38,811 nucleotides of DNA from a virus, in IMG/VR virus record IMGVR_UViG_3300030294_000092. One strand, 5' to 3'. This document shows positions 1 to 38,811 of this stretch, piece after piece. The position numbers and the translations under genes are program-made. Positions within the stretch are counted from its first letter, which is position 1. Every line of letters begins with the position of its first letter. The notes under the pieces were generated by a model. It had not been told where the DNA came from, ran no database searches, and saw only the letters and a list, made by a program, of their open reading frames with translations.

Positions 1-127
1 TTCAGGGGCAATCTTCCGCTATCGGGAATGGTACGGAGCGTCAGGGGTTAACAAAGGCCTCGGCTCCACAGCCGATGTTGTTGCCAAAGAAATCCTTAAG
101 CAAGAAGCCGGTGAGCGTATTCGATAC
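1..127. repeat. Terminal overlap: nt 1-127 identical to nt 38685-38811 (circular-contig closure, or a short terminal redundancy)
   Basis: Direct base-by-base comparison of the first and last 127 nt: ttcaggggcaatcttccgc...gagcgtattcgatac is present at both ends. Confidence 0.95.
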
Positions 128-589
128 GCTGTGGCCGACCCTGCTATTTTTATCCGTAACGGCGGGCCTTCTATTGCTGAAAGCATGGCGAGGTGTCGCT
201 GGCGCCGGGCGGACAACAAACGCCTCGCCGGATGGGAAGCCTTGAGGCAGCGGATTGTGGGTGAGCAAGTATTGCAGGAAGTTGAAGGTCAGGAGAAACT
301 AGTCAATATTCCGATGCTCTATGCTGCCCACGAGTGCGAGGACTTCTGGCGCACAATGTCTACCCTCCAGCACGATGAAAAGAACCCTGAAGACCTCGAT
401 ACTGATGGCGAAGACCACATCGCCGATGAAGTCCGTTATGCCGCAATGTCCCGTCCTTGGAAACCCAAACCACTCCTACCCCCAAGAGGCTTGTCTCTCC
501 CGAAGCTACCTGGCGAGTTGACTTTCAACAACCTTGTAGAACGGAATAAGAAGCTTCGAATCGAAAGGGAACTTCACGATGGCTACTGA
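1..589 (+). CDS. terL: Terminase large subunit, C-terminal (nuclease) part. It continues 37762..38811 across the circular junction; the frame enters at nt 2 and unique sequence begins at nt 128.
   Basis: The frame of ORF 131..589 equals the frame of 37762..38811 once the 127-nt duplicate is removed. The C-terminal motif GEDHIADEVRYAAM is typical of terminase nuclease domains. Stop TGA at 587-589. Confidence 0.9.
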   Translation, partial: SGAIFRYREWYGASGVNKGLGSTADVVAKEILKQEAGERIRYAVADPAIFIRNGGPSIAESMARCRWRRADNKRLAGWEALRQRIVGEQVLQEVEGQEKLVNIPMLYAAHECEDFWRTMSTLQHDEKNPEDLDTDGEDHIADEVRYAAMSRPWKPKPLLPPRGLSLPKLPGELTFNNLVERNKKLRIERELHDGY

Positions 590-2696
590 TACAAATACCG
601 ATCCGACGCTGTCGGCAGAGAAGGCCGAAGGGCTTTATAAAGCTTGGAATTCGGCTATTCAAGACGCTCTGGAGAGGGAGAAGGGCTTTCGGAAATCTGG
701 GCAGAAGTGTGTCAATCTCTATGAGGCAAAAGAGCCTGAGAACACTCCTTACTCGATACTTTATTCGAACGTGGAGGTTCTCGGCCCAGCGGTTTACAAC
801 CAAGTCCCTATTCCGATTGTTCAACGGAGGTACAAGGACGCTGACCCTCTCGGGAAGGCTGTGTCTGACGTAGGGACGCGGACACTGAAGTATCTCCTCG
901 AAGCTGAATCTGCCAACTACGATAACTTCGACGCGAATATGCAGGCAGCAGTTCTCGATGGGCTGATTACCAACCGAGGTCTGACTCGGTTCAAGTATGT
1001 CCCTGCCAGCGATCGTGGGCCAGAATGCGTCTATGGGGAAACCGTCCGCTGGGATAAGTTCATCCACGGCTATGCAAGAACTTGGAAGAAAGTCCCCTGG
1101 ATCAGCTTCGAATGGGACATGACGCCAGATGAGGTTCGCCAGAACTTTGAAGGAGTGCCGCTGGACTTCTCCAACCTCGCGGATATGGAAGATGAGCCGA
1201 ATGTATCCGAGTCGAAGCAGCAGCTTAAAGGTGTGAAGCTAATCAAAGTCTGGGAAGTCTGGGATAAGCGTACTCGGAAGGTAATGTTCTTCTCGGCTTG
1301 CAATACCAAAGGCCCATTGAAGGTTGTAGACGATCCTCTAAACCTCCGAGGCTTTCTCCCTGTCCCTCAGCCACTGAACTTCATGCGGAAGGTGACTACG
1401 CTGACGCCCACCCCGCTTTACGAGCACTATCGTCAGCAGGCTTCAGAACTGAACGAGATCACCAATCGGTTGAAGGCGATCATCAAAGCCATCAAATACC
1501 GAGGGGCCTACAACTCCGCTGTCGAGGGCATTGAGAAGATGCTCAGCGCGGAGGACAACGAACTGGTTCCAGTCGAGAATGTCCAGTCCATGCCAGACGG
1601 GACTTCAATGGATAAACTCCTCTGGATTGTTCCGGTGCAAGATCTTGCCACCACAGCCCAGACGCTTTACCAGCAGCGGGAACAGGTGAAGCAGGTTATC
1701 TACGAGATCACGGGGATCAGCGATATTCTCCGAGGGTCGTCGACAGCTTCCGAAACTGCCACTGCCCAGAATATCAAAAACCAGTGGGGCACTCTGCGAC
1801 TGAAGAAGATGCAGAAGGAAGTTCAACGCTATTGCCGTGATGCTCTTTCAATCATGCTGGAAATTGCCGGGGGAAAGTTTGTGCAGAAGACACTGCAGCA
1901 AATGACTGGAGCGGCATATCTGACCAAAGAGCAGAAGATGCAGTTGACGCAGGGTATCCAGCAGCAGCAAATGATGGCGCAGCAACAAGCGGCCCGCCAG
2001 CCTCAGGGACAGCCTGCCCAACAACCACAACCTCCTCAGATTCCTCCCGAAATCCAGCAGGCTCTCAAGGAACCAACTTGGGAAGATATCATGGGGTTGC
2101 TGCAAAATGATATTCTGCTCAACTACAAGACCGATGTGGAGACGAACTCAACGATTGATGCAGAGGCTTCGCAGGACAAGCAAGACATTTCCGAGCTGCT
2201 CAATGCATTGTCGCAGTTCCTCAATGGGCTGGCTCCCTTGGTGCAGCAGGGAACGCTTTCGATCGACGTTGCAAAGTCGATGTTGCTGGTGATCTGTCGG
2301 AGATATAACTTCGGAAGTCAGCTGGAAGATGCTCTGGATTCAATGCAGCAGCCGAAGCCCCAGGATGATGGCAAAGCCGCTGATAGCCAAGCTAAGCTTC
2401 AGATTGTTCAGGCTCAGGCGCAAACAGCTCAGCAACAGGCACAGCTTGATCAGCAGAAAATGCAGCAAGAGATGCAGATTGCTCAAGCCGAGTTCCGGCA
2501 GAAAATGCAACTGATGCAGATGGAAATGCAAGTGGCTCAGCAAGAGCTTCAGATCAAGCAGCAAGAACTCCAAATGCAGGAACGAGCGGTGGGCATGAAA
2601 CTCCAAGCTCAGACTGTGGCTCACCAGCAAAAGCTTGCCCAGTTGAGCGCCCAGCAAGAAGCTAAGGAAAAGGAACCCGCCAATGCTTCTGATTAA
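579..2696 (+). CDS. Portal protein (705 aa) with a long Gln/Ala-rich C-terminal coiled coil
   Basis: Overlaps the terL stop by 11 nt. AAGGGA RBS. Size and position immediately after terL fit a portal. The C-terminal ~110 aa form a heptad-like Q/A/M/L-rich helix reminiscent of the P22 portal barrel. Assignment is by synteny and size. Confidence 0.8.
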   Translation: MATDTNTDPTLSAEKAEGLYKAWNSAIQDALEREKGFRKSGQKCVNLYEAKEPENTPYSILYSNVEVLGPAVYNQVPIPIVQRRYKDADPLGKAVSDVGTRTLKYLLEAESANYDNFDANMQAAVLDGLITNRGLTRFKYVPASDRGPECVYGETVRWDKFIHGYARTWKKVPWISFEWDMTPDEVRQNFEGVPLDFSNLADMEDEPNVSESKQQLKGVKLIKVWEVWDKRTRKVMFFSACNTKGPLKVVDDPLNLRGFLPVPQPLNFMRKVTTLTPTPLYEHYRQQASELNEITNRLKAIIKAIKYRGAYNSAVEGIEKMLSAEDNELVPVENVQSMPDGTSMDKLLWIVPVQDLATTAQTLYQQREQVKQVIYEITGISDILRGSSTASETATAQNIKNQWGTLRLKKMQKEVQRYCRDALSIMLEIAGGKFVQKTLQQMTGAAYLTKEQKMQLTQGIQQQQMMAQQQAARQPQGQPAQQPQPPQIPPEIQQALKEPTWEDIMGLLQNDILLNYKTDVETNSTIDAEASQDKQDISELLNALSQFLNGLAPLVQQGTLSIDVAKSMLLVICRRYNFGSQLEDALDSMQQPKPQDDGKAADSQAKLQIVQAQAQTAQQQAQLDQQKMQQEMQIAQAEFRQKMQLMQMEMQVAQQELQIKQQELQMQERAVGMKLQAQTVAHQQKLAQLSAQQEAKEKEPANASD

Positions 2697-3084
2697 ATAC
2701 CTCACCATCCACTGTGCTGCCACTCCCGAAGGCCGTGATGTTTCTCCTGATACCGTCGCCCAGTGGGACATTGCTCGCTTCGGGCAAGAGAGTTATCACT
2801 GGATCGTGGATTTATCAGGGAATGCCCACCGAAGGTTGTCGGACAAGACTAAAGGCGCGCATGTTGCTGGGGCTAACACTGGCAACATCGGAGTCTGCTA
2901 CATCGGAGGGGTTGATTCAAAGAACAAGCCAAAAGACACTCGGATGAAAGCTCAAGTCGAAACCCTTCGCAAGATCGTTGAGCAATACAAGCGAGACTAC
3001 CCTGGCATCATCGTCCGTGGGCATCGTGACTGGCCGAAGGTGGCTAAGGCCTGCCCATCGTTTGACGTAGCTACTGAACTCTAA
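2683..3084 (+). CDS. N-acetylmuramoyl-L-alanine amidase (Amidase_2/PGRP fold, T7-lysozyme-like endolysin)
   Basis: The translation LTIHCAATPEG...YHWIVDLSG...GAHVAGANTGNIGVCYIGG...VRGHRDW...KACPSFD matches the Zn-amidase layout of T7 gp3.5-type lysozymes. RBS AAGGAA. Overlaps the portal by 14 nt. Confidence 0.85.
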   Translation: MLLIKYLTIHCAATPEGRDVSPDTVAQWDIARFGQESYHWIVDLSGNAHRRLSDKTKGAHVAGANTGNIGVCYIGGVDSKNKPKDTRMKAQVETLRKIVEQYKRDYPGIIVRGHRDWPKVAKACPSFDVATEL

Positions 3085-3101
3085 CCCTAGGAACCCTGCC
3101 G

Positions 3102-3512
3102 ATGCCTCTGTATGACTTCCTCTGCGCCGAAGGTCACCCCTTCGAACGTATGGTGCCTCTCGCCAATTTCTCAGACACCCAACATTGCGCTTGCTCGGCT
3201 CCGGCAACCCGTGTCATTTCTGCCCCTATGTTCACGGTGGATCAGACTGACTACACCTGCCCTATCACAGGGAATTGGATCGGGTCAAAGGCTGCCCATC
3301 GGGAAAATCTGGCCAAGCACAGTTGCAGGGTTTTGGAAGGCGGGGAGAAGGAAGCTGCGGCGGCTTTTCGCCAGAAGCAAGACGAAGCCCTGGACAAGGC
3401 TATTGAAACTACCGTGGAGAAGTCGATCGAGGCTATGCCAAGTGCTAAGAAAGAACAGCTTCATAATGAACTGATCAATGGCGGGCTGACCGCTGAAGTT
3501 ACAAGGGGTTAA
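3102..3512 (+). CDS. Hypothetical protein with a degenerate FmdB-like zinc-ribbon N-terminus
   Basis: The N-terminus MPLYDFLCAEGHPFERMV...HCACSAPATRVISAP resembles the FmdB/CxxC_CxxC_SSSS pattern (MPxYxYxCxxCGxxFE...CPxCG), but the second Cys of each knuckle is lost or shifted. AGGAA RBS. Confidence 0.6.
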   Translation: MPLYDFLCAEGHPFERMVPLANFSDTQHCACSAPATRVISAPMFTVDQTDYTCPITGNWIGSKAAHRENLAKHSCRVLEGGEKEAAAAFRQKQDEALDKAIETTVEKSIEAMPSAKKEQLHNELINGGLTAEVTRG

Positions 3513-3515
3513 ATC

Positions 3516-3917
3516 ATGGCTGACCAACTTCCTCTGCTTGATCGTATTCAGCAAACACTGGAAAATGCTATGGCTGCTATGAGAGGGCCTACAGCGGAAC
3601 AGCAAAAAGCCCATCAGCAGGGAATGGCTCATATGGGCGGAGATGCTGGCCGACTCCCTGAGGATAATAACGATGCTTGGAATTCTTATTTTCTCTTTAA
3701 GCAGCTTCCTGATGGTGATCCCCGCAAACTTTCAGCTGCGCAAGCTTACATCCAGCGGCAAAATGCCGCAACTGGTATGGGGGGCAGTAATGGGCAGCCT
3801 CGACTAGACCAGTTGCCGCAAGGAAGTGACGCAGCTAGAGCTAACGATGGGAGTAATCTTCGCCCAGACGACGCTCTGGCTTATATCCAAAAATATGGCC
3901 AATCTTACGGTCGCTAA
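3516..3917 (+). CDS. Hypothetical protein (133 aa) in the head module
   Basis: ATG with AAGGGG RBS, tightly packed between neighbours, same strand and coding style. No motif recognised. Confidence 0.65.
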   Translation: MADQLPLLDRIQQTLENAMAAMRGPTAEQQKAHQQGMAHMGGDAGRLPEDNNDAWNSYFLFKQLPDGDPRKLSAAQAYIQRQNAATGMGGSNGQPRLDQLPQGSDAARANDGSNLRPDDALAYIQKYGQSYGR

Positions 3918-3918
3918 G

Positions 3919-3937
3919 CTTTAACCCCTGCCAAGGA
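3919..3937 (+). promoter_or_regulatory. Conserved 19-nt leader CTTTAACCCCTGCCAAGGA (copy 1), ending in the SD of the scaffold gene
   Basis: Identical 19-mer at 6816-6834. The core CCCCTGCCA is also found at 35805-35813, 36222-36230 and, on the - strand, 26231-26239. Confidence 0.4.
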
Positions 3938-3944
3938 ACCCCTC

Positions 3945-4970
3945 ATGCCTAATCCTCTTGTCGAAGATCTCGAAATCGACACCACAGCGGCTTTAGCCGA
4001 TATTTCCTCTGACCTCTTCGGGCAGGGGGAGAGCAGCGGTGATACTGTGGTGGCGAAGGGAGAGGGGATTGTTCCAGCTGAATCCTCGCCAGCTGTTGAG
4101 CAGTCCCCTCTCCCGAATGGGGCTGAGAAAACTGCTGAAGAAACCTCGACCGAGGTGCAGGCAATCGGCGCACCGAAGACTTGGACCAAAGGTGCCCTCG
4201 AAAAGTGGGCTACCCTTGATCCAGTCATCCAAGCTGAAGTTGCCAAGCGTGAAGAAGACTTCATGCGAGGAATTAGCCAATATAAGCAAGGGGCTGAACT
4301 CGGTCAGCGCTATAATGCTGTCGTCGAACCCTTTGCCCCGATGCTGCAGGCCGAGAACATCGACCCTGTTCAGCTCTTTCAATCTTTTGCCGCGAATCAC
4401 TATCTCCTGAGCCGAGGCACCCCTCAGCAGAAGATCGAACTTGCTGCAAATCTTATCCAAGGCTATGGGGTCGATCTCAACTCCCTCATAACCCACATTG
4501 GCGAAGCATCTTTCGCCCCCACAGATCCTCGTGTGCAAGCCCTTGAACAAGAGCTTAACACGCTGAAACAGGGCTTCCAATCCCGCCAACAGCAGGAAGT
4601 TGAAGCTCAAAAGGCCGGTCTCAGTTCTGAGATTGATGCCTTTGTCCAAAACCCAGCCAACCCTTACGCGGCAGAACTGCTAGAAGACATGGCAGAACTG
4701 TTCGCTTCTGGGAAAGCCAACACCCTCCAGCAAGCTTATGACCAAGCCATTTGGATGAACCCAGCAACCCGAGGGAAGGAATTGGAACGGCAGAAAGCCG
4801 AAGCCCTTTCCTCCACAACCTCGGCTGGCCAAGTTCGTCAACAACAGATCGCTCGGGCAACAGCTGCTGATGTGAACCTCGATCCAAAGTCACGTAACGG
4901 AACGGTTCCGCTTGGCTCAATCGACGACACTCTCGCTGAAACTCTCGCGCGCATTTCTGCTCGCGGGTAA
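3945..4970 (+). CDS. Putative scaffolding protein (341 aa)
   Basis: Acidic, helix-prone, Q/E/A-rich protein encoded directly upstream of the major capsid gene. Call is by position only. Confidence 0.55.
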   Translation: MPNPLVEDLEIDTTAALADISSDLFGQGESSGDTVVAKGEGIVPAESSPAVEQSPLPNGAEKTAEETSTEVQAIGAPKTWTKGALEKWATLDPVIQAEVAKREEDFMRGISQYKQGAELGQRYNAVVEPFAPMLQAENIDPVQLFQSFAANHYLLSRGTPQQKIELAANLIQGYGVDLNSLITHIGEASFAPTDPRVQALEQELNTLKQGFQSRQQQEVEAQKAGLSSEIDAFVQNPANPYAAELLEDMAELFASGKANTLQQAYDQAIWMNPATRGKELERQKAEALSSTTSAGQVRQQQIARATAADVNLDPKSRNGTVPLGSIDDTLAETLARISARG

Positions 4971-4989
4971 CTTTTGAAAGGTTAGAACA

Positions 4990-5973
4990 ATGGCTACTCC
5001 TAGTTCCACCTTCACCGAGCTGGTCGCTACTACCTGGCGGAACCACTCGAAAGATGTGAAGGACAACATCTCGCGTAATAACGCGCTTTACAATCGCATC
5101 ACCTCGAAGGGCCAAGTCCGTCTCGAAGACGGCGGTTTGACGATTGCCCAGCCTCTGGACTACAACTCGAACGGGACATATCAGCGCTATTCGGGTTACG
5201 ATGTGCTGAATATCCAGCAGTCGGACGTGATCACCGCGGCTGAGTATCAGTGGCGCCAGATTGCTCTGAACGTCGTGGCTTCGGGGCTTGAACTCCGCAC
5301 GAACTCTGGCTCGAACGCGATTGTGAAGCTGGCCAAGGCCCGTATCAAGAACGCGATGCGGACTTTCAAGAATAACTTCAGCTACGATCTGTACGCTGAT
5401 GGCACGCTTCCGAACCAGATCGGCGGGCTTCAAGCCCTCGTCTCCGACACCGGCACTGGCACCGTTGGGGGTATCGACTCCTCGGCTTGGTCGTTCTGGC
5501 AGTCGGTTGTGCAATCGGCAGCTGCTCCAATCCAAGGCGGGGGCGCCGTCACCCCCTCAGCCACCACGATGGAAACCAGCTTGATGCTGCCTCTGTGGTT
5601 GAACCAGGTTCGCGGCGATGACAAGCCTGACCTGATCGTGGCGTCGAATGACTACTTCAGCTTCTATGAAGCAAGCCAGGTCAGTCTGAAGCGCTATACT
5701 GGCTCTGATGACTCGGGTTCGATCAACGGCGGCTTCACTTCGCTGAAATACAAGACCGCTGATGTGATCTTCGACGGCGGTTCGGGTATCCCTTCGAGCC
5801 ATATGTATTTCCTGAACACGGATTACATGGACCTCGTGGTTCACAAGGACGCCAACCTCTCGGTGCAGGAAGACCTCAAGCCCTATAACCAAGATGCCAC
5901 GGTTATCCCCGTGCTCTGGATGGGTAACTTGGTTTGCACCAATCGCCGGCTTCAGGCTGTTTTGAAGGCCTAA
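4990..5973 (+). CDS. Major capsid protein (327 aa, presumably HK97 fold)
   Basis: Position after portal and scaffold, typical size, GAAAGG RBS, followed by a hairpin. The N-terminal TFTELVATTWRNHSK...NALYNRI pattern resembles podovirus capsid proteins, from memory only. Confidence 0.75.
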   Translation: MATPSSTFTELVATTWRNHSKDVKDNISRNNALYNRITSKGQVRLEDGGLTIAQPLDYNSNGTYQRYSGYDVLNIQQSDVITAAEYQWRQIALNVVASGLELRTNSGSNAIVKLAKARIKNAMRTFKNNFSYDLYADGTLPNQIGGLQALVSDTGTGTVGGIDSSAWSFWQSVVQSAAAPIQGGGAVTPSATTMETSLMLPLWLNQVRGDDKPDLIVASNDYFSFYEASQVSLKRYTGSDDSGSINGGFTSLKYKTADVIFDGGSGIPSSHMYFLNTDYMDLVVHKDANLSVQEDLKPYNQDATVIPVLWMGNLVCTNRRLQAVLKA

Positions 5974-5978
5974 TTTAG

Positions 5979-6012
5979 TCTACGGAGTTTTGAACCCTCA
6001 ACTCTCCGTAGA
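5979..6012 (+). terminator. Hairpin after the capsid gene (possible attenuating terminator or RNA-stabilising stem)
   Basis: tctacggag (5979-5987) pairs with ctccgtaga (6004-6012). It is followed by tttcac, a weak U-tract. Confidence 0.45.
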
Positions 6013-6032
6013 TTTCACGAAAGGATAAACCA

Positions 6033-6758
6033 ATGAGTGCGGCTTCTCTGAGCATCGTCGGTAATCAACAGGTTGCTTTCTACGGCCTTCCCGACACTAC
6101 CCAGCGTCATGCACTGGGCACTACGATTACCCTGGGAGACCCCTACTGGGGGGGTTTTGAAGCCATCTATGTCTATTCAACTGGCACGATCCGGCAGGGT
6201 GGCATCATCACCATCACACCGACGTTTCAGACGAACAAGTGGCGCTGGGATGCGGCGGAAGTTCCGAACACTGCCAACCTTGGCAAGTCGGTCTATGTCG
6301 CGCCGGTTTCCTCGACGGCGGGCCAGTATTTCTGGGCCATCAACTATGGTATTGTGCCGGTAAACTGCACGGCTTCGGTTGCGGCAGACACCGCGTTTGG
6401 TATCGTGGCGGCCGGTCAGGGTGGTGCAATTGCGAATGGCAAGCAAGTCCTCAATGCTCGGGTTATTGCCCCTGCTACGACGACTGTTGCCAAGACCAAC
6501 TGCACGGCAAACAGCGGTTCCACGCGGTTGTCTGTCCCCAGCGTCGATGGCTGGTTCGCTGGGGCGTATCTCAGCGGCACCGGCATCGCGGCTCTGACCA
6601 CGGTTACGGATATCGACCCCAGCGGCAACATCGTCACCTTGTCGGTGGCTACGACCGCAGCGGTGACCGGCACTGTCACCGCAACCTACAATAATGCAAC
6701 GGTTTACTACAACCTTGCATTCATCGACCGCCCGTTGGCTCAGGGTCAGGTGACCTAA
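6033..6758 (+). CDS. Hypothetical virion protein (241 aa), possibly a capsid decoration/cement protein
   Basis: AAAGGA RBS. Lies immediately downstream of the capsid gene and is followed by a strong terminator. Rich in G/A/T/V, suggesting beta structure. Function is inferred from position only. Confidence 0.6.
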   Translation: MSAASLSIVGNQQVAFYGLPDTTQRHALGTTITLGDPYWGGFEAIYVYSTGTIRQGGIITITPTFQTNKWRWDAAEVPNTANLGKSVYVAPVSSTAGQYFWAINYGIVPVNCTASVAADTAFGIVAAGQGGAIANGKQVLNARVIAPATTTVAKTNCTANSGSTRLSVPSVDGWFAGAYLSGTGIAALTTVTDIDPSGNIVTLSVATTAAVTGTVTATYNNATVYYNLAFIDRPLAQGQVT

Positions 6759-6772
6759 TCCAGCGAGATGGT

Positions 6773-6819
6773 GCTGCTCGGGGGTTGCCATCCACGGTTC
6801 CCCCGAGCAGCTTTTCTTT
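6773..6819 (+). terminator. Rho-independent terminator
   Basis: A 12-bp perfect stem, gctgctcggggg (6773-6784) with cccccgagcagc (6800-6811), followed by ttttcttt. Confidence 0.85.
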
Positions 6820-6834
6820 AACCCCTGCCAAGGA
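6816..6834 (+). promoter_or_regulatory. Conserved 19-nt leader CTTTAACCCCTGCCAAGGA (copy 2)
   Basis: Identical to 3919-3937. It overlaps the terminator U-tract and ends in the SD of the 6843 gene. Confidence 0.4.
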
Positions 6835-6842
6835 TTTGAACT

Positions 6843-7436
6843 ATGTCGGAAATTCCCAAGCCCCCGTTTGTTACCTTCGAAACCCGAGCGGTTGAAGATC
6901 GCAATGCTTCAATCGAAGCAGGGCACTTCGTTGCCAAGGATGTGCACTTCGCTCTGATCACTCCAGCAGGATCGAAGGATCGGATTGAGAAGGTCGCCAC
7001 GGATTGGCTGAAGGATTTGGCTGAGGCAGTTCATCAAGAGCGGTTTCCAGCGGAGTGGCTCGATGCCTATACTCGGCGGTATAAGTCCTGGATGGAAGCT
7101 CGGGAACTGCCCGAGGATGGTTCGCCGATTGTGAACTGGCCAGCGCTTTCCCCGGCACAGGTGAAGATGCTCCTTGATCTGAATATCCGGACTGTGGAGC
7201 AGTTGGCTGAAGCCACGGAAGAAGCTCTTTCCCACATCGGCATGGGTTCGCGGGCACTGAAGTCGAAAGCCCAAGCATGGCTGGATAGTTCCAAGGGTGA
7301 TGGTAAGGTCTCTGCCGAACTCGATCAACTGCGTCAGGCAAATGAGGAGCTGAAAACTCGGGATACCGAGCGGGAAGAGCAGTTTGCTGCCATGCAAAAA
7401 CAGATCATCGCGTTGCAGCAGGCTCAGAAGAAGTAA
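6843..7436 (+). CDS. Hypothetical protein (197 aa) with a possible helix-hairpin-helix segment and a C-terminal coiled coil
   Basis: AAGGA RBS. The segment LNIRTVEQLAEATEEALSHIGMG looks HhH-like. The C-terminus is rich in E/Q/K heptads. Confidence 0.6.
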   Translation: MSEIPKPPFVTFETRAVEDRNASIEAGHFVAKDVHFALITPAGSKDRIEKVATDWLKDLAEAVHQERFPAEWLDAYTRRYKSWMEARELPEDGSPIVNWPALSPAQVKMLLDLNIRTVEQLAEATEEALSHIGMGSRALKSKAQAWLDSSKGDGKVSAELDQLRQANEELKTRDTEREEQFAAMQKQIIALQQAQKK

Positions 7437-7445
7437 GGAACTCTC

Positions 7446-8159
7446 ATGTCGGCACTTTCAATCATTCAAGACCATTGTCGTATTCATGCTCTGAATATCC
7501 CTGCGTCAGTGGTTGGAAGCGCTGACGCAGGGGTGCAGCAACTATTCGGGATTTTGAATGAACTTCTTGACGAGGTGGTGACTGAATCGAAGTTTAATGT
7601 CACAACGCAAGAAGCGGTATTTACGGCTATTGCTGCCGAAGATCAAGGGGCTTTGACTACAATCGCTCCAAATGGGTATCAGGCAATTATCTTCGAGACC
7701 TTCTATGATCGGACTTTAAAGCGTCCGATGTATGGCCCGTTGGATGAAACTGCTTGGCAGCAGATCAAAGCCCTGCCAAATCCGGGCCCATTTTATAAAT
7801 ACCGAATTCGTGGAGATCATCTGCTTATCAACCCAGTTCCAGCAGCTCCTCTAAGCATCTTAGCTTTCGAGTATATGAGTAGCTGGGCAGTGGTTTCGGC
7901 AGCTGGAGCGGCGAAACAAGCCATTACGGTCGATACGGATACTTTCGTCTTTCCTGATCGGATTTTGCGCCGAGGGCTGTCTGCCCGCTGGAAGCAGATT
8001 AAAGGCCTGCCTTACCAGTTCGACGAGGCTCAGTATTATAATCTGCTGAACAACTATATTGCTCGGGATAAGGTCAAGCGCCGGATTAATGTGGCCCATC
8101 CGGCGCCGACGGATATTCAACCTGGGATTTTTGTACCCTCTGGTAACTGGAACGTCTAA
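7446..8159 (+). CDS. Hypothetical virion protein (237 aa), a candidate head-to-tail adaptor
   Basis: AAGGA RBS. Its position before the large hub-like protein parallels P22 gp4 / T7 gp11. No motif recognised. Confidence 0.5.
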   Translation: MSALSIIQDHCRIHALNIPASVVGSADAGVQQLFGILNELLDEVVTESKFNVTTQEAVFTAIAAEDQGALTTIAPNGYQAIIFETFYDRTLKRPMYGPLDETAWQQIKALPNPGPFYKYRIRGDHLLINPVPAAPLSILAFEYMSSWAVVSAAGAAKQAITVDTDTFVFPDRILRRGLSARWKQIKGLPYQFDEAQYYNLLNNYIARDKVKRRINVAHPAPTDIQPGIFVPSGNWNV

Positions 8160-9739
8160 TGAGAGGCCCACCCGCACCAAGCTTCCGAGCCGGAGCCAAG
8201 CTTCCCGCTTCTAACGAAGCCCATGGAGTGACTTACAGCTTGCCAGCTCCTTATGGAGGATGGAATGCCAATGGAAACTTGTCAAACATGCCACCACTCG
8301 ATGCTGTGGTTATGGATAATGTGTATCCAGGTGTAGTCGATGTTTCAGTCCGAAAAGGTTCGACTGACCATGTGACAGGGTTTGCCACAACTCCAAAGAC
8401 TTTTATGGTTTATGAAGGTCCTTCAGTTCGGAAGATGTTTGCCTCGACAGAAACTGGGGTTTATGATGTATCTACAGTAGGAGCACTGGGTTCAGCCGCT
8501 TTTAGCTGCACAAGTTCAGCTTGGACATCTTCGAACTTCTCCAATGCGGCAGGGAATTTTCTAGTAGCAGTTAATGGGATGGATAAGCTGCGGGTCTTTA
8601 ATGGGACTACCTGGCAGGCCATTGATGGGTCTTCCACACCGGCTATTACTGGGATTGCTACAACGGCTTTGAGGCAAGTTACTCTGTTCAAACGTAGACT
8701 ATGGTTTATTGAGCAGGGGACAATGAATCTTTGGTACCTGCCCACGGACTCGTTTGCGGGGGCAGCCACGATCTTCCCCGTGGGGGAACTCTTTACCAGA
8801 GGCGGCAAAGTCCTTGCGATGGGGGATTGGACAGTTGACTCTGGGCAAGGCTCTGATGATTACTTTACGATCTTGTCCAGTCGAGGGGAGTTGGCTGTTT
8901 ATAAGGGCACCGATCCTTCAAGCTCAACCACTTGGTCCTTAGTGGGGGTTTACTACGTCGGCACTCCAGTGGGCACTCAGCCTCTGGTAAAGTTCGGAGG
9001 AGATTTGCTGGTATTGACCATCACTGGGGTTTTCCCACTTTCTTCTTTTGTTCAGTCAACTATCATCGACCGCTCGAAGTCAGTCAGTGATAAAGTCCGG
9101 GGGGCTTTCCTTGACTATATGACAGCTTTTGGAACTGTAGCAGGCTGGCAAGTTCTTGACTTTCCCGAAGGAAACAGCCTCTTTGTCAATGTCCCAATCA
9201 GCACGACACAGAGTGTCCAATTCGTGATGAATAAGACCACAAAAGCTTGGTGTCGGTTTTTGAATTGGAACGCAACCTCCTTCTGCGTGTTTGGGGGAAA
9301 TCTCTACTTTGCCGGTGGGACGAAGATCACTCAAGCTTGGACTGGGGCATCCGATAGCGGAGTTGCCATTACCGGAACAGTGCAGCAAGCCTATACCCCA
9401 CTTGGCCGCAATGGGCAGAAACAAGTTACCGGTGTTCGCCCCCATATCTCGGTGCAGGGCAGTGGCGCTGTCAACTACGGTATTGATGCTGATTTTGTAA
9501 GCAGCCCAACGGGTTCAACCCTCAGCTACCTTGCCGCCAACAACTCCGCGATTTGGGACTTAACTAACTGGGATCAGTGCATTTGGACTGAAGGCGTTCT
9601 CCCAATCCGCCCGAGTTGGCTGACTGTTCCCTGCGACCTCGGGTACCTTCACTCTTTTCGCTTGCAAATTACAAGCAGCACTTCCAGTGTTGTTTGGACG
9701 GCGACGAACTTTTTATATAATCCAGCTGGGGTTTTGTGA
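8159..9739 (+). CDS. Putative tail hub / DNA-stabilisation-type protein (526 aa)
   Basis: TAATG coupling to the upstream gene. The N-terminal YSLPAPYGGWNANGNLSNMPPLDAVVMDNVYP resembles podovirus 'stabilisation'/tail-tube proteins, from memory. Size and position are like P22 gp10. Confidence 0.5.
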   Translation: MRGPPAPSFRAGAKLPASNEAHGVTYSLPAPYGGWNANGNLSNMPPLDAVVMDNVYPGVVDVSVRKGSTDHVTGFATTPKTFMVYEGPSVRKMFASTETGVYDVSTVGALGSAAFSCTSSAWTSSNFSNAAGNFLVAVNGMDKLRVFNGTTWQAIDGSSTPAITGIATTALRQVTLFKRRLWFIEQGTMNLWYLPTDSFAGAATIFPVGELFTRGGKVLAMGDWTVDSGQGSDDYFTILSSRGELAVYKGTDPSSSTTWSLVGVYYVGTPVGTQPLVKFGGDLLVLTITGVFPLSSFVQSTIIDRSKSVSDKVRGAFLDYMTAFGTVAGWQVLDFPEGNSLFVNVPISTTQSVQFVMNKTTKAWCRFLNWNATSFCVFGGNLYFAGGTKITQAWTGASDSGVAITGTVQQAYTPLGRNGQKQVTGVRPHISVQGSGAVNYGIDADFVSSPTGSTLSYLAANNSAIWDLTNWDQCIWTEGVLPIRPSWLTVPCDLGYLHSFRLQITSSTSSVVWTATNFLYNPAGVL

Positions 9740-10194
9740 GAAGAATTTTAACAGGACAGGAAGACCTTTTTGGACCTTGGATGATGCTGAGGTTAGGAGG
9801 TCGTTGGACTCCTGGTAAGGGTTCTATCATTGGACTTTGGGATGATGTAACAGGTCCGATTGCAGGGTGTTTATATGAAGGAAGCAATGGGGCTTCTATC
9901 ATGTTGCACTGCGTTGGGTTAGGGAAAAGTTGGCTAAATCGAGAATTTCTCTGGTTTAGTTTCTACTACCCTTTTGAGCAGTTGGGTTTGAAGAAGATTA
10001 TCTGTCCGGTTGAGCCGGAGAATGAAGAGTCCAAGAAGTTCCTGCTTCACCTTGGATTCACCCTCGAGGCGACCCTTGAGAATGCCAGCCCGAAAGGGGA
10101 TCTGCTGATTTTTACAATGGGTAGAGATCAGTGCAAATGGTTATCTTTGAAGGGATCTTATCATGGGAAAGCCAAGCGCCCCTGCCGCACCTGA
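9736..10194 (+). CDS. GNAT-family (RimJ/RimL-like) N-acetyltransferase-like protein, GTG start
   Basis: The C-terminal half FEQLGLKKIICPVEPENEESKKFLLHLGFTLEATLENA...GDLLIFTM matches the Acetyltransf_3 pattern (lgl.ri...v...N..S....eklGF..eG). The start is uncertain: GTG at 9736, with an internal ATG downstream. Confidence 0.55.
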   Translation: MRRILTGQEDLFGPWMMLRLGGRWTPGKGSIIGLWDDVTGPIAGCLYEGSNGASIMLHCVGLGKSWLNREFLWFSFYYPFEQLGLKKIICPVEPENEESKKFLLHLGFTLEATLENASPKGDLLIFTMGRDQCKWLSLKGSYHGKAKRPCRT

Positions 10195-11314
10195 TTATGC
10201 AGCAGCAGCCAACCAGCAAGGTGTGGCGAATGTCAACTCGGCTGTTGCGACTAATAGGCTGAATCAAGCCAATCAAGTCGGCCCCAATGGGTCTTTGACT
10301 TATTCCTATTCTGCACCAGATTCTGGCCAAGGTTATACCGATCCCCAGACTGGGCAGTATATTCCACAGACTACTGCGACGACTACGCTATCTCCAGAGC
10401 AGCAAAAGCTCTATGACCAGAACTCAAACATTTCAACAAGCCTGAATGATCTGGCTCAACAGGGGATTGGCTATGTAGCTGATGCCTCGGCTACTCCAAT
10501 TGACCAGAGCAAACTTCCGAGTTTGGCAACTGGGCTTGGGGTTACGAATGGTTCGGTGCTGGGGCAGGCAGGGGATTCGAGTCTTTCGAGCGGTGATGCT
10601 GGAGCAGTAGGTGTTCGGGATAAAATCACCGATGCCATGATGCAGCGGTTGCAGCCTTATATGGATCAGCAGAAGCAGCAATTGGCGACTCAGCAGGCTA
10701 ATCAGGGGATTACCTTGGGAAGCCAAGCAAATAACTTCGACCAACTGAATTTGAATAAAAGCCAGAATGACCAGCGGATTGCTGCGCTGCTGGCCGGTGA
10801 TACTGAGCAACAGAATTTGTTCAATCAAGGCCTGGCCGGGAGTCAGTTCCAGAACCAAGCCCGTGGGCAGGCTATTCAGGAAGCTGATTACTTCAAGAAC
10901 CAGCCGCTTAATATGCTCAACGCACTGCGTAGTGGGAACCAGACCACGATGCCGCAGTTCGGTAATGTTAGCGGTGGGGCGCAGATTCAAGCAGCTCCTG
11001 TTTACCAAGCGGCCAATGACCAATATTCAGCTGCATTGAAACAGTATCAGACTGATATGGCTGGATCAACAGCACTGCTAAGTGGTCTTGGTTCTCTCGG
11101 TAGTGCTGCAGTTACGAAGTATTCCGATCGGAGGCTTAAGACCAACATTAAACTACTTGGTATTCGGGCTGATGGTCTTGGTATTTATTCCTATGATTAT
11201 GTCTGGGGTGGTAGTCAAACTGGCGTCATGGCCGACGAAGTGGCAATTTTGAAGCCCGAAGCTCTTGGACCTGTCCTAGGTGGTTATGCCACCGTTAACT
11301 ACGGAGCACTCTAA
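10163..11314 (+). CDS. Q/N-rich fibre- or needle-like protein with a C-terminal peptidase-S74 intramolecular chaperone domain
   Basis: The last 63 aa (nt 11123-11311), SDRRLKTNIKLLG...GVMADEVAILKPEALGPVLGGYATVNYGAL, match the S74 autoproteolytic chaperone signature (S-D-x-R-x-K ... AqEv ... V.Y). GAAGGGA RBS. Confidence 0.75.
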   Translation: MGKPSAPAAPDYAAAANQQGVANVNSAVATNRLNQANQVGPNGSLTYSYSAPDSGQGYTDPQTGQYIPQTTATTTLSPEQQKLYDQNSNISTSLNDLAQQGIGYVADASATPIDQSKLPSLATGLGVTNGSVLGQAGDSSLSSGDAGAVGVRDKITDAMMQRLQPYMDQQKQQLATQQANQGITLGSQANNFDQLNLNKSQNDQRIAALLAGDTEQQNLFNQGLAGSQFQNQARGQAIQEADYFKNQPLNMLNALRSGNQTTMPQFGNVSGGAQIQAAPVYQAANDQYSAALKQYQTDMAGSTALLSGLGSLGSAAVTKYSDRRLKTNIKLLGIRADGLGIYSYDYVWGGSQTGVMADEVAILKPEALGPVLGGYATVNYGAL

Positions 11315-12129
11315 TGGCTCAGAATATATCAACCCCGACTTTAAACTTGACAAAGTTGAATGTGGGCACTGGATTTGAGCAGCAGCAAGCTGTGGCTGCT
11401 GCTAAGCAGAGGCTTGCTGAACAGCTTATGCAGCAGGGCATAGCCCCCGATGAAAACATGCGTTCACCTGTACAGGTCTTGGGGCATATGGCGCAAGCAT
11501 GGGCTGGGAAATCTATGCAGAAAGAAGCTTTGGCTGAGCAAGCTAAAGTTGCTGAGGCTCTTCGGGGGAAAAGAGCTGAACTTGCCCAGCAAGTCTATTC
11601 GGATGCAGCTAGCGGTATGTCGGTGGATCAGATAGCAGCTAACTATGGCCATGATCCCATGGCTGCAGATATTGCCAAGCCTTTTTTGGATGCTTATGCT
11701 CAGCGGTTGAAGAATAATGAAGGCCTTCGAGAGGTGAATGGTCGGATTGTTCGGACTGGCGACGTTATAGGACAAGCTAATAATGATCCGAATAAGGATG
11801 TTTTTCTTGGGCCAGATGGGCAATTGACGATCAATCCTGTCAAAGTCACAGCAAGCGTGATATCACAAGGTAAACCTGCAATGGGACTGGACGCTGCTGG
11901 GAAAACTGTGCCTTACCCAACAACAGGGCAAATGCCTGGAACTGGCCCATTGGCGAATGCTATGCTCAGTCAAAGTGGGCAATCTAACCCCCAGCCTTCA
12001 ACAGCCCCCACCCCCCCGGCTGGGGGGCCTAAGTATGTTCAGGTGCAAACGGAAGCTCAGTATAATATGCTAGCTCCTGGTATGACTTACCTTGACCCCA
12101 ATGGCCAAGTTCGTGTGAAAGGTAATTAG
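11314..12129 (+). CDS. Hypothetical protein (271 aa), a candidate internal/ejection protein
   Basis: TAATG coupling. Lies between the needle-like protein and the 1027-aa ORF. No motif recognised. Confidence 0.55.
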   Translation: MAQNISTPTLNLTKLNVGTGFEQQQAVAAAKQRLAEQLMQQGIAPDENMRSPVQVLGHMAQAWAGKSMQKEALAEQAKVAEALRGKRAELAQQVYSDAASGMSVDQIAANYGHDPMAADIAKPFLDAYAQRLKNNEGLREVNGRIVRTGDVIGQANNDPNKDVFLGPDGQLTINPVKVTASVISQGKPAMGLDAAGKTVPYPTTGQMPGTGPLANAMLSQSGQSNPQPSTAPTPPAGGPKYVQVQTEAQYNMLAPGMTYLDPNGQVRVKGN

Positions 12130-12130
12130 G

Positions 12131-15100
12131 ATGCCACAACCTTGGGAACAAGATCGAATCGTCGGACAGCCTCAAGTTCAGCCTCAGCCTTTTCCGGGGG
12201 CGCAACTCCCTATGGGAGGGAATGTTGCGAATGTTCAGACGCAAGCGGAGGCTGACCAAAGAGCAGCTTTGGCTCACAAGCAAGACACGCGGGCTGAGCA
12301 AGCCCTGCAAAATGAGAATACCCGATTGAGGATGGCGGCTGAGGAGCACGACAGGAAGACCAAGTCTGAGCAGCCCAGTGGCGGCGTGCCCGTAAATGCT
12401 ACCGAGGGTCAAGCTGCTGGCCACGCTCGCTTGCTTCTGAACAACGTAGAGTCCCTACGAGGAGTCTTGACTAAAGACCCGGAAGCAATGAAACCTACTT
12501 GGAGGGAGTTACTGGTTAAAGGGCTGTCTCCAGATAATTCAGAGGTCCAAGCTGCTCTTACAGCTTATACACAAAACGGGCAAAGGCAGATTGCCGACAA
12601 TGCCTATAATGGCATCTTGGACTCTGCTATCTGGTTGTCCACTGGGGCAGCAGCTCCCGAAAGCCAGATTACCCGTATTCGGAATACCCTGGTGCCTACA
12701 CCTTTTGATAAACCTGAAGATTTAGCCGACAAATGGAAGCGGGTTCAGTCTTATATTTCGGATGCTAAACTTCGAGCAGGGGCAGGTAATATCCCCCTGC
12801 AACAGGCCTTGGAAGAGGCCTCTAGCCAGATGGCACCCCTCTATGGGTCTGGTATTGTGGCCCCATCTGGGAAGCAGACGTTGGCTTTATCTGGGACAGA
12901 GCAGGCTATCTCACTACCTAAGGGTTATCAAGACGCTCATGCCGCCTATCTGGCTGCCCACCCCCCAGGAACTTTGAAAGTTGGGGACTATATTGATTTC
13001 CGCCATGAGACTGATAAGAAGTTCGAGCGGGACAGTGGTCCTATGCCCGAGGCTGAAGCCTGGGTTAAAGCCTACAACGCCGGTCATGGCAGCACACAAA
13101 TCCCTGAAGAAAACAGGCAACTTGGTAGTGTGGAAAAACTGGCTGCAGGGGCTGCAGCTGACAAAGGCGCGCTTGGGGATTTGTATACCGGCATTATGAA
13201 TGCTGCTAATGCCGGTAGTGCTGGGTTGCCCATGCGACTGGCAGGGCAGGAAGGTAGAGCGGCCTCTCATATGGCAAACGAGGCTCACCCTATATCGGCT
13301 ATTGCCGGGGATATTGCCGGGGGCATTGCACCTACGCTAGGCCTAGAGAGTATAGTGGGTGGGGGCTTGTCTAAACTAGGCTCCGGTGAAGTGGGAACAC
13401 GTGTGGGTCGTGAAATCCTCGCCAATAGTGCCTATGGTGCGGCCCGTGGAGCTAACGAAGCTGAACCCGGTAATCGCGGTATTCAAGCTTTTTATGGCGG
13501 GGCCGTAGGAGCGGTGGCACCTCTTGTAGGGCGAGCAGCTGTTCGGGGGGCTAAAGGATTTCTTAGCGCGGAGAATGGCAATACCATAGAACGCTTGTTG
13601 AGTGAGCAGAAGTTTGTAATTCCAGGTGAACGGATGCCGCTTCCGGTGGAGGCAGTCACCCCGGCGGCTTACCAATCCATGAGTGAGGCACAACTTCGAG
13701 AAGCAGCTGCTAACGCTGAGCGCGATCTTGGGACCCATCAAGCAGCAAGGGCACAGCATGAAGCTGGGGTAGAGGCTCAAAAGCAGGATTTTGCTAAAAA
13801 CTGGATGCAGGCTAAAACTCAAGCTGAGCAGTTGGCTCTAGTGGAGAAGAACAAACAGCTGCAAGCGGCTTTTCTAGCCGATCCTCAGAATGCTATGTTG
13901 CCCTCAGGAACTAGGCAGCGTTGGGCTGAGGAAGCTTTTCCGACAACCCCGGAAGGTGTAGCTGAAGCTCTGCGAACTGGGCCTAAACCTGAAGTATCGG
14001 CAGGTGTGCCTGCTCCAGAGGTTTCTCAATACCAAGCTCCGGAAGGTCTGGACTCTCCGGAGGTTCTAGCTGCCCGAAAAGCTCGGATTGAGCAGCATCT
14101 GGCAACTCCAAATACCCCGAGTGAGGGGGTTATGCCAGCAGTTAACCTCACCACAATGCAGAGAGCAGGCCTTGGGCGTTTGGAAGAGTCTGCTACGGCT
14201 CTGCCTTTTGTTCGTGGGGCACGGCAAGCTGTTGATGAAAGCTATACCAAGCGGAAGGTAGCGGAAGCGCTGTCTACGGCTGGGGTTCCGCTGCCAAAAG
14301 CTGAAGGTTCGATGGAGCTGTTCGACAAGGGATATCAAGCCCTTGGGGAGAAGTATGACAAACTGGCTCCGATGACCCAAGGGAATATTACCAAGAACTT
14401 TGATAACTCCATAGCTGCTCTGCGGGCAAAGACCCTTGGTGCTGCCCCTAGTGCCGAGCGTCGGGATGCTTGGAATGAGATTGAAACGGCTGTTCAGGGT
14501 TTTCGGAAAACTGGAAAGTTTGATGCTCAAGGGTTTCGAGAACTCTCGGACCGGCTTCGGCAGATTTCGGAAGCCTATGGAGATGCCACGGACAGCGTGG
14601 TAAAGACCGATGTGGCGAGAGCTGCTGGGCAGGTGAAAGATCGGCTGGTTGATCTTCTTGGAGAGAATAATCCGGCAGCAGCGGCGGCTTATAAGCCGCT
14701 GAACAAAGCCTATGCTCAATTCAGCCAGTTGCAGAAAGCCACGAAGTATAAGTCCTCACGGATGGAAGGGAGTACTGTAGCACCAGAGCCTCTCTACGAC
14801 GCGATGTATAAGGCGGATAGTTCTCCTGACAAGATGGACTTCACTCGGGGAAAGTTTCCTGGGCAGAAGGATGTCAAAGCAGAACTGGACATTATCGGTG
14901 GTAAGGTTCCGGCTAAGGACTCTCTTGGGCAGACTGCTATCGCTGGCGGTGTTCTCGGCTATGGGGGCTTTATTCCCAAGGCTACTGCCGTCCTCGCGGG
15001 CGCTGGCTATGTTCCTGGCACCAAGCAGTTCATGCAAGCTCTCCTCCGGGGCTATCCAGAAAAAGCGGCCACTGCTCTATCCGATATTGCCAAAGGCGAT

Positions 15101-15214
15101 GGGTCGAGTAAGTTGAGGAAAGTCCTAGGGGCAGGACTGTCTCCCGAGGCCCTGCAACAACTAATCACCCAGTCACTCCGTGAGTATTCTTCTAAGTTTA
15201 ATGGAGGGAAGTAA
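12131..15214 (+). CDS. Large internal virion/ejection-type protein (1027 aa)
   Basis: The longest ORF in the genome. Ala/Gly/Gln-rich and helical. Its position before the tailspike parallels P22 gp20/gp16 and T7 gp15/gp16. I could not see a lytic transglycosylase motif. Confidence 0.6.
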   Translation: MPQPWEQDRIVGQPQVQPQPFPGAQLPMGGNVANVQTQAEADQRAALAHKQDTRAEQALQNENTRLRMAAEEHDRKTKSEQPSGGVPVNATEGQAAGHARLLLNNVESLRGVLTKDPEAMKPTWRELLVKGLSPDNSEVQAALTAYTQNGQRQIADNAYNGILDSAIWLSTGAAAPESQITRIRNTLVPTPFDKPEDLADKWKRVQSYISDAKLRAGAGNIPLQQALEEASSQMAPLYGSGIVAPSGKQTLALSGTEQAISLPKGYQDAHAAYLAAHPPGTLKVGDYIDFRHETDKKFERDSGPMPEAEAWVKAYNAGHGSTQIPEENRQLGSVEKLAAGAAADKGALGDLYTGIMNAANAGSAGLPMRLAGQEGRAASHMANEAHPISAIAGDIAGGIAPTLGLESIVGGGLSKLGSGEVGTRVGREILANSAYGAARGANEAEPGNRGIQAFYGGAVGAVAPLVGRAAVRGAKGFLSAENGNTIERLLSEQKFVIPGERMPLPVEAVTPAAYQSMSEAQLREAAANAERDLGTHQAARAQHEAGVEAQKQDFAKNWMQAKTQAEQLALVEKNKQLQAAFLADPQNAMLPSGTRQRWAEEAFPTTPEGVAEALRTGPKPEVSAGVPAPEVSQYQAPEGLDSPEVLAARKARIEQHLATPNTPSEGVMPAVNLTTMQRAGLGRLEESATALPFVRGARQAVDESYTKRKVAEALSTAGVPLPKAEGSMELFDKGYQALGEKYDKLAPMTQGNITKNFDNSIAALRAKTLGAAPSAERRDAWNEIETAVQGFRKTGKFDAQGFRELSDRLRQISEAYGDATDSVVKTDVARAAGQVKDRLVDLLGENNPAAAAAYKPLNKAYAQFSQLQKATKYKSSRMEGSTVAPEPLYDAMYKADSSPDKMDFTRGKFPGQKDVKAELDIIGGKVPAKDSLGQTAIAGGVLGYGGFIPKATAVLAGAGYVPGTKQFMQALLRGYPEKAATALSDIAKGDGSSKLRKVLGAGLSPEALQQLITQSLREYSSKFNGGK

Positions 15215-15216
15215 CC

Positions 15217-17073
15217 ATGCCTTTTGATGGATCGGGAAATTTCAGCCCACCGAGCCCTCCGGCGTTTCCTGCTGTTAGCGGGACTACAGTAAATTCGACT
15301 TACTTCAACGCAACCATTAATGACATAGCAGCGGGACTGTCTAATTGCTTAACCCAAGATGGGCAGGCTTCCTGGAAGGCCTCTCAGAATTCGGGAGGCT
15401 ACGCTCTGACAGGGCTTGTTACCCCAACAACCTCTGATGCAGCTGCTTCTAAAGGATACGTAGACACAAAAGCCTCACTGGAGACGCTCGCTGCTACTGG
15501 GGGAGCGGTTTTAATCGGGGCCAATGATGCCACATCCGGCGCCCTCTGGACGACTGTGCAGGGCTATATCGATTACCTGAAGGCAAGCGCTGGCGCATCA
15601 GCTATGGGCTTTACGCAAGCTGGGGCTAGTGCTGTAACGCGAACGGCGCAAAGCAAATTACGTGATCAGGTCAACGTAAGGGACTATGGAGCTGTCTTGG
15701 ATGGCGTTACGGATGACTATGCGGCATTTTTGGCCGCGTATAATGCGTGCCCCTTTGGTGGATCGGTATTCGTCCCTTACACTGCGGGTGGTGCCTATCT
15801 TTCCGCCAATCCTGACAACGGCAGCAAGGCTGTTAGATGGGTATTCGACATTGGCGTCAAGCTGGCGGGCGTGGGCATGGGAACTCCCGGTAGCGGTGGC
15901 GGAACCTTTGGGTCTTTGCGCACAAACCCATGGCTGCGCGTAAATGGGGCTTACACGTATTCTGATTTGACTACGCTAACCAGCCCCACGGGTGGCGCAG
16001 TTGTCGGGGATAGCAGCGAATTTAAATCGCTGGCTGCGGCGGCTAGCACAAAGTCGATTACTGGTACAATCACAAATGGCTCGTCAGTAATGACAGGCGT
16101 GTCTAGCACTGTTGGCGTATACCCCGGTGATGCAATATTGTCGGCGGTATCTGGTTGGCCAACAGGGACAACCCGAACCAACTGCATGCGGGTAGTTTCG
16201 GTTGGAGCCAACACCATCACGTTTGGCCCAGACAATGGGACTGGCTCTGGCGTGGCGACGGCAACGGCTTGGGCTGGGTCCACTACGGCGGCAACCAGCT
16301 TCACCATCCGCCGCAGACACTGGATGGCTGGATGGTATACGGGACTGGATACAGGGACCGTCGATAACATTGACGTGCACTATGAGCTGTGGAACCCAGT
16401 TCTTAATATCACGGGTGCCGCAGGGGCCATCACGGAATACAACCTCAATTGCTACGCAAACACAGCCGACTACTCACGGGCTATTGTCATCACCGGCTCT
16501 GGCGATGGCACGGCGGGTGCGGGTAAAGTTTTGGGCATTGATATTCAGCGCGGGGGGGCGGTCCAGTGGGTGACCGGCGTATCTGTGCGAAATGCGCAAG
16601 TTGGCTTGTTCGCTAATGCCAAATATCCGATCAACATTGACACGACCTATAGCAACAACAGCACGGGCGGCACTGAAACTATTGGTTATGGTGTTCATTT
16701 CAATAATGCGCCCTCGTCGAAAGGTGCATTGTTTGAAGGCGGACAACTTGTCAACGGCGCGCCCGCGCTGGTATTATGGCGGAATACCGATACCTCACCG
16801 ACTGGGCGCTTTATCCAGTGCAAAGATGCTGCGGATACCAACGAGCTTTTCTTTGTGAATAGTGATGGTGGGATTAAGACCTACGCACCATCCAACTCAA
16901 ATGGTTCGACTGTGGCAGCCGGGTCAATTGAGTGCAACGGCATCACTTTGCGTGGCGGAACCAATATTCAGCTTGGCCAGACTAAAACCGCGTCGAGTGA
17001 TGCCCCGATCAACGGCTACCTAACTCTTTACGACAGCGCTGGTGCAGCGGTCAAAGTCGCAACTATTGCATAA
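15217..17073 (+). CDS. Tailspike/tail fibre with a pectate-lyase-superfamily beta-helix (putative depolymerase)
   Basis: The N-terminus FDGSGNF...VSGTTVNSTYFNATINDIAAGLSNCLTQDG is a common phage fibre anchor. VNVRDYGAVLDGVTDDYAAFLAAYNAC is the Pectate_lyase_3 signature. Confidence 0.8.
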   Translation: MPFDGSGNFSPPSPPAFPAVSGTTVNSTYFNATINDIAAGLSNCLTQDGQASWKASQNSGGYALTGLVTPTTSDAAASKGYVDTKASLETLAATGGAVLIGANDATSGALWTTVQGYIDYLKASAGASAMGFTQAGASAVTRTAQSKLRDQVNVRDYGAVLDGVTDDYAAFLAAYNACPFGGSVFVPYTAGGAYLSANPDNGSKAVRWVFDIGVKLAGVGMGTPGSGGGTFGSLRTNPWLRVNGAYTYSDLTTLTSPTGGAVVGDSSEFKSLAAAASTKSITGTITNGSSVMTGVSSTVGVYPGDAILSAVSGWPTGTTRTNCMRVVSVGANTITFGPDNGTGSGVATATAWAGSTTAATSFTIRRRHWMAGWYTGLDTGTVDNIDVHYELWNPVLNITGAAGAITEYNLNCYANTADYSRAIVITGSGDGTAGAGKVLGIDIQRGGAVQWVTGVSVRNAQVGLFANAKYPINIDTTYSNNSTGGTETIGYGVHFNNAPSSKGALFEGGQLVNGAPALVLWRNTDTSPTGRFIQCKDAADTNELFFVNSDGGIKTYAPSNSNGSTVAAGSIECNGITLRGGTNIQLGQTKTASSDAPINGYLTLYDSAGAAVKVATIA

Positions 17074-17083
17074 GGATTATTAT

Positions 17084-17332
17084 ATGCGTGACGTACAACT
17101 CATTATGACTGAATTCAAGCTCGCTCAAGCACATGCGCAGATAGCACAGATGAATGCGGCGCTGGCAGATTATCAATTTCGCGAGGCTCAATCCGATGCC
17201 GTGCGCCTCTCCGCTGAGTTGCGCGCCGCTGAGGAAGCCATGGCCGCCGCCGCCGCTGATAATGGCCTGTCCGATATGGGCAGCTATTTTGCCGATCCAG
17301 CCGTGTCAACTGGATCGGCGGGGCTGGTGTGA
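17084..17332 (+). CDS. Hypothetical Ala-rich coiled-coil protein (82 aa)
   Basis: ATG at 17084 lies 10 nt after the tailspike stop (the longer 17042 start overlaps the tailspike). It shares the GC-rich composition of the tailspike 3' half. Confidence 0.45.
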   Translation: MRDVQLIMTEFKLAQAHAQIAQMNAALADYQFREAQSDAVRLSAELRAAEEAMAAAAADNGLSDMGSYFADPAVSTGSAGLV

Positions 17333-17396
17333 TGGCGCGTCTGGCGGTAGGGTGAGCTTGTGCGTTTTGAGCTTTTTAAGCAGTAGAGAAAGATCT

Positions 17397-17624
17397 ATGG
17401 ACAACCAGCAAGTACTTAACCTCGTCGTCTCTCTTGTCTGTGGCATCATGGGCTGGCTCCTCAACGAACTTTGGTCGGCACATAAAGCACTGGCCCAGGA
17501 ACACCATGCGCACACTCTGACTGTGGCTAAAGATTATGTGTCGAAGGAAGATCTCAACAAACAACTTGACGAAATTCGAAAGACGCTGGATAACATCTGG
17601 AAAGCAGTTAGAAAAGGAGAATGA
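17397..17624 (+). CDS. Small membrane protein (75 aa) with an N-terminal TM helix and a coiled coil, a holin or i-spanin-like candidate
   Basis: MDNQQVLNLVVSLVCGIMGWLLNELW forms the TM segment, followed by a charged helical tail. The internal ATG was chosen because the upstream part of ORF 17154..17624 overlaps the previous gene. Confidence 0.5.
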   Translation: MDNQQVLNLVVSLVCGIMGWLLNELWSAHKALAQEHHAHTLTVAKDYVSKEDLNKQLDEIRKTLDNIWKAVRKGE

Positions 17625-17626
17625 TT

Positions 17627-17806
17627 ATGTTGATGAATTTGGTAAGCTGGGCCGCCGCTAGGGCAAAAGAACCTTCAACTTGGGTAGGGATTGGGGGCTT
17701 TGTTGCTCTGCTCAATCCGGCTGTTGGGGCCTTGGTGGGCAAGTATGGCCTGGTCGTTGGGCCGCTGCTCTCGGGGCTGCTGATTGGGGCCACAACAAAG
17801 AAGTGA
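17627..17806 (+). CDS. Small hydrophobic protein (59 aa; 61 aa if it starts at 17621), a holin-like candidate
   Basis: The hydrophobic stretches WVGIGGFVALLNPAVGALVG and LVVGPLLSGLLIG end in KK. The AGGAGA SD is 7 nt upstream of ATG 17627. ATG 17621 overlaps the previous stop (ATGA). Confidence 0.5.
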   Translation: MLMNLVSWAAARAKEPSTWVGIGGFVALLNPAVGALVGKYGLVVGPLLSGLLIGATTKK

Positions 17807-17828
17807 AAATCGGAAATCTGAGAAATTG

Positions 17829-17875
17829 AACTCCCCGTAGTTTTGAGAAATCAAGACCACGGGGAGTTTCTTTTT
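17829..17875. terminator. Convergence-point terminator between the late (+) and early/replication (-) arms
   Basis: A 10-bp stem, aactccccgt (17829-17838) with acggggagtt (17859-17868), followed by tttctttttg on the + strand and by an imperfect T-rich tract on the - strand. It sits between the stops at 17806 (+) and 17878 (-). Confidence 0.8.
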
Positions 17876-17877
17876 GC

Positions 17878-19125
17878 TTACTGAGCTGGCTCCAGCCTAT
17901 CCATACCTGGAAGGGAAGTAGCACCTGGAAGGAGCCAGTGGCCGTTGCCACGTTGCTGGAGGATCAGGTAGCCGGAACGGACGGCTCCGGTAATGACAGC
18001 TTCGAAATCCTGCATCTTAGGGAAGTGGGAGTGGACGAAGCGATAGGCTTCTTCGTAAGGGCAGCCTCCTCGTTTGGCCACATACCAGATTAGACGTTCG
18101 GCGTAGACAGCATCTTCGGACTTGCCGATTTTTGAGAAGACAAACTGCATATCAGGTTCGAGGTCGGTGACCATCTGGTCAGCTAGGGCGAGGTGTTCGG
18201 CTTCGATGACGAGGCGGTCGCCCTCGGCTGCAGCTAAGATCATGGCTAGTTTGTGGATGTGGGTTTGCTTTCGGGCGAGATAACCTCCGAAGCGTTCGTC
18301 GTCGAGGTGGAGGTGTTTGGCAGAGTAGTGGCGGTCGTACCATGCCTTGCCCCAGACTTTAGCCTCTGTAGAGAGCTTGTATTCGCCCACGAGGGTTGAG
18401 ATTTGGCTGAGATCTTCGACTAACCGTTGGGCGATTTGCTTCATATTCTCCGGGACAAAATCACCTGGATAAGCCACGAGTTTATCTTTTTTGTCAGCAT
18501 AGACAAACACACAGCGGGAAGTAAACCCTCCTCCGATCATGTATTCTGGGAAATTACCAGCGATCCAAGCGGGAGTCGTGCAGGCAATGAGATTGATCCA
18601 AGGGTTCTCGACGATGTCACAACCAGATCCCTTTGTTTTCTTCTCAAACGCCCCTTGCTTCCCATCCCACAGTGACACCAGGAGATCGACCATTTCCTTA
18701 TCCTGAGGATTGAGTAGATTGCCAAACTCAGAAGATTCGATTGTGAGGGCCGACATCGCATGGAATTCTCCTTCGTATTCGTAGGAAATGGTGGCTTCGG
18801 CAAAGCCGGTTACGAGAGCTTGCCATGTCACGACATCGGGGCCGAACTTGATGTCAGGGACTTTTTTGAGAAGTGACATTCCGATGGTGGCAGTGGTTGA
18901 CTTTGAGACGATCCCAGGTGGAGCCACGAGGATGATGTAGAAGTTAGGATACCAGCGGAAGTAGGCCATGTCGATCCAAACATGACGGCGAAGCGCTCCA
19001 GCGACTGTGGAAACAGCCGTCCAAAAGTGCATGTGAGGCGGGGCTTCGGAGAAGGCCGCATATTCCATGAAGGCCTTGATCCAGTTAGGATAGTGTCGTC
19101 TGCTCATTACCCGCAAGCTCCCCAT
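17878..19125 (-). CDS. DUF3987-like P-loop NTPase (possible replicative helicase or primase-associated protein)
   Basis: The pattern HFWTAVSTVAGALRRHVWID...FYIILVAPPGIVSKSTTA resembles DUF3987/VirE-type phage proteins, from memory. An alternative start, ATG 19107, forms TAATG with the polymerase stop and has a GGGAG SD. Confidence 0.45.
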   Translation of the reverse strand: MGSLRVMSRRHYPNWIKAFMEYAAFSEAPPHMHFWTAVSTVAGALRRHVWIDMAYFRWYPNFYIILVAPPGIVSKSTTATIGMSLLKKVPDIKFGPDVVTWQALVTGFAEATISYEYEGEFHAMSALTIESSEFGNLLNPQDKEMVDLLVSLWDGKQGAFEKKTKGSGCDIVENPWINLIACTTPAWIAGNFPEYMIGGGFTSRCVFVYADKKDKLVAYPGDFVPENMKQIAQRLVEDLSQISTLVGEYKLSTEAKVWGKAWYDRHYSAKHLHLDDERFGGYLARKQTHIHKLAMILAAAEGDRLVIEAEHLALADQMVTDLEPDMQFVFSKIGKSEDAVYAERLIWYVAKRGGCPYEEAYRFVHSHFPKMQDFEAVITGAVRSGYLILQQRGNGHWLLPGATSLPGMDRLEPAQ

Positions 19126-21494
19126 GAAGTTTCACTCGTTACCAGACCAACTGGAATGATCAGAGGTTCATCATAAGGTAGCGGAACAGAACAGCAGTCA
19201 AGAATCTTTCCGACAGCTTCGTCTCGAAGTGATGTGGGGAACTGTCCGGCGAGAGAGTCGTGAACCTGAAGCAGAACTTGGATTTCGGGGTGCCGGTCAT
19301 GGATATTCTTATAACCTCGGTTGATAAGGCAGGCAACGGAAGATTGAGGAATTGAAGCCACAGCTTGATTGAAGATGGTTCCCTCAATTCGATCGAAGAA
19401 GTAGTTTCGGTAGCCGAAGACGTTTTCAACATAGCGGTCAGATCTGACACGAGCGCATATGTCGTCTTGCCAAGATTTGATTTGAGGGAACTTTCCGTAA
19501 TACCAGGCTTGAATCCGCTCAACCTCTGAAGCATTGAGGCCAATTCTCCCAGCGAGGCCGGAGGGTGTCCCGAGGTAATTTGTGCCATGGCAAAGGGCTT
19601 TGAATAGTTTGTAGCTGGGATGGTGCTTGTCAATTGTTGGGTCACGGTAGTATTCCTTGGCTACTTCAACGTAGGGCTTGAGACCTTCAGCAAACATGGC
19701 TTTCATCTCGGTGCAGTCGGATTCCCAGACTACGATGCGGAGATCAGCGCTGTCGAGGTCGATATCGAAGAAGGTTTTGTCAGGATCGGGGATGAAGAGT
19801 TTTCGAACATTAGGGAGGCCTGAGGCTTCATCACCTTTCGGAATGTTTTGCAGGTTCATCCCTGATCCGAAGGCGTTCTCGGAAGAAGAGAAGCGATAGG
19901 TTTCTGTTCCGGCGATATTGAAGGAACATCGCATACGTCGGTCTTCGTCAACAGGGGCTTCCAAAAATGTTGACCGAAAAACGCCAAGTGACCGGAGTTC
20001 TCTGATAACATCACATAGTGGGAGTAGCAAGGGTTCTCTGGCACTAATCCTCTCCAAGGCTGAGTCATCGGTGGTTGGGTTGCCGGTTTTTCGGGATATG
20101 ACAGGCTTCTGAGCGAAGAGGCGAAAGAAGGTGTCTTGCATTTGCTTGGGGGACTTGATGTTGAGGGGGAAGCCAAGGACGGAGGCTAACCAATCTTCTC
20201 GGGTTTTGATGGCTTCGGCCAGTTCTCCTGAGAGCCTCCCTTTGGATTGGTTATCAACGCAGATGCCGGTAATCATGGTCTGAAGCACGGGGTAGAAGAG
20301 GGATTGCTGGAAGTCATGGACGGAACGGAGTTTGGGCCAAGTTGGGGCAAAAGCGTCGATCATAGATTGCTGGACTGTGTCGATTTCGAAGGTTCGGATG
20401 CAGTCGCGGCAGTTGTAAATCCAGAGTTGTTTCTCACCCAGTTTTGGGTCCCAGTTTTTGGACTCGTCTTTCCAATAGATGTGATGCTTTGAATACATCG
20501 CTGAGAGGAAGTCGAGCCCCTTCTGCATGGAAGAGAACATCGAGTGCTGGGCCAGCATGGTGTCACGGTGGAACCGAGGGATGAAGTTCAGATGCCGGTA
20601 GAAATACTGAGCGTCGTAGATAAAGTTCTGCCCTATGATCTGGGCATTCGGGTGTGTGAGGAGCTGGTAGAGGAGGAAAGTAAGATAGGCTTCTTCATCC
20701 TCGCGCCAGTAGTTGATGCGGGATTGCCAGTTAGGCATGGCGGCAACCACGGCTCGGATCTGGGGGATGCAGATGGCATTGGTTTCTGACCAAGCAATGC
20801 CGATGCAAGCCAAATGTCCCCCACGGGTTTCCACGTCAACGGCAAGCTTGGTTGGGGATACCCGCACTTGTCCAAGTAGGTCTTGGAGACACTTGGCCGC
20901 TTCGGGGAAGCTAGGTTCGGCGATAAAACATTCCACTGGGGGAAGGATTGGCTCGTTACTGCAAGCGAGGTTCCAAGCTTTCCGTATATCATGGATAGCG
21001 ATGTTGCGCTCTTTCCAGAGCATTTGGATATAGGCAGGAGTATAAGTGGGAATGACATGGCAAGTATGGCCTCCTGGGGTTGTATATTCGAGGATTGAAG
21101 ACCGCCAAGCCTTCACCCCCCACTTCCCTGTCAATGCGAAAAGAACTCCGTTACCGAGGCCCAGAATAATCTTAGGCTTGACCAACTCGATATCAGCCAC
21201 AAGCCGAGAAAGCCCAGCCAGCACACAAGGCTTAACAAACTTATCATGCAGAGCTTTGTGATCGGGTATAATGTCCTTTTTGGCTTTGGCAACTTGGGAT
21301 TCGAAGTTTTGCCCACAGCAAGGTTCCTTGATAAGAGCCGAGATGAAGCATTGGGAGCGGTTGGCTCCGGCTTCGGAGAGCATTCGATCGAACTCTCTGT
21401 CGTTGAGGATGGTTGTGGACTGGAGGTCACGGTAGGAGACGCATTCAGCCACGATCATCATTTGGGCATTGGCAGGGCCATAGGGTTGGAGCAT
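19107..21494 (-). CDS. Family A DNA polymerase (3'-5' exonuclease plus polymerase) with an N-terminal UDG-superfamily-like domain
   Basis: ExoI LAVDVETRG; ExoII IIGQNFIYDAQY; ExoIII YNCRDCIRT. Motif A DIDLDSADLRIV; motif B KLFKALCHGTNYLG; motif C LLQVHDSLAGQ. The N-terminal ~190 aa (PYGPANAQMMIVAECVS...VIPTYTPAYI) follow the layout of a family-4 UDG. Confidence 0.9.
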   Translation of the reverse strand: MLQPYGPANAQMMIVAECVSYRDLQSTTILNDREFDRMLSEAGANRSQCFISALIKEPCCGQNFESQVAKAKKDIIPDHKALHDKFVKPCVLAGLSRLVADIELVKPKIILGLGNGVLFALTGKWGVKAWRSSILEYTTPGGHTCHVIPTYTPAYIQMLWKERNIAIHDIRKAWNLACSNEPILPPVECFIAEPSFPEAAKCLQDLLGQVRVSPTKLAVDVETRGGHLACIGIAWSETNAICIPQIRAVVAAMPNWQSRINYWREDEEAYLTFLLYQLLTHPNAQIIGQNFIYDAQYFYRHLNFIPRFHRDTMLAQHSMFSSMQKGLDFLSAMYSKHHIYWKDESKNWDPKLGEKQLWIYNCRDCIRTFEIDTVQQSMIDAFAPTWPKLRSVHDFQQSLFYPVLQTMITGICVDNQSKGRLSGELAEAIKTREDWLASVLGFPLNIKSPKQMQDTFFRLFAQKPVISRKTGNPTTDDSALERISAREPLLLPLCDVIRELRSLGVFRSTFLEAPVDEDRRMRCSFNIAGTETYRFSSSENAFGSGMNLQNIPKGDEASGLPNVRKLFIPDPDKTFFDIDLDSADLRIVVWESDCTEMKAMFAEGLKPYVEVAKEYYRDPTIDKHHPSYKLFKALCHGTNYLGTPSGLAGRIGLNASEVERIQAWYYGKFPQIKSWQDDICARVRSDRYVENVFGYRNYFFDRIEGTIFNQAVASIPQSSVACLINRGYKNIHDRHPEIQVLLQVHDSLAGQFPTSLRDEAVGKILDCCSVPLPYDEPLIIPVGLVTSETSWGACG

Positions 21495-21559
21495 GGGTGA
21501 TCCTTAGGAGGGGAAGTGAAAGCAGATGTAGAGTAACATCAGACAAATGGCTGTGAGTC

Positions 21560-22891
21560 TCATAGCATAGCCGGTTCAGAGTCGAGGGCATTGAGACGGT
21601 TGACTGAGATACCGTAATATTCGGAATTTAGTTCAAGTCCCGTAGCATAGAGCTTAAGCCCGTGGGCCGCTGGGAAAATTGTCCCTGAGCCTGCGAAAGC
21701 ATCGAGAACAGTGTCGCCGGGGCTGGTCGAACGCTTGAGCAGGTCGATGTAGAGTTCAACAGGCTTATTGGCTCCGTGGGTGAGATTCTCCTCGAGCTTG
21801 CAAGGGATAACGTCAGGGTAGATGCCAGTGACTTTTCGACCACCTTTAAGGGCATAGAGAATATATTCATGCTGTCTCCTAGGGCCTTGGTCGGGAAGGG
21901 GTACACGGCCAGAACCGAGTTTGTAGACGATGATAGGGGTGCGGAATACATACCAGCCAGCAGCTTGCATCTTGGCCTTGAGGAGGTGGAATTTATCGAA
22001 ATCACAGAAGATGTAAGCATGGGCTTGAGGCTTTGCCACGCGGAAGGCCTCTGAGCAGAAGGCGTCCATGAGCTTATTCCAAGCTTCCGGACTATCATCA
22101 TAATGATGCTCTGAATTAACCATTTTCCCCCCACCGTCTCCAAAGTTCTGGGCGTTCATCCCATAAGGTGGGTCAGTGAGGATAACGTCAAATTGATTGT
22201 CAGGGCTTTCGGCCATCCACTGCAGACAGTCAACGTGGAATAGCTTGTGTGCAGAGGAGTTATAAGAAACACCGACAGTTTCCGCCAGCCGTTGGTGTTT
22301 TTGCCGAGCTTCCTCACGTTTAAGGGCTTTGAAAGCTTCTTTTTCGTTCTTGGCTCCGGATACCAGAGGATTGGAGAGATGGTCGGCGAGGAGAATTGAC
22401 TGGCGGTTTGTCGTGTAGTCAGCCGAAGCTTGACCACCGCTTTCTGATACTTCGCGGATCGTGTCCGCGATTGAGTGTGATTGGCCCACCATCTCGGCTT
22501 GAGCAGTACGCAGTCGATGGAGACGGGCAAGGGCTTCCGAGCGTTCCTGCCAAGTAAGATCTTGACGCTTGAGATTTTCATCGAGTTCGGCCTCTTCGGC
22601 TTCGAGGGGGGTTAGTTCGCCAAGGGTGACGATGGGGAGGTGATCGGGGGGGATTTGGAGGCCGTTGTGGCGCGTTCCGTCTCCGAGGAGCCAAATAGTC
22701 TCTAGGGCGCGCAATCGACGCTCGCCGGCCACAAGAACCGGCCCCTCGAGGGTTTCTCGCACAACAATCGGGTGGAGTAGCCCAAGACTGGAAATTGAGT
22801 TTGCGAGGTCTGTCAGAGCCTCGGGATCAAATTCTTTCCGCTGGCGATCAGGGGAGATGATTAGTTTCGAACGGTGGATGTGGGAAGTCAT
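21560..22891 (-). CDS. ParB-like nuclease domain fused to an N6-adenine/N4-cytosine DNA methyltransferase
   Basis: The N-terminus IISPDRQRKEFD...LGLLHPIVVRE...VLVAGERRLRA is ParB/Srx-like. DVILTDPPYG is motif IV (DPPY). VLDAFAGSGTIFPAA is motif I. This order is that of the beta class. Confidence 0.85.
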   Translation of the reverse strand: MTSHIHRSKLIISPDRQRKEFDPEALTDLANSISSLGLLHPIVVRETLEGPVLVAGERRLRALETIWLLGDGTRHNGLQIPPDHLPIVTLGELTPLEAEEAELDENLKRQDLTWQERSEALARLHRLRTAQAEMVGQSHSIADTIREVSESGGQASADYTTNRQSILLADHLSNPLVSGAKNEKEAFKALKREEARQKHQRLAETVGVSYNSSAHKLFHVDCLQWMAESPDNQFDVILTDPPYGMNAQNFGDGGGKMVNSEHHYDDSPEAWNKLMDAFCSEAFRVAKPQAHAYIFCDFDKFHLLKAKMQAAGWYVFRTPIIVYKLGSGRVPLPDQGPRRQHEYILYALKGGRKVTGIYPDVIPCKLEENLTHGANKPVELYIDLLKRSTSPGDTVLDAFAGSGTIFPAAHGLKLYATGLELNSEYYGISVNRLNALDSEPAML

Positions 22892-23235
22892 TGGGCTTGC
22901 TCCGGCGTGAGGTCGGCTTCTTTGATGAAAACCCCGTCGATCATACGACCCTTGCGGTCTTTGATTTCATGCCAGGCAAGATTGGCGGAAGCTGTGAGGG
23001 ATAGACCAAGCTGTCGGGTAATGATCGTCATAATGACAAGCATGTCACCGAAGGAGTCTTCGATCTTGATTTTATCCTGACGGGCTATGCCATTAGCCAG
23101 TTCGCCAAGCTCCTCCATTAGTTTAACCATCTGGCGAAAGGGGTCAGAGCCTTTGACAAGGTTGCGTTCCTCTGCCCATTCGGCAAACTTAGGAACGAGC
23201 TGATCCAGGGTGAGATAGGGGAGAATTGTGGTCAC
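22888..23235 (-). CDS. mazG: MazG-like nucleoside triphosphate pyrophosphohydrolase (115 aa, GTG start)
   Basis: The pattern LMEELGELANGIARQD...EDSFGDMLVIMTII matches the EExxE...ExxD MazG helix pair. GGAAGGAAG SD. ATGA overlap with the methyltransferase start. Confidence 0.75.
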   Translation of the reverse strand: MTTILPYLTLDQLVPKFAEWAEERNLVKGSDPFRQMVKLMEELGELANGIARQDKIKIEDSFGDMLVIMTIITRQLGLSLTASANLAWHEIKDRKGRMIDGVFIKEADLTPEQAQ

Positions 23236-23254
23236 TTGAACTTCCTTCCAAACG

Positions 23255-23287
23255 AAAAAACAGCCGAGGCGGGTTAGACCTCGGCTG
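23255..23287 (-). terminator. Rho-independent terminator (- strand) after the SSB-like gene
   Basis: On the - strand: cagccgagg, loop tctaacccg, cctcggctg, followed by tttttt (23260-23255). Confidence 0.8.
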
Positions 23288-23309
23288 CTGGTTTAGTTAG
23301 CCGAGGGAA

Positions 23310-23756
23310 TTAAGCCTTGGCGATTTTCTTGATTTCGGCATAAACATCTTCGCCGTTGATCCGGTGGGAAACGAGGACCTTGGCCAGCCGGCCCTGGATT
23401 GCACCGAAAGAGAAGGGCTCGCCAGGCTTGTTCAGATCGAGAGCCTCGCGGATGCGACCGAGGCCGATGTTTTTGCCCTTGGAGAAGTCCATCGCGCCGG
23501 TTTCGGTCAGATCGAGCATCTGCTGCTGAGTGACCTTGACAGTATCGCGGCCAAGAAGGGCCTTGACGTTGTCGTCGAGAATGTCCCAGACGATTTCGAG
23601 CTTCACGCCAGAGGAGGAGCCATCGCGGCTCGACCAAGGCTTAATATCGACTTTCTCGGCAAGGGCTTGGTATTCGCCGGCAGGGACGGGGATGACCTTG
23701 GTGTCGTTGGCATCGGTGTAGGAGGTGTTAAGGAAGGTGTTGGGATCGAATGACAT
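23310..23756 (-). CDS. Putative single-stranded DNA-binding protein (DUF669-like)
   Basis: MSFDPNTFLN...IPVPAGEYQALAEKVDIKPW...LEIVWDILDD resembles the DUF669 phage SSB family that accompanies Sak4 ATPases. Strong AAGGAAA SD and its own terminator suggest high expression. Confidence 0.55.
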   Translation of the reverse strand: MSFDPNTFLNTSYTDANDTKVIPVPAGEYQALAEKVDIKPWSSRDGSSSGVKLEIVWDILDDNVKALLGRDTVKVTQQQMLDLTETGAMDFSKGKNIGLGRIREALDLNKPGEPFSFGAIQGRLAKVLVSHRINGEDVYAEIKKIAKA

Positions 23757-23839
23757 GAGATGTTTCCTTGGTTTGAGATATGGGGCTTTGAACTAGAGAA
23801 TAGACTAGGAGGCCCCTGCACCTAGCTATGGGAAAGGGA

Positions 23840-24685
23840 TTAGTTCGAGGTATTGCGGCTGATCCACTTGGTCAGGATCGTCGCAAACGTCGGGGGAATG
23901 TCAGACTGAATAGGCAAAGACCTCGTTTTCACGTCAGCCATTGTCGAGGCCGTGTCCCAAGTCCATTTGGTGCCGGAACGGGCAGTCAGAATAACGTCTG
24001 AAAACATGGCTGGGAACTTCGGAGCGATGGCCTTACCAAGCGTTGAAACCATCAGCTTCACCCCGCCGAGGACTGCGTCGACTTCCCGCTCGACGTGAGC
24101 AAGGAGAACGAAGTGGCAGGCACAATGATCACAAAGCATCTGAACGAGTTTGATGACTTGATCCTGGGCAATGCCCCAGTCAGATTGGTTTTTAACTGCC
24201 TTCCCACCGACTACGAGGGACATAGCGCACTGGGCAATGCCGGTGGCTCCATCGACGACCAAGACTCGGGTTTGATCCCAAGTGTTCACCGCGCCAAACT
24301 TCTCTCCGGTTCGATCGTCGGGGAAGTTATTGAGGGCTTCGAGAAGCGAGATGAATTGATTGTGCTTGGACTTGTTCGGGTCGGACATTTTGGCGAGGGA
24401 ATCAAGGTTCAAGGTGTTGATGTTCTTCGCATTCTGCATCATCTCTGTGAACGAGGCCACAGGGGCTTGAACCTTATGCCAGTGGAGGTTGGAAGGAATT
24501 TCCTTCCCAGCATCCTTCCAATAGCCGAGGAGAGATTCCATGCCGGCTTCGAGAGCGAGGTAGAAGACTTCTACGCCGGTGTCGACCAGTGTGCCGATGC
24601 TGTGCGTTTTGCCTGTGCCGGAAGGTCCCATGAGCAGCACATTCAAACCTGGCAGGGTGAAGGGAGGTTTCAAATCGACGGACAT
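23840..24685 (-). CDS. Sak4-like (AAA_24) RecA-fold ATPase / recombination mediator
   Basis: Walker A LLMGPSGTGKTHS; Walker B VLVVDGATG. ATG 24685 has an AAAGGAA SD, whereas the longer track ORF begins at a TTG (24742) overlapping the upstream gene. Confidence 0.7.
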   Translation of the reverse strand: MSVDLKPPFTLPGLNVLLMGPSGTGKTHSIGTLVDTGVEVFYLALEAGMESLLGYWKDAGKEIPSNLHWHKVQAPVASFTEMMQNAKNINTLNLDSLAKMSDPNKSKHNQFISLLEALNNFPDDRTGEKFGAVNTWDQTRVLVVDGATGIAQCAMSLVVGGKAVKNQSDWGIAQDQVIKLVQMLCDHCACHFVLLAHVEREVDAVLGGVKLMVSTLGKAIAPKFPAMFSDVILTARSGTKWTWDTASTMADVKTRSLPIQSDIPPTFATILTKWISRNTSN

Positions 24686-24698
24686 TTGGGCAGTTCCT

Positions 24699-25022
24699 TT
24701 AGTCGAGGTTGTGAGGATGGCTAGGGTGGGCGAGGTAGTCAAGCTCTGAATTTAGCTGGTAGAGGGCAATGGGGAGAGGAACTGGCCAGCCCACAAGTTC
24801 CAAAGCTTCAACAGAACCCTGGATAGCATAAGGCGTAGGAGGGCAGGCTCGACAGCAACCGATCCTGAATTTATAAGGTCGGAGGCTCTCCCCTTCGTAA
24901 GCTCTCATATGGGCATAGGCTTCTCCGCAAGTTCCACATAGCCACTTGATCGACCAGGCTCCATGGGGAAGTTGTGGGTAGTCCACAACCCCTCCAGAGA
25001 ATAACCACTCTCGCCTACGCAT
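24699..25022 (-). CDS. Small Cys-rich hypothetical protein (107 aa)
   Basis: CGTCGE...GCCRACPP looks like a zinc-binding pattern. The 8-nt overlap ATGCGTAG with the nuclease gene suggests translational coupling. Confidence 0.55.
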   Translation of the reverse strand: MRRREWLFSGGVVDYPQLPHGAWSIKWLCGTCGEAYAHMRAYEGESLRPYKFRIGCCRACPPTPYAIQGSVEALELVGWPVPLPIALYQLNSELDYLAHPSHPHNLD

Positions 25023-25959
25023 GGAAGCTTTCGAGATAGGCGTTGTAGTCTTCCATGGACTGTTCCTGGCGGGCGAGAGGGTTCCAGACTCTTTGAACGT
25101 GGTAGGTCGAGAGCCATGCTTCGGGGTCGGAGGACTTGCAAACAGAGGTGAGGGCGCAGCCGCCGTATTCAGCGCAAGCGTGGTCGAGGTTGTAGTCCCA
25201 CCAGCCGTCTTTCCAGCACTGGATCATGCGCTCAATATCGCGGCAGGTTTGATCAAGCCAGCGGTTGACTTCATAAGGGCTGCGGTAGGTGAGGACTTGC
25301 TGAGTGTCATACTTTGTCTTAAGGATGGAAACTCCTCGGATGCAGACACCGGCTGGGTTGAGGCCATATTGCTGTGCGGCCCAGCAGTAGCCGGTGAATT
25401 GACTGCGCATTTCCCACTGCTTAGCCCATGAAGCCCCAAGGGAGGTTGTGGTCTTTTCATCGTAGATGTAGACCCCGCCGTAGGCTTCCGCGATCATGTC
25501 ACTCCGGCCCGTGTAGAGGATAGGGTCGCCAGTGACTGGGTGATTGATTGGCAGAGGGCAGGCAAAAGAGAACTCAATTCCTGACTTTCCATGGGAGAAC
25601 TTAACTGGTGTTGCTCCATCTGCTCCCAGCGGGTAAGCGTTGAAGTAAAATTCGAGAGCGCCCGCAGTGCGTTCAAGTGATTTGGCACTGTCGGGTGGAC
25701 ACTCAAAGTCTCCGTAGTGAGTGATAAGCGAAGCCAGGCCTGCTGCAACGGCATCGGGAGCGGCCTGCCCTTCTTCGTAGAATGCCACACGAGCCGCTTC
25801 CACTCCTGATGCAAAAGCACCACCTGCGATAAGGTGGACGGACTCGCTGGCGGGTTTCCAATGCTGGAGATAGGTTCGGAAAGCTTTCTGGGGGCATGAG
25901 CGGAAAGTCCCAAGGGTGGTGGAGTCGATGGCGACGGGGAAGCGGATGGAGTTCGGCAT
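25015..25959 (-). CDS. PD-(D/E)XK nuclease (Cas4/RecB-like exonuclease with a probable Fe-S Cys cluster)
   Basis: GRSDMIAEAYGGVYIYDEKTT supplies D...D-E-K. An N-terminal Cys (FRSCPQKAF) plus the C-terminal CAEYGGCALTSVC follow the arrangement of Cas4/AddB-type clusters. Confidence 0.7.
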   Translation of the reverse strand: MPNSIRFPVAIDSTTLGTFRSCPQKAFRTYLQHWKPASESVHLIAGGAFASGVEAARVAFYEEGQAAPDAVAAGLASLITHYGDFECPPDSAKSLERTAGALEFYFNAYPLGADGATPVKFSHGKSGIEFSFACPLPINHPVTGDPILYTGRSDMIAEAYGGVYIYDEKTTTSLGASWAKQWEMRSQFTGYCWAAQQYGLNPAGVCIRGVSILKTKYDTQQVLTYRSPYEVNRWLDQTCRDIERMIQCWKDGWWDYNLDHACAEYGGCALTSVCKSSDPEAWLSTYHVQRVWNPLARQEQSMEDYNAYLESFHA

Positions 25960-26231
25960 CAGTAGGGCACCTTGTCAAATTCGGCATCCTCAACCTGGGG
26001 GTCAGACTTAGGAGCTTCGAGAGCTGGGACTCGAATATCAGCGGCAAGGATTTTCGAAGCTGCTTCTGCTCTGAAACGATCAAGGGCCAGGGCACAGATT
26101 TCTTGAATAGCCGCAGCTTCTTCAGCGGTGAAATTAATCTGCTGGCGGAAATTTTCATCTTGGAGGGCGAAATGACCAGAGATAGGGTGGCTTTGCATAT
26201 AGGTGTCGAGGAAGACGGTGGAGATATACAT
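25959..26231 (-). CDS. Hypothetical protein (90 aa)
   Basis: ATG 26231 is preceded by an AAGGAAA SD and the CCCCTGCC leader core. The longer 26285 start would overlap the upstream gene by 35 nt. Confidence 0.5.
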   Translation of the reverse strand: MYISTVFLDTYMQSHPISGHFALQDENFRQQINFTAEEAAAIQEICALALDRFRAEAASKILAADIRVPALEAPKSDPQVEDAEFDKVPY

Positions 26232-26250
26232 GGCAGGGGTTTCCTTGTGG

Positions 26251-26460
26251 TTAGAGGTCAAGACCGAGTTCTTTGAGAAGATCATCCCCGGAAGGTGCTG
26301 CTGCTTTCGCCTTTGGGGCAGCTTTGGCAGGTGCCATGTTGAGACGTTCTTGCCGGAGGAAGGCGATACCTTCTTTCACATCGTCAAGGGTCATGGTTCC
26401 CTCGCGGGCCTTTTGTCGGAGTTCTGCGATACGTTGCTGGGTAGGGAGGGAGACGGTCAT
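26251..26460 (-). CDS. Hypothetical protein (69 aa) ending in the DDLLKELGL motif
   Basis: TGATG-type coupling with the upstream gene. The C-terminal Lys/Ala/Pro linker plus DDLLKELGLDL matches the C-termini of the 30120 and 34519 proteins. Confidence 0.55.
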   Translation of the reverse strand: MTVSLPTQQRIAELRQKAREGTMTLDDVKEGIAFLRQERLNMAPAKAAPKAKAAAPSGDDLLKELGLDL

Positions 26461-26810
26461 CAGAGCTGCTCCAGTTCCACAACCAACGCCGCAAGGGCAG
26501 GATCATTTCGAAGGTGAGCATACTTGGAAAGTGAAGCCTGGGCTGCTGCCGCCCGATCGAGCTGAGCAACAATTTCGGCTTTACGAGCAAGCTTGGTAAG
26601 ATGGTCCCGATAGCCTTGTAAGCTGACTGCCCCAACGGCTATCTTGTTGCCGGGATATTCGGCAGCTTCAACCTCGACAAGGCTGGTAAGAGTATAACCA
26701 GTGGATGGAGCATCCACGATGATAAGATCACCAGTCTGCCAATCCCCCTCGGGAATGGTGTAGGAATAGCGCTTGGAAGACCCTTGGAAAGTTACTTTTG
26801 CGGTAGGCAT
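26460..26810 (-). CDS. Hypothetical protein (116 aa)
   Basis: ATG 26810 is preceded by an AGGAG SD at a good spacing. The upstream part of track ORF 26460..26912 covers an intergenic hairpin. Confidence 0.55.
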   Translation of the reverse strand: MPTAKVTFQGSSKRYSYTIPEGDWQTGDLIIVDAPSTGYTLTSLVEVEAAEYPGNKIAVGAVSLQGYRDHLTKLARKAEIVAQLDRAAAAQASLSKYAHLRNDPALAALVVELEQL

Positions 26811-26828
26811 TGGCTTGGCTCCTATGTC

Positions 26829-26866
26829 GAAAACTACGGGGATTTGAGAGTTAGAATGCCCGTAGT
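26829..26866 (-). terminator. Hairpin plus short U-tract (attenuator or terminator candidate) built from a CTACGGG/CCCGTAG pair
   Basis: On the - strand: ACTACGGG, an 18-nt loop, CCCGTAGT, then TTTTCG. It lies between the stop at 26891 and the start at 26810. Confidence 0.4.
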
Positions 26867-26890
26867 GTTGGGATGGGTCAAATGGAATAT

Positions 26891-27130
26891 TTAGCTGAGA
26901 GCTAACGCCCATTGCCGAAGGTAGGTTGAGTAGAGTCCCTTGAGGCGATAGGGGTTTTCACCACCCTCCAGCCAAAGGTTGGTGTAACCTTCTTCCTTAT
27001 CAGGGCATAGGACAACTATCCGATCTGCTCTGATAGTAATGGGCCGATCATCCCCAAGCGTCATATTCACAATCCTCGGTCGGAAGGTGTTCTTCCCAGC
27101 AACGGTTCGAGAGAGGTCTTCACCCAACAT
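26891..27130 (-). CDS. Hypothetical protein (79 aa)
   Basis: ATG 27130 is preceded by GGGAGGAAC (a strong SD) and overlaps the helicase stop by 11 nt. Confidence 0.55.
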   Translation of the reverse strand: MLGEDLSRTVAGKNTFRPRIVNMTLGDDRPITIRADRIVVLCPDKEEGYTNLWLEGGENPYRLKGLYSTYLRQWALALS

Positions 27131-28553
27131 AGAGTTCCTCCCGCTGGCGGGTGCAGGCGACATAGAGAGCGCGGAAAGCCTCCGATCGGTTCCTATTCAG
27201 CATCAGGTCTTCTAAATCAACGAATGTTTTGAGATAACTTGACCCTTGGCTCCGGTGGGAAGTGATAGCATAGGAATGCCGGACTTCATGGAAGGCTTCC
27301 TTGAGGGACCAGAATTCCTTCCATTTATACCGCTTGCCTCCTCGGGCTTCAGCAGAGAGTTCGGTGAGTTTGTTGTTGAGGGCAAAGGCTCCAGCTGGGG
27401 TCAGCGTTCGGATAGTCTTCTTCATTCCAGTTTCGAGTTCGACGAGGAGGTTCCAAACTTCATACTCTCGATAGGACGGATGCTGACCGAGTTGGACTTT
27501 GAGGATTTGGGCTTCTTCGTCCGTTCGCATGAAGGTCACATCCTCGAGGTCTTTGAGGTGGGTAGTGGCAACGATCTTGTCCTCGGGTAGCCACTGGTTT
27601 TGGCGGGCTTCGACGAGGCCAAAGATGTGCCCACGGATGAAGGCGTTGTACTTGTCAACAGTGACGTTTCGCCATGCGATCACCTTGGCGTCTCCAGTTT
27701 TGAAGAGTTCGAGGTTCTCGACGATCTTGTCGAGCCATTCGGGCTTGCTGACGCGGTAGACAGGAGCATTGGTTTCGATCTTGATCGAAGGGAAGGGGTT
27801 ATCGACCACGTTGCGAATCTTGGTCGCGAGTTCGAGCATTGAAGAACCGTAGCGCTTGACCTCGGTGAGAAGGGACTGGTTTGGAAGCTTCCAAACGGGG
27901 GTTGAGGTTTCCCCAATGGGGGGAAGCTGGGCAGGATCGCCCGTGAAGAGGAATGGAACACCCCAGTTGGCGAATGCTTGCCGGATAGCTTCGAAGAGGA
28001 AGCGGTTGATCATCGAGGCTTCGTCAACGACGATGAGTTTAAAGTGGGAGAAATCGACTGGTTCCTCGGGGACAGTTAGTTCCTTGACTTCGCCATTGGG
28101 CTGGAGGGAGAGACCGAGAAGGGAGTAGATCGTTGCGGTTTTGCACTCGGTTAGACCGGCGGTGTCGAGATAGCCTCGGAGGACTTTGACTGCTTTGTTG
28201 GTCGGAGCAGTGAAGCAGATCTGGGAGGGTTTGATGTTACGAGCTGCTTCGGGTGGAGTGTCTTGGTCGAGGGGGTAGAGGCCGGTTCTGGCAAGATAAG
28301 CCATGAGGTAGGTTTTGCCAGTGCCCGCATAGCCCATGAGGGTGTAGAAGACGGGGCCGGACTGGAACCAATCAATGATGGAGGCGACCGCAGCAGCTTG
28401 TTCCATGGTGGGGGTGAAGGTGGGGGTTTCATCTTCGGCTTCGAGGATGTGTGCAATGGCATTGTCTTCTGCACACTCGGGGCAGTCCATCCCGTTAAAG
28501 GGCAAGAGCTTGTCACAGACAAAACAGCGACGTTCGGCAGGGTCAAAGAGCAT
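27120..28553 (-). CDS. SF1B DNA helicase (RecD/Dda/Pif1-like) with an N-terminal zinc ribbon
   Basis: CFVCDK...CPEC forms the ribbon. Walker A LMGYAGTGKTYL; Walker B LIVVDEASMI. The C-terminus AITSHRSQGSSY...LYVACTRQREELYV corresponds to motifs V/VI. Confidence 0.85.
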   Translation of the reverse strand: MLFDPAERRCFVCDKLLPFNGMDCPECAEDNAIAHILEAEDETPTFTPTMEQAAAVASIIDWFQSGPVFYTLMGYAGTGKTYLMAYLARTGLYPLDQDTPPEAARNIKPSQICFTAPTNKAVKVLRGYLDTAGLTECKTATIYSLLGLSLQPNGEVKELTVPEEPVDFSHFKLIVVDEASMINRFLFEAIRQAFANWGVPFLFTGDPAQLPPIGETSTPVWKLPNQSLLTEVKRYGSSMLELATKIRNVVDNPFPSIKIETNAPVYRVSKPEWLDKIVENLELFKTGDAKVIAWRNVTVDKYNAFIRGHIFGLVEARQNQWLPEDKIVATTHLKDLEDVTFMRTDEEAQILKVQLGQHPSYREYEVWNLLVELETGMKKTIRTLTPAGAFALNNKLTELSAEARGGKRYKWKEFWSLKEAFHEVRHSYAITSHRSQGSSYLKTFVDLEDLMLNRNRSEAFRALYVACTRQREELYVG

Positions 28554-28577
28554 TGTACTTCCTTTCGGATTGGTGGG

Positions 28578-28769
28578 TTATCCCCAAGAAACTTCGCGGG
28601 TAACGGTTGCTGTGGAGGTAAGCCCCCAGATACGGACTTCTTCAGCATCGTTGAGAATGAGACTTGCCCCGAAGTCATAAGCGGCTTGTGTGGAGTCAAA
28701 CTCCTTCATGGACTTGACTCTGATGCCGATGGTGTCGGCTGGAGGTAACCAAGTTACAAGGTGGCACAT
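28578..28769 (-). CDS. Hypothetical protein (63 aa)
   Basis: ATG with AAGGA SD, overlapping the upstream gene by 16 nt. No motif recognised. Confidence 0.45.
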   Translation of the reverse strand: MCHLVTWLPPADTIGIRVKSMKEFDSTQAAYDFGASLILNDAEEVRIWGLTSTATVTREVSWG

Positions 28770-29029
28770 GGCTTGGTGATCCTTCTTCCAAGTTTCCGAA
28801 CCAGATGCCGAGGCTCTGGGGTGAATGATTTGTTATTTGCCGCTGCCATGCCCTCGGCTTGGGTTTTGGTTGAGTATCTGCCAATCACCCGCATGGAGGT
28901 TGTCGCCTTGCCCAAGCGAGTGGTTTTATCCACGCGGATTACTGCGAAGGAGGTTGCGCAGTTTTGAGGGCAGGGGATGAAGGCCAGACCGTCGGAGCGT
29001 TGGGGCTGGGCGATGAAGGTGGTGGGCAC
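28754..29029 (-). CDS. Hypothetical protein (91 aa, GTG start)
   Basis: GTG 29029 is preceded by a GGGAGGG SD located in the 3' end of the upstream RHH gene. Confidence 0.45.
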   Translation of the reverse strand: MPTTFIAQPQRSDGLAFIPCPQNCATSFAVIRVDKTTRLGKATTSMRVIGRYSTKTQAEGMAAANNKSFTPEPRHLVRKLGRRITKPCATL

Positions 29030-29032
29030 GCT

Positions 29033-29212
29033 CTAACCCTCCCGTGCTTCCACCCAATCTCGAAGGAGCTGGGTGATCAGTGTTGAATAGGCCCCATAGG
29101 GAACCCGCTGTTCCAGCTCCGAATGCAGTAGGGTTTCCAACCGAGCGTGGAGGGAGGAAGGGATGTTGAATTCCAGCCTACGCGGCCGGTCGATTTTACG
29201 AGGGTTGACCAT
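29033..29212 (-). CDS. Arc/Mnt/CopG-type ribbon-helix-helix DNA-binding protein (59 aa)
   Basis: RRLEFNIPSSLHARLETLL...GAYSTLITQLLRDWVEA follows the beta-alpha-alpha layout of P22 Arc (PQFNLRWPREVLDLVRK...SEIYQRVMESF). ATG 29212 has an AGGAAG SD. Confidence 0.6.
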   Translation of the reverse strand: MVNPRKIDRPRRLEFNIPSSLHARLETLLHSELEQRVPYGAYSTLITQLLRDWVEAREG

Positions 29213-29711
29213 TAATATCTTCCTGAATATAAGCCCCAGATGGGGTGATGGGCTGTTCGGTTTTTGGCATGGCTTTTGCATCACCGAGCCAGAAGTCATG
29301 GTCTTCACAGCAGCTGGAGCAGATGTGTGTCTGATGCGGCTGGATCAGGGTTTCCTTTGGCAGCCCAAGGTTTGGACGCTGAACCCTCGACCAGCGGAGA
29401 GTTTCGGGCTTGGAAACGAGGCACTGGGTTTCCATATACTGGAGGAAGATATGATGGACTGATCCACACCCATCGCAAGTTTGTTCAGTGAACATCGCGA
29501 CAGTGGCGATGGAGGCCCACCGTTCGGCTTCAACCTCCTGCATGATGGAGCGATAGGCTTCACTAGCTTCTTGCCTGACTGCCGTGGGCAAACGCATGTT
29601 GCCCTTTTTCTTCTTCAAAGTATCGAGGTCGGCAGCCCGCTTGGACTTTTTGTCCTGGGCAGCAAGGGCGACGGAAAGCTCGGCTTCGAGTTCGAGGAGG
29701 AAGTCAGACAT
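29196..29711 (-). CDS. Hypothetical protein (171 aa) with an N-terminal coiled coil and CxxC...CxxCC motifs
   Basis: ATG 29711 has a GGGAGG SD 5 nt after the upstream stop. CDGCGS and CSSCCEDH suggest zinc binding. Confidence 0.55.
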   Translation of the reverse strand: MSDFLLELEAELSVALAAQDKKSKRAADLDTLKKKKGNMRLPTAVRQEASEAYRSIMQEVEAERWASIATVAMFTEQTCDGCGSVHHIFLQYMETQCLVSKPETLRWSRVQRPNLGLPKETLIQPHQTHICSSCCEDHDFWLGDAKAMPKTEQPITPSGAYIQEDINGQPS

Positions 29712-29715
29712 TAGC

Positions 29716-29958
29716 TCAAGCCTCCCTTCCGAACCAGAGGTTTTTAACATAAGGCTCGGTGAAGCGGTGATAGCCCCGATCGAAGTTTTTATGGTGGAAA
29801 GTGTCGAGAAGAGCTACAGCGGCTCGCGAATCATCCGGCATCCCCTTGGGCCAATGCTTCCAAGCTCCGAGTTGGAACTCTCGGCTTTTGCTGTCATAGT
29901 TGCTGGGAACGAGGCCCTTGCGGCGCTTGGCCTGATAGCCCGAGATTTCCTTGCTCAT
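29716..29958 (-). CDS. Hypothetical protein (80 aa)
   Basis: ATG 29958 has a GGAG SD that is partly sequestered in a CCGTAGG/CCTACGG hairpin (29969-29987). It is the first gene after the 30052-30093 terminator. Confidence 0.5.
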   Translation of the reverse strand: MSKEISGYQAKRRKGLVPSNYDSKSREFQLGAWKHWPKGMPDDSRAAVALLDTFHHKNFDRGYHRFTEPYVKNLWFGREA

Positions 29959-30051
29959 GGTACTTACTCCGTAGGGCAATCCTACGGGATTTTGATAGCA
30001 CAAAACTACGGGTTGTTCTAGAAAAATTTATAACTGATCGAAAATTAATGG

Positions 30052-30093
30052 AACAAAAGAAAAAGCCCCTAGAGGGCGGTTCCTCTAGGGGCT
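30052..30093 (-). terminator. Rho-independent terminator (- strand)
   Basis: On the - strand: agcccctagagg, loop aaccgc, cctctaggggct (12-bp perfect stem), followed by ttttcttttg. Confidence 0.85.
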
Positions 30094-30119
30094 TAATCAG
30101 CCAATGGGTTGGAGTTGGG

Positions 30120-30713
30120 TTACTCGCCCTTGGGCTTCTTGGCAGGAGCTTTCGGTGCCGAGCCGAGGCCCAGTTCGCCGAGCAGGCCATCCGTGTCGAC
30201 AGTCGATTTCGACTTGGTTGCCTTGTTGGCTTCAAGACGTTCGATGATCGGACGGATCTTGTCGGTCTTGCGGAGAGCGAGCTTTTCAGCAGATGTCTTA
30301 ACTGCGAGGTAGGCCTTGATCTCCTCGACCGAGCGGCCCGAGGCTTCGACGAGAGCCTTGAGCAGGACAGAAGTCCCAGCGAAAGCACCAGCTTCGCGAC
30401 GAATCGTCCATTCGCCGGCAGTCAGACGGGTGATCAGATCATCAATAGCGAGGACGGCGTCGGCAATGTCGGTTTCGCCTGCGATGGCATCACCGAGCTT
30501 CTGCTCAGCACCGTGGGCGGCGAAGCGGGTCAGGAGCACCGTGGGGACGATAAAGGTGCGCGTTTCGCCGTTGACGAAGTCGAGAGTCAGGGAAATTTCG
30601 CCCGCGTCGGAGATCGAAGAGGTCTTGATCAGCTTCTGCTTCGAGCCAAATTCAGCCACGCGGCCATCGGTGAGAGTGACAGGGGTCTTGGTGGGCTTGG
30701 TAACTTCAGCCAT
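30120..30713 (-). CDS. Abundant-looking early protein (197 aa) of unknown family; paralog of 34519..35058
   Basis: It has its own promoter-like box (30773-30787), a GAAAGGAA SD and a strong terminator. Shared blocks with the 34519 protein: AHG..QK..DA.A, L..GEW..R, LALR, I..IIE, D.LL..LGL. Confidence 0.7.
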   Translation of the reverse strand: MAEVTKPTKTPVTLTDGRVAEFGSKQKLIKTSSISDAGEISLTLDFVNGETRTFIVPTVLLTRFAAHGAEQKLGDAIAGETDIADAVLAIDDLITRLTAGEWTIRREAGAFAGTSVLLKALVEASGRSVEEIKAYLAVKTSAEKLALRKTDKIRPIIERLEANKATKSKSTVDTDGLLGELGLGSAPKAPAKKPKGE

Positions 30714-30772
30714 TTGGAGTTCCTTTCAGTGGACAGGGTTGTTGGTTGCCGTTGTTAGTTATGACGGGAGGA

Positions 30773-30787
30773 GGCCCCCCCGGTCAA
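30773..30787 (-). promoter_or_regulatory. TTGACC-G7-CC box (candidate -35 plus G-tract promoter element) upstream of 30713
   Basis: On the - strand: TTGACCGGGGGGGCC, followed 17-18 nt later by TCATAA/CATAAC. The same box type occurs at 33814, 34125 and 36147 on the + strand. Confidence 0.4.
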
Positions 30788-30828
30788 TAGCTAAACATCG
30801 CTGCGGAGGTTTGGGGAGAAAATAAAAC

Positions 30829-31164
30829 CTATTGACGGGCAGATCGGACTATGCCTTCTAGGTGGGGGTTGAGGAGGGTGATCTGGGACATGTGGGATTC
30901 CGCTGCAGTGACGAAGAGCCCCAAGCCATCGGAGGAAGTTCGGACGTTGAAGAGGGAAAGAATCTGGGCTAAGTCGGGACAGGCTTCGGGGCGTTGCCGG
31001 ATGCACCAGCGGTAGTAGCGGAAGCGCTCAGCTTCCCAAGTGAGGTCGGAAGGGTTGGCGGATGACCAGAGGAGGATCGGGATAGTGGGCCGGAGGGAGG
31101 CTTCGTGGAGGGCCGAAGGGAAGCGGGCAGGGAAGGAGGTTGGGGGTTTGTAGTGGTAGGTCAT
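30829..31164 (-). CDS. Hypothetical protein (111 aa)
   Basis: ATGA overlap with the upstream gene. No motif recognised. Confidence 0.5.
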   Translation of the reverse strand: MTYHYKPPTSFPARFPSALHEASLRPTIPILLWSSANPSDLTWEAERFRYYRWCIRQRPEACPDLAQILSLFNVRTSSDGLGLFVTAAESHMSQITLLNPHLEGIVRSARQ

Positions 31165-31433
31165 AGGTCAGGCTCCAATCTTACCCCATAGTAATAAATG
31201 GCTTCATAAGGGGCTCCAGGAACCCAGGGAGGCCGATAAGGTATGGATAGGTGCGAAATAAGCTCACAGAACATATCGTAAGGTAATACCATAGGCCTCC
31301 CCCAGTTTGATCGTCCATGAGCCTTGACCAAATCCGTCAACCATTCTATACTTCTTGCTTCGGAAGCTTGAATCTCTTCTGCAAAGTATTCAAGATTAGT
31401 CAGCCCCCGTGGGGTCTTAGCCCCATCAGGCAT
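31161..31433 (-). CDS. Hypothetical protein (90 aa)
   Basis: ATG 31433 forms the 8-nt overlap ATGCCTGA with the upstream gene. The longer track ORF (start 31589) would overlap it by 160 nt. Confidence 0.5.
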   Translation of the reverse strand: MPDGAKTPRGLTNLEYFAEEIQASEARSIEWLTDLVKAHGRSNWGRPMVLPYDMFCELISHLSIPYRPPWVPGAPYEAIYYYGVRLEPDL

Positions 31434-32070
31434 TACTGGTCTCTTGCTTGGCAAGGGAGGCGAAGTATTTAGACTTCCACTCGGCCACATAGACCCCGCC
31501 CACATCAACACCCGTTTCACTGCCGCAGGTGTGCTGATTTGCTTGACTTCCGCAGTCACAGAAACCTGCTGACACCTCGCAATTGCCAAGAATGATGTGG
31601 GCCTTATTGATCAGCCCCACCGCCTCCTCCAACCGCGCCTGCGTGGTGGTGAGTTGCAGCCCCAGCGCCAGATTGTCAGCGTTTGCCTTTGCCCAACCGG
31701 CATTTAACCGCTCCACCTCAGCCAGCGCAGCGTCACGTTCGGCGCGGGCTTCGTCACGCTGACTGCGCACTCCTGCATACATATTATCAAGCTGCGTAAT
31801 CATGCCAACCAGATAGGACAGCGGCTTCCACTCTGGAGCTTCATTGCGAAATTCGTTTTTCCAGATACTTTCGATCAGGCCTAAAACTTCGCGCCTTGCC
31901 TTCGCATTCTCGCGGGTGAGGGTTTTAAGGGCGGCACGCAGGTCGCGAAGTTCATTGTTGGTGATTTCAAGCGCGTCTCGGCAGCTATTGCAATATGAAT
32001 TGTAATGGTGCCCACACTTGCCCACCATCATGTGTGGGCCAGCAATCAGCCTCTCAATCAGCTTGTCCAT
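31426..32070 (-). CDS. Hypothetical coiled-coil protein (214 aa) with Cys clusters at both ends
   Basis: ATG 32070 has an AAGGAG SD. Cys clusters: CGHHYNSYCNSC near the N-terminus and CEVSAGFCDCGSQANQHTC near the C-terminus. The centre is helical and rich in R/E/A. Confidence 0.6.
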   Translation of the reverse strand: MDKLIERLIAGPHMMVGKCGHHYNSYCNSCRDALEITNNELRDLRAALKTLTRENAKARREVLGLIESIWKNEFRNEAPEWKPLSYLVGMITQLDNMYAGVRSQRDEARAERDAALAEVERLNAGWAKANADNLALGLQLTTTQARLEEAVGLINKAHIILGNCEVSAGFCDCGSQANQHTCGSETGVDVGGVYVAEWKSKYFASLAKQETSNA

Positions 32071-32296
32071 CGGTAGTCTCCTTGATCTGGGCGAGGGCTT
32101 GGCAAACTTGGTTGTATGCTGTGATCTGGTCATCATCTTGCCGCGCTAACAAGATCACCCACGCAGGCGTCGCTATAGGCCGCTTAATCTCACGCTCACA
32201 CCAGCCCATGATGCGGCTACCTGACAGCGGCGACCAGTGTTGGCAAAAATCGCATCGCTCTGTTTTCGTGCCATCCATCACATCAATCTGCGTCAT
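32054..32296 (-). CDS. Hypothetical protein (80 aa)
   Basis: AAGGAG SD and an ATGA overlap with the upstream gene. CDFCQHW...WCE may be a zinc motif. Confidence 0.5.
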   Translation of the reverse strand: MTQIDVMDGTKTERCDFCQHWSPLSGSRIMGWCEREIKRPIATPAWVILLARQDDDQITAYNQVCQALAQIKETTDGQAD

Positions 32297-32493
32297 GGTC
32301 TGGCTCCTTGGTTGGGTGGTAGATAGGCAATAATCTCCCCAAGCGGCGATCCCTTACCCCATTTCCAGCCAACAGCTTGGGGCAGCACCATGCCACGAAG
32401 ACCAGCACGGATAATCACATGGATGCCGATAAGCCCCTGCACCGGACACGGCCCGCCCTCATGCGGTATGAACCCCTCAGGCAGCGCGGTCAT
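32293..32493 (-). CDS. Hypothetical protein (66 aa)
   Basis: ATGA overlaps at both ends within a tightly coupled operon. Confidence 0.45.
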   Translation of the reverse strand: MTALPEGFIPHEGGPCPVQGLIGIHVIIRAGLRGMVLPQAVGWKWGKGSPLGEIIAYLPPNQGARP

Positions 32494-32972
32494 GGGCGTT
32501 GGGCCTTTCGTGCTTGCCGTGCAGCCTTGTTGTCTTTTCGGCGCTTCTGGACTGTTGGCGATTTGGGGGCCTTCTTAGCGCGGCGTGGCCCGTAGCCATA
32601 AACCACAGTTTCAATATAATCCGACCAGCCAAAAGATTGATGGCGTTCGAAGTCGAGAGACACCACAAGGCCCGTACTGGCCAATCCCAATAAGCCCCTC
32701 ACTTCCCCGATCTCCTTCATGTGTTCGGCAATGATGGCTTGGGGGTCGAAATAATGCAGGCGGTCACTAACTTTTTCGTAAGCAGACTGCATTGCCTCCG
32801 CCCCTTCGATCATGGCTTGGGCGCGGTGGCGGGCGGCTACCGTCGCAACGGCATCCATGTCCGCAATAACAAACCCTGTTTCGGTTCGATGGGGCCGAAT
32901 CAGTGCCTTACGCATTTCATGGGTGCAATCCCGATCCGCCTGTGTCACCTTCGCCTCGTGTTGTGTGGTCAT
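32490..32972 (-). CDS. Hypothetical protein (160 aa) with a basic C-terminal tail
   Basis: GAGAGGA SD. The C-terminus is very basic: RRAKKAPKSPTVQKRRKDNKAARQARKAQRP. Confidence 0.55.
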   Translation of the reverse strand: MTTQHEAKVTQADRDCTHEMRKALIRPHRTETGFVIADMDAVATVAARHRAQAMIEGAEAMQSAYEKVSDRLHYFDPQAIIAEHMKEIGEVRGLLGLASTGLVVSLDFERHQSFGWSDYIETVVYGYGPRRAKKAPKSPTVQKRRKDNKAARQARKAQRP

Positions 32973-32975
32973 AGA

Positions 32976-33410
32976 TCAATCCTCTCTCTTGAAAAAGGGA
33001 TTTGACTTCCGCACTTCCGGCTTCTCAGCCAACAGCTTCAAATCCTCGTTGATCTGCTTTTCCTCAGGGGTTTGGAGGTCAGCCTCCCCGATCCCGAGGG
33101 ACTGCAACTGAAGTTCGAGTTCAGAAAGTGACTTCCTCGGCAGGAAGGTAATCACGCAGGGGTCGGAGTTATCCTCGGGCTTGGCCAACGTTGGGACGAT
33201 ATACTCCGCTGCGGCTTCAAGCACCGAGTTGAAGGCTTCTCGATTGCGGTAAGGCCGAATCGCTCGGTAAAGCCCAACCCGCATGGAGGTCGCGACTGAG
33301 AAGTTCGAGGCATTAATAGTGATTGGTTTAAGCCCGAGGTCTTTCTCTTCATAAGCTTTCTTCCAAAGCGCGAGATAGATGCGGTTGAGCTGGGATAGGT
33401 CTTTGGCCAT
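32976..33410 (-). CDS. Hypothetical protein (144 aa)
   Basis: Second gene of the early operon. ATG 33410. No motif recognised. Confidence 0.55.
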   Translation of the reverse strand: MAKDLSQLNRIYLALWKKAYEEKDLGLKPITINASNFSVATSMRVGLYRAIRPYRNREAFNSVLEAAAEYIVPTLAKPEDNSDPCVITFLPRKSLSELELQLQSLGIGEADLQTPEEKQINEDLKLLAEKPEVRKSNPFFKRED

Positions 33411-33441
33411 GATGGGGCTTTCGAGCAGGGTGGTGGGAATT

Positions 33442-33476
33442 GGGCTGGTCAGGGTGAGAGGTTCCCTGACCAGCCC
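33442..33476 (-). other. 13-bp perfect hairpin between the first two early genes; part of a three-element set (GGTCAGGG / CCCTGACC / GGTCAGGG) able to form alternative structures
   Basis: gggctggtcaggg (33442-33454) pairs with ccctgaccagccc (33464-33476). A third element, ggtcaggg, lies at 33479-33486 next to the stop codon of the 33488 gene. No U-tract follows. Confidence 0.6.
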
Positions 33477-33487
33477 AAGGTCAGGGC

Positions 33488-33682
33488 TTAAACCCCTTCG
33501 ACGATCATAGCAACGATGCCTTGGGGTTCGATCTGACCAGCGACGAAGGCTTCCGCGTCAGTTTGAGTGAGATAAGTTCCAATGAGCTTGCTTTCGACGA
33601 GGACATTGAAGCCGACAGGCAGTTCAGCCGTTGCGGGTTCGGAAGTTTCGACAATATCGGTAGTGGTGGGCTTGAGAGCCAT
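33488..33682 (-). CDS. First early-arm gene: small, very acidic protein (64 aa)
   Basis: GAAAGG SD. Counted from the translation: 9 Asp/Glu and 2 Lys. It is the first ORF downstream of the divergent control region. Confidence 0.55.
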   Translation of the reverse strand: MALKPTTTDIVETSEPATAELPVGFNVLVESKLIGTYLTQTDAEAFVAGQIEPQGIVAMIVEGV

Positions 33683-33813
33683 TGGGAATTACCTTTCGAT
33701 TGAGAAGCTGCGGCATAGGGGCCACGGATTGACGTTGTATCATTACGGGGATTGAGGCAATAGGGGATTTATCGCTGGAGGTTTTGAGCTCGCGGGCAGG
33801 TATTAAAACCGAG

Positions 33814-33829
33814 TTGACGGGGGGCCGAT
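33814..33829 (+). promoter_or_regulatory. TTGACG-G5-CCGAT box (copy without an obvious downstream gene)
   Basis: TTGACGGGGGGCCGAT shares ACGGGGGGCCGAT with 34128-34140. No convincing -10 element follows (TACCCG). Confidence 0.3.
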
Positions 33830-34124
33830 CATCCCCTACCCGCGCGCGCCCACGCTCACCCGCGCAGTTTATAAGGCCTACGGGGTTTTGACCTCTCAAC
33901 ACCCCGGAATGTTTTGCCCATAAATCCTGACATTTTCAAACTTGCTACCAACCATTAAAGCAGTAACCCCCAACAGTTGATTGACCGATTGGAGGATGGT
34001 TGATGGCTGGCTAGGGATTTGACCTAGGGGGATTGGATGGGCTACTAGCCTAGGCAAGGAGGAACCCGCCTAACAGCGCTGGTGTGGCATTTTAGTCACG
34101 GTTTCGGACGGCAGGTGGGTAAAA

Positions 34125-34140
34125 TGAACGGGGGGCCGAT
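34125..34140 (+). promoter_or_regulatory. TGAACG-G5-CCGAT box, a candidate promoter for the + strand cassette
   Basis: TGAACGGGGGGCCGAT is followed 16 nt later by AAAAAT. It lies about 105 nt upstream of ATG 34245. Confidence 0.35.
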
Positions 34141-34244
34141 TATTTGAAAAATACTGTTTGCACTCCCCCAACGCTGGCCCTAGAGAGAGGTTGCTAGAGC
34201 GGTTAGCGGGGCGGTCTCCGCTAGGCTCTAGCGGAGGATTGACT

Positions 34245-34439
34245 ATGACCAAAATTAAGCTAACCCACCGTGGGGCAAACCATGAGATCAACCTCGCCCG
34301 GCTCCCCTTGGAAAGCCAAAAATACCTACTGGAGCAAGGTTTGCGGACCTACCTAGAGGATAGCCTCGCCGCTGGGGTCCCGGCGAACGCGGCTCTAGCC
34401 AAACTTCATATCTTGCCTGCCGCAAATAACCCGCGATAA
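34245..34439 (+). CDS. Hypothetical protein (64 aa), possibly a small DNA-binding/regulatory protein
   Basis: GGAGGA SD 7 nt upstream of the ATG. EINLARLPLESQKYLLEQGLRTYLEDSL is loosely RHH-like (weak evidence). Confidence 0.55.
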   Translation: MTKIKLTHRGANHEINLARLPLESQKYLLEQGLRTYLEDSLAAGVPANAALAKLHILPAANNPR

Positions 34440-34442
34440 CCC

Positions 34443-34474
34443 TAGAGGCTAGGCTCCAAACCCCCTAGCCTCTA
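34443..34474 (+). other. 11-bp perfect hairpin between the two cassette genes (no U-tract)
   Basis: tagaggctagg (34443-34453) pairs with cctagcctcta (34464-34474). Confidence 0.6.
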
Positions 34475-34518
34475 TAGATAGCGCGGATTGCTGTCAACCC
34501 GACAAAGGAATGACTACC

Positions 34519-35058
34519 ATGGCTAAAAAGTCCCTAATCGAAACAACCATTGCTGCTGATTTTTCGGCAATCACCCTCAAGGTTGAGGGGGCGGGTGCTA
34601 TCAATATCACTGTCGCCAATCTATCGGATGAATTGCGCGCTAGAGCATTGGCCCATGGGTTGGTGCAAAAAATCTCTGACGCCGCCGCGATTAAACGCGA
34701 TGACTTGACCGGCGACCCTCTCGCCGATGCAAAAACAAAATTCGCGGCAATGGAGGCAGTTGCCAACCGTCTAATTGACGGCGAGTGGGCCGCCCGCAAT
34801 GGTGACGGCACCGGGCCGGTTAGCGGGATTATCTACCTCGCATTTGAGCAATGGGCGCTCGCCAAGGCCACATCCGCCAAAAAGCCCCTACTCCCCGCTG
34901 CTATCCGCGCGGCCTATGCTGGGAAGGATCGTGCTGGGCAGCTCGCCCTCCGCAACGTCCCCGAAATCGCCGCGATCATTGAGGAGATCAAGGTCAAACG
35001 TGGCGCGGGGAAAACCGTGGGTTCGGGTGATGCTCTATTAGCAGATTTGGGCCTCTAA
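34519..35058 (+). CDS. Paralog of the 30120..30713 early protein (179 aa), unknown family
   Basis: ATG 34519 lies 9 nt after an AAGGA SD (ATG 34510 is too close to it). Conserved blocks are shared with the 30120 protein, and it ends in GDALLADLGL. Confidence 0.7.
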   Translation: MAKKSLIETTIAADFSAITLKVEGAGAINITVANLSDELRARALAHGLVQKISDAAAIKRDDLTGDPLADAKTKFAAMEAVANRLIDGEWAARNGDGTGPVSGIIYLAFEQWALAKATSAKKPLLPAAIRAAYAGKDRAGQLALRNVPEIAAIIEEIKVKRGAGKTVGSGDALLADLGL

Positions 35059-35070
35059 TCCACCCAACCT

Positions 35071-35101
35071 AGGGCAGGGTTATTCCTGCCCTCATTTTTA
35101 G
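35071..35101 (+). terminator. Rho-independent terminator
   Basis: agggcagg (35071-35078), loop gttatt, cctgccct (35085-35092), followed by cattttta. Confidence 0.7.
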
Positions 35102-35126
35102 ACCTATCCGGTGAGGCAATTATCCT

Positions 35127-35240
35127 ATGACCCATCCCCCCCGCCACCCACTCCTAATCGCATTGGGATGGCTAGCTCTCGCGGTTGTTCTGTCGGCAGG
35201 CGCTGTCTCACTAACCCTCCTACTCGCGGCCATGCCCTAA
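35127..35240 (+). CDS. Candidate micro-ORF: 37-aa single-pass membrane peptide MTHPPRHPLLIALGWLALAVVLSAGAVSLTLLLAAMP
   Basis: My own translation, ATG 35127 to TAA 35238-35240 (below the 60-aa cutoff of the ORF track). One uninterrupted hydrophobic helix follows a basic N-terminus. Weak SD (GAGG about 11 nt upstream). Bracketed by two terminators. Confidence 0.35.
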   Translation: MTHPPRHPLLIALGWLALAVVLSAGAVSLTLLLAAMP

Positions 35241-35277
35241 CCCCTCGGTTAGTCTGCTGCCCTAACTCAGCCCCCAA

Positions 35278-35309
35278 CCCGCTAGGCCTAACCGTCTAGC
35301 GGGTTTTTT
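35278..35309 (+). terminator. Rho-independent terminator
   Basis: cccgctag (35278-35285), a 10-nt loop, ctagcggg (35296-35303), followed by tttttt (35304-35309). Confidence 0.8.
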
Positions 35310-35760
35310 CGTGCCCATATCCGTTCTCATTTTGTCCGACGATTTGAGTAGGGTCTAGGGCGTTTGGCTATAGAGATAGCGGGATAGCCTCTAATCGCCC
35401 TCATGGCCCACCAATCCGAGGATTTGACCCTATCCCCCGGCCATGCCGCCATCACCTATCACCTCTCCCCCACCCCTCCATTATCAAACAGGGTAGGGGT
35501 CACAGGAGGGGTCTCCACCCATCTCCCAATGTGCCATGTAACATTCCGGCCCCCCTCCATCCTCGGGGATCCCATTGTGTTTTTCATCTCCCCGGTATCT
35601 CTCTTCTCGTAATTTTTTTTCTCTGAGCACAGAGGATACAAATGGGGGGATGGTGGGAGAGGTGGGCCGATCGGTGTGTCGGTTGCATACTACACCATCC
35701 CCCGTCTCTCCTCGCTATGTTATCAACGTCACCCCGTTTGCTACATGGTACTATGGCTAA

Positions 35761-36004
35761 CGGGTAGCCACCCCCCCGGCTACCCCTAGCCCGTCCTGGC
35801 CCATCCCCTGCCATCACGGCCCACCCTTCACTAGCCCCTCCATCGGCCCACCGGCCCCACCCTTGCGCCTGCCCTATCCCTCGCCAGCCACCGGCCCCCG
35901 CCAGCCACCATTCCCTCTCACCTCACCCCCCTCCCTTGCCCCTAGAAAACCAGTGGGGGTGGGTCTTCCCGGTTGGGGGTAGGGCTAAGGGGGGTGTTTA
36001 GGGG
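35761..36004 (+). repeat. Strand-asymmetric block: about 180 nt C-rich (with GGCCCACC and GCCAGCCACC repeats) switching to about 50 nt of G-runs with a G-quadruplex-type pattern
   Basis: My count for 35821-35880 is 35 C and 8 G. GCCAGCCACC at 35883-35892 and 35900-35909. GGCCCACC at 35818 and 35845 (also at 35405, and inverted at 35661). G-runs G5-N2-G3-N4-G6-N6-G4 at 35975-36004. Confidence 0.8.
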
Positions 36005-36146
36005 CATTACAGCTCTTCGTGCATGGCTACCTTTCAACCCTCCGTAATCCTCTCAGCTACTTCACTCCTAGTTCAAAGTCCTACCGGAGGAAAATCCCAA
36101 AGCCCCTGAAGAATCCGGAGGGTTGGAAGTTCAACTAGCCGGAGGG

Positions 36147-36176
36147 TTGACGGGGGGCCAAGAGGACTGCTCAAAT
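36147..36176 (+). promoter_or_regulatory. TTGACG-G5-CC box plus TCAAAT, a candidate promoter for the late arm
   Basis: TTGACGGGGGGCCA (36147-36160), with TCAAAT at 36171-36176 after an 18-nt spacer. A second TTGACG at 36183 is followed 17 nt later by TAAGTT. TerS starts at 36245. Confidence 0.4.
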
Positions 36177-36221
36177 CATTGCTTGACGGCCCGCCGGTCG
36201 AGGGCTAAGTTCCTCCCAACT

Positions 36222-36235
36222 CCCCTGCCATAAGG
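36222..36235 (+). promoter_or_regulatory. CCCCTGCCA-T-AAGG leader motif upstream of the putative TerS gene
   Basis: CCCCTGCCATAAGGA matches CCCCTGCCAAGGA at 3925 and 6822, with a one-nt insertion. Confidence 0.35.
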
Positions 36236-36244
36236 ACACCCTCC

Positions 36245-36838
36245 ATGATCGACTATGAGAAGATTGCGGATAGCATCGACTCCCCAGACCCCGCGCCCGT
36301 GGGCCCCTCGGCTTATGCCCCAAACCGCGATCCTGGCAAATACGTTGGAATCGCTTCAGCAAAGGGCTATGGCCAAGGCCCCGAAGATGGCTACAACGGC
36401 ACACCCCGCATCCAAAAGTGCCGTTACACCCATGAAGCCCTGATTGACGTAATCATCGCTGAGCCTTCCCTCAAGCAATATGAACTCGCAGCGCGGTTTG
36501 ATCGCTCGACTCAGTGGGTCACCGTCGTCATGGGGTCCGACGCCTTTCAAGCCGCTCTCGCTAAGCGCCGGGATGAACTCACTGACCCTTTTCTCATAGC
36601 CACGATTGAAGAGCGTTTTCGTGGCTTAGCACAGCAATCTCTCCAAGTCATCGCGGCAAACCTCGAAAAGACCCAAAACGCTGATATCGCCCTCAAGGCT
36701 CTCGATATTTCGGCTAAAGCTCTTGGTTTCGGCTCCCGTTCTGCTGGCCAAACCAACATCCAAAATAACTTCGTAGTAGAGTTGCCGGGAAAGATCACGG
36801 ATCAAACTACCTGGGCAAAAACCTACACTCAAGAGTGA
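36245..36838 (+). CDS. Putative terminase small subunit (197 aa)
   Basis: First gene of the late arm, upstream of terL. The HTH-like segment LKQYELAARFDRSTQWVTVVMGSDAF is followed by helical oligomerisation-like sequence. Call is by position and HTH only. Confidence 0.5.
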   Translation: MIDYEKIADSIDSPDPAPVGPSAYAPNRDPGKYVGIASAKGYGQGPEDGYNGTPRIQKCRYTHEALIDVIIAEPSLKQYELAARFDRSTQWVTVVMGSDAFQAALAKRRDELTDPFLIATIEERFRGLAQQSLQVIAANLEKTQNADIALKALDISAKALGFGSRSAGQTNIQNNFVVELPGKITDQTTWAKTYTQE

Positions 36839-36864
36839 TCTCAAGCTAACAAGGGTTTTGTTTT

Positions 36865-37758
36865 ATGTCCAGTCAAGCTTTCACCGGGCCTTCCACTGTC
36901 GGACTGATTGTATCCGATACAGACAGTAACGGGGTTGCCGGGGCTATCCCAGCCTCTACTCCTGATGCTGTTCTTGACAGTTACACTTCCATCGGCAACC
37001 TATCAGCACTTAATGTCACTTTGCAAGCTCCTACCCAAGGCTACATGGGCGGGTCGTTTCAGATCACCAGCATCGGCACCGGCAACACGGTGATGTTTGA
37101 GCATTCCAATGATGGGGTGACTTGGGCGTTTCTGCCTGCGACTGTTGCAGGCAATGCGACCAATGCGCCTACTGGCCCTACGGGTTATACAGCGGTTGGC
37201 CTTTATACGTTCATCTCTTCGGCGGCGCAGGTGCGGGCGCGTGTGTCGGTTTATGGCAGCGGGACGGTGAGCGTGACGCTGGTGCAAAAGCGGGTGGTGG
37301 CGCCGGTGGCTGGTATCTCGCTGGCATCGAGTTCGGCGGCGATTGGCGGCGTGGTTTTGACCGCAGGCACGGCGGCCATTGGCAATGTGAACATGGCAAC
37401 GGGCTATACGGACAGCACGGCGGCGCTGGGCGCGGCGGGAGTGTTTACCGGGACGGGCCGGGCGTTTAACTCGACCTTTGGCGCGCAATATGTGGCGTTT
37501 AATGCGCAGTCGCAGGCCGATCAGGCGGGCACGCTGTCTATCGAAGCCAGCTATGACACGGGGGCGAATTATTACCCGGTGGTGAGTGTGGCGGCTTCTG
37601 CGGTGGTAAATGCGGCGGGAGCGACCAGCTATGTGGCGCAGGCGCGCGTGCCGGTGATGGGCGCGTTTGGCGCGGCGACGCTTTATCGCGTGGTGTATAA
37701 GAATGGCGCAACGGCGCAGGGCGCTTTGCGGGTGGTGAGCAGCTTTACGGCAGGATAA
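36865..37758 (+). CDS. Hypothetical protein (297 aa) with two beta-rich G/A/T/S/V halves, inserted between the putative TerS and TerL
   Basis: ATG 36865. The stop lies 3 nt before the terL ATG. The halves ...SFQITSIGTGNTVMFEHSNDGVTWAFL...VRARVSVYGSGTVSVTLV and ...GTLSIEASYDTGANYYPVV...YRVVYKNGATAQGALRVV look like tandem beta-sandwich/jelly-roll units. Confidence 0.65.
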   Translation: MSSQAFTGPSTVGLIVSDTDSNGVAGAIPASTPDAVLDSYTSIGNLSALNVTLQAPTQGYMGGSFQITSIGTGNTVMFEHSNDGVTWAFLPATVAGNATNAPTGPTGYTAVGLYTFISSAAQVRARVSVYGSGTVSVTLVQKRVVAPVAGISLASSSAAIGGVVLTAGTAAIGNVNMATGYTDSTAALGAAGVFTGTGRAFNSTFGAQYVAFNAQSQADQAGTLSIEASYDTGANYYPVVSVAASAVVNAAGATSYVAQARVPVMGAFGAATLYRVVYKNGATAQGALRVVSSFTAG

Positions 37759-37761
37759 TTC

Positions 37762-38811
37762 ATGTCTCCTCCTACTACCCAAATTAGCATCTGGAAACCT
37801 CAGGAAGGCCCCCAGACAGCACTTCTCCAGTGCCCGATCTTCGAAGTCTTCTACGGTGGTGCCCGAGGTGGAGGGAAGACTGAATCTTCTATCGGGGACT
37901 GGCTTCAGCACGCTAACCTCTATGGTGAGAACGCCATCGGAATCTTTGTCCGTCGGAAGTTCAAGCAACTTGCTGAGGTCATTGCTCGAACGAAGCAACT
38001 TTTCCCAAAACTCGGAGCCAAATACAATGAACAAAAAGCCGAATGGCTCATGCCTGGAGGCGCTCGGCTTAAGTTCGTCTACCTTGAAAGGGATTCTGAT
38101 GCCGAAGAATACCAAGGCCACAACTACACCCGCGTCTATGTGGAAGAAGTTACTAACTTTCCCAGTCCTGGCCCTATTGACAAGCTCCGTGCTACTCTCC
38201 GCTCCGGCGCTGGTGTGCCTGTGGGTATGCGACTGACGGGCAACCCCGGAGGTCCAGGCCATAACTGGGTTAAAAAGCGCTACATCGACCCAGACCCCAG
38301 AGGCTTCAAAATAATAGAAGAAACCTGCGATGTGGAGATTGCCGATGAAATCCAAACAGTCAGCCTCTCGCGGGTCTTCATCCCGTCGAAGCTTGGCGAT
38401 AACATGCTCCTGCTTCGCAATGATCCTACTTACGTCCTGCGTCTCCGTCAATCTGGCTCCGAAGCTCTCGTCAAAGCTTGGCTCGAAGGAAACTGGGATA
38501 TTGTCGACGGAGCCTACTTCACTGAACTCGACGAGCACCTTCATGGCAGGGATGGAGATATCATCCGCTGGGCCCCGCCTGCAACTGTCCGCTTCCGTGC
38601 CTTTGACTGGGGTAGTGCAAAGCCTTTCTCGGTGGGTTGGTGGGCGATCGCGGACGGAACTTGGCCCAGAGACAATCCCCTCCCTTCAGGGGCAATCTTC
38701 CGCTATCGGGAATGGTACGGAGCGTCAGGGGTTAACAAAGGCCTCGGCTCCACAGCCGATGTTGTTGCCAAAGAAATCCTTAAGCAAGAAGCCGGTGAGC
38801 GTATTCGATAC
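37762..38811 (+). CDS. terL: Terminase large subunit, N-terminal ATPase part plus the start of the nuclease domain. Open at the window end; continues at nt 128.
   Basis: My translation: MSPPTTQISIWKPQEG...FYGGARGGGKTES (Walker A), RVYVEEVTNF (Walker B), LTGNPGGPGHNWVKKRY, FRAFDWGSAKPFSVGWW (nuclease Asp). There is no stop before 38811. It is missing from the ORF track because it lacks a stop. Confidence 0.92.
   Translation, partial: MSPPTTQISIWKPQEGPQTALLQCPIFEVFYGGARGGGKTESSIGDWLQHANLYGENAIGIFVRRKFKQLAEVIARTKQLFPKLGAKYNEQKAEWLMPGGARLKFVYLERDSDAEEYQGHNYTRVYVEEVTNFPSPGPIDKLRATLRSGAGVPVGMRLTGNPGGPGHNWVKKRYIDPDPRGFKIIEETCDVEIADEIQTVSLSRVFIPSKLGDNMLLLRNDPTYVLRLRQSGSEALVKAWLEGNWDIVDGAYFTELDEHLHGRDGDIIRWAPPATVRFRAFDWGSAKPFSVGWWAIADGTWPRDNPLPSGAIFRYREWYGASGVNKGLGSTADVVAKEILKQEAGERIRY
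38685..38811. repeat. Terminal overlap, second copy (identical to nt 1-127)
   Basis: Direct comparison. Confidence 0.95.

Follow-up and report, generated by a model that had tools for sequence, protein, structure and literature searches.

Diverged paralogs of a large phage-restricted protein family in a podovirus-like phage, and a C-terminal tail that they share with a small unrelated protein

Two open reading frames of the viral stretch IMGVR_UViG_3300030294_000092 raise the question of why a phage of this size would carry two versions of one protein, transcribed in opposite directions, and of what such a protein may do. An earlier note, made from the DNA alone, had aligned the two products by eye over most of their length, did not recognise their family, and saw in them either a regulator/anti-regulator pair or early and late variants of one function. 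Here the two genes, which we call A and B, are considered within the whole stretch of 38,811 nt that was analysed (the window), within the family to which they belong, and within the genomes in which relatives of this family occur.

The two genes and their transcription signals

The first 127 nt of the window are identical to its last 127 nt, and the window is therefore regarded as a complete circular assembly with a unit genome of 38,684 bp. The phage is podovirus-like and without an RNA polymerase of its own. Portal, major head protein, tail proteins and amidase are encoded on the plus strand, whereas primase, family-A DNA polymerase, ParB-methyltransferase, MazG, Sak4, PD-(D/E)XK exonuclease and Dda-like helicase are encoded on the minus strand. 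No tRNA genes or Rfam elements were found in the window, and there is no close DNA relative of it among 50,697 phage records.

Both open reading frames are present on opposite strands (Table 1), the Shine-Dalgarno-like AAAGGA occurs 5' of each of them, and each is followed by a terminator-like hairpin of its own, all as the earlier note had described. For B the ATG at 34519 is preferred over the one at 34510, since the orthologs start with MAKK or MARK and AAAGGA is found 9 nt upstream of the former.

Table 1. Features of the window that are discussed in the text
Feature	Position (nt)	Strand	Remarks
Replication/recombination module	23310..28553	-	travels with the family; downstream of A
c17	23310-23756	-	possible non-canonical SSB
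Sak4/AAA_24	23840-24742	-	
PD-(D/E)XK exonuclease	25015-25959	-	
c5	26251..26460	-	69 aa; unrelated to the family but for its tail, SGDDLLKELGLDL; between Dda-like helicase and PD-(D/E)XK exonuclease genes
Dda-like helicase	27120-28553	-	
RHH-like protein	29033-29308		judged by its sequence
Intrinsic-terminator-like hairpin	30063..30094	-	directly 3' of A; 13-bp stem, then T-run
Paralog A	30120..30713	-	A-type member, 197 aa; tail motif VDTDGLLGELGL, then Lys/Pro/Ala-rich C-terminal extension
Shine-Dalgarno-like AAAGGA	30721..30726	-	7 nt 5' of the ATG of A; read from sequence
Box TTGACCGGGGGGGCC	30773..30787	-	ca. 60 nt 5' of A
Box TTGACGGGGGGCC	33814..33826	+	faces the transcription unit of small ORF and B
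Degenerate box TGAACGGGGGGCC	34125..34137	+	120 nt 5' of the 64-aa ORF preceding B
64-aa ORF	34245..34439	+	immediately 5' of B, same orientation; no family match
26-nt inverted repeat	34428-34489		between the 64-aa ORF and B
Shine-Dalgarno-like AAAGGA	34504..34509	+	9 nt 5' of the ATG of B at 34519
Paralog B	34519..35058	+	B-type member, 179 aa; last residues are the tail motif SGDALLADLGL
Terminator-like hairpin	35071..35092	+	3' of B; 9-bp stem
Second terminator-like hairpin	35276-35305	+	beyond B
Third exact box copy	36147..36159	+	ca. 90 nt 5' of the terminase-small-like gene
Terminase-small-like gene	36245-36838	+	first of the packaging/structural operon

The terminators are a recurrent property of the family. 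Across the relatives, a strong hairpin with a T-run within 90 nt downstream was found for 37 of the 81 family genes (46%) and for 11 of the 14 c17 genes, against 0-6% for every other conserved gene. This enrichment suggests that the family proteins are needed in larger amounts than the products of the neighbouring genes, in line with the abundant expression proposed earlier, terminators being an indirect proxy for abundance.

The TTGAC-G7 box reported upstream of A is real as well, and it is likely a promoter or regulatory motif. The pattern TTGAC-N0-2-GGGGGGCC has three exact copies in the window, while 0.01 would be expected by chance, and all three are intergenic and point at the next gene, i.e., at A, at the unit formed by the 64-aa ORF and B, and at the terminase-small-like gene. 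Because exact boxes precede all three, A, B and the late operon may be under a common regulatory signal. No upstream motif shared at the same genes was detected in 14 relatives (exact 10-mer sharing) and the box pattern gave no convincing copy in loci L001-L005, so that the box remains an observation on a single genome. A repeat search around both genes for iterons or an origin revealed no clear repeat array.

A large phage-restricted family

A BLASTP alignment of A with B extends across almost the whole of both proteins (188 columns, 29% identity, 45% positives) and has E = 1e-10. Together with the topology common to their AlphaFold models (see below), this establishes that they are true, diverged paralogs. 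In the window, a profile of 144 diverse family members matches A and B only (4.6e-59 and 1.7e-53, respectively). The blocks that had been picked out by eye turned out to be the columns that vary little or not at all when 72 sequences of both subfamilies are aligned, namely H67, G68, Q71, K72, D75, A78, R96, L97, G100, W102, A146-L147-R148, I156-I157-E158, D173, L177, L178, L181 and G182.

The family is large. A database clustered at 90% contains more than 551 relatives of A and more than 130 of B, nearly all from metagenomic contigs, the longest of which measure 38-42 kb. A profile of the two subfamilies matched 3,022 clusters (50% identity) at E <= 1e-3 and 1,282 at E <= 1e-10, nearly all of 165-235 aa; one apparent relative of 2,888 aa (P0335) is a repetitive protein and was discarded as a spurious match. 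The contexts found for distant representative proteins were 2-5-kb contigs only. For A, B and the 144 diverse members alike, Pfam and NCBIfam gave no match. PHROG 28928 (function unknown) is matched by eight of the 144 (best E = 3e-6), and part of the family thus falls into a phage orthologous group that already exists, although A and B do not match it themselves and the PHROG is without annotation. When the 50,697 phage records were searched by tblastn with A, with B, with a short member and with the consensus of the family, only MW202489.1, from an uncultured phage, and Microcystis phage Mel-JY34 were retrieved. Among 185,579 reference genomes the family was found on four MAG contigs, three of which are phage-like and 38-46 kb long while the fourth measures 4.9 kb, and no prophage copies were encountered in these genomes. 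The family appears to be restricted to lytic phages.

The AlphaFold2 models, based on deep alignments, are confident, with pLDDT values of 86.6 (A) and 85.6 (B), and do not differ in the succession of their elements. In both, three strands are succeeded by two long helices, by a loop that is disordered and comes after the invariant G-x-W, by four further helices and, past a linker, by the tail helix. The A model has an extra N-terminal beta-hairpin, and across models a meander of 3-5 strands is followed by seven helices. The pI of A and B is approximately 8.7-8.8 and the family median is 5.9, near-neutral overall. By Foldseek, the PDB (searched with both models) and BFVD (searched with the A model) yielded same-family members plus noise: an A-like (E = 1.3e-18) and a B-like viral protein (E = 6.6e-4) in BFVD, and no significant match in the PDB (best E = 0.076 for A and 0.13 for B). 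Foldseek matches to an Hsp70 substrate-binding domain, Erf, Pur-alpha and SSV1 A100 were weak, not significant and inconsistent, and two profile searches of the PDB by sequence gave noise alone (E >= 0.22). The predicted folds are thus related to each other without a significant PDB relative, and it agrees with this that the family had not been recognised in the earlier note: A and B belong to a large phage-restricted family for which no Pfam or NCBIfam model and no known structural relative exist.

An ancient duplication and its gene neighbourhood

The genomic context was assembled from 53 IMG/VR loci, 4 MAG loci and several contigs, of which the ORFs were searched with the family profile and all ORFs were clustered. 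Nearly all of the related loci collected contain the family. Approximately 30 loci have two copies, and these are always one of the B type and one of the A type. The B type always adjoins a 197-aa gene directly before the large terminase, which from this position and an HTH-like segment is probably the small terminase, whereas the A type is found 2-5 kb farther along, inside the replication/recombination operon. Gene order is conserved and runs from the terminase-small-like gene through B, c4, (c15), A, Zn-finger protein, RHH-like protein, Dda, c5, PD-(D/E)XK, c22, Sak4 and c17 to ParB-methyltransferase and polymerase. A comparison of neighbouring families revealed no mutual relationship between c4, c15 and C31 and no detectable one between c17 and C32. 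The duplication is ancient and conserved across many relatives, and is hence not specific to this 38-kb phage.

In relatives that are at least ca. 58% identical to A, B is inverted as in the window, whereas the more distant L024-L038 and MW202489.1 have the two genes in tandem on a single strand, where the early replication/recombination operon begins. That A and B face opposite ways is, therefore, a derived, clade-specific inversion. The earlier observation of one paralog in each direction holds for the window but does not speak for early and late variants. This idea is not supported by the position of the genes either: the copies of the distant relatives both head the early operon and, in the window, B is kept apart from the late operon by two terminator-like sites and by ca. 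1.15 kb in which no conserved ORFs lie, so that B is not a late variant. The appealing but incorrect view that the inverted orientation reflects an early/late division is thereby corrected. Still more distant phages have a single short copy of 118-160 aa, which is equidistant from the A and B types and lies directly upstream of the PD-(D/E)XK exonuclease and Sak4.

The median identity to the orthologs in close relatives is 66% for A, compared to 63% for the Dda-like helicase, 69% for the ParB-methyltransferase and 59% for the portal; for the small genes flanking A it is 38-46%, and for B, which evolves faster than A, 49%. Judged by these identities, A is conserved like the replication enzymes and does not look like a fast-evolving accessory gene. 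This bears on the possibility that A and B are host-takeover or anti-defence proteins that would be made first after DNA entry (e.g., inhibitors of RecBCD/AddAB, restriction or abortive infection), with the tail docking on a host protein. The family does head the early operon, is found near the left end of the linear Mel-JY34 record, is phage-restricted to the extent that, among the reference genomes, only the four MAG contigs contain it, and cannot be assigned to any known fold or domain. Where the short form occurs, it immediately precedes the exonuclease/annealase module, which recalls the gam-bet-exo arrangement of phage lambda. However, anti-defence genes are usually patchy and fast-evolving, whereas this family is near-universal in the lineage, A evolves at the pace just described, and several residues are invariant across the 144 diverse members. 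Furthermore, the protein is not strongly acidic and is no obvious DNA mimic. An anti-defence role seems, therefore, unlikely.

The same neighbourhood could suggest that A and B regulate transcription together, one as activator and the other as repressor, or one as regulator and the other as anti-regulator, with the divergent control region and promoters with the TTGAC-G6CC box as their targets. B lies in the control region, the B type of the relatives is always the first gene at the divergent junction, and the boxes 5' of A, of the unit containing B and of the late operon would fit autoregulation. Residues 112-151 of A also resemble a helix-turn-helix (HTH_15, E = 0.029; FokI_D3, E = 0.039), but these signals are sub-threshold (14.9 bits against a cut-off of 27.2 and 14.2 bits against 29.2, respectively), none is found in B, and the segment concerned is interrupted by an insertion in B and absent from the members of 118-160 aa. 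There is no significant match to a DNA-binding domain or structure, and the comparisons mentioned above gave no convincing copy of the box in L001-L005 and no shared upstream motif in the 14 relatives. Conserved terminators and a tethered tail that is also present in the small protein c5 (see below) would be unusual for regulators of low copy number, and better candidates for this function are found nearby, i.e., the RHH-like protein, itself without a match in Pfam or PHROG, and an Ogr/Delta-like zinc-finger protein annotated in MW202489.1. We consider it improbable that the paralogs are regulators, and the suggested regulator/anti-regulator pair finds no support in these results.

The short single copy immediately upstream of the exonuclease raises yet another possibility, namely that the family represents a divergent single-strand annealing protein with a Rad52/Erf-like beta-beta-beta-alpha core, or a recombination mediator, that is paired with the PD-(D/E)XK exonuclease. 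Like Erf/Rad52-like annealing proteins, the family has three strands followed by a long helix, here with conserved polar and basic residues, that leads into a helical C-terminal part, and some relatives have the exonuclease as a neighbour. Three entries named "essential recombination function protein" occur among the weak BFVD matches (E = 0.046-0.17). These matches are, however, not significant (probability 0.13-0.18, TM-score ca. 0.13); no Rad52, RecT or Red-beta is present among the top 50 PDB Foldseek matches listed for either model; and none of the 144 members matches any Pfam annealase family, so that a sequence match to such proteins is lacking as well. Moreover, the phage already has an annealase, Sak4, and annealases generally bind the tails of SSBs instead of bearing an acidic tail of their own. 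That A and B are annealing proteins is, consequently, very unlikely.

A shared C-terminal tail and a possible role for the family

The proteins of this family share a plan that consists of a folded body, a flexible, basic, Lys-rich linker and an acidic-hydrophobic C-terminal helix, D-x-D-x-LL-x-E-LGL. Most members end exactly with this motif (the median number of residues beyond it is 0), whereas A-type proteins have extra residues after it, and extensions rich in K, A and P are inserted at differing places in different members. In the B model, the segment 164-168 is disordered and linker and tail have a low pLDDT; in the A model, the tail helix is predicted with moderate confidence (pLDDT ca. 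77).

The tail is not confined to the family. The small protein c5 has it too, but its alignment with the family by hhalign is confined to the 16 residues of the tail (E = 4e-5). Therefore, c5 shares a short motif with A and B and is not a third, truncated paralog. The tails of the three proteins were compared with each other within genomes, with 20,000 shuffles of the genome pairing. With no correction for shared ancestry, tail identity within the same genome was 0.69 for A and B (shuffled mean 0.54), 0.54 for A and c5 (0.47) and 0.55 for B and c5 (0.43), and for each of the three pairs 0 of the 20,000 shuffles reached the observed value. The tail thus co-varies between proteins of one genome: in L017 the tails of A, B and c5 alike contain LLADFG, in L020 A and B have LLGDLF in common, in L028, L031 and L033 the tails end in ...LLADF, ...LLAGF, ...LLDEF or ...LLDNF, and MW202489.1 has the state LLAGLE. 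Gene conversion between A and B could contribute to the covariation of their tails or mimic it. Neither conversion nor shared ancestry, however, accounts for the parallel changes in the unrelated c5.

Being short and hydrophobic, with LGL or LF at its end, the tail is reminiscent of the peptides that bind sliding clamps (QL[SD]LF, QLxLxL), such as the C-terminus of Pol IV, QLVLGL. The family tail differs from these in its spacing (i, i+1, i+4, i+6), its acidity, its predicted helicity and the lack of a conserved Gln; with neither Gln nor an alternating Leu pattern in the tails of 27 genomes, a beta-clamp motif was rejected.

A tail of this kind might serve the family itself instead of recruiting a partner, either in self-association, where it would dock on the body of an adjacent member in cooperative coating or in A-B hetero-oligomers, or as a degradation tag. 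Both the core of the tail (LL..L) and the surface of the body are highly conserved, the tail helix of A is modelled with the moderate confidence noted above, c5 could be a competitor, and a study on T4 gp32 describes its terminal peptide as serving cooperativity (PMC11551737). On the other hand, the B model gives the tail a low confidence. The residues that follow the motif in A-type proteins indicate that a free C-terminus is not required, which argues against a classical C-terminal degron. We regard a self-directed tail or a degradation tag as rather unlikely.

The reading that we tentatively prefer is that the family proteins are abundant early hub or adaptor proteins that work in the manner of an SSB and recruit a common partner through their tail. 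This proposal is based on the design of body, linker and tip, on the precedents of Sak4 and gp32, and on the presence in the phage of Sak4, a Dda-like helicase and a family-A polymerase with no recognisable SSB encoded beside them. The core-gene behaviour of the family, its conserved gene order, the terminators and the shared, co-varying tail speak for it as well. In phage HK620, Sak4 depends on the C-terminal six residues of the cognate SSB (PMC5928155), and the Dda of T4 is the docking partner of an amphipathic C-terminal helix of gp32 (PMC11551737). This helix comprises residues 248-270 of gp32 (PMC11551737). The extreme C-terminus, DDTDLDDLLNDL in a T4-type gp32, is the part that resembles the family tail, and it was rejected as the site for Dda. 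The gene next to Sak4, c17, may be the real SSB of the phage; its family matches are all sub-threshold (DUF3127, DUF669).

With the SSBs of E. coli and HK620, T4 gp32 and T7 gp2.5 the family has in common a body, a flexible linker and a short acidic/hydrophobic tip, the conserved tip lying at the very C-terminus in most members. As for these hubs, the gene lies in a phage module with Sak4, a Dda-like helicase and a family-A polymerase, and it is insulated by terminators, which would fit high expression. Some lineages even end, like SSB (DDDIPF) and HK620 SSB (NDYPPF), in an acidic residue (once Asn) followed by Phe (...LLADF, ...LLDEF, ...LLDNF). The differences are, however, substantial. The family tail is predicted to be helical, is based on leucine, and is common to two diverged paralogs and an unrelated small protein. 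The AlphaFold models contain no OB-fold or gp32-type core, neither A and B nor the 144 members match a Pfam SSB, no nucleic-acid-binding domain was detected in the family, and binding of ssDNA is putative. In the absence of an OB fold and of homology, the claim is that these proteins work like an SSB and not that they are one.

In the mechanism that we envisage, A and B would be made early and in stoichiometric amounts as part of the replication/recombination module, with some division of labour between them. Their body, a three-stranded sheet with helices, would bind nucleic acid or a large assembly, and their tail would recruit a common partner, with c5 using the same docking site. The logic would be that of SSB, T4 gp32 and T7 gp2.5, i.e., body, linker and acidic tip, but on a non-OB fold. 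Candidate partners of the tail include Sak4, the PD-(D/E)XK exonuclease, the Dda-like helicase, the family-A DNA polymerase, the body of the family itself and a host hub protein. The surface formed by the invariant His-Gly...Gln-Lys...Asp...Arg...Trp could be the site for nucleic acid or for a partner, or equally the active site of an enzyme or a ligand-binding site.

A more far-reaching version of the hub proposal, which we put forward as speculative and somewhat doubtful, is that A and B represent an unrecognised class of hubs in phage DNA metabolism: a non-OB analogue of SSB and gp32 with a new fold, present as two specialised paralogs, possibly a heteromer, in one widespread podovirus lineage. 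Their tail would be a docking code, tuned to each lineage and shared with a small accessory protein, by which Sak4, the PD-(D/E)XK exonuclease, Dda and the polymerase are organised.

The family behaves like a core gene of widespread, uncultured podoviruses with genomes of ca. 40 kb and occurs in at least one cultured cyanophage, Mel-JY34. If the model of body, linker and tail is true, it would add a new fold to the few proteins that organise replication and recombination in phages, and the tail of approximately 12 residues that is common to three proteins would provide a handle for fishing out their partner.

Genome organization and the box motif

The first and last 127 nt of the window (1-127 and 38685-38811) are identical and the window is, therefore, a complete 38,684-bp genome that was assembled as a circle. 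The motif TTGAC-N0-2-GGGGGGCC occurs in it as three exact copies, against 0.01 expected, and one degenerate copy. All copies are intergenic and face the gene of A (the 197-aa family protein), the unit formed by the 64-aa ORF and B (the 179-aa paralog), or the late operon, and no box lies upstream of the first leftward early genes. A search of the relatives that were checked did not reveal an equivalent motif.

Positions of the features discussed (window coordinates, except for the last line)
Feature	Position	Strand	Remark
c17, 148-aa gene	23310-23756	-	immediately after Sak4
c5, 69-aa protein	26251-26460	-	flanked by Dda-like helicase and PD-(D/E)XK exonuclease genes
Two genes directly 3' of A	29033-29308 and 29196-29750	-	RHH-like protein (29033-29308) and Cys-rich protein
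Box	30773-30787	-	
Box	33814-33826	+	
Box, degenerate copy	34125-34137	+	
Imperfect inverted repeat, 26 nt	34428-34489		81% complementary, 10-nt loop
Second terminator-like hairpin	35276-35305		between B and terminase-small-like gene
Box	36147-36159	+	
Large-terminase-like ORF	37762 to window end		spans circle junction
Family members in uncultured phage MW202489.1	36808-37356 and 38874-39404		both on the same strand

Non-coding sequence around B

The inverted repeat lies after the stop codon of the 64-aa ORF and ahead of the start of B. Since it lacks a T-run, it could serve as an operator, attenuator or RNA-processing site. The ~1.15 kb that separates B from the terminase-small-like gene (35100-36240) is devoid of conserved ORFs; in L004 and other relatives, several small genes occupy this position. 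The plus strand of this stretch is C-rich and, besides the hairpin, it holds scattered short repeats and is closed by a TTGAC-G6CC box. A pac site or an origin could be located here, as could a non-coding RNA; an Rfam search of the stretch gave no match.

Replication genes and c17

A terminator-like hairpin follows c17 in 11 of the 14 relatives, and besides the family c17 is the sole conserved gene regularly followed by one. Because its only matches, DUF3127 and DUF669, are both sub-threshold, it may be a non-canonical SSB. C34, the gene following c17 in the short-form clade (distant relatives with one 118-160-aa family copy), has an acidic C-terminal tail resembling that of SSB (...DGIPQFDND). 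Another product of the phage is a fusion protein in which a ParB-N domain is joined to an N6/N4 DNA methyltransferase (21560-22891, -), and a MazG-like pyrophosphatase gene (22888-23235) lies next to the genes for this fusion and the polymerase (19107-21494, -). In the polymerase orthologs of relatives, a UDG-like domain precedes the family-A polymerase domains.

The family and its neighbors

Both family members of MW202489.1 are labeled hypothetical proteins in GenBank. The 2,888-aa P0335, in which 17 stretches matched the family profile, was rejected as a relative, as it is a giant tandem-repeat protein of low complexity that matches spuriously. The protein c5 shares with A and B the DDLLxELGL tail at its C-terminus, and across genomes the tail of c5 varies together with theirs.

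Directly downstream of A, a 184-aa Cys-rich protein (CxxC...CxxCC) and a protein similar in sequence to the ribbon-helix-helix fold are encoded. Their ORF calls overlap by ~110 nt and, consequently, one of the two starts is probably wrong. Both genes are kept beside the A type, one of the two subfamilies, in nearly all relatives, and their products surpass A and B as regulator candidates.

Follow-up and report, generated by a model that had tools for sequence, protein, structure and literature searches.

Most of the 2.6-kb stretch at positions 33683-36244 in the 38.7-kb genome of an uncultured phage is non-coding. The stretch is a real control region, poor in genes, that separates an early and a late gene arm running in opposite directions. 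Positions refer to the window, i.e., the whole 38,811-nt stretch of DNA that was analyzed. The region consists of several features rather than one, including a gene cassette, two terminators and phage-specific operator-like repeats. We recovered more than 100 related loci from peat, freshwater and other metagenomes, compared the region with about 100 of them, and established its anatomy, its pattern of conservation and its lack of coding or RNA-structure signal. Only one gene (o179) and a G-rich block of ~85 nt can be aligned to any relative; the other non-coding DNA is almost wholly unalignable across the ~100 related metagenomic loci compared. We tentatively interpret the interval as a composite cis-acting hub, in which the conserved block would be DNA recognized by a protein and would most probably serve a headful terminase as its pac site.

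Anatomy and coding content of the region

The features of the region and its borders are listed below, with strand where one applies.

33488-33682, minus strand: 64-aa gene that opens the leftward early arm, with coding signal and homologues in relatives L019, L020 and L030
33683-34244: divergent non-coding region, with zero coding signal and unalignable to any relative
33813-33830: copy of the motif GTTGACGGGGGGCCGATC, in the divergent non-coding region
34127-34141: copy of the motif AACGGGGGGCCGATT, in the divergent non-coding region
34245-34439, plus strand: o64, an orphan 64-aa ORF and putative gene, with a GGAGG Shine-Dalgarno sequence and a weak coding signal; present in public gene calls
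34431-34486, plus strand: strong hairpin or palindrome (inverted repeat I1) in the o64-o179 interval, with an 11-bp perfect stem and no T-run
34519-35058, plus strand: o179, a protein universal in the phage family (115 homologues)
35071-35101, plus strand: intrinsic terminator 1, directly after o179; 9-bp stem (35071-35092), then T5; z = -3.7
35127-35240, plus strand: o37, an orphan 37-aa hydrophobic ORF and putative gene, called in a public copy
35276-35311, plus strand: intrinsic terminator 2; 12-bp stem (35276-35305), then T6; z = -3.5
35312-35946: ORF-free, GC-rich tract, extremely C-rich on the plus strand, with zero coding signal and zero gene calls
35317-35337, plus strand: short motif ATATCCGTTCTCATTTTGTCC just past terminator 2, common to a subset of relatives
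35645-35703: 11-bp inverted repeat GGGGGATGGTG / CACCATCCCCC enclosing GGTGGGCCGATCGG; z = -2.6
35947-36033, plus strand: conserved G-rich DNA block (~85 nt) with three GGGGGT repeats, GTTTA, GGGCAT and YGYGC, in this order
36035-36044 (inverted), 36116-36125 and 36140-36149: operator-like repeats CGGAGGGTTG, the only three exact copies in the genome
36147-36176 and 36183-36211, plus strand: candidate tandem late promoters (TTGACG-18-TCAAAT and TTGACG-17-TAAGTT, respectively), read from the sequence and below the scan threshold
36245-36838, plus strand: TerS-like gene that opens the late arm, coding for an HTH protein in the position of a small terminase; 41% identical to the MW202489 gene that overlaps the TerL start
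37762-38811, plus strand: 5' part of the large terminase (TerL), 66% identical to MW202489 TerL

A first-pass annotation had described a gene-poor interval in an otherwise tightly packed genome, and its coordinates and content were borne out. Elsewhere, long ORFs overlap or lie at most ~115 nt apart (the ORF list was judged by eye, with no formal gene calling); here, ORFs account for at most 849 of 2562 nt (33%) and conserved coding sequence for 540 nt (21%). A codon-usage score trained on long ORFs gave a clear coding signal within 33683-36244 for 34510-35058 only, a weak one for 34245-34439, and none on either strand across 33683-34244 and 35060-36244. Public gene calls for the same phage (ENA ERZ27248744, JGI 3300031521) comprise the 64-aa ORF, the 179-aa ORF (start 34519) and the 37-aa ORF, and then nothing across 1004 nt (35241-36244) up to a 197-aa gene at 36245. 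Of the two ORFs previously regarded as convincing, o179 stood, being conserved and clearly coding, and o64, an orphan with a weak signal and no homologue among the relatives searched, is a putative gene. No coding signal and no homologue among the relatives were found for o37, which was missing from the earlier ORF listing. The only demonstrable gene is o179 between the first early gene (33682, minus) and the TerS-like gene (36245, plus). The early and late arms do start at the edges, as had been proposed: 33488-33682 has homologues in three relatives, and 36245-36838 is homologous to the gene that immediately precedes TerL in relatives.

The ~930 bp at 35310-36244 had been reported to lack a credible ORF, and both the absence of coding signal and the empty public calls agree. 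It is barely credible that this stretch hides real or decayed genes, either frameshifted or in an alternative code. Relatives do carry ORFs of 110-150 aa in the equivalent slot, but in tblastx comparisons between slots the matches to the study phage were short, multi-frame, on both strands and of low complexity. There is zero coding signal in any frame and zero gene call in the public copies, and conserved protein genes across 35310-36244, which the first-pass annotation had named as evidence against its view, were not found. Pseudogene remnants were likewise rejected on the low-complexity tblastx matches.

The o179 gene is present in all 25 relatives with at least 3 kb of sequence upstream of TerS. 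It is on the plus strand in the study phage and on the minus strand, as the first early gene, in most relatives (a split of 14 versus 24); the gene cassette containing it is inverted relative to most relatives. The protein has no Pfam match, PDB sequence match or annotated PHROG family. Its AF2 model (pLDDT 82), searched with Foldseek, gave nothing informative in PDB and three unnamed matches in BFVD (E <=1e-3). At both 35071 and 35276, a GC-rich hairpin and a T-run lie 3' of a gene, as is characteristic of intrinsic terminators, and a similar terminator is found in several relatives at the place matching terminator 2. The ATATCCGTTCTCATTTTGTCC motif is common to L036, L022, L048, L038, L019 and L050 (pairwise blastn and alignment).

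Repeat counts, hairpin z-scores and GC skew agree with the reported concentration of repeats, hairpins and compositional anomalies in this region. GGKGGGCCGAT has four exact copies, all within 33819-35852, and seven matches at <=1 mismatch, a count reached by 0 of 100 shuffles. All three exact copies of CCCCTCCAT are within 35473-35843, and the 11-mer of the inverted repeat at 35645-35703 has an inverted copy at 35842-35852. Hairpin z-scores range from -2.6 to -5.7, the latter for the DNA fold of the hairpin at 34431-34486 (0/200 shuffles). In place of the CGGAGGGTTG repeats, relatives have their own repeats flanking TATAAT-like boxes. As a weak lead, GTTGACGGGGGGCC of the study phage resembles TCGACCGGGGGG at the 5' edge of the relatives' blocks; extra copies in relatives are few.

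The C-rich tract at 35312-35946 has a sequence unique to the study phage, with no alignable relative. GC content is 0.61 and GC skew -0.25 over 35501-36000, and the 300 nt before 35955 have a skew of -0.42, the lowest of any 300-nt window genome-wide. In 20 of 29 sequences (28 relatives and the study phage), the tract 5' of the block lies within the lowest 5% of skew, and L018 carries a matching C-rich tract feature. The first-pass annotation had asked whether the region is conserved as sequence, as structure or only as a gap: the ~85-nt block is conserved as sequence, and the C-rich tract in composition and not in sequence.

A conserved block next to the small-terminase-like gene

Using nhmmer, we identified the block in 79 of 97 TerS-containing loci (65 distinct copies); 15 of the 18 loci without it have <350 nt of upstream flank. 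In the 79 loci it is always single-copy and on the TerS strand, and the study phage has one match even at E up to 10. The block lies 98-342 nt upstream of TerS in 74 loci and 560-830 nt upstream in five; in the study phage it is 212 nt from the ATG of the TerS-like gene. Its GGGGGT repeats are spaced 20 and 15 nt, and copies differ by 1-2-nt indels. The block accompanies TerS in either orientation of o179, and also when cargo ORFs are inserted upstream. A 20-base degenerate pattern of the block matched 11 IMG/VR contigs, 10 of them from this phage family, and a scan of 596 Gb of bacterial genomes yielded 23 matches, including two family (phage-like) contigs. Searches of the region and the block against 50,697 phage records with blastn and megablast gave no match.

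An RNA element is not supported. RNAalifold predicted only two pairs and no consensus structure for 30 aligned block copies, the block folds no better than shuffled sequence (z = +0.7), and Rfam searches of the region were negative both at gathering thresholds and at E-value cutoffs as loose as 5. It is highly improbable that the ORF-free 35312-36244 encodes a non-coding RNA with a defined structure or a long structured leader. Folding of the 35306-36244 plus strand is indeed somewhat better than that of shuffles (z = -2.8, 0/20), local hairpins are present, and in a subset of relatives the terminator is followed by a short conserved motif. Against this, no Rfam match was found, the only conserved part, the block, lacks consensus structure and covariation, and the rest of the stretch has no sequence conservation in any relative; stable folds are trivial here because C-rich adjoins G-rich sequence. 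A search of the region for tRNA and tmRNA found none. G-quadruplex formation was rejected as the conserved property of the block, since a canonical G4 motif occurs in only 12 of 65 copies.

The product of 36245-36838 (197 aa) appears to be small-terminase-like, as judged by gene position and weak profile matches. Its homologues, encoded directly upstream of TerL in relatives, point by weak matches to a conserved HTH, and one matches phrog_2538 (terminase small subunit) at 1.9e-4. The study phage's own protein has a marginal PHROG match only (E 0.046, a regulator family) and no Pfam or PDB match; comparison of this protein and TerL with PDB sequences was uninformative. The TerL shares 43% identity with that of Pam5, the closest isolate, and Pam5 TerL has been placed in the P22-like headful group (PMC9382816).

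The first and last 127 nt of the study phage sequence are identical. This is an assembly artefact, so the late arm carries on across the window end to position 1; in this circular assembly, the rest of TerL is at 128-589. Three genomes (the study phage and two relatives) assemble as circles with assembler k-mer overlaps of 121-141 nt, and circular assemblies fit permuted genomes. It is accordingly very unlikely that the region holds fixed physical genome ends, either cos or direct terminal repeats. Contigs of nine relatives end 22-456 nt upstream of the block, and several o179-bearing contigs end between o179 and TerS, but these ends are scattered, one contig starts in a poly-G run, and both the three circular genomes and the headful grouping of Pam5 TerL argue, indirectly, against fixed ends. 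Contig ends were also rejected as terminus evidence in themselves: their positions scatter, and two of the three full-length contigs checked are circular overlaps.

Candidate roles of the block

The first-pass annotation had expected an origin, a packaging site, physical termini or a non-coding RNA locus. A cis-acting element of the packaging-site or origin kind stands; a non-coding RNA locus and fixed termini are not supported. Two traits of the block are those of a headful pac site, as it adjoins a small-terminase-like gene and is unique per genome. In our tentatively favored interpretation, the divergent non-coding region would have to hold promoters for both the leftward early arm and the small rightward cassette, in which o179 is the only demonstrable gene and which would end in the two intrinsic terminators. 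Then would come an untranslated spacer of ~640 nt, very C-rich on the plus strand, followed by the G-rich block upstream of the HTH/TerS-like gene, with the late promoter(s) embedded in phage-specific operator-like repeats. The block would be a double-stranded DNA site on which the adjacent HTH TerS-like protein assembles terminase, starting headful packaging of concatemers. The phage-specific repeats may be operators for a phage-specific regulator, and the C-rich untranslated tract, acting like a Rho-utilization-like RNA, may together with the two terminators keep early rightward transcription out of the late operon. This insulator idea leaves unexplained the C-rich tract in relatives with o179 on the opposite strand.

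The anatomy and conservation of the block, the HTH neighbor gene, the headful placement of TerL via Pam5 and the circular assemblies favor packaging. On the other side, P22-like pac sites are usually inside terS, the TerS identity comes from position and weak profile matches, and the DnaA boxes that two relatives have immediately beside the block point to replication rather than packaging. An origin is a serious rival because of these arrays, and we regard it as possible if somewhat doubtful. The block and the tract to its left would then form a replication origin, with a variable flank recruiting the initiator (host DnaA in some relatives) and the block serving as the site of unwinding, helicase loading or R-loop priming for a family-A polymerase. 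L074 and L088 have 8 and 6 canonical DnaA boxes, respectively, within 300 nt, ending at the 5' edge of the block, and no comparable cluster occurs elsewhere in 1.65 Mb of family loci. In most relatives, GC skew at the block changes abruptly from C-rich to G-rich, and the location between divergent early and late arms suits an origin. Among the phage's genes are those for PolA, a DUF3987 protein and a Dda-like helicase, and none for a recognizable initiator; o179, an early protein that is always nearby, could bind an origin site.

However, the study phage's region has no DnaA box (<=1 mismatch), and neither do 36 other relatives. Only a minority of relatives have repeat arrays 5' of the block that exceed shuffles, and in the study phage 3 of 30 shuffles reach the observed count. 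An AT-rich unwinding element is absent beside the block, where GC content is 0.56-0.65; the most AT-rich 50 nt are at 30013-30062, in the early arm, for the genome and at 33908 for the region. Finally, the block tracks TerS and not replication genes. Two general origin markers were tried and rejected: iteron arrays 5' of the block (a minority of relatives, and not the study phage, beat dinucleotide shuffles, and no shared k-mer stands out) and genome-wide cumulative GC skew, which has no clear minimum at the region.

R-loop priming has precedents in ColE1 and mitochondrial CSB. It is conceivable, if distinctly unlikely, that the block and its C-rich flank are an undescribed phage cis element at which initiation of replication and of packaging share one site. 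The G-rich block would be transcribed into, or opened as, a G-rich strand priming the family-A polymerase via an R-loop. The flank would recruit host DnaA in some lineages, the block would also be the terminase entry point, and o179, which has no known fold relative, might be a dedicated block-binding factor.

An unlikely alternative is that the block controls late-operon transcription, as an upstream activator site or an alternative-sigma promoter read by a conserved phage protein such as o179 or the HTH protein. Its fixed position 5' of the first late gene and its three direct GGGGGT repeats would suit such a role, the GTTTA and YGYGC boxes are 17-18 nt apart, a spacing typical of -35/-10 pairs, and o179, a conserved early protein that is always adjacent, would be a candidate regulator. 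By eye, however, these boxes mismatch the sigma-70, sigma-54, sigma-28 and ECF consensus; good sigma-70 promoters, where they can be seen, sit ~100 nt past the 3' side of the block, as do TATAAT-like boxes. A scan of the ten large early proteins and the region's ORFs revealed no sigma-like domain, and the gap of 560-830 nt to TerS in five relatives argues against such a role. Readings of the motifs as sigma-28, sigma-54 or ECF promoters were rejected by eye on spacing or key bases.

The two TTGACG pairs at 36147-36211 are candidate late promoters by analogy with MW202489, which has a sigma-70-like promoter (TTGACA-17-TAGGAT) between block and TerS. A sigma-70 promoter scan of 33300-36900 found none, versus 2.2 expected. 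An attP site was also considered and rejected: the ten large early proteins and the region's ORFs, the set that was scanned, contain no integrase domain, no tRNA-like sequence is present, and no host counterpart appeared in the 596-Gb bacterial pattern scan.

Relation to known packaging and origin sites

In the SPP1-type pac region, pacL, pacC and pacR are arranged around the start of the small-terminase gene. Like SPP1 pac, the block is a single-copy cis site beside terS in what would be a headful phage, with short repeated boxes in promoter-proximal non-coding DNA. Unlike it, the block is G-rich rather than bent or A-tract DNA, and it has no sequence similarity to SPP1 pac. In P22 and Sf6, pac sites are inside the terS coding sequence. 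The TerL lineage appears to be P22-like headful through Pam5, whereas the conserved DNA here is non-coding and 100-340 nt upstream. Compared with the DnaA-box origins oriC, P1 oriR and RK2 oriV, two relatives similarly have 6-8 boxes against the block, but the study phage and 36 relatives have none, and an AT-rich unwinding element is absent.

Herpesvirus pac1 has G-rich tracts on both sides of a T-rich core (PMC13595911). Likewise, the 3' half of the block is a G-run, TGTTTA and a G-run, and the terminase genes next to it belong to the same ATPase-nuclease lineage; pac1, in contrast, is located in terminal repeats and works jointly with pac2. Herpesviruses also conserve G-quadruplex potential, as opposed to the minority of blocks with a canonical motif here. 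The likeness to pac1 is a resemblance only. Should the block turn out to be a pac signal in which G-runs surround a T-rich core, bacterial viruses would have a counterpart of the pac1 format.

The universal trio of o179, the 85-bp block and the HTH/TerS-like gene marks the control center of a phage family that is large and entirely uncultured. The block is a concrete target for packaging or replication studies, and its 85-bp nhmmer profile, or the narrower 20-base degenerate pattern, can recognize and orient family genomes. The closest record, MW202489.1, has a small-podophage-type divergent early/late region with matching gene order and the block between the arms; this region is ~0.6 kb, versus 2.6 kb in the study phage, where the inverted o179 cassette and the long C-rich spacer account for the extra length. 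In MW202489, the block is overlain by a spurious "hypothetical protein" CDS, which calls for caution by annotators.

Genome organization and coding content

The phage genome in the window is complete and was assembled as a circle of 38,684 bp. The two ends of the window (1-127 and 38685-38811) carry the same 127 nt, as expected when a circle is assembled with k=127, and the same phage occurs in a second public assembly of 38,825 bp (k=141). The nearest record is metagenomic, MW202489.1 (TerL 66%, portal 43%), and the nearest isolate is Pseudanabaena phage Pam5 (TerL 43%). No DNA-level match of the region at 33683-36244 was found among phage records. For comparison, about 100 related loci (hereafter, relatives) were collected from IMG/VR by TerL-based and o179-based searches, o179 being the 179-aa ORF of the region. 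The main landmarks of the genome are as follows.

37762-38684 then 1-589, + strand: TerL, spanning the window-end junction
579-2696: portal gene
Rightwards to about 17.8 kb: late arm
Leftwards from 33682: early arm (DUF3987 protein, family-A polymerase, ParB-methylase, nuclease and Dda-like helicase)

The family-A DNA polymerase (19107-21494, - strand) has an N-terminal uracil-DNA-glycosylase-like domain, and the gene beside it (21560-22891, - strand) encodes a fusion of a ParB N-terminal domain with an N6/N4 DNA methylase. Between TerL and the TerS-like gene, which encodes a 197-aa HTH protein at the small-terminase position, lies an Ala/Gly/Ser/Thr-rich ORF of 297 aa with good coding signal (36865-37758, + strand). 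The TerS-like gene and TerL are adjacent or overlapping in most relatives, and a homologue of the 297-aa ORF occurs only in one of them, L022. The opposite-strand 513-aa ORF at 37003-38544 is a shadow ORF.

The codon-usage score, with the long genes as training set, detected coding signal within the region only at 34510-35058 and, weakly, at 34245-34439. Prodigal-type calls in the public copies, listed under ENA ERZ27248744 and JGI 3300031521, agree with this score: they comprise ORFs of 64 aa (o64), 179 aa (o179, start 34519) and 37 aa (o37, 35127-35240), followed by 1004 nt without a gene call before the 197-aa gene begins at 36245. The first-pass annotation had described a gene-poor region in an otherwise tightly packed genome, and both parts of this description were borne out, since score and gene calls are nearly empty here and neighboring long ORFs outside the region are, judged from the ORF list, at most about 115 nt apart. 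A hidden gene in the empty stretch was also considered and is unsupported, as neither coding signal nor a gene call is present there.

A conserved G-rich block upstream of the TerS-like gene

Almost none of the non-coding DNA of the region could be aligned to any relative, even at 88% TerL identity. The exception is a block at 35947-36033, in which three GGGGGT repeats (35955, 35975 and 35990) are followed by GTTTA, GGGCAT and, about 17 nt further on, YGYGC. In a profile search the block turned up exactly once per locus in 79 of 97 TerS-containing loci, corresponding to 65 distinct sequences; for 15 of the other 18 loci, its absence is explained by missing upstream sequence. The block is invariably on the TerS strand, and it precedes the extrapolated start of TerS by 98-342 nt in 74 of the 79 loci. 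A 20-base degenerate pattern derived from it matched 11 contigs in all of IMG/VR, 10 of them from this family, and in 596 Gb of bacterial genomes gave 23 matches, of which only two were family contigs, both phage-like. One chance match, in an unrelated AT-rich phage (L131, 6212-8828), falls at the C-terminus of an ORF of 433 aa; a reverse transcriptase lies behind this ORF, and the layout looks like a diversity-generating retroelement.

Relatives differ by 1-2-nt indels within the block, which is therefore not coding. From 30 copies, RNAalifold derived a consensus with just two base pairs, folding was no better than that of shuffled sequences, and Rfam contained no match. Taken together, these observations indicate a sequence-conserved DNA signal rather than an RNA structure, and a non-coding RNA is unsupported. 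Only 12 of the 65 block copies contain a canonical G-quadruplex motif, and G-quadruplex formation was thus rejected as the conserved property. In MW202489.1, a 'hypothetical protein' CDS (249-527) overlaps the block (about 337-420) and has probably been called in error; the product of 557-1111, annotated as 'cyclic nucleotide-binding domain', is the TerS-like HTH protein.

Directly left of the block, most relatives have a strongly C-rich tract on the same strand. Its skew ranks among the lowest 5% in 20 of the 29 sequences compared (28 relatives and the window) and is the lowest of the entire genome in the window. No sequence or motif common to the tracts of the relatives was found. In L018, the closest relative for which flanking sequence exists, about 700 nt at the equivalent place are ORF-free, C-rich and 64-70% GC. 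The contigs of many relatives break within the tract just upstream of the block (L046 at 1-21, L041, L023, L049, L025, L042 and L097), and one of these contigs starts with a poly-G run; difficulty in assembling or sequencing extreme C/G runs seems a likelier cause of the breaks than a biological end.

Packaging and replication readings of the block

In our reading, the region is a composite control hub whose conserved core is a candidate protein-recognized DNA site tied to the terminase genes. A packaging (pac) site is the favored function of the block. Its linkage and orientation with the HTH/TerS-like gene are strict and were kept through inversion and cargo insertions, it is single in each genome, and its repeat architecture and the circular assemblies also fit pac. 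In addition, the nearest characterized TerL, that of Pam5, was placed in the P22-like headful group (PMC9382816). The block also recalls the G-run/T-rich/G-run format of herpesvirus pac1 (PMC13595911), a resemblance only.

The principal alternative is a replication origin. Two moderately related phages, L074 and L088, carry 8 and 6 consensus DnaA boxes (TTATCCACA, at most one mismatch; 8369-8640 and 8923-9095, respectively) in arrays that end exactly at the 5' edge of the block, and nowhere else in 1.65 Mb of family DNA is there such a cluster. At the block the local skew switches from C to G, which likewise looks origin-like. However, the region at 33683-36244 has no DnaA boxes, no AT-rich element lies beside the block, and the genome is most AT-rich in the early arm, where the 50 nt at 30013-30062 have a GC content of 0.22. 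The gap of about 115 nt that holds them (30004-30119) offers another candidate for an origin, or for a strong promoter.

Of the functions proposed in the first-pass annotation (origin, packaging site, termini or non-coding RNA), a cis element suited to pac or, less favored, an origin stands as a candidate. Fixed termini and attP were each tested and are unsupported, as is a non-coding RNA. Divergent regulatory regions with pac, ori and promoters are already known as a kind. The libraries searched contain no description of this particular element, of its universal occurrence across a large family of uncultured phages, of the trio of o179, block and TerS, or of the C-rich flank conserved in composition.

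o179, transcription signals and repeats

o179 has 115 homologues, and in 25 of 25 distinct relatives having at least 3 kb of upstream flank it lies at most 3.5 kb from the TerS-like gene; as judged from these loci, o179 is universal in the family. In 24 relatives it is the first early-arm gene, on the strand opposite TerS and 0.34-1.2 kb from it, and in 14 it has the direction of TerS, as in the window, 1.1-2.2 kb away. Part of the length of the region in the window therefore comes from an inverted cassette. No homologues of o64 or o37 were found anywhere in the set of relatives. The predicted transcription signals are:

35071-35092, + strand: intrinsic terminator, directly after o179
35276-35305, + strand: second terminator, after o37
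Just before the TerS-like gene, + strand: two weak TTGACG-17/18-TAnnnT-like candidate promoters

Relatives have a strong terminator at the equivalent place, with a short motif behind it in a subset. Downstream of the block, their own, differing repeats flank TATAAT-like boxes, and MW202489.1 has a clean TTGACA-17-TAGGAT between block and TerS. From these promoter-like sites, the late promoter appears to lie downstream of the block, which would probably be outside the late transcript. Less likely, the block itself could be an activator site for late transcription or a promoter for an alternative sigma factor.

The repeats, hairpins and compositional anomalies noted in the first pass are all real by exact-copy counts, z-scores and GC/skew. 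Hairpins of the region have z-scores of -2.6 to -5.7, and 35.5-36.0 kb has a GC content of 0.61 and a skew of -0.25. The repeats are:

GGKGGGCCGAT: four exact copies, all within the region
CCCCTCCAT: three exact copies
GTTGACGGGGGGCC: two exact copies
CGGAGGGTTG: three exact copies downstream of the block, one inverted

The 11-mer GGKGGGCCGAT is specific to the window phage, and its distribution, on the early/o64 side (33819 and 34130) and in the spacer (35661 and, inverted, 35842), would fit operators of a phage-specific regulator. The GTTGACGGGGGGCC motif (33813-33826, 34124-34137 and 36146-36159) resembles TCGACCGGGGGG, which occurs at the 5' block edge in many relatives, and one protein may read both such sites and the block. 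In the relative L019, an additional copy precedes the o179 gene by about 180 nt.

Follow-up and report, generated by a model that had tools for sequence, protein, structure and literature searches.

What is the function of the abrupt switch from C-rich to G-rich DNA that lies just upstream of the packaging genes in an uncultured podophage? The question is raised by a window of 38,811 nucleotides, i.e. the whole stretch of DNA analysed here (IMG/VR record IMGVR_UViG_3300030294_000092). To our knowledge, few packaging signals or replication origins have been described for uncultured phages, and a sequence-only reading of the window had proposed that a special cis-acting region adjoins its packaging genes. 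That proposal is borne out by the presence at this position of a conserved, single-copy, G-rich element, here termed the G block. The role of the element is of general interest, including with respect to the recognition of DNA by small terminases, which remains poorly understood (PMC9611059).

Genomic context of the compositional switch

The window represents a complete phage genome of ~38.7 kb, the assembly of which is circular, with its first 127 nt recurring at its end, within the large-terminase gene; the genome closes to a circle in two assemblers, including in an independent ENA assembly. The region around the switch has an identical sequence in five independent assemblies (ENA, Logan, JGI), and because these agree exactly it is not an assembly artefact. 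Samples that contain this exact phage include SRR9021246 and those of the runs underlying ERZ27248744, ERZ27250098, JGI 3300031521 and JGI 3300029923. Three contigs of the same phage read straight through the G-block region without a break.

The large-terminase gene terL (+ strand, encoding 503 aa) occupies 37762-38811 and continues at 128-589 across the 127-nt assembly overlap; in the gene map the portal gene follows at 579-2696, and a module for an Mx8-like capsid and tail extends along the + strand as far as ~17.8 kb. The - strand carries a full, leftward replication module between 17878 and ~33410, which comprises PolA, a ParB-methyltransferase fusion, a Dda-like helicase, an exonuclease, a Sak4-like annealase and a DUF3987-bearing ORF that matches a 'DNA primase' PHROG. 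Further to the right, a short rightward unit ends with p182 (34510-35058, + strand), the last gene ahead of a non-coding spacer, and is closed by two intrinsic-terminator-like hairpins with T-runs (35071-35092 and 35276-35305, + strand, from a terminator scan). The spacer (35306-36244) runs up to the gene for p197 (36245-36838, + strand), a candidate for the small terminase (TerS, gene terS), and a 297-aa ORF is inserted between p197 and terL. The feature under study is the right half of this ~0.9-kb spacer, at the boundary of the early rightward p182 unit and the promoter of the terS-terL-portal-capsid operon.

Searches with tblastn and tblastx against relatives revealed no conserved ORF in the spacer, and a coding reading was rejected, the tblastx matches being low-complexity, Pro-rich and spread over mixed frames and both strands. 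An Rfam scan of 33300-36400, with E-values up to 1, returned zero matches. The spacer DNA cannot be aligned across relatives, the G block being the one exception, but a spacer of 1-2 kb is kept in position where the p182 of the relatives is on the + strand. By tblastn synteny, a p182 homologue is the nearest gene upstream of the G block in every relative, in either orientation. No PHROG, Pfam or NCBIfam family matched p182, and its structural model, although confident (pLDDT 86), has no fold match in the PDB.

With respect to the host, a cyanobacterium was considered on the grounds that Pam5 has the closest cultured TerL, and was rejected, the HIP1 octamer not being enriched in the genome (1 observed, 0.8 expected). 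The single GTDB match is a MAG labelled Gammaproteobacteria.

The C-to-G switch and the conserved G block

The sequence-only reading described an extremely C-rich, G-poor block that flips abruptly to G-rich DNA, and exact base counts and shuffles support this description. Its count for 35821-35880 (35 C, 8 G) is exact, and the entire C-rich tract (35761-35945, + strand) contains 106 C and 29 G, corresponding to 57% C over 185 nt and a skew of -0.57; the adjoining 35946-36004 contains 30 G and 7 C (skew +0.62). A GC-skew profile locates the lowest 150-nt value of the genome in the C-rich block (-0.64, at 35800). None of 100 dinucleotide-preserving shuffles of the window reached this value, their skew minima averaging -0.34 with a lowest of -0.54; the positive 150-nt extreme lies within the range of the dinucleotide shuffles. 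The switch is a family trait. When 32 loci are aligned at the G block, their averaged skew is about -0.3 over positions -250 to 0 and +0.48 within the block, which a short C-rich 3' flank follows; at 20 of 36 loci, the 200 nt that precede the block rank among the lowest 2% of skew windows of the same locus. What is conserved in the C-rich tract is composition only; its sequence is not kept.

The relatives on which these comparisons rest came from a terL search of IMG/VR, from which the best 80 contigs, among 145 matching stretches, were taken (TerL identity 64-88%), to which a metagenomic genome from GenBank (MW202489) and two metagenome-derived contigs from NCBI, of which one is a MAG, were added. 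The series of G-runs of 5, 3, 5, 3, 6 and 4 that had been reported from ~35950 is confirmed, and the G block, the conserved core element (~75 bases, non-coding; nhmmer, alignment A1), is located at 35954-36038 on the + strand. An nhmmer profile of the element matched 73 of 91 sequences, once per genome and always on the + (terminase) strand, and most of the sequences without a match have no DNA upstream of terS. The G block is found just upstream of the packaging genes in >50 relatives. In alignment A1 its consensus is cGAc-GGGGGGTGGgTCnnnCCGgAGGcGGGGGT-N8-GGGGTGTTTAGGGGCATtAC-nCCTCCaCGyGC, or, in a fuller form, cGAc-GGGGGGTGGgTC-nnn-CCGgAGGcGGGGGT-N8-GGGGTGTTTAGGGGCATtAC-nCCTCCaCGyGC. Two candidates for additional, degenerate copies, at ~35490 and ~35650, were rejected, the HMM detecting neither even at E<50 and the pairwise comparisons giving P=0.017 and P=0.73, respectively.

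The positions of high information within the G block form four patches (35956-35959, 35969-35980, 35997-36000 and 36016-36021) that are spaced by ~20.5 nt; the autocorrelation of conservation is r=0.38 at a lag of 21, with troughs at lags of 10 and 32. No conserved base-pairing accompanies this periodicity. RNAalifold predicts 0 pairs for 45 G-block homologues, the predicted DNA fold of 35900-36030 is no more stable than expected (z=-0.03), and the energies of duplexes between the C-rich tract and the G block at 30 loci do not differ from those of shuffles (mean z=0.04). A hairpin or cruciform was rejected on these three results, and a structured non-coding RNA was likewise rejected on the 0 RNAalifold pairs for the 45 sequences and the zero Rfam matches. 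Because conservation has a ~21-nt period and is not accompanied by conserved Watson-Crick structure, the profile fits a duplex DNA site that would be bound by protein and contacted on one helix face at every second turn.

The same data bear on the model favoured in the sequence-only reading, i.e. that a G-quadruplex (G4), an i-motif or an R-loop primes replication by transcription in a phage without a primase. The window does contain a canonical G4 motif (G3+N1-7 x4) at 35975-36004 on the + strand, inside the G block, and the pattern match reported for these positions is exact; G-richness is also conserved, with a G4Hunter score of at least 1.5 in 40 of 45 homologous elements. The motif itself, however, is specific to the window rather than a trait of the family, being present in 6 of the 45 elements (10 of 45 with loops of up to 12 nt), so that four runs of the required kind are missing from 39. 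The conserved non-G positions (TTTA, C31 and CATTAC) argue for sequence-specific recognition, and no pairing or structure signal beyond composition was detected. Nor was a promoter found that would send G-rich RNA leftward over the C-rich tract, as an R-loop- or transcription-primed origin of the ColE1, T4 oriF or phage c2 type would require: a strict promoter scan of both strands found no promoter-like site, and the sigma-70-like sites found by a regex are rightward and downstream of the G block. R-loop origins of phage T4 work together with a Dda-like helicase, and the presence of such a helicase gene in the window is in favour of the model. The premise that no primase gene is visible is doubtful, however, as an ORF at 17878-19125 (- strand) matches PHROG 14296, 'DNA primase', with E=4e-85; Pfam detects only DUF3987 in this putative primase. 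Taken together, these observations leave a G4- or R-loop-primed origin poorly supported and, in our view, extremely unlikely.

Interchangeable repeats upstream of the G block

Iteron-like repeats had been noted in the C-rich block, and the copies are present. The repeat GCCAGCCACC occurs twice, 17 nt apart, at 35883 and 35900 (spanning 35883-35909, + strand), with no further copies, and GGCCCACC occurs at 35405, 35818 and 35845 and inverted at 35661, as well as in three more places elsewhere. Repetition within the 185-nt block does not, however, go beyond what composition produces in dinucleotide shuffles (P=0.28 for the longest repeat, P=0.09 for 8-mers), and the repeats carry meaning only through comparison with relatives. 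Each copy of GCCAGCCACC has as its core the hexamer CCAGCC, which is enriched upstream of the G block across 43 relatives (35 observed versus 7.4 expected; z=9.6), with a bias to the + strand and a peak 50-100 nt upstream of the block.

At the position of the C-rich tract other lineages carry repeats of their own. When repeat coverage was tested over the 300 nt that precede the core, 24 of 43 loci, among them the window, proved significantly rich in repeats; those of the window are short, C-rich and of borderline significance, and those of relatives include (CACCCAT)x6 in L047 and three palindromes in L046. Several other relatives have a Fur-box-like palindrome at this position. In the 270 nt ahead of its G block, L057 carries 8 DnaA boxes (TTATCCACA, with up to 1 mismatch), 6 of them perfect; L071 carries 6 boxes and L051 carries 2, against a background of 0.2-0.5 boxes per kb.

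These arrays raise the possibility that the locus is a replication origin, in which the upstream repeats would bind an initiator, i.e. host DnaA in some lineages and another factor in that of the window, with the G block serving as the constant part for unwinding, helicase loading or priming. The DnaA-box arrays of L057, L071 and L051 lie exactly at the position of the C-rich tract of the window, more than half of the loci tested are repeat-rich there, and the G block is a unique, non-coding site at the early/late boundary that the conserved p182 always adjoins. A variable array of DnaA boxes or iterons beside a GC-rich segment is, moreover, the layout of some plasmid oriVs, e.g. those of RK2 and IncQ. 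The window itself, however, has no DnaA box near the G block and its genome has no recognisable initiator gene. No AT-rich unwinding element was found, no 40-nt stretch of the spacer reaching 65% A+T either in the window or in L057. The cumulative GC skew of the window has its minimum at ~6.5 kb and its maximum at ~31-34 kb rather than at the G block, where the switch is local; whole-genome GC skew is uninformative in MW202489 and, given this inconsistency between the two genomes, was rejected as an origin predictor. In addition, where p182 points away from terS, the DnaA and Fur-like boxes sit in a divergent promoter region and could regulate transcription. On balance we regard an origin as unlikely, although it is the main rival of the reading favoured below.

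A putative terS promoter and the candidate small terminase

Between the G block and terS (36035-36149, + strand) the window carries phage-specific repeats, comprising two copies of CCGGAGGGTTG spaced by 24 nt (36115 and 36139) and, at 36035, one in inverted orientation (CAACCCTCCG); these repeats are significant in the window (P<0.005). Repeat pairs of their own, with the same 24-nt spacing and in the same place, are present in L004, L021, L015, L052, L012 and L005. Downstream of the repeats, a regex scan identified a sigma-70-like promoter, TTGACG-17-TAAGTT (36183-36211, + strand), ~35 nt upstream of the terS ATG. This site was not called by a stricter promoter scan, but a TTGACN-16/18-TWNNNT pattern is present between the G block and terS at 20 of 45 loci, including several perfect TTGACA-17-TACAAT sites. 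As the promoter lies between the core of the G block and terS, the core sits upstream of the promoter and is therefore outside the terS leader.

The G block lies 134-254 nt, mostly 170-220 nt, from the terS ATG in most of ~50 loci. The distance rises to 560-707 nt in L004, L005, L047 and L076, which have extra DNA in between, and is also longer or shorter at three further loci. In L004, the only one of the four long-distance loci to be examined, the extra DNA is an ORF downstream of the promoter. The distance from core to promoter stays constant despite insertions between promoter and terS, which could mean that the core belongs to the promoter.

The G block may be an upstream binding site through which a phage or host factor acts on the terS (late) promoter, 100-200 bp further downstream, with the C-rich tract acting as an insulator of the Rho-utilisation (rut) type against read-through from p182. 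In favour of such a role, the core-to-promoter distance is constant across L004, L005, L047 and L076 (L004 being the one examined), operator-like palindromes and DnaA boxes occupy the C-tract position in relatives, and one protein of MW202489 carries the annotation of an Ogr/Delta-like zinc finger. Rut sites have a C-rich, G-poor, unstructured compositional signature, and the tract, which is longer than 80 nt, is not specifically structured and has a C:G count of 106:29 over 185 nt, shows the composition expected of a Rho-dependent terminator. The strength of the tract also follows the orientation of the upstream gene, with a mean skew of -0.42 where p182 is co-directional and -0.21 where it is divergent, and this effect persists at equal distance from TerL (e.g. 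L037 and L082 versus L035 and L056). The tract nevertheless abuts the core, if more weakly, in genomes with a divergent p182, and in the window the p182 unit already ends at two strong intrinsic terminators. The G block is present as a single copy per genome, without the repetition expected of a regulon, and an activator would not usually bind a 65-bp site that has its patches at every second turn and precedes a sigma-70-type -35 element by 100-190 bp. We therefore consider a control site of this kind unlikely.

The gene that follows the promoter encodes p197, and each p197-type gene that was detected in a relative precedes TerL, the one in MW202489 overlapping the TerL start. The predicted structure of p197 has helices at 63-97 that would form a helix-turn-helix (HTH) and a helical hairpin at 115-159. 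This model fits the layout of an N-terminal HTH and a helical hairpin by which TerS proteins are defined (PMC9611059). Comparisons with known TerS by Foldseek against the PDB, by profile search against PDB sequences and against Pfam, PHROGs and NCBIfam returned generic HTH matches only, and p197 is called a candidate TerS from its position and predicted architecture. A search for natural swaps of terS yielded only L018 and L026, which have large genes between terS and terL and in which terS is off the contig.

A candidate packaging-initiation site

The G block is present once per genome on the + strand at ~50 loci, next to the small-terminase candidate, i.e. it is unique, has a fixed orientation and adjoins terS, as expected of a pac site. 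Among the readings considered, the one that we tentatively favour as most likely is that DNA packaging starts here, at a pac-type site to which the HTH small terminase would bind. Several observations lead us to this view: the ~21-nt period of conservation fits a protein-bound duplex site; the element is unique, directional and tied to a terS operon with a p197-type TerS; it is absent from Pam5 and from the Bradyrhizobium phage ppBjS10J-1 and is degenerate in L074; p197 has the HTH and helical-hairpin architecture in its model; and the order of conserved core, more variable repeats and terS is like that of lambda cosN/cosB and of the multi-contact SPP1 pac site.

The co-occurrence of the G block with terS merits closer scrutiny. 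The G block accompanies a p197-type terS wherever upstream DNA exists, is only degenerate in L074, the TerS of which is just 35% identical, and was not found in Pam5, which has a different TerS and a TerL with 44% identity, or in ppBjS10J-1, which has a related capsid and a different terminase. Because the phages that do not have the G block differ in all modules, however, this co-occurrence is a weak argument for pac. The DnaA-box arrays and operator-like palindromes beside the core in relatives point to control of replication or transcription, not to packaging. A compact control region could combine functions in packaging, origin activity and control.

A pac site or the genome ends had been named as an alternative in the sequence-only reading, and this alternative is, albeit provisionally, the best supported of the readings. 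Among relatives, 14 of 62 contig ends lie within ~400 nt of the G block, ~2.3 times the local density, but these ends are scattered rather than located at one nucleotide. Contigs that approach from the left likewise end within the spacer, and breaks occur too within the C-rich tract and at the start of the spacer. Contig-end clustering was accordingly rejected as proof of physical ends, since hypervariability and poly-G runs explain it equally well or better. An exact-pattern scan of IMG/VR with CAAGYCGGAGGCGGGGG, made for contigs that end at the element from the left, gave 63 matches, of which 6 were known family contigs and the rest belonged to an unrelated group.

A pac site of a headful packager is more likely than a cos site. 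We base this preference on the Mx8-like capsid, the circular assemblies and the literature on the nearest cultured TerL relatives, for which headful packaging of circularly permuted DNA has been inferred (PMC11946847). The partial two-fold symmetry of a cos site was not apparent in alignment A1, which has no complementary conserved columns (0 RNAalifold pairs).

A mechanism for pac-type initiation at the G block can be proposed as follows. The HTH small terminase, encoded ~220 nt downstream, would assemble on the four patches (GGGG; C-G...GGGGG; TTTA; C....G), which are ~20.5 bp apart on one helix face over ~65 bp; the large terminase would then cut nearby, and packaging would proceed rightward into terS, terL and onward. 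The C-rich tract at 35761-35945 would represent a fast-evolving accessory arm, which keeps its composition and short lineage-specific repeats (CCAGCC here) and which may either offer the packaging complex further contacts or shield the late operon against read-through.

Whichever role applies, a ~75-bp element with four invariant patches, an adjacent candidate binder and >50 natural variants constitutes a ready test system for how DNA is read by a small terminase or by an origin or late-gene factor. If the G block is a pac site, it provides a sequence marker that may be used to orient and delimit the genomes of a widespread environmental podophage family and to predict transduction behaviour. 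If it is an origin, the exchange of a DnaA-box array for a C-rich tract at one position would show how phages exchange initiator specificity.

Comparison with known systems

The pacL-pacC-pacR region of phage SPP1 is unique and asymmetric, covers ~100-250 bp about the point where the small-terminase gene begins, near its promoter, and directs packaging toward terS and terL. It is a multi-contact site recognised by an HTH TerS (PMC9611059). The G block is similarly unique and near an HTH TerS candidate and a promoter, but has no sequence similarity to the SPP1 region; its core is wholly upstream of the promoter and does not overlap the terS coding sequence, and the two-turn spacing of G-run patches and the long C-rich flank are features of the window, not of SPP1.

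Likenesses to the cosQ-cosN-cosB region of phage lambda are also apparent, in that the conserved core is G-rich, as is the lambda overhang GGGCGGCGACCT, and that repeats of a more variable kind stand between this core and terS, after the pattern of cosN plus cosB. The core lies ~200 bp from the terS start codon here, and lambda Nu1 starts at nt 191. In contrast with lambda, neither dyad symmetry nor a fixed end was detected at the G block, which contigs of the window phage cross, and headful packaging is suggested both by the capsid type and by the cultured phages with the nearest terminases.

Two non-packaging systems can be compared with parts of the locus. The oriVs of RK2 and IncQ plasmids resemble it in having a variable array of initiator repeats beside a constant GC-rich segment, with DnaA arrays present in three relatives, but the window has no AT-rich unwinding region, Rep gene or DnaA boxes. 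Rho-dependent terminators resemble the C-rich tract in that an unstructured, C-rich, G-poor transcript of >80 nt would follow a gene, the tract being strongest when that gene is co-directional; they differ in that the tract is anchored to the G block and not to a gene end, and carries a positionally enriched CCAGCC.

More distantly, the pac1 element of herpesviruses has a T-rich element between G runs, is GC-rich and G4-prone, and lies near repeat arrays, and the window has a comparable GGGGGG-TGTTTA-GGGG. In the podophage family, however, only the 5' G run and the TTTA are kept, the 3' side being G/C-rich and often not a G run, and no partner corresponding to pac2 was identified; the likeness is in keeping with a role in packaging, but is an analogy only, from which homology cannot be claimed. 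That the G block is a phage counterpart of pac1 read by the terminase, perhaps with G-rich non-B DNA as part of the recognition, appears very unlikely to us. Were this the case, a mode of terminase-DNA recognition would be common to tailed phages and herpesviruses.

A blastn search of the G block against 50,697 GenBank phages gave no match, and no description of the element was found in the database families, annotated phage records or papers searched. We regard the G block as a new family of sequences within a general class that is already known, that of cis-acting packaging, origin or control sites. Its architecture is unusual, combining G-run patches at every two turns of the helix, a C-rich arm conserved in composition and interchangeable arrays of repeats.

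Window Ends and Assembly Breaks

The 127-nt repeat that joins the two ends of the window (1-127 = 38685-38811), located within the large-terminase gene, terL, is an overlap of circular assembly (k=127) and not a biological terminal repeat; the circle of the same phage in an ENA assembly was closed by a 141-nt overlap. The region comprising the C-rich, G-poor C tract (35761-35945) and the conserved G-rich non-coding element that follows it, the G block (35954-36038, + strand), is a hot spot for assembly breaks. Loci L169 and L030 form a single near-complete, linear 39.9-kb contig, the ends of which do not overlap and between which the entire C tract and G block are missing; another contig (L173) ends within its own C tract, and a third (L029) begins with a G16 run.

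Neighboring Genes

The gene closest to the G block is always a homolog of p182 (34510-35058 in the window), in whichever orientation, and many relatives have a second paralogue. The predicted fold of p182, a small β-sheet with helices, is confident (pLDDT 86), but neither a match in the PDB nor a family assignment was obtained for it.

Inserted genes recur between the small-terminase candidate, terS, and terL, making this junction a hot spot for insertion. In the window the inserted ORF (36865-37758) encodes a 297-aa Ala/Gly/Thr-rich protein shared with L005 only, and ORFs of 745-880 aa occupy the junction in other relatives (insertions at L018:437-3079 and L026:66-4461). The replication module of the window includes, on the - strand (21560-22891), a ParB-like N-terminal domain fused to a DNA methyltransferase.

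Short Repeats and Look-alikes

The segment GGGTAGGGGTCACAGGAGGGGT (35490-35512) weakly resembles the G block's central part by local alignment (P=0.017 versus shuffles), was not detected by the G-block profile search and may be a partial, vestigial copy. Two exact copies of the 14-mer GTTGACGGGGGGCC (33813-33826 and 36146-36159) are accompanied by near copies at 34125 and 36183; all four are on the + strand, 5' of rightward units, and may serve these units as a common extended -35 element. The window also has two copies of CTATAGA(G)ATAGCGG (34472 and 35368-35382), and a 26-nt inverted repeat, 81% complementary, lies 3' of the ORF at 34158-34439 (34428-34489).

The exact-pattern scan of IMG/VR with the 17-mer CAAGYCGGAGGCGGGGG gave 63 loci (L099-L161), 57 of which are unrelated contigs of 20-43 kb, each with a single copy, with GC contents mostly of about 0.47-0.53 and many from sample 3300045988. 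These 57 contain neither the G block nor the terminase genes of the window's family; CAAGYCGGAGGCGGGGG presumably lies there within coding sequence conserved in a different group of phages.

Repeats Upstream of the G Block in Relatives

A Fur-box-like palindrome, GAATGATAATCATTC, and its variants lie 40-60 nt upstream of the G block in L046, L035, L055, L067 and the metagenomic genome MW202489 (L089, at ~290-330), a position at which it recurs in this more distant subgroup.

Immediately 5' of the G block, three relatives have arrays of perfect DnaA boxes (TTATCCACA / TGTGGATAA), with eight boxes in L057 (8369-8633), six in L071 (8923-9090) and two in L051 (~230-320 nt upstream of the G block), the background density of such boxes being 0.2-0.5 per kb.
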